NCBI GenBank assembly: GCA_013265495.1
Contig: MU057989.1
Location: 387,513 to 451,512, forward strand
Direction: 5' to 3'
DNA length: 64,000 bases
DNA from: Vicugna vicugna
Lineage: Eukaryota
Every line of letters begins with the position of its first letter. Positions within the stretch are counted from its first letter, which is position 1. The position numbers and the translations under genes were made by a program. Of this stretch, positions 1 through 64,000 are shown one piece after another. Under the pieces are notes generated by a model. It made no database searches, was not told where the DNA came from, and worked only from the letters and a program-made list of their open reading frames with translations.

Positions 1-470
1 CCTAAATGTCCATCAACAGGTGACTGGATAAAGAAGATGTGGTATATTTATACAATGGAATACTACTCAGCCATAAAAACCGACAACATAACGCCATTTG
101 CAGCAACATGGATGCTCCTAGAGAATGTCATTCTAAGTGAAGTAAGCCAGAAAGAGAAAGAAAAATACCATATGAGATCGCTCATATGTGGAATCTAAAG
201 ACTCATGGACAGAGAATACAGACTTGTGGTTACCAGGGGGGTAGAGGGTGGGAAGGGATAGACTGGGATTTCAAAATTGTAGAATAGATAAACAAGATTA
301 CACTGTATAGCACAGGGAAATATACACAAAATATTATGATAAATCACAGAGAAAAAAATGTGACAATGAGTGTGTATATGTCCATGAATGACTGAAAAAT
401 TGTGCTGAACACTGGAATTTCACACAACATTGTAAAATGATTATAAATCAATAAAAAATGTTAAAAAAAA
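1..470 (+). mobile_element. LINE-1 3' end (end of ORF2 region and 3' UTR) with polyA signal and A-tail
   Basis: Typical L1 3' text (ggataaagaagatgtggtatat...gaatactactcagccataaaa...gcagcaacatggatg), AATAAA at ~450 followed by an A-run. Confidence 0.85.
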
Positions 471-851
471 GACATAAAAGAATTAGTCATACGTCCAATG
501 AAAACACAAATGTAAAATGCATCTGTTGAGAGAATACTACTGGATGCAGAAAATGGATCTGGAAACAGTATGCCTGCAATTTCTGTGTGTTTAAATGTTT
601 GATGTTAGTACATAGGTCTCAGGTCTTGCTTACCAAGAGAAGTCCCCTCCACCCTTGCTGCCCCCAAGATACAGGTAAAATGGCCTCTCACAGCCGGAGA
701 ATGCTCTGTTTCATGGAATACAACAAAAATTAAACATGTGTGTGATTATGTACTTAGCTGGTGTGAACAGTGCCTCAAAAATGTCTGAGATGAAACAGAA
801 CATGCTTTTCCCAGTCTTCAACCTTACCACACAAGGGATTTGATTTCTTAC

Positions 852-2245
852 CTAGTAACATCATCTCCCCAATATTGCCTTCTTCCATCTCTGAGGTGGG
901 CTGCTGAACAGGATCCAGGCTAACACATTCTTCTTGGGAGTGAAATACATTCAAATCCTCAAAGACTACCAGCTCCTGAAAGACCAAAGGCCCCCTTCCT
1001 CTTAGTAACAGAGGTTCCTTGACAGCCCTCCTGTTAAGAAAGACTGAGACCCAAAGATCAGGGAACAGATGGCAAAAGGGATTTCTAAGTCCCATGCAGA
1101 CAGGATAGCCAGGCTGAGAGAAGCCAGAGGAAAAACAGAAGACAAATGTCCAAGGAGGCAGTGAAAAATGAGTCCAATCTCCCTGCTGACTCCCAAGAGT
1201 GTGTTTTTATATATGGGAGGGCTATAAAAGCAGAGGAGACAATGCAGTCAAACAGTGAACAGGAAAACTGAACCCACCTCAGGCTCAGCTTTCAAACACA
1301 GAGACACTGTCTCCTGTTTCTGCTGGATTCCTTCTCTGGGTAGAAGCTTCACTAAGGGACGAGGTTGCACTGGGGAAAGAGGAAGCTGTAGTAAATAGAA
1401 AAGTCAGTAACTCTAATATGGCAACTCTACCCACACCTTGAAGCCAGGCTATCCTCATTCCTTTGGCAGGTAACTCATTGCTTTTTATGCTCTTATGAGC
1501 CATCAGAGGTCAAGCCACAAACTACAGGGTCTTGAACCTAAATGGGGTCTCCTCATTATGAAAGGATGACCCCCCTAAGCAACTTTTAAAATTCCCACTG
1601 CTACTAAAAGGAAGGCTGGGGAAAGGTAAAGGCTGAAGATGTCCATAGTAAGCACAAAACTTCCAAAAATTCCACATGAGCTGAAGTCAATTCAATAATT
1701 TATCCACATTTCTTTATCCTAGAAAGATACTCCCCACCCCTAAAAATGTTCGAGTAAAACTAACACTACAGAAAAGATGCACGCTGATCATTCTATGGCT
1801 TTACACTTACTCAGCAAACCACTCAAGCTCCAGCTTGAAAACAAAAATACTCCCTCTCCTTGGCATGCTGACTTATTAAAATCAACTCCTTTTTCCAATA
1901 CCCATCATCCTAACCTGAATTCATTACTAACATGGAAGCCTATCTCAGTCCCCAGTAGCATCCCCTTCTCTTTGAGTGAAACAGTATGTGCTTCTTACCT
2001 CTATTCTGAAGGTTTGGGCTCACGTCCTTCATAATAACCAAGGTCTCCTTGACTTTCTGACTGGGCTGGACCAGGCTTGGCTTGGGCAAGAAGGTGAGGA
2101 AGTGCTCCAGAACTAGCTGGTGGATGGTCTTGGGCCCACTAGTAGCATCTCGAAGTAGGTCCTGGCCCAGCTTGGAGTTGGGAGGAACCCTCAGTATAAA
2201 GGATCGCTTTGGCTTTGGGGGCATAGGAACCACTTTGGCAGCCAT
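852..2245 (-). CDS. ZNF200: Zinc finger protein 200, 5' coding exons (1999-2245, 1278-1369, 852-975); the zinc-finger exon lies outside the window
   Basis: Spliced translation MAAKVVPMPPKPKRSFILRVPPNSKLGQDLLRDATSGPKTIHQLVLEHFLTFLPKP...VQPRPLVKLLPREGIQQKQETVSLCLKAEPE|ELVVFEDLNVFHSQEECVSLDP matches the recalled ZNF200 N-terminus. All GT/AG sites are present with consistent phases. Confidence 0.93.
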
Positions 2246-2949
2246 CGTGTCTTGAAATCACAAGCCACCCTTGTTTCTGCAGAGCTTCAAGAGCCACCTC
2301 TAACTGGAGGAAACCTGTCAGACAGCCACACTGCAGATGAGAGAAATTATGGGTCAGATTGGGCATGCCTGCACTCCAGTGTGTGTCTTGGGTAGTGAGG
2401 CCACAGAAGATCTAAATCCGAAGGGACAGACAAGCTGGGGTAAGGAACTCAAAACTGAAAGGAAGACGCCTCAATCTTATACTCTTAGCAAGGCCCGAAA
2501 GGAATATCCTGAGACTGAAAGCCAAAAGATGGCCAAACCTCAAGGGCCAAACAGAAGGGAGCACAGGCAGCCGGCAGAAGATCAAGGGCCATCTTCCTGA
2601 GAGAACTCCACTGGGAAGAATGGCTTAACCCATGCTGGTAGAAAAAACAATGGTCTAGAAGACAGGAAATCTGGGGTCCAATACGGAGAGCATCTGCTTA
2701 AGAAGTCAGCTTGGCCACTAAATCTGGCCTCACTGCATCTCTTCAATCGCAGGTCCCTGGGATGCCATTCGGGGTGGGGAGGGGGCAGTTGATGGCTCAA
2801 GGAGCAAACGCAAGGCCGCATCAGGTGTCTACATGTGGCTTGCTGAGTCCTTTCTGCCCTCAAAGCCCCTTAAGAGAGGCAGGGGACAGCACAGTAGGGC
2901 CCACTGGGCCAGGCCCACTCTGGAGCCTCTCCCACTGGCCAAGGGGCAC

Positions 2950-3800
2950 CTTCACCGCTGGCGGCATCGCCTGGGGCGTGCCCCAGCTACCAATCCAGCC
3001 AGGCTCCTCCAGCAATGGACTACACTCCGCTTCCCGGAGCCCGCTCAGCCTGGTTCCCGCCCTCCCGGAGTCCCTCACCTCTTGAGGTTCTGTCGCCTCG
3101 GGGCGCTCGTTGGGGACAGACCAGAGACCCAGACTCGGGGAGAGACCGGGAAACTAGGCGCGAGAGGCCAAGCCCACCTCTCGCCCTTCGGAGTGTCCTC
3201 ACAGGCAGCGGGCGACTATTGGTGTGCGCCGCCGTCAGTTGGGGAAGACGGCAAGGACGCGGTGCCTTCTGGGAGGAGGAGCGCGTCGGCAGCCGTGACG
3301 TCACGCCCGGTGCCTCGTTTCCGGTGCGGAAACTTGGTCTCCTCGTTTTGAGCGGACTGTCTGCGCTTGAGAAGGCGAGGCTCGGAGCCGGCAGGCGGAG
3401 CTTTCAGGACCGCAGGGAGGCCAGGTTGGCGGCAGCCGCTCTCCCTGCGGCTGTACTTGGGAGATGGAAGGCAGAAGGCTGGCTTCAGCCCTCCGTGACC
3501 GGCTGGCACAATTCCAGGTACGGACTGTCTGAGTCCTGTGGTTGCTGGGAAATGTAGTTCGGAAGCAAACAGCCAATGGGAGGTCGCCAGGCGAAGAGAT
3601 TGGGGTGGGGGCAGGGCTTAGGGCTCGACCGGAAGCGGGCTATTTCACGGGCCGGAAGGGCTGCAAGAGGCTACCGCAATTTCCGCTGCAGCAGCCGAGG
3701 TCGACCAAAAAACTGCGGAGGCGGCGAGTCAGTAGCGGGTCAAGGCGTCCGCCAGGTCTGGGGTCCTGCTACAGCCGTCCCTTCGTCTGGATAGCAGGGC
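2950..3800 (-). promoter_or_regulatory. CpG-island promoter of ZNF200
   Basis: CpG-rich. Palindromic CRE GTGACGTCAC 3295-3304; ZNF143/THAP11-type ACTACAnnTCCCA motif on the minus strand ~3546-3558; CCAAT ~3572; ETS CCGGAAG at ~3629 and ~3652. Confidence 0.75.
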
Positions 3801-4699
3801 TACCCCACCTTCCCCTATTTGCCAGCTTTTACACTGCGGTGTGGATTGACCGTCTTATTTTCTAAAGAATTCTAGCTTTCTTTCTCAGACCATTTCCGTT
3901 TCAGTCCTCGATTTCAGCCTCTCACGGTCGTCTAACAGCGTCTTTTCTTTCTGCATTGTTCCCTACTCGGTTAATTCCCCAGTGAGGTACTGATTAGGAT
4001 TGGGACAATACAAGGGTAGGGATTGCCTTATTCCTCTAGGTAGCACCAGCCTCAGGCAGGATGACTAAAGTGGAAATATAAATGAATCCCGTTTGTTAAC
4101 ACTAACTATAGACGACTCACTTAGCCATGGTCTAAAGCATGTTAAAACTGTGTGGCAACAAAAATTTTAAAAAAATTATACTTGCCTTTCCAGACATCAA
4201 AATTACTAAAAATCCTCGTTTAATCAATGAACTAGGAGTGAATAAGTGGAACAATAAGTGCCAAATTTGATCTGAATGTATGTGGGCCTGTATGAAAGGG
4301 TAGCAGCTCAACTTTCTGCTAGCAAAACTTGTCTGTTCTTCTGGTAAAAAAAAGTAAGGCTTCAATCCCTGAACTACTTACCCCCAAAATGGAATTTAAT
4401 AACCAGTGAAAGAGCACTAAAGAGAACGTAAAGTTTAATGTTGAGGCAAAACAGGAAACTGGGGTGCCTTAAAGTAAAATATAAACTTATGTGATTGTTT
4501 TTTTAAAAAAAAAACTTAAAAGACAAATGTCAAACAAGCAATTGACTGGAACGTAATTGTAGTAGATATGCCAGATAAAGAATTAGATAGTCCCAGCATA
4601 CAAGGAGCTTTTGTCAACTGGCAGAAAGGCTATGAAGCAAAGGCTGTGAAGTCATTCCACAGAGGAAGAAAACTATATGGTCATTAACATTTGAAAAGA

Positions 4700-5290
4700 T
4701 GCATAGTCACTTTGGAAAGAATTTGGCAGTCTTTCAGAATGTTAACATAGGATTACAGTAGGATCCAGCAATTCCGTTCCTGTGTAGAAACTCAAGAGAA
4801 ATGAAAACATGGCCGCATGAAAACTTGTACTTGAGTAGCAGCATTATTTATAATGGCTGAAAAGTAGAAAACACCCTAGGTGTCTATCAACTGATAAACA
4901 GAGAAACAAAATGTAGTGTATCCATATGACAGATTATTTAGCAATAAAAAAGGAATGAAGCTCTGATACATGCTGAAACATGGATGAACTTTGAAATGTG
5001 CTAAACCAAAAAAGCCAGTCACACAAGAGCACATATTGTATGATTATTCTTATGTGAAATGTCCAGAACAGGCAAACCCATAGAGATTGGAAGTAGGTTA
5101 GTGGTTGTCAGGGGCCAGGGGCAAAGGAGAATGCAAGTGACTGACTGCTAATGGGTGCAGGGCTTATTTTGGGGTGATGAAAATATTCTGGACTTAGTGG
5201 TGATGTTTGTACACACTGTAGATATACTAAAAACCACTTTATTGTTTAAAAGTGTGAATTTTATGGTATGTGGATTTTATCTTTAAAAAA
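4700..5290 (+). mobile_element. Old LINE-1 (L1M-type) 3' fragment
   Basis: L1M 3' hallmarks: gcagcattatttataat, aaaaggaatgaag...acatggatgaacttt, gtggttgtcagggg, gtgaattttatggtatgtg. Confidence 0.75.
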
Positions 5291-5799
5291 CCCCACCAGA
5301 CAGGGAAAACTTCACCTTACAGAAACAAATATTTAGTGTCTAAAATATTTATGAAGAAGTACTACAAAAAAAAGAAGTACTACAAACAACTAAGTTCAAT
5401 ATCTATATTCTACATAACAAGTAAAGGAGCTGTGCCATTATTGTAGACTTGATAGAAGCAATTTTCACATACTGAGGTATGGGGAAGTCATTCTGTCTTA
5501 TACATGGTTTGGCTTGAACTTTATGCTGAATAGAACAGCTTGTGTTATGGGCTGTCAAACATACACTGTACATGTGCTTTAACCATTAAGAAAAAAAAAT
5601 ACAGTTACCAGATTGTTTAGAGCATCCACTTTGAAGATAGAGACAAATGCCATTCCTTCCCCACCCGCCATGACACCAATGCTAGTACTCCTTTGAAAAT
5701 GAGGTTCCCTTCCCAGACACCAAGGTCATGCTAACTAGCTGTATACATGCTAATCTATCTCTTTTGAAACCTTGAAGGAATGTATGCCTGTCATGTTTG

Positions 5800-6272
5800 A
5801 TGTTTGTTCCTTGTTCTGACAAGATATAAGACTGTGGTTCAGGCATCCAAAATAGAGCCAGGTGGTGATTGTAATGTAGTTTCAGACATGTGCCTGTATC
5901 GTTGAGAACTTGAATTTTCTGAACTGTATCAAACTCAGGAATACCGCAAACCATTCTCAAAACAAGGTCTGGTAGTAGCTGCCAGCTGCAACCTAATGGT
6001 CTCAAGGTCTCCCCTTATAACTACGCAACCATTTCATACCCCAACCAATCCTTACTTAAAAGCTCTTTTACTTCTTGCCGGCTTCAATTATAATTCTTGA
6101 CAAACAACTTAGCTTTGTGGCTTTTGCTATATAAGCCACCCCATTTTGTAGTCTGGTGGAACACATCTCAGGTGCTTCTTAAACCTGTGTCTCCTAGGCA
6201 ATAGTTCTCAGTTTGGCTCAAATAAAACTCTTTTCTATTACTGTTACAGATTGTTTGATTATGTGTGTGACA
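5800..6272 (+). mobile_element. Probable solo ERV LTR; 5' boundary uncertain
   Basis: CCAAT ~6045, TATATAA ~6128, AATAAA ~6221 and a ...TGACA end give an LTR-like U3-R-U5 layout. No TSD identified. Confidence 0.45.
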
Positions 6273-7074
6273 GAATGAAGAAAAAAAAGAAATTCACATG
6301 GAAAATTTCTTAGTCTCATTGGCAAGTAATGAAATAAATAAAAACACAGATAAAACTCCATTAAATCTCTATTAAATCAGCAAAAATATTTAAAATGACA
6401 AACATTGCTTCGAACATGAAACATTTAAAAATCTTTTCCAAAGGATTGTATGGTCAACTAATGCAAGTGTTATCAAAATAGTTCACATTCTAGAACCATT
6501 TTAGGAAAAACAGTAGAAGAAATATGTGTATGGGGAGTTGATGGAAATACACACCATGCTGTTCATGGAAAGAGAAGGAGGGAGACTTGGGAACAGCAAA
6601 TGACCAACTGTAGGAAACACTGAAAAAATAGCATATGTGAACTGTGCCAGCATGTGCATTATGCACGTAGAACAAAGCTCCATGAAAAAAGCAAAGCAAG
6701 TGTTTTGTGCTCTGGTGACAACCATGGAGAACCCAAGTCCAGTGTAGGCGCTAGTGTGGAGATGGGAAGAGAGGTTGGGGTAGGAGAGTTTGGAGTTGAA
6801 TCTTCATTGACTCTCCTTTTCTCTGACATCCCTCTCTTTACATCTCTTTAAGTGGAGGATAATAGAGGAACATCTGTGAACTAGAACGTCTCATATTCTA
6901 CAGGCCCACAGCTTTGCAGATACAGATCAGGGGAGAATAATCTGACACTTGGAACATGTGTCAGATGTTTTTCTGACAGCAGCCCCATTTCCCTTGTGAT
7001 CTTCTGTAGGGATCTGGGATCTCATAGTGATCGACTGAGTGACAACTGCAATTATGATGACATTTTCTAATGGA

Positions 7075-7080
7075 TTTATT
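7075..7080 (-). terminator. Candidate MEFV polyadenylation signal (AATAAA on minus strand)
   Basis: TTTATT on plus strand, ~400 nt downstream of the ancestral exon 10 stop. Confidence 0.5.
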
Positions 7081-7478
7081 TATGAGGCTCAGCCAGTACT
7101 CTTAAGAACCACAGTTCATTAATCCAAGTACAAAAATGATTGATGACAGTCCACTCTACTTGTTTTTTCCTTAGGCTTCCGAAGTACTCAAGACAAGGGA
7201 GGATAGAATGAGGGAACAAATCCTTGTTTGGGGGGCCTGAGGGCGAACAACAGTGGGCTCTCTGACTCAGGAGCATCTGTGGGTGCTAATTCATACAAGG
7301 ATGTATAAAGCAACATCCATGTACTTCCTTCTCTGAAATCCATGGCAGGGACTATTCTCTTATTCATTATATTCCCCACAGCAGCCAGAACTCAGTAGGT
7401 GTTCCATAGTGACTCTTGAGTGTATGGATTCAAGATACAAGGCCAGGAGCCTGAAGAGAGATGCAGAGTGTTGAGCAT

Positions 7479-8038
7479 TCAGTGAGGCCCCTGGGTGCTC
7501 ACTGGACAGATGGTCAGAGGATCCAAGTTCTTCTCTCCATCATGTGTCCTGCGGCTAAAGATAGGTTGAAAGGGCCCAGAGGAAAAGAAGCCAGTGACTG
7601 TGTAGATGTGGGATTTACAATGTGTCACGTTGTAAAAGGAAGTGTCCCCAGCCTTGTAGTCCAGGAAGGTACCCATGTGCTTCTTCAGTTTCCCGCATCT
7701 GGTTCAGGGGAAAAGTGGATGCCTGGTACTCATTTTGCTTCATCATCATCTCTACCCAGTAACCATTCTCTAGTGACAGAGTCATAGTCTCCTTCCTGCT
7801 GGTGGCTGCCTTGCAGACACCCAGGACCCCACCTTGTCTTGTCTCCCACCTTCACTTCCCAGCAATGGTGGCTAGAGAGGAAGCTCAGAGAGCCCAGGGC
7901 AATGATTCAGCTATCGAATCTTTCTGGACTATCAGGCAGATGGTCCCACTTTTTTCCAAGTCTCACACTCTTCAAGTCATCAGAGAAGGTGAAAGATGAG
8001 GTTGGGGTGGGCAGTTTCCGCTTCCAGAATTACATCAA
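7479..8038 (-). pseudogene. MEFV: Decayed MEFV exon 10 (B30.2/PRY-SPRY domain), probably now 3' UTR
   Basis: Intact acceptor at 8039-8040, then VDVILEAETAHPNLI / FSDDLKSVRLGKKWDHLPDSPERFDS*IIALGS...WEVKVGDKT...FLDYKAGDTSFYNVT...SGPFQPIFS...LTICPV...GPH*. Disrupted by a 7-bp insertion (7988-7994), a TGA (7907-7909) and further frameshifts. Confidence 0.9.
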
Positions 8039-8186
8039 CTGCAGAGAGAATTAGAATTCCTGGCTGGAGGTCCATGGGCAACATCCCCACAGGATTCTCC
8101 CCATATCCGGGAAACATGGACAGGGTTGTTCTTCTGTAACACGCTGGGGGATGGCACAGGGACCCGGCAGGTCCAGGCCTCTCACC

Positions 8187-11100
8187 TCAGGGTGCCTGAA
8201 CACCAATCAGTTCTGGAACTACAGAGAAAAAGGAGATGGGAAAAAGAGTCCAGAGCATTCCCATTCAAAGGGGCTAAATCTACCCTGATCCCCACAACAA
8301 GAAAAGACAAGGACCTCCCTCCCTGCTCAGGACCCTGCTTCTTCTGCTTGGATATAACCCCCCTCCTCCCTGCAGCCAGGCTTGCCTTGGATACTCTGTG
8401 GTCTGGTGAGTTGACTCAGCCAATGACTCTGGCATAGAGCCTGTCATGGCTTTTCTCCCACCTTTGTTACAGGTATTTTTCTCTTTCCAAATTAATGCTC
8501 CAAAATCAATAGCCTAAGGGAAAACTGCATTAATCCCTGGCCAGCACGTACTACCTGCACCATACTCACCACTGAATGTTTCCATTTCTGAGCGCAGGGT
8601 TTCTAAAAGGAGAAAAGGAGTTTGAGTTAGGTTCCTTGGATAGGGGTAGATCTTGAAGACCCTGAAGGCAGAGTCAGAAAGGCTGTGGGAAATGGAGAAG
8701 GGACACCAGGGGGCTCTGGGCTACATGGATCTCAGGGAGAAGGTGAGCAGGTGCCTCCCATCTTCCCCCAAGCCCACCTACCCAAGAAGTGCTTCATGCT
8801 CTTCTCCACAAACTCTGATTTCTGGTAGAGCAGGTGGATCCTTTCTTTCACCTCTAGAGGGGTGGTCCGTAGCTCAGGGGCAGTTACCATCTTGGCCCTA
8901 GAAACAAAAGACAGTTGGCCTGGGAGGGCTGGAGCATGGGAGCAGCCCAAGCTCTCATGGGTTAGAAGTGAGGTGTAGCCTCCACAGGGCACACCCAGCC
9001 CAGCCTCGGCTTTGCAAAAAACGTTCTCCCTGGACTTCTGGTTCTAAACACTGGTCCTCAACTTTGGCTATGAATTGGCATCATTTGGGGGAGTTTAGAA
9101 ACCACTATATCAAAACCACAGCAAGTTTTGATAATGGCCCTAAAATGGTGCTGATATTGAAATGCTCAGCCCAGAATTACCTATGTTGAATTAATTACAC
9201 TTCCCAAATCTTTTTCTTTCTATTGAAATAAAAATGCTAATAAAGGAGAAAAAAACCCACAATGAGATACGACTTCACAGCCATTACGATGGCTACTATT
9301 AAAAAAATAAAAAATAACAAGTGTTAGCAAGAATGTGGAGAAATTAGAACCCCGTGCACTGCTGGTGGGAATGTAAGATGGTGCAGCACTGTGGGAAACA
9401 GTATTATAGTTCCTCAAAAAACTAAACATAGAATTACCATATGATTTCCACATCTCATTATATACATGCAGAAATTGAATGCAGGACTCAAATATATTTA
9501 CACTAGTATTTATAGCAGCATTATTCACAGTAGCCAAAGGGTGGAAGCAACCCAAGTATCCACTGATGGATGAATGGATAAACAAAATGTGTTATATACA
9601 TGTGATGGAATATTATTCAGCCTTAAAAGAGAATGGAATTCTGACACATTCTACAACATGGATGAACCTTGAAGCTGTTATGCTAAGTGAAATAAGTCAG
9701 ACACAAAAGCACAAATATTGTATGATTCCACTTATATGGAGTAGTTAGAGTAGTCAAATTCGTAAAGACAGAAAATAGAATGGTGGTTGCCAGGGGCTGT
9801 GGGAATGGAGAATGGGGAGTTAGTTGGTTAATGGTATGGAGATTCCATTTGGGAAAATGAAAAAGTCTGGAGATGGATGGTGGTGATGGTTGCACAATAG
9901 TGTGAATGTGCTTAAAGCCACTGAACTGTGTACATTTTTAAATGGTTAAGATGGTAAATTTTACATTAGGTATATTTTACCATCAGAAAAAAAACTTAAA
10001 AAGATTTGATTTCAAAAAAAAAAAGATTTGATTTCTGGGTCGTACTCCTGAAGATTCAGATTTAATTTGTCTCCAGGGTGATTGTAACATCCAGCCTCTT
10101 CCCCTCCCCTCCCCTGCCTGCTGGGCTTAGCAGCTCCTCTCTGGAAAGTGCTTCCCTCCCTGTGGCCACAAGCACTTTTGCTGGAACAGTTTTCATGAGG
10201 CGAATTGCATAGGACACGGTCTGTTAGGGAAGTCTCTTAGGAAGCAGTGTTCACTCCTTCCAGTCTTCAACCCATGTTCCCATTCTCCCTGCTCAAATCC
10301 AGAAAGGCCTTAGGAAGCTGCAGGAGATGGGGGGAGCCTAGGGAGGAGTCACAGACCCGGGGTTGGGTCTGCCTCCCCCAGTGTTTCCTGCAGGACACTC
10401 AAGGAATCATCAGGGAGCCTCTTGGTACCTGTGCAGGGTGACTCCGATGTCCTAGGAGAGAAAAGAGAATTTCTCCATTACCAGTCTCCTCCAGCCCCAG
10501 AGTGTTAGCAAAAAGGGGTTCCTCAGTTCTAATCCTAATCTCCGGAGGTGGTAGCCCGGCCAGGGGCCTACAACACAACTGTACCCAAACTCTGCTGCTC
10601 TCTCCTGGGAGATGCCAGGGGAATCCCCTAGATACTGGACCACTCTGGGCTCCTGAGAGCTCACTGAAGGGGTCTGGGCACAAGAGGCATTGTGGGTTAC
10701 CAAGACCAAGTCCACCCCCAGCCCTAAGGGACTCACCCACTGGCTTGGGCAGAGCTGATGGCAGTGCTGGGAGCCCATGTCATCTCACTGGGCATGGCGG
10801 ACAGGGGAAGGCCAGGCCCAGCCATACTCACCTTCATTAGTTCCCATTCTGGCTGGCACTGCTTGGCCTCCAGCTCCCCAATCAGCTCATCAAGAAGGGC
10901 GATGTCTCTGGATACTCGGGTGCCGTATGTCTCCCTGACCTGGCCAATGGTCTGTCCCAGCTCCTCCAGCCAGGCCACAAAGAGCTGCTCCTGCTGCTCT
11001 AAAAACTGGCACAACTGTTCCAACTGGTTCTGGACTCTCTGCTTCTGGGTTTCAGTTTGTTTCTGGGGAACAGAAGTCAGGGAGGTATAAGGTCTATGTG

Positions 11101-14100
11101 GTGAAGTGGATGTGTATGCCCAGGGAGAGCCCCCCAGAAGTCTTCCTTCTGGAGGTGGATGAGAGGCAGACTTCCTCAGCTTCTTGAATTCCAGAGGAGG
11201 AGGCCAAATAGGCCAAAACCTTCTAAAATAGGTTGGCTTTTAGAAAATGCCCTAAACCTGGTATTATGGGTTGAACTGTATCCCCTCCAAAATTTATATG
11301 TTAGAGTCCTAACCCCAGTACCCGAGAATATGATCTTATTTGGAAATCGGATTGTTGCAGATGTAATGAGTTAAGATGAAGTCATAGTGGAGTGGCGAAA
11401 TCTGGACACAGATACACACACGGGGAGAATGCCACGTGAAGAGACACAGGGAAAAGGTAGATTCCTACAAGCTGAAGAGAGAGGCCCAGAACATCCTTCC
11501 CTCGCAGCCCTCAGAAGGAGCCAGCTCTGCCAAGCGCTTGCCTCGATTTCTGTGGTTTAAGCCACCCATTTTATGGTACTTAATTTGGGCAGCCACGGAA
11601 ACTAAGATACTTGGTGTCACCTTCTCCCCTTGAAAGCCAGCGTGAGGATGGCATATGTCTGGGGTTGTAAATGGACAAGGTTATGACCACACAGTCTCCA
11701 GGAGGGAGACTTCTCTCCACTCCACCACGGAGTCTCAATATGGCCCTGACTAGGGGCAGTCAGTCCACTTCTTTAAATGCAGGTGAACTTGACTTTCACT
11801 ACTCCTGCACATCAGCCATTACCTCTTCTGTTGCCCTCTTTCTCATTGTCACTGAAAAGCTTCTGGGGACATTTTAAGTGGCTCTAGGGCACCTTTCCTT
11901 CCTTCAAGGAGGGAGAGGGCCCTTCAGATCCATTAAGACTGGACATAAGAAATCTTCTCATTTTTGGCTTAAATGGACAGGACTTAGTTTTTAGTTCTTT
12001 TGAACCAGAAATGTCTCCCCACCTTTTGTGTTTGATGGCAGTAACATTGACTTTTTTTTTTAAAAGAGGGCTGGTCAGTTGTCTTGTTCAATAGCTTATA
12101 TTCTAAAAGTGTCTGATAATTTTGCTCATGATTAAATTCAGGATAAATATTTTGGGCAAGAATACCATATACCTAATGCTGTGGACTTTTTAGCACATTC
12201 CATTGGGAGGTAAAGACTGTCCAGTTTGCTGTCACCATTATTGTGGTACTAGGACTGATCACTTGGTTAAGGAGGGGTCTACCAGGTATCGCCGCTGTAA
12301 AGATACAGTATTTACTTTGCAATTACTAAGTAATTTGGGGGAATGAAACTTGTAAATATCCTGTTCTCTAAAGTCTTTCTCTAAAAATTTAGCATCTGTT
12401 GAACCTGACAGTGTCAGTTGCATAGTGGAAATTTTCTAATTCAATTATTCTTCTATACTTGTTTTAGCTGTCATTATGCTATAAAGAAGAGCTTTCTCTA
12501 CCCCTTGCCTATGATTTAATTTTTTTTGATTATTGAAAAAAGGAGGAGGAGAAAGAGAATTCCTGAAAACAGCATCTCCTTTTCACAGGAGCCAACATCA
12601 CTGTGAGTATCTTAAGGGAAGGCTGGACCCTCGTGTCTCCCTGGGTTTCCCTAAGCAGCCCAGGCTCCTGCCTTCCACCTCCTTGGGGAGCATCCCTGAC
12701 CTCTGCTCTAAGCCACCTGGGATTATTGGAAAGGGTTTTTATTTTACTACAATTCAGGAGTTTCCCAAAGTCGGACACTTGGACCAATGCCACCCCCTCC
12801 CATCTGCCCTTTGTTATCTTTGCCTGTTTCCCATTGCAGTGTGGTAGGTCCCCATAGAAGTTTGGAACTCAGAGAGGGAGAAGAGATCCAACCAACAGAA
12901 ATGCAGTAGACAAATCCAGGCTCTGCGGGGTAGGCTCCTTCCCATGCAGGGAAAACAGAAGCAACTTAACGCATCCAAGAGTCTGGACAACAGCTTAACA
13001 GGAAGGCTGCTAAGGTGTACTTATTGAAATGTAGTTTTGCAAAACCAGAGTTTAAAGAAAATGTCTACTTTAACCATCTGAATTTTAAACATCAATATGG
13101 TTTTTGTAAAAAAGAAGACAATGAACAAAACAATTATAAAAACAATACAGACAAGTATTTAAAGTTGAAGAGTCTCTCTTCCTCTTTACTCAATCCCATT
13201 CCTCAAACACAGCTGTTGGCATTAGTTTCTCTAAATCATTTTGTGGTGAGTGTAAGAAAGTGTGATAGGGTCCTTGGAGATGCCCCCTCTTGCTGGGGGT
13301 GGTCTCCCTCTCCAGGAACAAGCTTGTCCCAGGACACCTGTTATCTCCCTGCCCCACAAGAACAGATGATTCTAAATACATGACCAGCTCTGCTTCCCTA
13401 TGAACCAGTATAGAATCTCAGTACTGATCACTTTCAGCTCTCTCCCTCCTGCAGGGGTGAACCCAGGCAAGGTCTGGCTACAGAACACCCCTAGCCTTAC
13501 CAGGAAGTTCTCTGTCTTCTTATCTCCCTGGGATCTCTGCTCCTCCCCAGATTTTCTTAAATCCTTCAGATGCTCCAGCTGCTTCTGAATTTGCTCCTGG
13601 AAAAAAGAACACTCATTGAAGTTTCAACTTGGCTCCTGCTATCTTTAGTTGGTGTCAACTCTAAAGGGGAAAATTTGCTTCAGAGAATAAAGCTGAGGGC
13701 GCTGCAGCCAAAAGCATAGGGAGGGGTCCCTGGAAAGAGGAAGGATGTATCTATCACACCAAGGGAAGCAAAACCAGGAGGCAGTGAGATTTCTAACGAC
13801 CTCTATGAGTACCCGGATTCAGCCATACCTGAAGTCAGATTCCCCTAGACCTCCAAGCTACATGAACCAGTAAATCCCTCTTTGCTGGCTTCATTTGTAT
13901 TGTGTTTGCCATTTACAACCCAAGAACACTGGCTAATGCACCAACCTCCCAGGGTTGTTGGGAAAATGAAGCAGGCCCCGGTGTGTTCAAGTGCCCAGCA
14001 GAGAAGGGCCCCAATGCAGGAAGCCCTACCTTGTATTCCAGGGCGGCCTCCTCAATGGGGCGTACCCGGTGTCCTTGGTGCTCCTGACTCAGCCTGCAGA

Positions 14101-17100
14101 TGAGGCAGATAGGTTCCCCGTGGTCCTCGCAGAAGAGCAACTGCACTTGCTTCATGTGACGCTTACACTGTGGCAGGGACTTGGGACTCAGGCCGACCAT
14201 CTGCAGGCCCTCCTGCTGCTCGCAACTTCCATAACTCTTCCCTGGGTGCAAGTCCTGGCACCGAGGGCAGCTGGGTGAGCGGCCGCATGAGGGCTCAGGA
14301 TCCCCAGAAGCAATAGAGCAGTTGCAGGAGTTGTGCACACAGCTGCCACCAACAGGGTCTCCTTCCTGGGCGCGGCAAAGGGGACACACAGCCTTGTTCT
14401 GCAGCCTTCCTGGGGATATAGCAATGGAAAAAAATCTGAGTGACAAACTCCAGTTGTTACCAAGGAACGCTACAAAACACATTAGAGAGAGAGAAGCCAT
14501 GCCTGGGACACGTGAGTTCTCAGACTGAGGCCTCTTCCTAACTTGTCCTCCCCTGACTTCCCTCCAGTGAGGCAGCAGAGGAGCCACTGGGACTGAGAAC
14601 TAAGGGCTAGATCTCATGATAGTCCTGAGACTTGGAATTCTTGGGTCTAAAGAAAGGCCTTTGGCTATAAATCCTATGCCTTCCCCCTGCACATAATGCT
14701 GACCTAGCAGGTGATAGAAAGACAGCGGGACATTCTGACTGGTGTTTGCTTTGTCACTTAAAACCACCCAGACCGCCCATAGCTTGAGTAGAGCTCCCAG
14801 GGGATGATAACTTGCTCATGGCTGGAACCTCAGCCTGTAGCAGAATCCCTGGTATGTGGTAAGTGTTTGGGTAAAGTGTTAAATGAAGGCACAGAGGGGC
14901 CACTGTTCATATCCAGGTTCAGAAAGCATTAAGTGACTTTACAAGGTTGAAGGCAACCCTGTGTTGTCAGATGATGGTTAACATGTTTTAGCAATAAAGT
15001 ATTTTTAAATTAAGGTATGTATCCTTTTTAGGATATAATGCTATTGCACACTTAATATAGATTACAGTATAGTGTAAACCAAAAAGTTCATAACTTGGTT
15101 TATTGCAATATTCACTTTGTTGTGGTGGTCCCGCAATATCTCTGAGGTCGGCCTGTACATTCTGGCCAAGAAGATAAATGGAGGCATCATGAGCAGCATC
15201 TAAAAACTTCTGAAAACCTTTCCTAAGTGGCTATTCTCCTTTGTCCCTCCATCCTGCTGCCTGGAACGAGGAGGCTACCATCAGAGACCATGACCTTGAG
15301 AGCAAACTCTCTGGAGCAGAAAAACCGCAGGAGCTTGGGTTCCTGGCTGTGCACGGGGTGCCACATTTGTCCTGGACCACCTGTGTGTCACTTGTGGGAA
15401 AGAGAAACAAACTTCTTTCTTGTTTCATTTATGTTATTTGGCATTTCTGTCAACCTGTCACATCCTAATTTCTGCCTCTTTAGTAAAAGAGACCTAGGAT
15501 TTTAGCCAATGGCTCCCCACCTGCCCCACCCCTGCCCAGAGAGAGGCAAACAGCAGAATCTCAGCTCCATGACATACTGCCATGGGGTATTGTGAGAAGG
15601 TGATACCCACCCTTTCCCAGATGCTCAACCTGGGCTTCATGAAGCCCTTGGGAATTCCAAAGGAGGACTTCAGAGTATCTAAGATATAACTCACTGAAAT
15701 GTATGCAACATTCTGTGAAGATGTGCATATATGCATTGTTTTTTCAGGATACAGGGCCTACATCAGATTCTCAAAGGGTTGAGGACCTCAAGGGGCACCC
15801 AGACATCCAATGAAATGAATACAGTGGGGATAAAAGCAGATTTATGGGGGAAACCTGCATAGGTCATCATTCCTAAGGAAGCCAGGTCTTCTAGATTCTG
15901 AGATCCTCTTACCTGAAGACGGATAGACTTCTGGATCTGAAGGCTCTTGGAGCACACCGCCTACCACCTCCTCCAAGGTCTTAGAGGTCTCTGAAGCCTC
16001 AATTCCATTCTGCTCTGAAGATACTGTGGATTCTGGGTGCTCCCAGGTCTTCTTTCCAGCCAATGATACATTGGAAAGTGTATTCCTGAGTGCTCCTCCT
16101 TCCAGGGTCATGGGATGTGGATTCTTGGATCCTCTCTCTGGAGCCCCAATACCCCCTACAGTCAGAATGGCCACTTCACGGGGAGTGGCTGCTGAGCCTG
16201 GATTCTCACTTCTCATTTTCTCTTGAAGCAGAAGAATTTCTGGATTGAGGGATTCTGTCTCTACTGGAGAAATGGCAAATTCAAGACTTTTGGGTCGCTT
16301 CTTTCCTGAAGGTGAATTTGCCTCAGATGTTTTCAATTCTCTCCTTCCCAGGGACCCAGCCAATGACCCACTGGAGAATCCCTGGAGCCTTCCCGCAGAG
16401 CTGGCATTCCTGCGTAGCCTGACGCTGGAATCGCTCCCCTTCTCCCCCTGAGGCTTGCTGGGGAATGGGCCTCTCTTGGAAGACGGAGTCATGTTCCTGG
16501 CCCCTGGCTTGCTCTGCACATCCAGGACCTCAGTGCCTTTCAGGTCTCTCCGTTTTCCCTGAGGCTTCTTCTGGGGCCCCCTACCAGCCTCGGGCTGGAT
16601 GGATGGTGGGCAGCCAGCCATATCACCACTTTGTCGCTGCTTGTCCCCTTCCAGGCCATCTGGTATCTTCAGGCTCTTGGGCTTAATCTCCGTAGAGGAA
16701 TAGGGCATGGCTGAGTTGTCTGTGCCACTTTCTTGCATCTGATACTCTGAAAAGACAGTGAAACGAGAAGGCATGAAAATGTCCGGTGCTCAGGATCAAG
16801 GTTTAGGGCAAGAGAGGGGAGAATCCTCTCAGAAATTAGAGAAGTTCAGGACAGTCTAGACAACAGTGGTCATTACCATTAAATAAGAACACACTCATTA
16901 TTTGCTATCTTATTTCTGAAATAGCACCTTTCAAACTTTTCTGGCAGGAGAACTTGTTACCAATATAAGGTCTTACACGGAATTCTTAATATGTAAAATG
17001 AGTGAAAACTCTAGTTTACTGGTATACATTTGTGTGTGATTATAGGTGTACAAAACTCAACCAATAAAGATCAGCAGAAAAATTTGAAATCAGGGGTTAT

Positions 17101-19032
17101 GAAGGACAGTTAAAACTTCAGGAAATAATTTCTTTCGGCTGTTTTTTTCTTTGGTTTCATGAGATGAAGAAAACCCTAACTCACGCAGATAAGTGTAATG
17201 GTGATTAAAAAAAACTTGCCTGGAAATTTCAGGATACTGTTTAACTAAACAGAAATGACAGGAAAGACTGAATTCCAAGGCCTACATAAAAAGGAGTTTT
17301 AGTATAACATGAACTATCACACTGATGGCCTCAAATATTTAAAAATTTGGTATATGATACATTTTAATATGAATGCTACTTTCATTAAGTTAAAAAATTA
17401 ATAAAATTTGAATCAAATATTTGTTAGCATTCTAAAGAATCCCTGAGATATCTTCCTGGGATAAACTTTGAAAACCACTACTCTAATAAAGAAATGAAGA
17501 TAACCTATAATTAACACCTTAATTTTTGGTGTGAAAAAGCCCTTATTAAAATTACTTTAAAGTTGCTTTAAACACTTTGCTGTTGGCTTTCTAGGAAGAC
17601 AGAAGTTACAAAACTGGCTCAAGAACTGGTGAGAAACCCTGAAGATGCTAATAGCCAGATTTTAAAATACCAAAAATTAATTTAAAAATTCTACTCATCA
17701 GATTACACCAGACTCAGATTACGGTTTAACTTTATCACTCTTCCAAAGGGCAGAGACTTTTTATGGTGTGTAAACTCTTCTGCCTTATAGAAAAACATGG
17801 AAAGCATTCCTAATGTATTCATTTCCCCCCCTAATGTATTCTTAAAGTCTAGAAATAGAAGAGAAATTCAAACATCAAAGAATAGTTTTTTAAACTGATC
17901 ACATATTAGTCCCCCACAAAGCTCCCCCGAAAGTCTTTAAAAGCAGAGATCACATAGGCCACATTCTTTGATCACAATGTAGTAAAGTCAGAAAGTAACA
18001 GCAAAAGGGCAGCAGAAGAAGATCAGGAAGGAAACAAGGAAAGAAAACAAGGAGGAGGGAGAGACAGGATGGAGAGAAAGAAAGAAAAAGAGGAAAAGAA
18101 GGAAGGAAAAGAAAAGAAAGTAGAAAGTCCTTTTAAGAATTTTAAAATACCTTTGTGGGGGAGGGTATAGCTCAGTGGTAGAGCGCATGCTTAGCATGCA
18201 TGAGGTCCTGGGTTCAATCCCCAGAACCTCCATTAAAAAAATAGTAATAAATAAATACACCTAATTACCTCCTTCCCCTCAAAAAAATTTAAAGAACACT
18301 TGTAACTGGTGCTAAAGAAGGAATCAAAACTGAAGTCAGGTGGATAACAATGAGATTACCCATCAGCCCTGTTAATATGAGTGGTGGGCAAGCGCTTCTT
18401 GCTCACCTGAAGTTCCTCGTCTGTAGGTAAGTGTTAATCACAAACGAAGTGAGGAATTCTTTGCCAACAGGCACCCAGCTCCTGCCTCTCTTGATCCTAC
18501 CCCATAGTGAGAACCTCAGCCTTTTGGGTTTTTTTTTTTAAGCCATTGGGAGCCTTAGTTTTACCCCAGCTCCAAAGACCAGAGAGGGGGAAAAGACTTG
18601 CTTGGCTTAAGTCACTAGGATTGTGGCGGACCTGGAACTCCTCACCTCCAAGTCAGGATGCACTGGTCAAACATACGTTCCCCCTTGCACCTTCCACCCC
18701 ACTCCATGAACAGCGAGTGGTCACACTGGGAGAGGAGGGGCATGAGGTCGCTTACCTGGGACAACGGCCCTGTGGAGCTCCTCTGCCAGGAGATGCTGGT
18801 TGATGGCTCTCAGGACCTGCAGGGTCAGTCGCACGGCATACTCTTCCCCATAGTGGGTGACCAGCAGAGTGGCCAGCTTCACTGGCTTGGCTGTCTGGAG
18901 TTGGCCCCGGGGGATCCGGGAGTGTTCCCTCTCCAAGCTGGTGTTCTGCAGCTTGAACTTGAACTTCTCAAAGTCATAGGGCACCAGCTCTTCCAGGGAG
19001 TACAGCAGATGGTCACTACGGGTCTTGGCCAT
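8187..19032 (-). CDS. MEFV: Pyrin (MEFV), ~673 aa: PYD, linker, B-box and coiled-coil, ending before B30.2. Exons 18756-19032, 15913-16746, 14030-14409, 13501-13596, 10832-11062, 10429-10451, 8782-8897, 8570-8602, 8187-8218 (stop)
   Basis: PYD MAKTRSDHLLYSLEELVPYDFEKFKFKLQ; B-box CKRHMKQVQLLFCEDHGEPICLICRLSQEHQGHRV. Exon sizes 277/834/380/96/231/23/116/33/33 with canonical GT-AG; seven of the nine equal the human sizes as recalled. The frame is open to TGA at 8187-8189. Confidence 0.95.
9255..9995 (+). mobile_element. LINE-1 (L1MA/L1MB-type) 3' fragment in MEFV intron 6
   Basis: aaccacaatgagatac...gctggtgggaatgtaagatggtgcag...gatgaatggataaacaaaatgt...gatggtggtgatggttgcaca, followed by an A-tail. 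Confidence 0.85.
11262..11612 (+). mobile_element. MaLR (MLT1-type) LTR
   Basis: Starts tatgggttgaactgtatcccctccaaaatttatatgttagagtcctaacccc and ends ttaagccaccc...ggcagcc...aaactaagatac, as in MLT1. Confidence 0.75.
14935..15155 (+). mobile_element. Internally deleted Tigger1 (TcMar-Tigger) DNA transposon fragment
   Basis: Ends in a Tigger1-like TIR cgcaatatctctgaggtcggcctg followed by TA; internal ttagcaataaagtatttttaaattaagg. Confidence 0.7.
18000..18125 (+). repeat. GA-rich purine low-complexity tract
   Basis: Runs of gaaa/gaag/gagg. Confidence 0.7.
18157..18290 (+). mobile_element. tRNA-Ala(AGC)-derived SINE (camelid-type)
   Basis: Head ggggagggtatagctcagtggtagagcgcatgcttagcatgcatgaggtcctgggttcaatcccc with A/B boxes, then AT-rich tail ...cctaattacctcc...A-run. 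Confidence 0.88.
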
Positions 19033-19059
19033 CGTGCTGACCAAGGGAGGCTGGAGACA

Positions 19060-19270
19060 TCTGTCTGGCTTCTGAGGGGAGCAAAAGCACTTTGGGAGCA
19101 AAAGCTCTTTGTCCTGGAGCCCAGAGGGTGAGTGAGACGAGGCAGCTTGTGAAATAACGGAAAAGGCACAGGAAATGTTCTGTGTTTTCATAGGAACTGA
19201 GACTCAGTTTGTGAGTATATCATTGCTGGCTTATGCTCTTTTTCACAGATTCAGAGTTTTCCACCTGGGA
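19060..19270 (-). promoter_or_regulatory. MEFV proximal promoter with candidate C/EBP and ETS/PU.1 sites
   Basis: Non-CpG promoter upstream of the ATG; TTGTGAAAT 19147-19155, AGGAA cores at ~19170 and ~19192. Motif matches only. Confidence 0.35.
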
Positions 19271-22049
19271 GGGCTCAATTCCTTGCCAGACATGTGGTCG
19301 TCCAGCACCCCAGCTCTCAGTGACCCAGGCTGGACTGCAGACTTCTTTGTCTGGAATTGGAATCCAGATTCTTGATCTTTGGGCAGACAATCATATGATT
19401 CCCTCACTCCTCCCAGGATACAGGGATGTACTGGGAGGAACAGAGCCCCTGGTCCCAGGGAGAGGACCATGATGAGGGTCAGCCCCTCTGGCCAACTGTT
19501 CTCCTCCAGACTCTTGGAATTTTATTGACCCTCTGGAGTCAATGACAGGGGAATGGGGAGCAGCAAATACAGCCCTGCAAGCTTTGCCCTTCCCTGCCCA
19601 AAAAGGCAGGTGAAGCCAGAAGGACACTGTCAGGAGACATCCCTGGTGTCGCCCTTGTTCATGTAGCTCCAGTCTGGTACTCACAGCAACACGAAAACCT
19701 CAGAATGCCATGCCTAGGACCACCATCCTGATTTGTTTGTCCCAGCGCCAACTCTGCCACAGCTTACTGGGAGCAGACTCTGGAGGGAGAGCGCTCATCC
19801 ATGCACATTTACTGAACACATATTCTGGACACTCCAGCCAGGATGCTGGAGAAACAGGGGTGCCAAAGGCATAGGCGTTCTTCGGAGCTCACAGCTTAGT
19901 GTGGGGCCCCAGTGGTGGCTCCGAAGCTAATGGATGTTGTATGGGGGGAGCTGACTTCTTTCTCCATTAACTGCCCTGTCTTTCTGCTATGTTGATTTTG
20001 ACCCTGAACTTTTTGTTTTGAAAAGTTTCAAACCCACAGCCAAGATAAGAGCAGAGTGCAATGAACACTTATATACCCTTTACCTTGGTTTGCCAACCAT
20101 TTATATTGTATGATGTTTAGTGATTCTCTTTCTCTCTCTCACATGCATGTACACGTGGACACACTTGTTTTTTCTGAAGAATTTGGAAATAAATTGAAAA
20201 CATATCAGATATCACTCCAAATACCTTAGATACCCTACATAATAAGGATACAAGAATATTATTTTATAATATAGTCAGTCCATAATCAAATTCTGCAAAT
20301 TGTCCTGATAATGTCTTTGATAGCTTTTTTTTAAATCCCCAATCCAGGATCCAATCAGAGATCATGCATTACTTTCAGTTGTCATGTCTCTGTAGTCTCT
20401 TTTTATCTAGAACACTTTCACATCCCCCTCACCTTTTAAAATTCTTTCAAGACATTAATGTTTTTGAAAAGTCTGTTCCAAGCAGAATGTCCCTCAGCTT
20501 AGACTTGTGTGATTGTTTCCTCATTATTGGCCTGAGGGTACATCCACGCACTTTGAGATCTCTCCATTGTAAAAGGTCATTTTTTTCTGTGTAATAAGTA
20601 ACCTGGGTGTGTGGAAATGCCCTGTTCTCTCACAGTCTTTCCTCCCATGGTTTCATTCATTGATGATCCTTTCCTAAATCAGTTGCTACAATGGTGGTTG
20701 CAAAATGGTGGTATTTCTATCACTTAGTTGGCATCATTTACGTATCCTGGTTTAAACTTTCTTTCTCATGACGTGTTTGGCTTACAGATGTTTTGTTGGT
20801 AATACAGTTACCCTTCAACGGTGATTAATCTGTGCCCGACAGAGTTTGCTTTATATCCATTATTTCCTAAAATCTCTGCAGCACCCCTTCAGTATAGAAT
20901 TCATCATTGCCACTTACACCCAGGATTAGTGGCTTAAAGACTTGTCCAGAGCCAGGGTTCAAACTCACTCTATTAACCATTTTGCTATATTGTCTCCTGC
21001 ATGATAATACTTTGTTATTTCATTGTTCATCTCTAACCACAGATGTCACGTTGTCACCAGTGAGGCTCAAAATGGGCCATGCTGACCATTCCCATAGGTC
21101 AGTTACAACATGCTCATGCCTGGCTGAACAAAACAGCTCTGTATATGAGCAACCTGGGATCAAGGCTTCCATGAGTTGTAGTTGGTAGAATTTATTTTAA
21201 TGTCTGATGGGTCCACGTGCTTTATATTTTACAGAGAGGTCAGTGTTCTGAGTTTAACAGCTGACAACGTCAGTTCTCTGGATGCTGCTGAGAAAATAAC
21301 ACCCAAACCTAATGTATTCCCTGAAAAAAAAAATGAATGAACCCAAATGCACCTTGATGGTGCAAATGTCTGATGTGTGAAATTTTTAGTTTGGACCAGA
21401 AGGTATTGACTGGGGTGTCTCTGGGGCCAGGACTTATACAAGATTCTGGAAGTCAACTTCCCACTGCTGAAACAGAGATGATGAAACTGTGCAATACCAC
21501 GCAGGGTTAGTTGCGTTCCTGGGATCTCTGACACCATCTTGACTGGCCAGGAAACTCCTCTTAGCTAAAACTCAGGCACCTATGACAGACTTGGGGAGGA
21601 ATTGGGCCTTTCCAGTCTACAGCAGGATATGTTGCAATTTCAGCAGCTCTTTTTGCAACAGGGGCAATTCTGTCACAGGGACTTCTTGAAAGGCAGTGTT
21701 TTGATGCTACTGTTTGGCCTTTCCAGGTCAAGAGAGACTTATAGAGTTTCCACTTTTGAGGTTCCAGTGATTTTCTTTTTAATGAAGAAATGTGAAAATA
21801 GGGTTATAGCCCTTTGGATTCACTTTAAATGTTTGATTTCACAGATAAAGTGGAGTGTTGATGGACTGACTCTTCTTTCTTGTACCTCTGTGACCATGTG
21901 TGCCCTTATTTGGGGACAGGATAAATCTAAATCCAATGCAACTGCTGCAAAGGCTCCAAACTTTGCTCTCCTCCTAAGTGATGCATAGTTCAAATACCCT
22001 GACCTTTACTCCACTCCTGGTCTTCAGGAGTATCTCTTTCTTTCTCTCT

Positions 22050-22488
22050 CTCTTTCTTGAAGTATAGTTACATACTTCAAGATTTACAACATTGTGTTGT
22101 TTCTGGTATACTGCGTAGTGATTCAGTTATACATATGCTTTTTCATTACTGCCCTTTACAAGAAATTGAACAGAGTTCCCTGTGTTATATAGTGCAGCCT
22201 TGTTGTTTATCTATTTTATGTATAGTAGTCTGTATCTGATCATCTCAAACTCCTAATTTATCCCTCCCCTACCTCTTTCCTTTTTGGTGGCCCTAAGTTT
22301 GTTTTCTATGTCTGTGAGTCTGTTTATGTTTTGTAAATAAGTTCATTGGTGTCCTATTTTAGATTCCACATACAAATGATATCATATGGTATTTGTCTGA
22401 CTGACTTCACTTAGTATGATCATCTCTACATCCATCCACGTTGCTGCAAATGACATAATTTTATTTTTTTCATGGCTGAGTAGTGTTC

Positions 22489-22531
<43 letters not shown>

Positions 22532-22865
22532 ATATCTTCTTTATCTATTCATCTGTCGATGGACATTTAGGTTGCTTCCATGTCTTGGCTATTGTAAATA
22601 GTGCTGTTATGAATATTGGGGTGCATGTATCTTTTCAGATTAGAGTTTTCTCTGGATATATGCCCAGGTGTGGGATTGCTGGATCATACGGTAACTCTGT
22701 TTTTAGTTTTTAAAGGAATCTTAATACTGTTTTCCATAGTTGCTGCACCAAACTACATTCCCACCAACAGTGTAGGAGGGTTCCCTTTTCTCCAAACTCT
22801 CTCCAGCATTTATTGTTTGTGGCTTTTTTTTAATGATGGCCATTCTGACTGGTGTTAGGTAATAA
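22050..22865 (-). mobile_element. LINE-1 3' fragment containing a (TA)n microsatellite
   Basis: Antisense L1 text (gatggacatttaggttgcttccatgtcttggctattgtaaatagtgctg...tacattcccaccaacagtg). Confidence 0.85.
22492..22528. repeat. (TA)n microsatellite
   Basis: About 18 uninterrupted TA units. Confidence 0.95.
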
Positions 22866-23929
22866 GGGGTATCACTTTCTATCACATTCATTTTTGCATC
22901 ATTTTGGGATATGTATATATATATAACTTTTATAATAAGAAAAAAGATAGTTTTAAAAGTATTTTATAATTAGCTTAGCCTCTAAGCGGATATCAGTCCT
23001 ATCCCCAGCCATCATCATAAAGTAGGTATATTATATTTGAATGTAATACATGCCTGTTATTAAGCGAGTGGAAAGAACTGTTGGGAAGATCGTGAAAGAG
23101 TTCCTGTATTAATCTGGAATTGAAAATAATGGATCTCATTGTGACTCAAACTCTCCCTCACTCATCAGTATATTGAACTTTAAGGGAGAAATCTGAGACT
23201 TTAAGAAACTAACCATTCAAGTTCAAAGTGTACTTCCAGGCAATGAACTTCCCACTAAGAAACATATTTTAACTGTGCAAATCAAGTTCTGGGACAACCT
23301 CCAACCTCCTGAGCAGGATGGGAAAGGAGGGAGAGGAAACCAGCTTCCCAAGTGGGGGTGGTGGGTGGCTTTGACCTGTCCGAGGTGTTACAGCAATGGG
23401 GTGCAAGTAGATCAGCTCACCAATGAGCTTCGTTTGCCATATGGTAACCTTAAGCAAGAGGCTTTATGAATTATAAAGTGCTATACACATTATTTATTCT
23501 GATTGTTAAATCTAGATGGACGGTGATTGTTTATTTCACTCTCTATATTTTTCCATGTATTTAAACATTTTATAATTAAAATTGTCTTCCTGCCAGTATT
23601 TATAGGGACCCAGGAGGCTGGCTTTTACCACCAAAGGCAACTGCTCTCCCTTACCCGCACTCTTTGAGTTTCGGTTTACATAATCCTGCCCCCACTCCCA
23701 CTTCCTCGTCCTCTCACCCCTGGCAGAGCTGACCTCTCCTGCCTGGTGCTCCGGTCATTCCTGCTCACCATCTTGCATTGAAACTGTTCCTGAGTTTGGA
23801 AATTGCACGGAGTGGTGGGGAAATAGGAGACTCCAAGATCTAGGACCTGTGTGACCTAGGCAAATTACTCGACTCCTCTGGACTTGTTTTCCAGTCTGTC
23901 AAGTGGGTCTTTTCGGAAATTCAATTAGG

Positions 23930-24680
23930 TAATGTTTGCAAACGCGCCTGGCACCGTAAGAGAAGTACCCGCTTCCTAATTTGGTGTTCCGGCTCCTGGC
24001 ACGTGGTGGGCACTGTCCGTGGAGGTGGACGGAGATCCCTGCCCCAGCATGACCATCACCTCCAGGACCTCTTCTGCCCAAACACCGCGGCTCCCGACCG
24101 TTGTACCCCCTTACGCGCTTGGGGCAGGAAGGCGACAGGTCTCACACTGGACAGCACCTCCCTGGGGCAATCGCTCCAAGGGGAAGCGGCTTGGGGCAGG
24201 AGAGGTTTGTGTGCTGGAAAAACGGCCAGAGGATAAAGGGGAAGTGTCAGCGCAGGGCACAGACAGGCAGGCAGGCGCCGAGGTCCAGAACCCCGCCGGG
24301 CTTGCTGGAGGAAGGGAAACCCCCACTGAGCAGGCATTAGTGCATAAGACTCTGAGAACTACACCTCCCAGCGGGCCCTGGGAGAACGCGGAGCCAATCT
24401 GGAGGCGGGGGGGGCGGGCTCATGGTCTCCTACGTCTTCCAGAGGCCGCTGGGCCGCGCCGCCGTTTTGCGGATTGGCAGCTCCCTCGACCTATAGCTGC
24501 TTTCTGCCACAGCGGCCACTCCCTGCTCCGAGGAGGAGAGGCTGTAGCCGCTAGTATACTGGGCCCAGCGTGGTCAAATGGAGTCAGCTCCCATCCGGAC
24601 TAGCTAGCCTGGGTTCTCCGGGGCCGCAGTGGGGCCGTAGATCCCTAAAGCCTTCTGCCCCTGATGAGCGTGTGAATCTT
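23930..24680. promoter_or_regulatory. Orphan CpG-rich promoter-like element (possibly a lncRNA promoter)
   Basis: ACTACAccTCCCAgc ZNF143-type motif 24358-24372, CCAAT 24394-24398, ATTGG 24473-24477, GC box ~24410. No coding gene starts here. Confidence 0.6.
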
Positions 24681-25911
24681 GTTGACTCATGTTTACGGCA
24701 AGTATTTACTGAGTGCCTATTATATTCTATTTACTGTGTTAGGCGCGAGGATGGTCAGGTCAGGCGGGATCCCAGCCTCAAGGGGCTTGTCTCCTGGGGT
24801 GGAGAGAAATGGGTAAACGGTAATTGCCATTCATGAGAAGACCTGTAAAAGAAGTGGATCACTGGGCGCAACCCCAGCACTGCCGTCCTCTCGGTTCTCA
24901 CTGCCTCTAGGAACCCTGGAGTACAGATTCTTAAACTCTGTATCGTGATTCTTTTTGAAAAATCTAGTGGAATGCTATTGGCCATAGGAATAGTGTTTTG
25001 TTCTATTTTGTTTCCCAGGGGAAAAAGCAGATACATCTCCAATTTCTTAGGTCATTTCAGGAGATTCATGGACTTGCTGAAGTCCATGTAGAGAAACCTT
25101 GAAGGGGCCTCTAAGGCATAGACCCCCACGTCAGCGAGGGCAGCCCCTACTTTTTAACTGTTTTACGTATTTCACCTTCAAGAAAGATTTCCTTTGATCT
25201 AAATGTACTGCAGGAAAAGGAAAAAGAAGAGACTGCCAGGTAGATGGTGTAGCTGTAGCTGTATTTCTAGTTCCAATTTTCTATTCGTGTTAAGTCCTTC
25301 CCATCAAGACTACTTTCTAGTCTCAGGTAAGCATAACCAGACTAAATTCACCAGCATAGTGTGAGGAGCACCTGCTTATTACTCAAATCCTTGTCATTCT
25401 TATGGAACAGTCCCCTGCCTGCCAAACTTGCCAGTTAGTTAGAAACTGTGAACAGTTTAAATAGCTGTCACCAGAGGACTGCCCTAGTAAATTGTGGTGA
25501 CTCTATTCCACGGGCTGCTCTGCATCCGTTGAAAACAATGTGCTAATGTGCTAAAATGGTCAGTATATATTGTTAAATGAGACAAGCACGCTTATTGTAC
25601 AATGTGATAGTGTAATCCCATGTTTGTAAATAATAGGAAAATATTTTTTAAATGTGAATATCTGAAGGGAGACTCAAGAAATAACATGGCAACCTCTAGA
25701 GAGTAGAATTGGGCATGGAGATTGTGCTTTTTACTCCCTTCTATACATTTTTGTGATTTTTCAATGAGTATTTAAACATTTTATGACACATGAGACAGAG
25801 TCCATGAATATATTTTCAATATAAGATAATAAAGCAAAACAGAAAATATAGCAAGCTCAGTGTTAGAGGAAGACTTTCATGTTTTTCTCATTACTTTTAT
25901 AATAAAAACTT

Positions 25912-26202
25912 GAGGGGGGAGGGTATTGGTCAAATGGTAAAGCTCATGCTTAGCATGCATAAGGTCCTGGATTCAACCCCCAGTACCTCCATTAAAAAAA
26001 GTTAAATAAATAAACCTAATCACACCCCCCCCAAAAAAAGAAAATGAAAAGAAAAAACATTAATTTTAGAGGAGGTACTGGGGATTGAACCCAGGACATC
26101 ATGCATGCTAAGCATGTGCTCTACCACTTGAGCTATAACCTTCCCTCTCTAAAAATGAATAAATGAATAAACCTAATTACCTCCCCTCTCAAAAAAATAA
26201 AA
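25912..26202 (+). mobile_element. Composite tRNA-Ala SINE: forward monomer, inverted head, then forward tail
   Basis: Forward SINE ~25912-26058, antisense head ~26068-26145, sense tail ~26146-26202. Flanked by the direct repeat AATAAAAACTT (25901-25911, 26203-26213). Confidence 0.8.
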
Positions 26203-26542
26203 AATAAAAACTTAAAGAAAATCTCATTAACTGGAACATTTTTTCGCTGGAGTGAAGAGGATTAGGAAAATGGTTTTTAAAAGGCAAACTGTGCCCATAG
26301 AGAAACAAATATGTGAAAATTTCAAGTAATATGTGATATTTGGCAGTACTGAAGGGAACGCAGCACAGACCTAACTCCAAAGTAAACACACAGACACACA
26401 CTGCAGGCATCAAATTAATGCAGACACAGATTCTTTAGCAAAAGCATAAAGTCTCATGCCTTGATTCCCCTGAAGATATAGGGCAGAAGATTAAATTTCT
26501 AAAATATAGTTTAAATAAGCTGAAATGACTGGAGGGCCATTT

Positions 26543-27123
26543 CCCCAGAGCCTGTGCTGTGAAGGCACATAAAGCCCTCACATGATACTTGGTGCATATA
26601 ATGTGCTCACTATATGTTATCAATCACCGTAGTTTCAAAGCCGTGATTTTTGGTATTTTGACAACACACCCACCTCCATTACAGCAGCTTTGGAAAATGT
26701 TTTGGTATCTGGACAGGTACCTTCACCCACAGAAAAGTACCAAAACTCAGGTGGCATTTCACCTGTGGTCCTGTGGAGGGCATCCTCATGCGTCGTCTCT
26801 GGGCCTACAGCTGGAAGCCCAGTGGACGCCCCACTCCCATCCCCGTCCCCAGGGACAGTCCTCCACAGAAACTGGCAGCTGGAAACAATTATTAATGCTG
26901 CAGGAAGTAGGGGAAAGTGACAATGTGTGTCAAACCTGAAACTGGACATCAGAGTCCACAGAAAACATTTTCCAAGGCTGCTGTAATGGAGGTGGGTGGT
27001 GGTGTCAAAATACCAAAAATCATGGCTTTGAAACTACGGTGGATGATAACACATAGTGAGCACATTATATGCACCAAGTGTCATGTGAGGGCTTTATGTG
27101 CCTTCACAGCACAGGCTCTGGGG
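26543..27123. repeat. Long inverted repeat: arms 26543-26703 and 26962-27123, ~258-bp spacer
   Basis: Manual alignment of the left arm to the reverse complement of the right arm gives about 7 substitutions and 1 indel in ~161 bp. Confidence 0.95.
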
Positions 27124-27199
27124 TCAGATAACCTGAGTGAGAATACTATCCCCCTAGTCAACCAGTTGTGTGACACTGGCTGAGTGATGTACCTACTAC

Positions 27200-27750
27200 T
27201 TATTCAGCCTTGATAAGGAAGGAAGTTGTGTTACATGTTACAGCATGGGTAAATCTTGAAAACATTATGCTAAGTGTATAGCACAGGAAACTATATTCAA
27301 TATCTTGTAGTAACCTATAATGAGAAAGAATATGAAAAGGAATATGTATGTATATGTATGATTGAAACATTATGCTGTACACCAGAAATTGACACAACAT
27401 TGTTTTTATTGACTGTCAATTTAAAACCCCCAAAATATGCTCAGTGAAATAAGCCAATAACAAAAGGACAAATATTTTATGATTTCACTGATATGAGGCA
27501 CCTAGAATAGTCAAATTTATCATAGAGACAGAAAATAGAATAGTGATTATCAGGTGCTGGGAGGAGACGGTAATGGAGTGTTGATAATGAGTAGAGTTGC
27601 AATTTGGGATGATGAAAACATTCTGGAGAAGAATGGTGGTTATGGTTACACAACAGTGTGAATGCACTTCATGGCACTGCATTGTACACTTAGTAGTTAA
27701 AATGGTAAATTTTATGTTACGTATATTTTACCACCAAAATACTTGAAAAT
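27200..27750 (+). mobile_element. Old L1 3' fragment with a younger L1 3' end nested at ~27275-27430
   Basis: L1M text interrupted between near-duplicates aaacattatgctaagtg and aaaatatgctcagtg. Confidence 0.65.
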
Positions 27751-29634
27751 GCACATACCCTTTGCTTCAGTTATTCCATTTCTAGGATTCTAAAGAAATT
27801 ATTGAATGAACACAAAGTTGCATTAAAAGATGTTCATTGCAGAGTTGTTCATTAAAGCAAGAATTGGAACCAACCTGAACGTCCAACAACAGAGGAAATA
27901 GTAAGTAATTTTGATACACTCATACTATCGCATATCATGTAGCTATTAAGAGTAAGAAGGGCCTATTCATCTTGATCCAGATAGATTCAGGGACACACTG
28001 CGAAGTTAAAAAAAAATCTGGGAAAATACGTGTAGTGGGATAAATATATGTAATGAATGCATATACATATGCAAACACATCAGAAGGAGACTGGTAGGAT
28101 GTCCAACCATTACCTATAAAAAGGGGAGAAGAAGTGAAACAAGGGGGTGATGGGAAAGTTTCCTCATTTTCTTTCTCTACACCTCTATTCTTGTATTACA
28201 GTTGTTCTGCTTATCTGTCGCTGCACCACAAATACCCCAAAGCTTATTGTAAAAACAGTCCGTGTGTTCTAATGGCTTATGATTTTGTGTTTGGGATTTC
28301 AGTCAGGGCACAGCAGGGACAATTCAGGTCTGCTCCGTGACTGGAACTTCAGTTGGGGTGGCTCAGATGTCTGGAGATCACTGGAACAGCTATAACTGAC
28401 TGGAGTTGTGTGTCTGAGACCTCAGTACTGGCAGTCTGCAGGTGACTCTTGGGTTCTCCGCATGTGTCTGCTGGGACTGGGAATAGAAAAAATGACTATT
28501 TCCCTTCCTTTGTCTGGTTGGACTGGGATGGCTAGAACATCTGGGAGGTCCTGTCTGACCACAGACACTGAACAAGACAGGATGGAGGCTAACCTATATT
28601 ATTCCTGGAATGAAAAAAATTGCTCCCATTCTGGGTGTTAAAATATCCAGATTTAGGGACTAAATAAACTGATTATAAGGGCTAAAAAGAGGCCAATAGC
28701 TGAGCTGTCCTTCCCACCCCATTCCACATCTTTACAGGAGATTTGAGAGGAAGCCAGGAGCCAGGTCTAAAGGCTTATGTCTGAGCTTTTGGCATTTCTG
28801 ACATTATTCTGCCCAGATCACTAGGCTAGAAATGAAAGAGGATTTCAGGATGGGTACTCATTTTAGCATTAAAGATTATGAAGTTTCCTGGAGGGCCCTT
28901 AGGATGTTTTTTTGGGGAATGTGAAGGTGACTGTAGGTGCAGCGGGCAAAGTATATTGTGTCTCACTCCCCACCATATTGTGAGCCCCTTGGAGGTGGAT
29001 TTCCTCAGTCTGCTCATTTCCTTGATTTTAGCCTAGACAACATTCTCAACACACTGTGAAAGAATTACTGCAGATTCTGGAAGGTCATAATTGAGAAAAA
29101 TCTTAAAGTAGCTCCTGCAGGATCTCTCTGCTTTCAAAAGACAAACAATATGGCATCTTAAGGACTGTCTCAGCTAGATAAAGGAATGAGCCTCTCCTAG
29201 GTCCTTTAGTCTCCTATTTTTAACTGCCAGCTTTAATAGCTAGGCAGCTATTAACAGTTGCTATATAAAATCCATACAGTAGTTTTTTGCTTGTTGTTTG
29301 TTTTTAAAACCACTTAGCAAGGGAAGAGGAAGTTAAAAACAAAAAACAAAAAAACCCAGGGGACAGAATTGGGAAGCAAGTCAAACTCCTCTCTCACTTC
29401 TCCATCACGCAACACGAAATGTGCTTCTAAAGAAATAATAATACTTGAGAGATCCAAGACTATTCTAGATTTGTGTCCTACAAATAGAACCCTTGTTTTC
29501 TAGGGTGTTTGGGATACTTAACAAGTTTTTAAAAATCTAAGTCCACAAGAAAACTGAAATGAGCTTTTCAAAGCAGAAATAGAATCTCCTTTTCTAATCA
29601 GTGCAGTCATTTTTTTTTCTTTTTAAAAAATTCC

Positions 29635-29912
29635 TATTATTTATTGAAGTGTCATCAATTTACAATGTTAGTTTCAGGTATACAGCAGAGCAATTCTGAA
29701 ATAAATATATATAGATATCTATATATATATATATATCTCAGATTCTTTTCCATTACAGCTTATTACAAGAAACTGAATATAGTTCCCTGTGATATAAGTA
29801 GGTCCTTGTTGTTTATATATTTTATATATAGTAATGTGTATCTATTAATTCCAGACTCCTAATCTATACTTTCCCCCCACTTCCCCCCTAGTAACCACAG
29901 TTTGTTTTCTGT
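29635..29912 (-). mobile_element. LINE-1 3' end fragment
   Basis: ttacaatgttagtttcaggtatacag...gaatatagttccctgtg...tagtaaccacagtttgttttct. Confidence 0.7.
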
Positions 29913-30889
29913 GACCAAAAAAAAATTTTTGAAGAGGAAAATTTTCTTGACTAGCTTGACCAGTTGACCAACTCTTGGCTTAAAGAGGAAATAATATGAA
30001 AACTGCAGTGATTAACTGTTTTGAAATCATCAATAAGGAGAATAGTCTATATAAAAAATTAAGAGTTATAAACAAAGTTGCACTTAGAGGAAAACTCATA
30101 TCCTTAAATGCTTTTATTATTAAACAATGAAGACTAGAAATAAAATACACTGATATTTATTGAAAGTTTATTTTATGTAGAGCCTGCACTTAAATATATC
30201 TCATTAATCTTTGTAGTATTTATCAGGTGGGCACTGTTTTTTTCCCTTATCTTTTCAAAATGCTCAGAAGTGTAACTCTGAAGTATATCTATGCCATGTT
30301 CTCTGTCCTTAGTTTCCAAGAGCCATTTCACATCTCTCTTGATTCAGTGCTACATTTATTAATGTTTAGTGTATACAGGGCACTTTAAGGGATAAAGAGA
30401 TGAATAATAGCTGTTCTGTATCTTGCAGAACTTCAGTCATGTGTGTGATGTTGATGTACGTATACTGGAAGTGCAGGGGAGGACAGGTCGCAGTATGGTT
30501 GCACTTAACCCTCCCAGCTAAGGAGAACTGTGTTAAAAGCGAAAAATGAGGTCTAAACAAAGAACTGAGGGAGCCCAGAAGAGAGTAATTCTGACTTGAG
30601 GAGGGGGTTAGGAGTGAACCACAGTGCTTGTTGCCACAATTCAGGGCCTGCATCATGAAGATCTTTACGGCTTGTTGAGGAATCTGTGCTTTGTTTTCAG
30701 GGCAGTGGAGAACCACTGGAGGTTCTGTGTGTCGGGGTGAGTGGATATGTAAAGACTTTATTTTTATTTTTGCTTTAAAAAATTTTTCCCCCTTAGAGTA
30801 GTTTCTCAGATGTGGAACCGCTTGATAAGAGAGGAGAAATATATTAACATTCTAAAAATACACTGTCATATTGCTTTCTATAAGTGTAA

Positions 30890-31580
30890 TGCATTCATGG
30901 GGTCTCTCTCCTATGTGACGATGTTGGTATCAATAAAGGTCTGAACGAAGGAACCTCCTCTCACAGCCAAGGCACTTGTGAGGTTCCTCTCCTGAATGAA
31001 TCTTCTGGTGCTCAGTGTGTCTAAAGTCAAGAAGTTCTTCCAGGTTTGAGTTCTTGGGTTCTCTCTCTATAGCGTGGTTACGATGATCTATAAACATTGC
31101 TAAGTCTGGAGATTTCCACATTGACTTTCTAAATGTTTTTAGTTTTTTGTTTTTTGTTTTTTGTTTTTGCAAAAGAGAACCACAGAGATCATCTCCCTCT
31201 AAAGTAATAATGAATGGATGCAGAGTGCCCAGTTTTTTTTTTCTGATTCAAAGAAGCTTCTTCATTTTCTCTCCTGATCTCAAAAACTGGGAGAAGAAAT
31301 AGAAATTGAACATATCCTCCTGTTCAAGGTGAAAGAGATGGGGGAAAATAGTTGTGTTAAACCAGTAATGGGATGATAGAAACTCCTAAGCAGATCCCAA
31401 AACTTTTTACTCTTAACTAAGGCTGAATTTTTCTTTTCTTTCTTCCCTGTAGCCAGTGAACACTCACTTATCTTGAAGTCAAATCATTGTTTCGTCTCTT
31501 TGAAAACCTGCAATTCCTTCACCTATGACTCTTCTCTGTGCTCCATGGGGAGGCTCAGGCCAGCTTTGTTACTGGATATC
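30890..31580 (-). pseudogene. Decayed KRAB-zinc-finger relic: KRAB-B-like exon 31468-31580 and terminal zinc-finger exon from 31286
   Basis: Exon reads GYPV-KAGLSLPMEHREES*VKELQVFKE with AG/GT ends. The next exon opens FEIRRENEEASLNQ, followed by HQKIHSGEEPHKCLGCERRF...HIGERPHEC with stops and frameshifts. Confidence 0.65.
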
Positions 31581-33062
31581 CTGGCCATGAGAAAGACAGG
31601 CAGCATGACAGTTTGGGTCACCACTGGTTCTTCTGAATTCAGACTGATTTCTGGGGCAGACGACCTCTCTCTGTCTCTTTCAGTTAGGATTATTCCACTT
31701 GGAGCCTCTTTCAGGCAGTTCTTCAACATTAGGACAAAACCAAAATAAGGGGAAAGTTCTTTTTGTGCTCAATTCAAGGTCATCGTCCTCCAGCCTGTGG
31801 AAGAGCAGTGAATTCTGTGTTAAAGTCAATAAACTAGTTTTATATTCCCTTTTGAATATTTTGATAATAGAATTATCTAAGTGTGGATTAAAATGTAAAG
31901 TGAATCATCCTAAAATTCTGACTGTATTAAAGCCGAGAAACATTCTCTTATTGAGTCTGTAGAGAGGAGACAGAGACGTAAAAGTGGGAGTTTTGGAACT
32001 ATGTCCTGGATTAACTTCAGTTAAGAGGTTTTTTAAAATAAAAATTGGTACCTGAAGTGGGATGGCTGGTGACCAGCAAAAACTGTCTTTATATGTTTCT
32101 TTTAGCTGTAGTCTAGATGTGTATTATCTTGAAATTAACCTAAGTAACTAACTGTTTCTGGCAGTCATAAAGACAACTAGTAAAATTTTCTCTGGCTCAA
32201 TTTCCAGCCATGTCCTACCATTGCTTTCCTTACTAAGAGCAAGTTATAGTTTGTACTCTCTTTCTGTGTCCCTTCCTTTCCCTCCTCACATCTAACAAAG
32301 TCTACCGGTCTGCAGTAAAATGTGGATTGGTAAATAGTGATTTAAGATCCAAATAGAGGAAAATGTTTAAATAGTAACATTACCAAACAGTATTAGCAAA
32401 TTAGCTTGGTTAATATTAAACCAAAGGAAAATTTAAATTCCAGAATACTTTTTCAAAATGCCTTATTTTATATTTTCATGGAGAAAGGACAGTATATTTC
32501 AGATTAATAAAAGTAAACTGCACTTCAAATGAAATGCCATTTAAAGTCACTATTTTGTTTGTGATTGGATTTCTAAGCTAAGCATGAGATCAAAGAGTAA
32601 TGTGTTACAGTAAAAGCAAACTTTATTAAGCCACAGATCACAGGAAAGCTGTAGTCAGGGAAAGTGGGAAGAAAGCATAACTGGGGAGAGTAGCAAATTG
32701 CAAAGGCCTGGCTGGCAGAAGCCTGGAGGCCAGGATATCCCAAGGTAAGATTCAGGAAAAGCATTTCTGAATGACTAGCGCTGCTTATTTGCTCCTATGC
32801 CAAAGAGTACAGACTTGAAAGTCTCAACACTGTAGATTTCATCAGATGTCAGTTTAAACCCAGGCACAGACAGCTGCCCCACCCTGAGTGCAGGAGAATC
32901 TGTGAGATCCAGGTAAGGGTTGAAAGCAGCTCTAGAGACTTTAGTGCTCAGGAGAACTAAGACCAGGAGCAGGGTTTTTTAAAATCTGAAATTCAAATTT
33001 GTTTTTTCTTCTACGTAATAGACAGCCAGCTGAGGACCGATATAGCTGAGGACAAGAAAATA

Positions 33063-33273
33063 CAGTTGACTCTTGGATGAGTTTGAACTGTGTGAGTTTA
33101 CTTACATATGGACAATTTTCAATAAGTATGTACTACAGAATCACACAACCCACGGTGATCTGTGGATGGAGAACCACAGATATGGAAGACCGACTATAAA
33201 GTTATTCATGAATTTTCCAATGTGTAGAGGGTCAGTGCCCCAGACCCCCACTGCATTGTTCAAGGGTCCACTG
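33063..33273. mobile_element. Tigger2/MER8-type MITE
   Basis: TA-CAGTTGACTCTTG ... TTCAAGGGTCCACTG-TA: terminal inverted repeats with a TA target-site duplication. Confidence 0.75.
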
Positions 33274-34849
33274 TATAAGACAGCAGAATCACCAGTGGTT
33301 ACAGAAGTGCATAGTTACTTCCCTTAACTTACTTTTCACCAAGCTTTAAAGTAGTGGTTTTTAATCTTTTTCCTGATTTTGAGAACTTGATGAAAACCAT
33401 GAAACCACTTCCTAGAAAATACACATAGTTCTGTAAACAACATAAAAGGTTTACAAAATGTCCAAATCCATCGATGTGATCCTCTAGAACTGCGTTGATG
33501 GTAGTTAGCTACACTAGCTTCATTTTAAGTGCTCAGTAGCCACCATCACAGTAAGCTCTACTGTACAGGGCTGCTCTAGAATTTCATGAACTCTAGGTTA
33601 AGAACTCCTGCCCCAAATGAACCGCTATAGTTCTGCTGGCCTGTAACCCCACTCCCAGTCAAGTTGATATTTGACTGTAAAATACTGTGTATAAAAGCTG
33701 TTTGCTCTGTCTGAATATAGATAGATCTCAAAGAAATGGAGGAAGACTAACAGTAATTTTGAATAACTTTAAAAATCTATCCAGCTTTAAGTACCTGTTA
33801 ATAACCTAAAGTTAAAGAGATAGCAAATGGTTCATCCATCATTCTTACTGTCTCAAGGTATGCAAAGGTTTGTAAACATTCCCATGCCCCATGTCCCGCA
33901 ACAATAATCCGAGTCACTTTTGTATGAGATAGGGTAAGCTTTCAGGAATTTGCTGTGCCTTAGCAACAGCTAATATTGAATTCATATTAAGTGCCAGGTA
34001 TGATTCTAAGCATCCTACATATGTAAGCGCATTTAATCCTCACCGTTACAAGGTTGGTATAGTAGTATCCTCTCAAAACAGATGATGGAACTGAGGTTTG
34101 GGGCTTAGTGAGATTTAATAACTTGTCTGAGGTGACATAGTAAATCCCAGAGAAGTGGATATTAGGTCAGAATCTGTTGTCTCCTGAAATATGAATGTCC
34201 AAAACATGGGAAAAAGTGGGTCTTCCAGGACTCTGAGGTCACATGTCTTAATAAAGTGTTCTGAAATGGACCTATACTAGCTTGTGTTCTGTGAGGCCTC
34301 TGGTTCTGCATTTGCCACAGCAGCTTCCTACCTTTCCTCTGGAGTGGAACAAGAGAAAAAAATACTCAGACTTTTTTACACCCGGTCACTGAAAGTCGAC
34401 CCTCTCCCTCCATACATCACCCTTTACCATCATGGCAGGCTGAACTTTAGCGACAGACTAAAATGTGATCCTGGTAAGTGAGTTAACTGACACCCTGTAA
34501 CATGCGGATGATAATACCGTCTATTATTATAATATCGTCAACACAATTTTGTGTGTTGTGAGGATCCAGCTGCACGTAAGCAGGTGCTCAATAAACGACT
34601 ACTGTTTGTCACGGTTCAATTCATGACCCTTCTATCTCCTGAGACCACGGGCCTGACCGTCGCTTTAAGGAAAGGAGGAGCTGGGCCGACCTGGACCGTG
34701 GTCACCTGCCTCAAAGCTGGGCAGCCCTCTCCTCAGCAGCACAGACCCTCGACTGCGCCGGCCAAGGAATCGACCCTCTGGGTTTCCTTCCATTTGGCTC
34801 TCACGATTAAAGTTCACAGCCGACCTTGGAGGGAGATGAATAGAGCCCT

Positions 34850-36400
34850 CGCTCCCGCAGGGCTGGACACCCCCCCCCCAAAAAAAAGCACGCCCCGGGC
34901 AAATTTAAAATCGGAAGCCGGCGGTGCAGGCTGGATCCCGAGCGGCCCCGGGGAACGTCCAGCCGCCTGCAGCGGGACCCCAGCCGGGCAGAAGATCGCT
35001 ACGGGCCACAAGCCCCACTCCCCTCTGACAGCTCGGTACGGGGCTCTCTGAAGCGCCCCCCGTGTCTTCAGGGCGCAGGCGCGATTCGCGCCACCTTGCA
35101 TCTCCCGGCAGGCCCCGCGGCGGCGCTGACCCCGGCGGGACCCGCTCTTCCCCGCCTACCCCTGGAGCGGAGCAGGCGGGCGAGTGAACCGTGGCTCACG
35201 TGCCTCTGAGGCTGCCGGGGCGGTTAGGGACTGCCTTGGAATCCGTTTTGACCGGGACGGTGATTCTTAAACTTGTCTGTGGGGGAAGAATTTCTCGGAG
35301 GGGCTCGTTAATTCAAGTTTTCGGGCTCTACCCTGATACTGAAGCACAGGATCTCGCGTGTCTTAGAGCTTTGCTTTTTACTAAGCTTTCCGAGGGGTTC
35401 TGACCTCCCCCCTAGCCGGCCGGTCACAGACGATTTGGGTTTAAGTTCCAAATGGACTTAGCAAACCAACGCGTCTCTGCCCTCCCCCAGGGACTTCTGG
35501 AGCCTCAGGGATCGCCCAGTGGCCCGGCCTCTCGTCTCCAATTGGCCCCTCGCTCTTCCCGCCTACGTAGGGAAATCTTTTCTTCTGTTTGGTCGGCGGT
35601 GAGTCTGTGGCGAGACCTGACCCAATGGGCACTTGAGTTCCCAGAACGTGACCCGGAAGTTGGTTCCGAGCAGGCGCCGATAGCTGTTGACGCCTAACGC
35701 GCGCTGGGACTTCCGGCGTGGGAGCCAAGCGCCGAGTCCTGCGTGAGTCCGCCGAGAGGGGAAAAACGCGTCATTCCGGTCCTGCTTTGGGGCGGTCCTG
35801 GCGGGGCGGGTCAGGGGTCGGCGCGGTGGCGTCCAGGACCTACTGAGGCCGACGGGCCGGAGCCAGCTGCGCCCGAGCTGGATCTGGGTTTCCTGGCCGA
35901 GACTTGGCGCCGCGGGTCCCCTGGCTCTTGGGGACTCCGGCCATCCTTGCACGGGGTCCGGAGCGATTTCCTAGACGGGCGCAGCTGGTTTCGGGGCCGA
36001 GGCGCTCCCGGGGCCTGAAGATGGCGTCGGGTCCGGGCTCCCAGGATCGGGAAGGTCTTCTGATAGTGAAACTGGAAGAGGACTGCGCCTGGAGCCAGGA
36101 GCTGCCCCCGCCAGACCCAGGTCCCAGCCCTGAGGCCTCCCACCTGCGCTTCAGACGGTTCCGCTTCCAAGAGGCCGCTGGGCCCCGGGAAGCACTCAGC
36201 CGGCTCCAGGAGCTTTGCCATGGCTGGCTGCGGCCTGAGATGCGTACCAAGGAGCAGATCCTAGAGCTGCTGGTGCTGGAGCAGTTCCTGACCATCCTGC
36301 CCCAGGAGATCCAGAGCAGGGTGCAGGAGCTGCATCCGGAGAGCGGCGAAGAAGCGGTGACCCTTGTGGAGGATATGCAGAAAGAGCTTGGGAGATTGAG
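34850..36400 (+). promoter_or_regulatory. CpG-island promoter of ZNF263
   Basis: Dense CpG; ETS/GABP CCGGAAGT 35653-35660 and ACTTCCGG ~35709; CCAAT ~35622; YY1-like AAGATGGCG overlapping the ATG. Confidence 0.8.
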
Positions 36401-39400
36401 GCAACAGGTGAGAGAAAGAGCTGTTTTATTTACGATTTGTTTGGCCCCGAGGACTGGGACACCGCGTTGGCCCAGTTCACCGTGTGAATTTACTTGGTTG
36501 CCCTCAGTAGACCTTACGTGGGCAAGAGGCCTTTTTGTAGTTTAGTCAGGAACTTTCGTTCTCCAGATTTCCCACAAGTGGATAGAGTGAGCAGTGAAGA
36601 GTGCCCTGTTTCCACATAGAGGCAGTGTCTCTGCATTAGTGTGAGCCCAGGAGTCAGCTTGCCAGTTTCAGATCCTCACTGCCCCGTACTAGCTTTTGGA
36701 CTTTGAGCAAGTTACTTAATTTCTCTGGGCCTCGGATTTGCCACTGGTGAAATGAGAACAGTAAGATATCTCAAGGGTTGCTTTGAGGATTAGAAAGAGC
36801 AGCATGTAGTTTTGATCACAGTGCTGGCTTGCAGTTAGTGTTTAATAACTGTTAGCTGTTGTTATATAAAGGTCAGCAGTCTAATATCTACAGAGCTGGG
36901 TGGCAGTTAATAGTGGACTTAGAAAAACAGTTTGGCATTGAGGTTCTGAGGGCACTTCCCCCAGGGCCACCTAAGTTTAACTTATCCAGTAGTGAGGAAT
37001 AGGTGCATCTAGAAAAGGTGGAGGAAAGCAAGAGGGAGTGAGGTGTGTCAGAAGAGCTGTGTGGGGAAGGTGTGCACTAGGAATGAACTCTCCCCCACCC
37101 CGTCCCCCAACACACATTTTCTTGGGTGTACACAGGATCAGAAAAGCCTTTAGTGGAAACCATTTTTTTCTCTTGCTGGGTCCAAAGGGATTGCTAGTGG
37201 TTCTCTATAGAAGGCTTGCCCTCAGAATTCTGTAATAATTTCCCTTCCTTTCCGGCCCTGTTGTGATGATGAGTGATGTGGGTTGGTTCCCAGGTCACAA
37301 ACCATGGGCAGGGAACAGAAGTGCTTTTGGAGGAGACTTTGCCTCTGGAAACAGCACGAGAGTCACCGAGCTTCAAGCTGGAGCCAGTGGAGACTGAGCG
37401 AAGCCCTGGGCCCCAGCTGCAGGAGCTGCTAGGCCCCAGCCCCAAAAGGGACCCCCAAACTGTAAAGGAGAGGGGTGAGGAACAGTTATCTGGGCAGGTG
37501 GGAGGGAGGAAAGGCTTTGGGATTGAGCAGAACTGCCCAGGAAAGGGCATTTCTGACCTGAGGGTTGTCAGGTGTGGAGTAAAAGACCTAAAAGTGGTTT
37601 GGGTTCCTCTAGGGGTGGGAGGAGGAGGTGGGGGATCTCTTATTAAGCCCTTTTGTATGCAGAACAGAGACATTTAGAGCTGAATAAATGATTGAGGACT
37701 TTTAATACCTGGGCCAGCAGGAGACTGCTGGTATTCTGTCGTTTTGGATACCACTTTATGCCTCAGTTGCTTTCTTTTGTTCAGTGTTGCATCCTCAGAG
37801 CAGAGCCTGGGTGTTGGGGAATGGATACTGTGTCATAATAATCCTTGGGTTGCCAAGGACTAGGAATGCCATTCTCATCATAATTTCTGTCACCTTCAGC
37901 ATTATCTACTCCCTGGCTTTCTCTCTTTCCTCCTGAAGGAAACATGGAAGACAAGGAGCTGACTGGGCCCCAGGTGATGTCGAAATTCTCATTATCTCCC
38001 CCTAGTCTGCTTCACCACATGCATCTCCCCCACCTTCTTTGTCTCCTCCACACCTCACTTGTAGGCCCGGCACCCTGCTTCCCCATGAAATGTGTCCTTG
38101 GCACCCCTGGGTTTTGCCCCTTTAACCCATGACTCTGCTTGAATTGTTCTTGGCGCCTCAGGGCCTAAAGGAGATCTTGTGCTGTTTCAGTTGCCTGAGA
38201 GCTTAGAGGACGTGGCTATGTACATCTCCCAGGAGGAGTGGGGGCATCAGGATCCTAGTAAGAGGGCCCTCTCCGGGGACACGGTGCAGGAGAGTTATGA
38301 GAATGTGGACTCACTGGGTAAGGACTTCTTTTCCAGGGATGAAGACTGAGCCATTTCTAACCAGGGTCCTGTCCCTTAGCCACTCACCTCCAGATATAAG
38401 TTCTGAGTTTTGTCAGAAGACCTGTCTTTGTCTAAAGTCCCCTGGTCTAGGATTAGTAAAATATTTGCCAAGTGCCACAGTTGGTACACTTATAGACCCA
38501 GGCTGCCAGAGCCGAAGGCAGGGAGTCTGACTTCCAGGGCAGAACAAATCAAATCCAGTGATGCACCACTCCCACTCCCCTCCCCTACACCGTCTCATCA
38601 CACGCAGTGTCACAGGATGCTCTGAGGCTTTAAGTTTTTGATCCCTGGCAATTTCAGAATGCTTAGTCTTCTGACCTCACTTATATTATCTACGCTCCAT
38701 TCGTATTTCTGGGCCCGTCCCCAGAGACACAAATTTCAGGGGCTGTGGCATCAACATTCCAGCTTAGTGGCTGTCCCGGTCCTTAAAAATTCAGGAAAGG
38801 GAAAGGCTTTGTGGAAATTTGGAAATGATATATCCAAAACAGGGTCTAAGTAAGTTAAGCATAAATTAAGATGCATCTGTGTGTTGAACTATCTATCATG
38901 CAGAGATTAAAAATGAGGTCTGTGAAATAAGACAAAAAAATCAATAGTTGGATTTAGGTGGAGAGTGTACAGATATTGTATAATTCCTTTTTTTTCCTGC
39001 ATGTGTGAAAATCCTCACAATAACAAGTTGGAGGAAGTCAAAAAACAACATGGAACAGGACCGTGTACATTATTATCATAACTCCGTTGATGCACACAAT
39101 AGAAAAGAGTCACCTTGCACTTTGTTCTCATGTGAGGTTTTTGCAAAGAGAAGCACCGCTATCATCTCACTTGAACTAGTTTGCAAGGGAGTTCCTGCTG
39201 GGTTTGGTTGCCTTCTCCGCATTCTCTCTCACTGCCATGGCTTGGTGCCCGAAGTTGAGCACAGCTCTTTCAGTGAGTGCCAGATAGGAAGAGAAGATTG
39301 CAAGTTCTTGGAGTGAAACCTTTTAGAGTCCCATGTTTGCTGCCATTGGAGTGAGCACAGTACAGGAATGGCACTTTTGGGTTTTAATCTCAGAGTCCCA

Positions 39401-41620
39401 AGTCCTTTTCCAATTGTCCAGTAAATTATATTTTCTCTTTCTGGAGCTAACCAGTCATACTTAGTTCTATTTTATATTGATTTGTAAGAGTCAAGACTCT
39501 TTTACATTAGTAAGCTGATTCCTCAAGGAACTGACTACCCATTTGATTGTTGTTTTAATTAAAAGTTTTACATTCTTGTTGCAAAAAATCCCAAGTAGCA
39601 CAAATATATAAAGAGGAAAAAAAGCCTTAGTCTCCCTCCCCTCATTTCTTTCTCTAGAGGTGACCAGTGGGTGGAGTTTAGTGTATGTTCCAAGTAATTA
39701 CTGTCAGACTTACTGCATCTTCTGTACCTGTCCGCTCAGGGCAGGGAACAAGACTTATCTTTGTTTCCCCTGCCTGGTTGAGGAAAGTGTGACATAGAAA
39801 TCCTTTTCTTTCATTGTGAACAGAGTCTCAGGTTCCCAGTCAGGAGGCCCTGAGCGCCCAGGTGGAACAAGGAGGAAAGCCATGGGATCCCAATGTCCAG
39901 GCTCGCAAGGAGGGCCTGAGCCCCAGAAGCCCAGCTGCAGGTAAGGAGTGAAGTTGAGCAGCCTGACCAGCTGGCCTCCGCTGTTGAGAATGAGGCATTT
40001 GAGGTTTTGGTGTAAGGCTAGCCCGTCACCACTGCCAGGGAGGTACTTGGCTTCCCGTGGGTCCCCACTGCCCACTTCTATCCCAGTGATGGCAGGCGAG
40101 GCTCCCAGGGTGCAAAACGTAAGGAAGTGTTCAATCTTGGGCTCCCTTGCCCACCCTGGTCCCAGTCCTGCGCCATCTCCCCATTCCCCAAGGGCAGAAG
40201 CCAGAGGCTCAGTTGAAGAGGGAGTGGGGCCCTTACCAGGGAATTCAAGATGGGTTTGAGCTCTGATTCCTGAGCAATGGCCATGCTCCTTATATGGGTG
40301 CCTGTCTAGAGTGCTTTCCATCTGTGGGGGAGACGGAAGACAGGTAAAGCCAGCCCTTCTGGACTTCTGACCTGCGGGTAGTAGGTCACGTGGGGTTTCC
40401 TTTTCTCTGGTGTAGAAATAATACGGGTTTGGTTTCTCTTAACTCTTCCAGGGGAAGAGAAATTTGAGAACCTGGAAGACAGTGCTCAGTCCAGTTCCCC
40501 TGAGAGTGTCCACCCTCAGGCGCTGCAGCCTGGCCAGGCCAGAGGGGAGGTACCCTGGAGCCCGGAGCAGGGAAGGCCTCAGGACAGGGCGGAAGAGCCC
40601 TGGGAACCTCCCCCAGAGGATCGGACGGAACAGACCTTAGTGGGGGCCACCAGTTGCAGAGAACTAGGGCGACCAAAGGAACTGCAGCCTAAGAAGCTCC
40701 ACTTATGTCCCTTGTGTGGCAAAAATTTCTCTAACAACTCAAATCTAATTAGGCACCAGAGAATCCATGCAGCGGAAAGACTGTGTATGGGGGTGGAGTG
40801 TGCAGAAATCTTCGGTGGGAACCCACACTTGCTGTCACTACACAGAGCCCACTTGGGAGAGGAGGCCCATAAGTGCCTGGAATGTGGCAAAAGCTTCAGT
40901 CAGAACACCCACCTGACTCGCCACCGGCGCACCCACACAGGCGAGAAGCCCTATCAGTGTAATGTGTGTGGAAAAAGCTTCTCTTGCAACTCCAACCTCC
41001 ACAGGCACCAGAGAACGCACACGGGCGAGAAGCCTTACAAGTGCCCTGAGTGCGGGGAGATCTTCGCCCACAGTTCCAATCTCCTCAGGCACCAAAGGAT
41101 TCACACAGGAGAGAGACCTTACAAGTGCACCGAGTGTGGGAAAAGTTTCTCTCGAAGTTCACACCTTGTCATCCACGAGAGAACTCATGAGAAAGAGAGG
41201 CTTTACCCCTTCTCTGAGTGTGGGGAAGCCACGAGTGACAATACTCTCTTTCTTACAAATCAGGGGACCCATAAGGCAGAGAAAAAACTCTTTGAATGTT
41301 TGACTTGTGGGAAAAGCTTCCGACAGGGCATGCACCTGACCAGACATCAGAGAACGCACACAGGGGAGAAACCCTATAAATGTAGCCTCTGCGGGGAAAA
41401 CTTCTCTCACAGATCCAACTTAATCAGGCACCAGAGAATTCACACGGGAGAGAAACCCTATACCTGTCATGAATGTGGAGACAGTTTCTCTCACAGCTCC
41501 AATCGGATTCGTCATCTGAGAACCCACACGGGAGAGAGACCCTATAAATGTTCTGAATGTGGAGAAAGCTTTTCTCGGAGTTCACGCCTTATGAGTCATC
41601 AGAGAACTCACACTGGGTAG
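36021..41620 (+). CDS. ZNF263: Zinc finger protein 263 (SCAN-KRAB-C2H2), ~684 aa. Exons 36021-36407, 37294-37474, 37900-37973, 38191-38317, 39824-39940, 40452-41620
   Basis: [66 protein letters not shown] (SCAN); divergent [21 protein letters not shown]; nine C2H2 fingers. Canonical splice sites; 2055 nt in frame. Confidence 0.95.
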
Positions 41621-42412
41621 AAACAGTGGGGTTTTTTCTTGGCCCCCCTCCCCCCCATAAGGTGGCATATTCAGAGGGTTTTGTTGTTAAGAGCTGGTAT
41701 TTCTCACCCAGCTGACCAGATGATGTGCATTTTAAGGTAACTGGGGAGGGTCACTGTGAGGGAGGTGCAGAGGCAGGAAATGATTAGCACAAAACTGAAA
41801 AGGAATTCTGATTGAACTGGTGAGGACAGGCAAGTCTTTTAGGGGACCTGCTCAGGGTAGACTTTTCTCTGACGTTCTTCTTGTCCCAGGGCACACCTCC
41901 CCCCTCAGTATATTAAGCCAGCTTGCGACTTGGGTGCCCTACTGTGTCCAGTATCCCAACAACTAGGGGAGTCCATGGACTTTCTGTTGCTGCTTCCTCA
42001 CTTGGGACACTCGGCAGGAGCATTTGGGCTCCTGGGGCCCTTGAGACCAAAGAAGTCTCCTGGGAAGCCAGCTGGAGGCACCAAAAGACTGGTAGTGAGT
42101 TGCAGCTCTCCTGAAGGCCTGGCTGGGAAGCCATAGGCCGCCCGGGGCAGCCAGCACCGCCCCCTCAGTGGCTTGACAGTAGGGCTCGAGGGCAGGTCAT
42201 GCATGTAAATTTCATGTCAAACAAAAAGGAACCAGAGACCAGGTCAGCCCAGGAGTTGGCAGAGGAAAACAGTCTGAGTTAATGTACGCTTTACAGAGAT
42301 TGAGTCTTCAGAGGGTTCCATGAAAGATGGTTTCCCTGGGAGACTTTGAAAATGTGGATCCTGGTAAAATTAGGGATCATGCCTTGCCCTGTTGAAAATA
42401 GGTTTCAATGGT

Positions 42413-42418
42413 AATAAA
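42413..42418 (+). terminator. Candidate ZNF263 polyadenylation signal
   Basis: AATAAA ~790 nt after the stop, with GT-rich sequence downstream. Confidence 0.55.
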
Positions 42419-44009
42419 TATCTTTAGGAAACATGAACGTGTGTGGCTCATCATTGAGGGTCTTTTTCTTGTCCTCCAGTGTTGATCTGTCTTCCATCTG
42501 CTTTGGTTAGAGGACCTGCTTTCTCTTTGTGGTCTTACTGGGCAGCTCCAGGCAGGGACTGCTGTGTGGTAGCAAAAGGTCAAGCCCAGTGGCTGCTTGG
42601 GGTGATGTCATAAGGGTGTCCTAGAAGGATTTTTTTTTTTTTTCTGCTCTGGTGTACAGCAATGAAAATGTGTCTCTTTGTTTAGAATGTTTACTTTCTT
42701 GTAAAGTAGCTAAAGGAAGGCCTGGCTCTTCAAAGACAAGTTAGTTTAGTCTAGCAAATGTTTCCCAGGAAAAGATGGTCCTGATATAACTGAGTTATGA
42801 ATGGAGGGAGATATTGGGGAGGGCAAAATTATTAGGGGAAAGCATTACATTTTAGAATAGGGAACCAGGAATTCTAGGAGTATGTATCTATGGGAAAGAG
42901 GTCGAATATGAGGAGAGATTCTGGGAGTAGAAAATTCTGATACCAGGACAACATCTCAGGATTTGGTCCTAGAGGAAGGTATCTAAGTAGCTGTTCATCG
43001 GGAGAAAAAGATGAAACATTCCTTTGCCAACTGGCTATTAAATATTGCAATTTTAAGTGAGGGAAACAACCCTGCATGCCCTTTACCTTTGCTTATCAGT
43101 CTTAGCTCTGCCTCAATGTAGTAAGAGTTTTTCCTTGGTTTTCTGTGCCAATTTTAGAAAATCTTCCTGTTTCACATTTCTGTCCCTTTCTCTTACCCAC
43201 AAGAGGGCAGTGGTATTGTAGGGGTTGGGGGTCAGGGTAGGGAGGCAAGGCTTTGACAAACATTAGTGTAGGATCAGCACTGGTAGGAGCAGGACAAAGC
43301 TAATGTGGCTGCTGATGGCGTGAAATGGGTGGGTAGTGGAAAACTGATGTTACTAAGCACTCTCTGGTTAAGATGGGAATTTACGTGGATTACAAATCTT
43401 AAGGGAATGGAAAGCACCCTCCCCTTCAGATCTCCCCTTCCTCTCATCACCCATACAGATCTGTGATGGGGTCTAACTGGCATTGCTCCTACTTGGAGAA
43501 CTGCAGCTTGGGGCCAGAGCACTGGGGACCCCCAGGTATTCACTCCCAGCACTGAAAAGGCTTTCCAATAGGAGACTTGACCCAGTCCCCAGTCTGGCTC
43601 CCCTGCTAGCAAACTTAACGTGTAGAGCTGTTCTTGGTCTTGTTTTAATGAGATGATGTCACAAAATACTGCATGTAAAACACTTAGCACAGAGCCTGGC
43701 ACATAGAAAATTATTTTCATCTACTTGTGCCATCTGTGAGCAGATAATAGGGCAAATTGCCTTTATTCTAAGCACCTGGCGGGAAGTTAGGGTAACAGGC
43801 AGGATTGACAACTTCTTCCTTGTAGTCGTATTTCAAAAAGCAGGCCAGAGGCCCTTACTGCAGGCTCCCGTGAAGTCACTGCAAGGGATCGCCAAGTATA
43901 TATACTCTTACAGTACACACATACTTTTTACACTAATACTTTTACCCAGCTAGTCATCTTGAGAATAACCAGAACAGATTCCAACTGACCTTTATGTCAG
44001 AGGGAGACT

Positions 44010-44240
44010 AACGCAGTGGGTAATAAAGACCACTATCCCCTTAGTCCAAATGGAGATCTGGGAGATGTGGAGTGACCCTGAACATCAGCCAAACACTCTT
44101 GTAGCAAAGGTAGCACAGGAAATCAGCAGAAAGGCTCCTGGGTGGAGAATCAGGACCACGTTTAGGCAATGTGAAAAGGCCTGGCAGACACAGATAAAAA
44201 GCAGCAGGGCCAATGTTGATAACGACAAAGCCCTGTGACA
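44010..44240 (+). pseudogene. Possible decayed Myb/SANT-like (trihelix) domain relic
   Basis: With one frameshift it reads WGNKDTIPLVQMEIWEMWSDPEHQ...AKVAQEISRKAPGWRIRTTFRQCEKAWQ, resembling the Myb/SANT-like consensus by eye. Confidence 0.35.
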
Positions 44241-45279
44241 CCAGAGACCAGAAGAAGTGTAAAGATAGCACTAAGTTTTTTTGTTCTTTTGTTTTTCCCA
44301 AGAAAAAGCCATCACAAATCACTTTAAGAATTTTTACTGTAGTAATGTATGAACTTACAGGTCTCAGTAACATGAAATTTGGTTTCAGATTCCAAACCCT
44401 TTAAAGAAGAGTTTAGTGTTTGAATCATTTACATTACCAACTGATAAAATTTTAGAGAGTGCTTTAAGACTTGTAATTTTTGTAAACCTTTCACAAACAT
44501 CTGAAACAACTATGTAAAAGGGTTTTAATGTTGTGTTACAGGAAACCAACTATCCAATTTATTAGCACTAGAAGGCTAACTGCTTCGGGTGTCAGAACTC
44601 AAGAACAGCAAGATGAATTAAAGCAAAAGTCATTTATTAGAAGTATTTTCTTTGTAAGTCTTTTTTTTCTTAGAAGCATTTTCTTTTAGTCCTCAATCTA
44701 GCTTTCAATCACTTCTGATTAAAAATTGGCTTCCATTTCTGAAAAGGAGACTGATAATTCCTTCTGATCATATAATTCTTACTAAGAGGGGTTGTCTTGC
44801 CACCTTGCTACACAGTTAGGAGGCAGTGGGAATGGTCTAGTAAATTCAACAATGTCAAAATGGTTGATGAAAAATGGTTCAGCCCCTCCACCCCAAACTT
44901 CAACAGACCTTCCAGTTAATATCCTCACTTCATCACTGAGACACCTTGAATGTCTCAGAAGCTTCTGTTAAGAAATCAAAACTGGTGGTTCAAACCTGCT
45001 TAAGGGAGAGTAAGATTTCCCCAGGCAGAAAGGATGGGAAAAGAAAATACTAAGTTACTGAAATCCTGGGATGTATTTCTGGACATAATGAGGAACTGTG
45101 TTTCCCTCTCCATCAGGAAAACGTTCTATGACCTGGGTGTGGTTCCCCAGGCAGAGGGTGAAGCTGCCCTTGAGGGATTCCCGTTCTCTTGGGAGAGGGT
45201 CCAGTTTAAGTTTGGGAATCTCGCCCCAGCCACTGGAAGGGGTGCCTGCGTTTCTCCGAGGAGCTCCAGGCTTCGGAAA

Positions 45280-46150
45280 TGATTTCCAGAACCCAAAACT
45301 TTAGTCCTTTCTCAGGCTTGGGAATAGTAAAAGAGTCTACGGGTCCCGCAACTTCGCCTTCCGGCGGCATCGGGCACCGGACCGGGCGCGGCGCTAGAAC
45401 CACCGGCGTGCGGCACCGGGCTGGCCCCGTGGAGGACGGCTCCCGCGCCCGCCCCGGGAGGCGCTAGGGCGGCTAGGGCGGGGGGTAGCATTTGGCGGCT
45501 GCGTCCCAACAAACCTTTCCACCCTCGGTCCTGGGCCTCGGGGCCGCCTCTGGCCCCGTCCGCCCGCACCTGCCACGTACCCCTCCGAGGCCGCCCTTCA
45601 GAGCCCAGGGGACCGCGGGCGCGCGCTCTCCTCAGGCCCCCCCCTCCGCCCATGGTCCTCCCCGCCCCAACCGCCGGGCCTAGCTCGGCCTGCGGGCTCA
45701 GACTCCGGGGTTGGGCCGGCCCACGCGGCGCAGGGTTTCCCTTTCCTTCCTCCCGAGCCGTCACGGGCGGCGCTTGCAGCCCCGAAACTTCCCAGTCCCT
45801 CAGGTGCGCGTGCGCCAGCCAGGGGCCGCAGGCGGGGCTGGGTGGTCCAACGGGAGGCGAGCGAAGAGCCGAGCCGAGTCAGGGAGGGCAGGAGAAAGGG
45901 GCGTCTAGGGGGTCGGGGAAGGACGGGCCCAGTAGCCCCCGAAAGACCTTCGACAGGGGGGACGCCTCCTCAGTTTTGTTTTGGTTAGCTCACTCTGGCC
46001 GCAGGGTGGGGAACGGATGGGGAGAGGACAAGAAAGAAGAGCAGGGAGACTAGAGACCCGTGCAGTCGTCCAGGCAGAGTGATGTCGGCCCGGACCAGGA
46101 AACAAGCAGTGAGGAGGGAGAAGTGGAGACGCGACGAGACATTCGGGAGG
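45280..46150. promoter_or_regulatory. Orphan CpG island between the ZNF263 and TIGD7 3' ends
   Basis: Very high GC and CpG, GC boxes, NRF1-like TGCGCGTGCGC at ~45805-45815. No credible CDS. Confidence 0.65.
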
Positions 46151-47321
46151 TAGAGCTGGCAGGGCTTTACATGTGTCCAGCCCTAAGCCTGAATTCTTAG
46201 AATAACCTCCAAAGGCACTGAAAATCTGGCCCAGACTTCTTTCCTCCTTTTCTCTGCCAGCTGCACCTACAGCCACCATCCAGGGACCTCGCAGCTTCCC
46301 AAGGAGATGCACCCCACACGCTCCCTTTGCCGGACTGTCCTCCCTCCTTCCCCCAAACTTTAAAGCCCAGCTCAAAAGTCACACTTGACTCAGATACTTC
46401 CCTACTATGCAAACGCTCTCAAAGCCCTCTCTGTACACAACCAACAGTGGTTTGTTTCTATTCTTTTTCTAATTCAGGTCTAAATGCTCAACAACTTACT
46501 CTGCTTGACATGGAAAGGCAACGTGAAATTTGCAGAATCAATGAATACTTTTGAAAAGGGTGTAACTGCTGGTCATTTATTATGGAAATTTATGACCATT
46601 GGGGAAAACCAGATGTTTAATGCAATGAACTAGAGAGCTGTCCAGTATGCTTATCTCACATTCTCCCTCAACTTCTTCCACAATACCGGTCTATCCTAGG
46701 CTTGAAAGGTGTCTCAACAAATGCTAACTTTTAAGTAACAAAAATGTTAAGACAATAAGATATAAAATTGTATTTACAATATAACCTACCTATTTAAAAA
46801 TATATGAAATATACCAAAGCATTAAGAGAGACTACCATTGGTGGACAGAATTTGGGTGATTATCTTTTTTGTGTGTGTATCTTTTATAACCAGCATATGT
46901 GTCTTCCACAGTAAGAGGAAAACAAATACTAAACAGATGGTTAACAGATTTAAGAGAGCAGAGCATGTCATAGCACTAAATTGAAAACCAAATCCTTTTT
47001 TATCTTCTTAACTAGTCAGCATATACATAGCTTGTTATATGCCTTGAACACATTTAGATTTTAATGCTTTTCCCACATCCATCCTACCTTAGATAATGAG
47101 ACAGTAGTTCCTCATTATTCAAATCTTAGTCTAAAATAGAAAAATATGGATGAATGAATATATTTATACATTAAAAACAAATTTTACTTCCAAATTTTAT
47201 GTTTTATAAACAATATAAATGGGCATTGATATGCAAAATGAGGTAAATAAAAAAATGACAATTCACAATAAGTCTACTTCATATATTATCACATAATTGC
47301 AAAAATCTTTAAACACAAAAT

Positions 47322-48940
47322 CTAATTACTAGAACCAGAAGTTGAAGGCATATTGAAGGAATCCTTATGAGGCCAAGGTTTCAAAAAGCTACCAATTCTA
47401 GAATGGATTCTACTCTGGAGCTGTTTCTTGATTATTTCTTGTTGCATTTCTTTCAGCATAAAATGGAACCTCTGAAACTCAGGTGTGGCATCAACAAAAT
47501 CAAGAAGGTAGTCCAAACTCTTTCTGACAGCAGATAACTTAAATTCAGCAGTCTGCTCTCTTCAGCTCCTCCTCCTTTTGTTTCTGGGGGGCTATCCTTT
47601 TCTTCTTCATCCCCATTTAACCACACCCTATCATCATCCAGCTTGGTTTCCGACTCCTCACATTTCTCAAGAATTTCTCTATAATTCCCATCTTCTAAGC
47701 CTTGAAGAGCATATTCAAGTTCCTTTTTGTAAAGAAGATTTTCCCAAGCATTTGCTATGGTTATTTGTTTTACTTCATCCCAACTCTTTGCCCAATTAAA
47801 AACTGCACTTTTTACATTGTAGATTTTAATCTTGGAAACTTGTTTTTCTCCTTTATCTTGCTCATCATCACTTTCTTCAAAAATTACAAGACTCTCCTCA
47901 AGTTGCTTCCACCTATAAAGTCGTTTGCAGCTCAAGATCACACCTTGATTCATTGGTTGAATCAAGGTTGAAGTGTTATGGGGAAAGAACATGCATTTTA
48001 TTCGGCCATCCTCACTGGTCAGTGATTCAGTAGAAGGGTGAACTGGGGAATTTTCCAGAAGTAACAAGGCCCTGACGTCATCCTCATGGAATCGGAGCAC
48101 ATTAAGTTGAAAATGCTTGACCTCAGGAACAAAGTTGTGAAAAAACCATTCCGAAAACAATTCTCTGGTGAACCAAACATCTTTACTAGGTTTGTATATC
48201 ACAGGTAATGTACATGTGTCCTCTTTCACATTTTTGGGCAGCTTTGCTTTTCCAATAATGACTGACTTTAACTTGTGAGTTCCATCTGCATTTGCACATA
48301 AAAGAGCTGACAACCGTTCTTTGTTTATTTTCTTCCCTGGTAGGCAGATATCTTTTCTGCTTGCCTGAGTGTTTTCTGGCATTGACTTCCAAAAGAGGTC
48401 TGTCTCATCCCCACCGTATAGCTGTGCAAGACATAGTTTCTCCTCTTTGATAAGCATGGACAGCTTTTGTCGAAATGGCTCAGTGTTTTCTGAAGCTGAA
48501 CTTAGGACTTGTTCCCCACATACTTTCCGGTTCCCAATTGCATGCCTATTTCGAAATCTAAAAAGCCAACCAGTGCTAGCTTTGAAATCTACCCGCCCAA
48601 AACACTGTGCGAATCTCTCTGCTGCAGCCTGAAGCTCCACACCTCGAACAGGGACGCCGGCTGAGCGTTTCTGTTGGTACCACATGTAGACTGCATCATC
48701 CACGTCACTGTATTTGGCTCTTGTTGTCCTCTTCCTCTTCTCAGCCCCTACTAATGGCATGTCCTGCTTCAGTACAAAGTCCAAAATCAATTTCTTATTC
48801 TTTTTAATGTCATAAAATGTTGACTTACTGATTCCAAATTCATCCATTACACTTTTAAGAGATCGTCCGGCTTCAATCCTACTTAGAACCTTCATCTTCT
48901 CTTCCAAATTCAATGTTGTATATTTCCCTCTCTTATTCAT
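47322..48940 (-). CDS. TIGD7: Tigger transposable element derived 7 (domesticated pogo transposase: HTH-psq/CENP-B HTH and DDE-like domain), frameshifted at ~47559. As read it stops at 47453 (495 aa); the restored frame ends at 47322 (~538 aa)
   Basis: MNKRGKYTTLNLEEKMKVLSRIEAGRSLKSVMDEFGISKSTFYDIKKNKK...DETDLFWKSMP...QPMNQGVI. The C-terminus QTAEFKLSAVRKSLDYLLDFVDATPEFQRFHF lies in a different frame. Confidence 0.93.
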
Positions 48941-49999
48941 ACTGAATTTGGTTTCAAACAATCAGTGGGGGAAAAACCTTGCTGAATTGGAAAAAAAAAC
49001 CCCAAACAACTCCCTCTGCCCCCCACAAAGCTAGCCCAAAGCCCAAGAAGGCACAGGCATGTATCCTGAAGGGTAATGGGCTAAAAGGGATGAGGGCTTA
49101 TGATTAAAGTGCTAGTCTAGAGCCAAAGGTCTTAGGAACTCAGAAAGTTGCCACTGTCAAAGCCCTGTCTACATATTGCTCCTGCAAGACATGGATGAGC
49201 AGGTTTCAGAAGCCCTCTTCTGAACATTTCTTCTCTCCATTGACAGGTATAGCAGCATCAGTCAGGAATAACAGGAATGTCTGCACACTCTCCCTAACTC
49301 GACACAGAAAAGAGAGGAGGTGAGATGTGCTCACAAGAACAGGCTCAGGTAAGATAAATCTCAACAAAAAGTGGTGCTTCAGATGACAGTGTGAAAGCTT
49401 CAAAGGCAAAGACAGTCGTACTGTGTAGCAGACGTCCAGTGTGATGTCTCCTTCTCCAAACAACTTGATTTTTACCTCACTGCCAGAAAAGAAAATGGTG
49501 CACACACTGCTCTGCATGGAATGTTCACTGGGCATCAGTCCATCCACCTGCTACTCTGACACTGCAATGTCTGGAGAGTTGGAATTTGAGAATAACTGTA
49601 TAGTATCTTTAGGTGAAGAAGAAAGTAGGTTCTGTTGTCCATATGAATGAAATCCAACTTTTACTGCATTCAGTACAGCATTCCCAAAGACTAAGCTTTA
49701 GCTTGAGTGTGTCTTATGTTTACCAAGGTAATCTGTAAGTATGTAAATAATGGGTTCATTAGTGGTACTTTTCCACTGTCAGATCTTCTTCCCTGAGTAC
49801 ATCTAGTGTATTTTCAACTGTTATTTTTTGCTGAAATTGTTCCAAATTTGGGATATTATCGAGTCTCAGAATCATGGCAGTTCTTAGCGATGAGTTCAGA
49901 AGTTTTATAAAATTTTTATGATAGTTAAAAAATTATTAAAAAGATCTATCCTTGTGATTATTTTCCTAAATTTACACCTAGTGTTAAGAAACATACTTT

Positions 50000-50265
50000 T
50001 TATATTTGAGACTTTGATTTCTCTTCAGTAGAGATTTTACTTAATTTGAAACAAGACTCAGTTTTTCCACTGCTTGAAGAAATTTAAAAGGTTTCTCTAC
50101 TGGTATTTCTGATCCCTTGTTTCCCATAAATCCTTCTGTTGGTAAACTCTTCTGTAGCTCTGTGCCCTCAAATATTCTTTTCAAGTCGTCCTGGTGCTGT
50201 CCAATGCCATTCCATGTCTTTAGGAATGTCCTAATCTAGATTAATTCCATGGTTCCCATTCCAGA
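50000..50265 (-). pseudogene. Possible decayed terminal exon of a SCAN/KRAB-ZNF gene upstream of the TIGD7 ATG
   Basis: Reads GCVSGMGTMELI*/DIPKDMEWHWTAPGRLEKNI/GTELQKSL..EG...PVEKPFKFLQ/SGKT...TEEKS, resembling a ZNF spacer plus GEKPFKC..CGK and TEEKP linkers. Confidence 0.35.
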
Positions 50266-52329
50266 TACACAACCTCATGGGAAATAACAAAAACTGCCAC
50301 TTTTATCCATTCCAGGTGCTATGAAGAAAGAAAAGTATGTCAGAGAAATAAGAAAAATGATTGGTATTTCAGTGATTCTCCCTCTCCTTTAGGGCAGAGC
50401 CTGACTGACTTTCATTTATTTTTCAACTACACAGAATTCTCAAAATCCTCTCATCTAGAAACCCAGAGTCCATTAGTTTTCCCCTAACAATTGTTGCAAG
50501 AAATGTCAACTGGTTCATGGAGTACTAAGAGGAACATGAAAGAATACAATAGTTAATAAAGTGTGGAGCCAGTGACAGGCTAAAATCAAGCAACCTTCTA
50601 CAGGAAGCACCTCTGATTAAGGCAATTACTATCGTAAACAGAAAAAGGAAAGAGTGTTTATTAGCCAAAAGCGGCAGCCTTAAATCCAGCCAGTCACCCA
50701 GCAAAAACATTTAGTCCCCTAAGGCAGTTGAGTGGTGTCTCAGAATAAACTGCTTGCGTTTGTTTTGTTTCACGCTGTACATTCATCATTTCTCAAACTG
50801 TGCCCAGGAAGAGGAAGGTGAAATCAAAAGAAAAGACTGAGGGGACTTTTGTGGGCACCACAGCAAGAGTAAGCAACTATGGCACCAAACTTCAGACAAT
50901 GAACATTATCCGGGGCCCACATTCACTATTCCCCACTTTGTACCTTGCTTCTTCTTCTTCCTTTCAGAGGGTTTCTTCTTCCACTTTCTTCTCCCCTTGT
51001 TCACTAACCAGCTCCCTACTATGTTCAGAATTGGGCCTGCCAGTAACATCCAGGTGCACTACTGGCAGAACTCTATTTACTATTCAACTTAACAAGTTCC
51101 AATTATATGCTCAGCCTTGGGCTGGATGATGAGGATCTCAATGCTTAGAACATTACTATCCACTGGTTCTGAGAGACTGGAAACAAGAGTTACATTTGAA
51201 GAAACTAAATACCAACCTGAGATTTTAAAGAAATGAACCTGCTTTGAAACATATTCAAGCACCTTAGGCAGATGCTTGTTATTACTGTCACCATTTAATC
51301 CTTTTCTCTCAAAAAGATCTGTGCCTCGTAGGAGTGTAACACCAGTCTATTTAAAAGCAAAAATAGCATAACGGCCTTGCAGTGGTCTCCCATTTTCATT
51401 CCCACCTTAAACTTAGCCCCAGTTGAAAAGCCTGGAAAGAAGCTTCCTCAAAAACCCTCAAATGGTGTTCATTATTAGTTTATTTATTAAATGCAGTCTC
51501 TTCACTCCCATTCGAAGTACTCCCTAATAGGTCCACAAGAACTTATTTTCTACTTAAGCCCTTTCTCTAAATGTAGCCCTATTATATTTAGCTAATTAGT
51601 AGAGATTCTCTCACATGGTCATCTCTGCAGCTTTCAAGGCTTTGCTCTTAACTCTCCTGGAATGTGACCCTACTCCCTGCTGCGGGCAAACCCCTCAAAG
51701 TCTTGAATAGTCTTCCCCATCCCCAAATCAACTTTCATTTCCTTGGAATTCCCACAGTGATGAGCCTATGTCTTACCCTTTCCTACCTTGTGTTACTGAT
51801 ATTCATGAAACTGCCTCAGTTCTTTTCCTAGATTCCTTGACTCAAAGGCATTGTCCTATTGACTCTGGAACACTGACTACACGTAGTAGACTTAATGAAT
51901 AATCCCTTGACTAGTACCAGCTGACACTATGAAAACACTGACCACTGGAAGAACACTGACAACCCCAAATACTCAGGTTCTTCTAAATATGATTCAGTAA
52001 ATATTTATGGAAAGCCAGTCTTACCCAGGCAACTCTGCCAAACGCTGCAGGACATACAAATGGAAAGTAGGGTCCCATCCTCCGGGAAACACGCTGCGGT
52101 GGGAAAATCAGGACAGAGCACAAAGGGGACCTGAATTCCACTGGAGGACCTGCCACTGGTAAATTACGTGACCCTGAGCAACTCACTTCCAGTCAAGGGA
52201 GCAAGCTCTCAATTCTCTGTGAAGAACTATAAATGGAACCTATTTCACGGGTAAAAACCTACCTCACAGAAAAAAAAAAAAGAAAAGAAAAAGAAGAAAA
52301 GAATCGTGAGCACTTAAATTCCAGAAGTA

Positions 52330-53300
52330 GGTACAAACCCCGCAGGGGCCGTCGTTTCTAACTGGGACAAAACGGCCTCTATTTCGAGAAAGCTGCGCCG
52401 AGCCCGAGATGACAGCTCCGGCTCGGGACCCGACGCGCAGGGACCTCTAGGCTGGCGGGCTTGGAGACTCGGTGGCATTAACTTCTTTCTTGCCACCAGG
52501 GCTGAACAAGGGCAGTCGACCGGTCGTCCAACCACTCCTGGAGCCGCCGCGTTCACGGACTCAGCGGGGCTAAGGTGGTGGTGGGGGCGCCCCGGAAGTG
52601 CGTCTCTTCTGCTTCCGGTTGGAATGCGGGCACTAGACGCCGGCGCAGGAGCCACTCCTGGTGTGGTTGAGGGGGCGGGTGGGCCTGTGAGGTGCTGAGC
52701 CTGTGCCCCAGACCCGGAGCCTCGCTGGGTCCGCCTCTGAGTGACGCAGGGAGAGTGTCCTCCTTATAGCGTCGGCCGGAGGGGCGGCGACTTGCGCTCG
52801 AGTCCAAGGAAGTGGAAGCGGCCTCCACGAAGCCGAGCCGTCTGAGGTAACGGAGAAGCGGCTTCCCCTTCGGCGTTGGCTCCGGGGCTCCCGAGAGACG
52901 CTGGCCGCTGCCCTTAGCCGCTGCAGGACTGGCGGGGGCTGCGCCGACTGTCCTGGGGGAGGCCCGGCGTCAGCCTCCTGAGGCCGCTCTTTCCCGGCTT
53001 TGCGCAGACAGCGCCCGGGCCGCGCGCCCTTAGACCCCGCCCGGTACTGCGGCTCGCACGGTGCTCGCGGGCGCGCGTGTTGGCGGCCCAGAGGCAGGGG
53101 TGGGCAGTAGTGTCCACTTTCCCGCCCCCGCCGGCGTTTGCTTTGCTGGCTGATGTTACCGCCGGGGAACCGGGCAGTCCAGGCTCAGAGAGGTCAGCAT
53201 CTGTTGACGTAAAAGCCCAGGAAGTGTGCCCACGCTTCCTGAGCCAGGTGGGCAAGGAGGTGCCGACCATCTGTGAGTAACGTGGCACCTTGGAAAGAAT
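52330..53300. promoter_or_regulatory. Bidirectional CpG-island promoter shared by TIGD7 (-) and ZNF75A (+)
   Basis: CpG island between divergent genes; opposed ETS/GABP sites CCGGAAGTG ~52592 and CTTCCGG ~52612; candidate first-exon donors at ~52847 and ~53273. Confidence 0.75.
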
Positions 53301-54281
53301 TCCAGTGCCATTTCTGCTGGATCACCTCAGGGAAAGTGAGACTCACAAGGTTCTTCTAGGCTCGCTTAGGGGACTAAGTGACCCTTGAAGAAATGTAGTC
53401 AGCAGAATTTAATCACCACCAACTCCCATTCTCTCCTTCTTTGCAACTTGACAATTGGAGAAACATTTTGTGAACAAAGAGCAGTGTAATTTTTCCTAGG
53501 TCAAGTAAAGAGAAATTTGAAATACAGATACAAATCTTCAGCCCAGTGTCCTTTATTCGTCTTGCAGAGAGATGTCAAGATGAATGTTGAGCAGCTACTT
53601 AATTGAGGGCTGCTTTTTGAAAAGAATAAGGCTCCATTTTCCCTAATTAGTTTCCTTCTACTCTGGTCTCACTATTTCAGCTTTCCTGCCCATATTCATG
53701 TATTGAAAAGAAACACCTGAAATGTTACAGAAAGTGAAGGCTTCCATCTTCCCAAGAGGATGAAAGGTCATAGAAGTTGTACCCCCTTACTAAAGACAGA
53801 AAAATAGGATGATATGTTAAAACCTAAGAGAATCTCAGAACATCCTCTTAATCCTTACCTGGCATGGAGAGGCTGAACTAGGAAGCACATCAATTAAATC
53901 TTTGGATAACCCCAAACATCTTGCAGCTAGTGGGTACTAATTTTCTTACCCACGAAACTTTCCTGATTATTTTTTTTAAAGGCAGAGTCATTTATTGGCA
54001 TTTATTGTCGATGAGCTGTCCTACATTCATCTGATTAATAGAAAGAAAGGGAGAGAAACAAGGGCCTGGCAGTTGATTTTTAAAGTTCATTTTTCTCTCA
54101 TAATAAGTAGGAAGTCTTAAGGTTCATGTGACTTTCTTATTGACATGCACTTTTCTTCTCACTTTAATACCTTAGGAAGAAGATCTTTCTCTTGATTTTG
54201 TGCAGACCGACTTGGCCTCAATTTTCAAAGGTGGCACTAGTGACGTGTCCAACATAGGAGCAGAATTGTTCCTAGAGCAGA

Positions 54282-61674
<7,393 letters not shown>

Positions 61675-64000
61675 AGGGAAGCTTGTTTAGTGTCCTCAGT
61701 CTGAGAAAATTCAAATGAAGTGTTACCCTAAAGTTATGAGAAATACAAAATTATGAAGCATGAAGAATTTTTCATCAGTGAAATTTTTCATCATGAAAAT
61801 TTGGGGATATAAACATATTTCACAGAAGGAATCAAGGTTGACTCTGCAGGGGATGCTTTAGTAGTTGTACTGCTTACTGTTTTTACTAAAAACTTTCAGA
61901 GAATTCCTTAGCAGGAGAGGTGTCCTAAGGATATTCTGAGTGAAGGGAAAAGCTGTTTTGGGATTGTATTTGGCAAAATAGCAAATCCAGTTTCAAATAG
62001 TAGATGCAGCCACGAATTCATCAATCTTCTGTGGTCATAGAGGTGAACGTTGTTGGTTCACATTGATCTCGCCAGCCATTCTTAAATGTACATACAGACA
62101 TTTGAAGCATGGTCTTCCAAAACAAAAAGCAATAATGTGCATGTTTAATTGCATACCATTGTCTTCCAGGTTTACCAATTTCAATAATCTCCTGGGGCAG
62201 ACATAAATTCTAATATAAACCTTTCCAAGAACCAAATTGGATTTTCTTACTCTCTGATCACTGGACGTTGTTCACAAATTTGGACATTGTTCGAGTTCCT
62301 TCTTTAACTTTTTGGCAGTTTTAGCTCTTGAATCCTATTAGTACAATTTTTGCTGTGATGAAATCATATTTTAGCTTCACCAGTAGAATGTACCAGATGA
62401 ATTAATCACTGTTTTATGCCTCTCTGGTGGTGGATGGAAAAAAGAAACCACCTCTAAAAAGTAGATAATATGGAAACGGGTTGGAATCTTTAGCCATGTA
62501 AAGAATGTTCTGCAGTAAAAGAAACTAGACTTTGCTTACGACACAAGGTCAGCTGGAGAAAACAGCCATAAAAATGAGCACTTTTCTGAGGCCTAAATGG
62601 AAACTAATGGGAATTCGGGATCAACTTCTCAGGTTTTTGTCTGTTTGCATTTTAATTTGGTTTTTGTTTGTTATTAACTACAAGAGAGGATCTAGAGTGT
62701 ATGCTGCACCAGGATCATGTGGTTCACTGGGTGATCTGGGAATCCAGTGAGCTGGAGACCAGGTTTCCAAAAGGGAAGATTTGGGAACCGATGCTGAATG
62801 GCAGACAGGGATGGGCAAATGCACGTCTGTGGGGGTTGACTTGCACTGCAGCTGTTAGGCAGCAGGTCATCCTGTCTGTTTCCTCCATCGTGGCATTTAA
62901 CAGCAGCCTTAGGTGACAAATTTGAGAGACTGCTGAAAATCTCTAGGCTGTGGATTTTTCTTGTAACTCACTCTTTTATCTATACTAGTGATTCAGATGT
63001 GTTCCTGCTAGAGCGTTTCTGTATAATCAGGAAAGGAGTTAATTTATCTCTTCCAAATCTCATACTTTATAAACAGCGAACTTAGGGCTCAGAGAGATAC
63101 AGAGGCCTGTTGAGACCCCATAGCTTGTGGGTCTGTTGGCTGTCACTTAGCTTCATCAGTCAGGATGGAAGGCAGGATTAGCAGGACGGATTTGTGTGCT
63201 ATCCCTGCACAGCCAGCCTGTATGTTATATTGTATCTATTTCTAGCTTGTAAAACATGTTTGTTTTCTTGATTCCTTACTGAAACACTCTTAAATCTCCA
63301 TTTTCCCTATAAAGTAGAGATAACACTTAACTCAGGGTTTCTCTGGGGATTAGAGGGATTGATAAAGAAAACACTTGTAACAGTCTGGCCAACAGTTCAG
63401 TCTTAATCAGTGTATATTCCTTCCTTTTCCCTGGGTCCCCGGTGATATGTTGGGTGGACTGACTACTTTCGAGAAGCAGATGCATTTGTGGCTATTGCAG
63501 CTTCTTCCAGGAGCTGAGCACTGGTGGTGGTGTTTTGCTCAGTTGATTTGGTGCTTGGCCTCAGTGCTTTATGGTGTAAGTCACCTGAGCTGTTGGTCTG
63601 GGATCTCAGCAGGATTTCATTTTCTTCCCTAAGATGAACTACCAAGTATTATTTCTTAAGCACAGCCAGCTCGGAAGCTCTGGTCTGCACATCTCTTACC
63701 CAGCACCCTCAGCCTTACACCCCTGGGACTCTGTCTCTTTTCCCAAGACATACTTGTGGATTTCCTGCTGGTAATACATCCATTCATTCAGTTTAATGAG
63801 GGACCATTATGTGCCCAGGTACTCTTCTAAACTAAGGCTATAGTAGTGGATAAGCAGACAAAAATGTATATCCTCATGAAGCTTGTATCCTAGTGAACAG
63901 TAAAAAGGGTGTGGTTGTAGGTTTTTGCTCCTTTCAAAGAGTTAGACAGGGTCCTGAGATAGTTTTGAGCAATGGGTTGTGAACAGAAGTCTCACTTCTG

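Follow-up and report, generated by a model that had tools for sequence, protein, structure and literature searches.

The minus-strand gene described here is very probably the alpaca orthologue of MEFV (pyrin, TRIM20), from which an ancient truncation has taken the C-terminal B30.2 domain, with the rest of the gene being kept under selection. This truncation is real but already known in kind, as the RefSeq alpaca protein ends at the same stop codon and the same structure was cloned from cattle in 2016. Coordinates refer to the window, the whole 64,000-nucleotide stretch of DNA that was analysed.

Identity and domain content of the alpaca gene

Joining exons 1–9 of the minus strand gave 2023 nt with a single stop and a product of 673 aa, which agrees with the original prediction that these exons are otherwise open, and all nine introns of the alpaca gene model were GT-AG. 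Exons 1–8 were placed as follows.

18756..19032, minus strand: exon 1, ATG at 19032, PYD (Pfam PYRIN, PDB 2mpc)
15913..16746, minus strand: exon 2, 834 nt, linker with both 14-3-3 phosphoserine motifs (PDB 8c28, RefSeq identity)
14030..14409, minus strand: exon 3, B-box zinc finger (Pfam zf-B_box)
13501..13596, minus strand: exon 4, start of the coiled coil (PDB 4cg4, 8sdj)
10832..11062, minus strand: exon 5, coiled coil (PDB 4cg4, 8sdj)
10429..10451, minus strand: exon 6, 23 nt
8782..8897, minus strand: exon 7, 116 nt
8570..8602, minus strand: exon 8, 33 nt, ...ETLRSEMETFS

The 673-aa product was identical to residues 54–726 of RefSeq 'pyrin [Vicugna pacos]' (XP_006204369.2/.3, here P0001), exon 2 being 100% identical, and the two share their terminal stop. 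They differ in that the RefSeq model begins at an in-frame ATG at window position 19191, 53 codons upstream of the Met that aligns with other pyrins. This upstream in-frame stretch was the fastest-evolving part in comparison to camel (5/53 differences) and is probably untranslated.

Pfam analysis of P0001 showed PYRIN (E 8.4e-26) and zf-B_box (E 9.1e-08) alone, while the cat orthologue P0007 additionally possessed PRY and SPRY. PDB comparison matched the PYD to the pyrin PYD of 2mpc (E 4.4e-43), an exon 2 stretch to the pyrin peptide of 8c28, and the coiled coil following the B-box to 4cg4 and 8sdj. The 4cg4 entry comprises 377 aa of the human pyrin coiled coil and B30.2, and since the alpaca match was limited to its residues 3–184, the B30.2 half has no partner in the alpaca product. 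Human pyrin/TRIM20 (2mpc, 4cg4, 8sdj, 8c28) has orthologous counterparts of the alpaca PYD, phosphoserine linker, B-box and coiled coil but also carries B30.2, of which alpaca has broken remnants alone; PRY and SPRY were absent from the 673-aa product by Pfam. The gene model, Pfam and PDB matches thus agree on the B30.2-less PYD/B-box/coiled-coil pyrin of about 673 aa that had been proposed from the sequence.

Every match at E <= 0.001 (118/118) was either a pyrin/MEFV model or an unnamed relative with the same domains, and B30.2 does not define this orthologue group because it is also missing in mouse and cattle pyrin. The flanking genes encode a SCAN and C2H2 zinc-finger protein, a Tigger-derived DDE protein and a further C2H2 protein, which we take to correspond to the human MEFV neighbours ZNF263, TIGD7 and ZNF75A.

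The exon 9 stop, exon 10 decay and splice forms

The 3' end of the gene contained the following features.

8186..8218, minus strand: exon 9, 33-nt cassette, VPELIGVQAP-stop-G (sequence and gene model)
8187..8189, minus strand: TGA, final complete codon of exon 9, ending 1 nt ahead of the exon 9/10 junction
8039..8185, minus strand: intron 9, 147 nt, GT...AG intact
7479..8038, minus strand: exon 10, decayed B30.2 (PRY/SPRY) remnant, now 3' UTR (PRY and SPRY fragment matches)
7985..7991, minus strand: 7-nt insertion after ...AHPNLIF, with a frame shift to HLL-stop-stop (HSP coordinates 7992, 7984)
7907..7909, minus strand: in-frame TGA in the PRY remnant, RFDS-stop-IIALG, the position being Cys in intact species
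about 7828..7834, minus strand: net +1 frameshift after ...EVKVGDKT (HSP coordinates)
about 7682..7684, minus strand: net -5 nt frameshift between ...YQASTFP... and ...GTFLDYKAGD...
7075..7080, minus strand: candidate poly(A) signal AATAAA (sequence motif, putative use)

The exon 9 ending V-P-E-L-I-G-V-Q-A-P-TGA-G/gtgag that had been read originally was recovered at 8218..8186 of the minus strand, with codons (G)TT CCA GAA CTG ATT GGT GTT CAG GCA CCC TGA G, acceptor ...ctctgtag/TTCCAG, donor /gtgaga and a single exonic base (8186) after the TGA. Both intron 9 splice sites were likewise intact as claimed, with GT at 8185-8184 and AG at 8040-8039, the latter preceded by a pyrimidine tract.

An error of assembly or sequencing, or an allele private to the sequenced animal, is an extremely improbable explanation of this TGA. 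P0119, a second alpaca model, departs from P0001 at 4 residues and 1 indel, indicating that it was derived from other sequence, yet both terminate at the same residue, as do the models of three Camelus species, which argues against an assembly slip. Pig, warthog, red deer, zebu, horse and donkey models also end at this residue, and a cattle cDNA agrees with an exon 9 stop in the accessible part of its report (PMC4802613). A reading of the TGA as selenocysteine was set aside, the downstream exon being broken regardless.

Exon 10 was estimated at 560 nt (554+7+1-5+3, derived by hand from the alignment and gene-model coordinates) and was broken at four places, by the 7-nt insertion 16 codons into the exon, the in-frame TGA and two further frameshifts. 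Its pieces lay in three frames and retained PRY and SPRY fragment matches of 35.4 and 25.1 bits, respectively. Compared with 8 intact B30.2 domains, the remnant showed 65–75% identity, the mean identity among those domains being 81%. This decay had not been seen in the original reading of the region.

Models of other species also skip exon 9, which is an in-frame cassette, and an in silico junction of exon 8 with exon 10 gave 682 aa, with the initial 19 codons of exon 10 translated to ...PNLIFHLL and the double stop. The exon 9 TGA, originally held to cause the B30.2 loss, is thus not what removes the domain, as the skipped form loses it through the exon 10 insertion, and exon 10 has three further lesions. 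We propose that the two lesions jointly strip B30.2 from both splice forms: inclusion of exon 9 would end translation at the TGA after 673 aa (...VPELIGVQAP), while skipping would let the 7-nt insertion shift the frame, yielding the 682-aa product. Exon 10 would have decayed afterwards, acquiring one more stop and two more frameshifts, and would now serve only as last exon, 3' UTR and poly(A) site. The sole AATAAA/ATTAAA within 2 kb below the old stop was the candidate signal at 7075..7080, which by its motif would imply a 3' UTR of about 1 kb.

Stop codons less than about 50–55 nt upstream of the last exon junction are generally insensitive to NMD. The exon 9 stop lies 1 nt from the last junction, within this distance, and the stop of the skipped form lies in the last exon, so that EJC-dependent NMD should act on neither mRNA. 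Both alpaca splice forms are thus expected to evade this pathway and to be stable, as was first proposed for the exon 9 form, an expectation drawn from the 50–55-nt rule and consistent with the cattle cDNAs.

These cDNAs were cloned from cattle monocytes and macrophages by Jensen et al. (2016, Vet Res 47:46, PMC4802613), who describe, in the accessible part of the article, three MEFV splice forms that were induced by stimuli. One form (SP3) includes exon 9 with intron 9 spliced out, the stop being 'the last codon' of that exon, and another skips exon 9 and terminates early in the last exon. The alpaca gene has the same architecture, with its stop as the last codon of a short penultimate exon and, in silico, an exon-9-skipped form that a frameshift stops early in the last exon; bovine B30.2 was likewise lost by frameshifts, leaving long 3' UTRs (PMC4802613, as far as accessible). 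The endings correspond closely (zebu ...VAELIGGQAP and yak ...NLIFHLL; alpaca ...VPELIGVQAP and ...NLIFHLL), but the cattle forms are known from cDNA, whereas those of alpaca are known here from the gene sequence.

Among unnamed spliced contigs, the ORF P0165 was identical to the zebu ...QAP model (233/233) and P0135 to the pig ...IFHLL model (173/173). A protein search for camelid spliced fragments returned 44 matches, none closer than 89–90% to alpaca, the spliced fragments among them being cattle-like and pig-like only. When sequencing runs were searched with exon 2 words, 14 runs of about genome size contained all sampled words (9 flagged tentatively as DNA and 5 of no stated kind), and six RNA-labelled runs from four studies (one label being a guess) contained 0.41–0.49 of the words, which indicates neither expression nor species.

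Distribution of the lesions among ungulates and comparison with rodents

The lineage to which the original prediction assigned the truncation is wider than camelids. Comparison of exon 9 across camelids and other artiodactyls, carried out on gene models, upheld a shared stop but not a camelid-specific one, as both lesions were found in Suina, Ruminantia and Equus models and the exon 10 lesion additionally in peccary, hippo and beluga. A ...QAP end at the exon 9 stop was present in models from 11 named species (alpaca, three camels, pig, warthog, red deer, zebu, two horses and donkey), and the ...IFHLL end produced by exon 9 skipping and the exon 10 frameshift was found in camels, pig, peccary, hippo, beluga, ruminants and equids. 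The ...QAP end accounted for 14/31 cluster-member models and 2/118 representatives and the ...IFHLL end for 10/31 and 6/118, the latter amounting to 16 models of other ungulates. These endings are those of predicted gene models, and prediction guided by homology tends to make such models resemble one another, but a model that ends at a stop requires that stop in its own genome. Two camel models (P0002, P0127) that join exon 8 to window positions 3216-3617 were judged to be probable chimeric predictions.

Precomputed Pfam assignments showed that 13/13 cetartiodactyl and perissodactyl representatives lacked PRY/SPRY, while B30.2 was retained in carnivores, pangolin, bats and moles. Perissodactyl lesions were seen in Equus only (3 species), the lone rhinoceros model reading into intron 8 and being uninformative on lesions. 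Both lesions were most likely fixed once, ahead of the split between Cetartiodactyla and Perissodactyla, and since carnivores, pangolin, bats and moles keep B30.2, the lesion pair would group these two orders together. If true, the exon 9 TGA and exon 10 insertion would represent a rare genomic change that may mark the phylogenetic placement of Perissodactyla. The accessible part of the cattle report (PMC4802613) treats cattle only, in comparison to mouse, and leaves sharing of the lesions with camelids, pig or horse unstated; a statement of ungulate-wide sharing was not found in the literature searched, which excluded most subscription journals and yielded the cattle report.

Mouse pyrin resembles the alpaca protein in possessing a PYD, a linker with two 14-3-3 serines, a B-box and a coiled coil without B30.2. 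The mouse lesion is nevertheless independent, as mouse models read ...AHPNLIFSMI followed by a rodent-specific extra C-terminal stretch, whereas ungulate pyrins read ...AHPNLIFHLL and have the exon 9 stop in addition. B30.2 is still present in the models of squirrel, naked mole-rat, kangaroo rat and jerboa, which confines the rodent loss to muroids. The suggestion that the loss is convergent with that of rodents was therefore well founded, both in the distinct ...NLIFSMI and ...NLIFHLL ends and in the B30.2 kept by non-muroid rodents. The muroid and ungulate frameshifts fall no more than one or two codons apart, and this double cut at the same site may reflect a slippage-prone pyrimidine run, or a situation in which only an NMD-safe cut exactly there would leave a working sensor.

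Taken jointly, these observations make it reasonably probable that B30.2 was lost once in the ancestor of even- and odd-toed ungulates through the exon 9 TGA and the 7-nt insertion, that the truncated gene was kept by selection in every ungulate line examined, that the lesion pair supports a grouping of Perissodactyla with Cetartiodactyla, and that pyrin was cut twice at the same coiled-coil/PRY border, including the independent muroid frameshift. Ungulates look like a second and much older natural experiment, besides muroids, in a pyrin inflammasome without B30.2. This bears on what the domain contributes in humans, where most FMF mutations fall in B30.2 (PMC6698799, accessible part), and livestock or camelid cells may provide B30.2-less models other than mouse.

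Constraint on exons 1–9 and predicted function

Lesions were absent from the 2019 nt upstream of the stop in comparison to four in the 560 nt of exon 10; at exon 10 density, 14.4 would be expected upstream, and the probability of all four falling in exon 10 was 0.0022. Exons 1–8 of alpaca were 63–76% identical to the same 8 species used for the B30.2 comparison, which are 69% identical among themselves. Protein branch lengths were not longer than in B30.2-keeping species, the distance from the laurasiatherian node averaging 0.250 across 13 ungulates without B30.2 and 0.284 across 13 species that keep it (carnivores, bats and pangolin). Differences between alpaca and camel were concentrated in the linker (18/278) in comparison to the folded parts (6/395; Fisher P = 0.001), with none in the PYD (0/92).

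Both motifs of the phosphoserine test, RRNAS-S and KRP(K/R)S-LE (human S208/S242), were present as putative phosphorylation sites at alpaca S208 (RRNAS-S) and S246 (KRPKS-LEF) in 673-aa numbering. They align with orang S208/S242 and mouse S205/S241 and were kept in all 13 aligned species shown. Judged from proteins, lesion counts and one species pair (alpaca and camel), exons 1–9 look to be still constrained.

It is accordingly very unlikely that the whole of MEFV is a unitary pseudogene whose exons 1–9 are open by chance or recency. Such a loss has a precedent in the MEFV loss reported in elephants (PMC7671337, accessible part), and in cattle the protein was undetected with four anti-human antibodies and siRNA knock-down had no effect in Salmonella infection, according to the accessible part of PMC4802613. 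The B30.2 lesions are shared across ungulates and hence old, yet the upstream ORF is still open, being intact in models of alpaca, camels, pig, warthog, hippo, beluga, deer, sheep, yak, horse, donkey and rhinoceros. The confinement of lesions to exon 10, the unraised branch lengths, the linker-biased substitutions with a PYD identical at 92/92 positions and the retained phosphoserine motifs all argue against a pseudogene and are typical, domain by domain, of a constrained gene, and the stimulus-inducible cattle transcripts (PMC4802613, accessible part) point the same way. These results support the original view that this is not a dead gene, and 'gene loss' screens can take such a domain loss for a dead gene.

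The truncated protein retains the B-box and coiled coil along with the PYD, the ASC-recruiting domain, and the two serine positions at which phosphorylation by PKN1/2 leads to 14-3-3 binding. By analogy with mouse and human work, alpaca pyrin most probably acts as mouse pyrin does: lacking B30.2, it would guard RhoA activity and nucleate an inflammasome with ASC and caspase-1. The accessible part of PMC6698799 describes the role of the 14-3-3 serines and presents mouse pyrin as a functional RhoA-guard inflammasome sensor.

Alternatively, MEFV may be expressed but act as a PYD decoy or a regulator of ASC or autophagy instead of a sensor, or the 682-aa skipped form may be the main product, so that the junction stop matters little; we regard this pair of alternatives as improbable. 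A non-sensor role would fit the unchanged Salmonella response after cattle knock-down (PMC4802613, accessible part) and the release of mouse pyrin from inhibition without B30.2, called unclear in the accessible part of PMC6698799. The latter source also describes, however, that B30.2-less mouse pyrin is regulated via the same two serines and forms an inflammasome upon RhoA inactivation, and alpaca has lost none of these serines, nor the PYD, B-box or coiled coil. A leading role for the skipped form would agree with its models and spliced contigs in pig, camels, ruminants and equids, whereas the exon 9 peptide VPELIG.QAP and its splice sites have been kept in the alpaca, pig and horse lines, which hints that exon 9 inclusion is still used.

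Structure of alpaca MEFV and loss of B30.2

To place the exons of MEFV (pyrin), the best database relative was aligned to the window by tblastn and the borders were then inspected; all nine introns were GT-AG. The original prediction of a stop 1 nt before the last exon junction was confirmed in every detail when the sequence, stop position and splice sites were read.

MEFV exons and lesions in the window
19032..18756, 16746..15913, 14409..14030, 13596..13501, 11062..10832, 10451..10429, 8897..8782, 8602..8570, 8218..8186, minus strand: exons 1–9
8218..8186, minus strand: exon 9, 33 nt, preceded by ...ctctgtag and followed by gtgaga, reading (G)TT CCA GAA CTG ATT GGT GTT CAG GCA CCC TGA G
8187–8189 (plus strand numbering), minus strand: exon-9 TGA, with a single exonic base, 8186, after it
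about 7985–7991, minus strand: 7-nt insertion directly after ...AHPNLIF, yielding HLL and two stops
7907–7909, minus strand: in-frame TGA, Cys in intact species
after ...EVKVGDKT, minus strand: net +1 shift
before ...GTFLDY, minus strand: net −5 shift
exon 10, minus strand: one extra in-frame codon

Exons 1–9 joined (2023 nt) contained one stop and encoded 673 aa, equivalent to residues 54–726 of P0001, the RefSeq entry 'pyrin [Vicugna pacos]', to which exon 2 was 100% identical; the truncation at the exon-9 stop is already in the RefSeq annotation. Each of the 118 database matches was either a pyrin/MEFV model or an unnamed relative of identical domain make-up. Pfam analysis of alpaca pyrin showed PYRIN and zf-B_box and nothing more, cat pyrin having PRY and SPRY additionally. 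PDB matches included the human pyrin PYD (2mpc) and coiled coil (8sdj), and the match to 4cg4, a 377-residue coiled-coil/B30.2 chain, was limited to residues 3–184.

Overlooked in the original prediction was that exon 10, encoding B30.2, is itself dead. It starts at 8038 behind an intact acceptor (ctctctgcag, then TT), and its B30.2 coding sequence is split over three frames by lesions placed from tblastn coordinates against cat pyrin. Hand arithmetic (554+7+1−5+3) reproduces the 560 nt observed, leaving no lesion unaccounted for. Exon-10 fragments still matched PRY (35.4 bits) and SPRY (25.1 bits, slightly below cut-off), and the remnant, with X at breaks, was 65–75% identical to eight intact B30.2 domains in comparison to a mean of 81% among those domains, an extra divergence of the size that would be expected from long neutral drift. 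Exon 10 would persist in the role of last exon and 3' UTR, and the next 2 kb contains a single AATAAA, at 7080.

The TGA had been proposed as the cause of a B30.2-less protein, which holds for the form including exon 9 and is insufficient alone, as exon 9, a 33-nt cassette that preserves the reading frame, is skipped even in models from species keeping B30.2 (panda P0028, sifaka P0054). A transcript skipping it in silico lacked the exon-9 stop and was terminated by the 7-nt insertion at 682 aa (...PNLIFHLL); the two lesions would therefore jointly strip B30.2 from both splice forms. Stops within 50–55 nt of the last junction, or in the last exon, should not trigger EJC-dependent NMD. As the first stop lies 1 nt from that junction and the second inside the last exon, neither mRNA is expected to trigger it, and we infer that both escape NMD.

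Distribution and age of the truncation

The original prediction spoke of this lineage; the truncation is not restricted to camelids, the same C-terminal ends occurring in other ungulate gene models. Ends were inspected in predicted models from the 118 cluster representatives and 31 members of six clusters. The ...QAP end, formed by the exon-9 stop, was found in 14/31 members (alpaca twice, Camelus ferus, C. bactrianus/dromedarius, three further dromedary models, pig, warthog, red deer, zebu, horse/Przewalski, donkey and one Equus UniRef entry) and ...IFHLL in 10/31 (camels, pig, yak, buffalo, red deer, muntjac, horse, donkey), the remaining 7/31 ending otherwise via intron read-through or other predictions. 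Among the 118 representatives, ...IFHLL was found in beluga, hippo, peccary, donkey, muntjac and sheep. According to the precomputed Pfam column, PRY/SPRY was absent from all 13 cetartiodactyl and perissodactyl representatives and present in carnivores, bats, Manis javanica, star-nosed mole and desman. Public assemblies also yielded two spliced ORF fragments, both unnamed, that agree with these ends: P0165 was identical to the zebu ...QAP model (233/233) and P0135 to the pig ...IFHLL model (173/173).

Since both lesions are common to cetartiodactyls and Equus, they are either older than the Cetartiodactyla/Perissodactyla split or arose identically twice. A double origin of the same 7-nt insertion and particular stop is unlikely, and the gene models compared point to an apparent single origin before the split; among perissodactyls the lesions are evidenced solely in Equus, as the rhinoceros model runs on into intron 8. 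The ruminant pyrins, clustered at 90%, were grouped with TOM20 proteins of cattle, panda, a fish and a kiwi; at the head of this cluster stands an 844-aa 'hypothetical protein' of Bos mutus, evidently a gene model produced by fusion that pulls unrelated proteins into the group.

The alpaca truncation is a copy of this old ungulate-wide truncation, already described in cattle. The accessible portion of Jensen et al. 2016 (PMC4802613) describes the same arrangement in MEFV cloned from Bos taurus and B. indicus monocytes/macrophages, with three splice variants, two C-terminal isoforms, long 3' UTRs in all, B30.2 lost by frameshifts as in mouse, and all variants induced by stimuli. By analogy, alpaca would transcribe and splice MEFV as cattle do. 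Words sampled from alpaca exon 2 were present at 0.41–0.49 in six RNA-labelled runs (one label a guess), a word match that alone is no evidence. Full MEFV loss is reported for elephants, and not for ungulates, in the accessible portions of Sharma and Hiller 2019 (PMC7671337) and a 2024 preprint (PMC11014510). A literature search, with subscription journals mostly outside its scope, retrieved no publication that describes the lesions as common to ungulate orders.

Maintenance and proposed function of the truncated gene

The original reading proved largely right and its feature real, and its view that this is not a dead gene was upheld by lesion distribution, branch rates, identity, kept serines and the alpaca–camel pattern, lines of sequence evidence that agree in suggesting that the rest of MEFV is alive. 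No lesion was found in 2019 nt upstream in comparison to four in 560 nt of exon 10; the chance of all four landing in exon 10 was 0.0022, and 14.4 would be expected upstream at exon-10 density. In a maximum-likelihood tree (LG+G4, quick search) of 40 pyrins trimmed to exons 1–8, hand-picked from the representatives and cluster members, the 13 ungulates lay on average 0.250 from the laurasiatherian node (alpaca, 0.219), and the 13 carnivores, bats and pangolin that keep B30.2 lay on average 0.284 from it. Across exons 1–8, alpaca was 63–76% identical to eight B30.2-keeping species, which averaged 69% among themselves. Alpaca and camel, whose comparison covers time long after B30.2 loss, differed at 0/92 positions in the PYD, 6/395 in folded parts and 18/278 in the linker (Fisher P = 0.001). 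The exon-9 peptide (VPELIGVQAP in alpaca and camels, VPELIGGQAP in pig, VAELIGGQAP in zebu and deer, VPELIGAQAP in horse, VPELIGAQAHA in intact species) has remained nearly unchanged in its ten residues since becoming the C-terminus, and the splice sites are likewise kept; this conservation hints that exon-9 inclusion is still under selection.

Alpaca S208 and S246, in the RRNAS-S and KRPKS-LEF motifs, correspond in the alignment to S208/S242 of orang and S205/S241 of mouse, and both serines were conserved in all 13 displayed species, alpaca included. The accessible text of PMC6698799 assigns both a role in PKN-dependent 14-3-3 binding, and describes B30.2-less mouse pyrin as restrained by phosphorylation and 14-3-3 and forming an inflammasome on RhoA inactivation. 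Alpaca pyrin probably works likewise, in that it would be kept inactive by phosphorylation and 14-3-3 and, upon RhoA inactivation, would nucleate an ASC inflammasome. A different or reduced role for the truncated pyrin, which we consider improbable, draws on the negative cattle results in the accessible portion of PMC4802613, where the protein was undetected on blots with four anti-human antibodies and knock-down left the Salmonella response unaltered.

Muroid parallel, other short pyrins and flanking features

Mouse models end ...AHPNLIFSMI and ungulates ...AHPNLIFHLL, the independent muroid frameshift (proteins P0090, P0093, P0104) lying 1–2 codons from the ungulate 7-nt insertion (window 7985–7991, minus strand); the proteins compared place two separate truncations of pyrin at one coiled-coil/PRY border. 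The alpaca cut site adjoins the pyrimidine run TCTTTCACCTTCTCT. The apparent single origin, the long upkeep of a truncated gene and this near-coincident frameshift are what remains of most interest.

Short forms P0018, P0026 and P0050 read past exon 9 into the following intron (...AQ.HAGKC... or ...AQAHAVKC...); as such models occur in B30.2-keeping groups, a short, B30.2-less pyrin may be widespread as a minor product. Myotis lucifugus has a B30.2-less isoform model and retains B30.2 in a different isoform (P0041). Artibeus and Amazonian manatee also have B30.2-less models; dugong (P0101), the manatee's relative, keeps B30.2.

RefSeq alpaca and camel models use an in-frame ATG that lies 53 codons ahead of the Met aligning with other pyrins (window 19033–19191, minus strand). 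This stretch differed between alpaca and camel at 5/53 residues in comparison to 0/92 in the PYD, and is therefore probably 5' UTR instead of protein. N-terminal extensions are also present in the cat and beluga models.

In two models from camels (P0002, P0127), exon 8 is joined to an ORF at window 3216–3617 (minus strand), 5 kb below MEFV. The alpaca ORF there matches their C-terminal 100+ residues and sits inside a GC-rich stretch (2001–4000); the joining is probably an artefact of chimeric gene prediction spanning an adjacent CpG island and does not mark a genuine alternative last exon.

Neighbouring ORFs
35847–41620, plus strand: SCAN-domain exon and block of nine C2H2 fingers
47453–48961, minus strand: intact 502-aa Tigger-derived ORF (CENP-B_N, HTH_Tnp_Tc5, DDE_1)
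60970–61674, plus strand: five-finger C2H2 exon

These presumably fit the surroundings of human MEFV, in the order ZNF263, TIGD7, ZNF75A.
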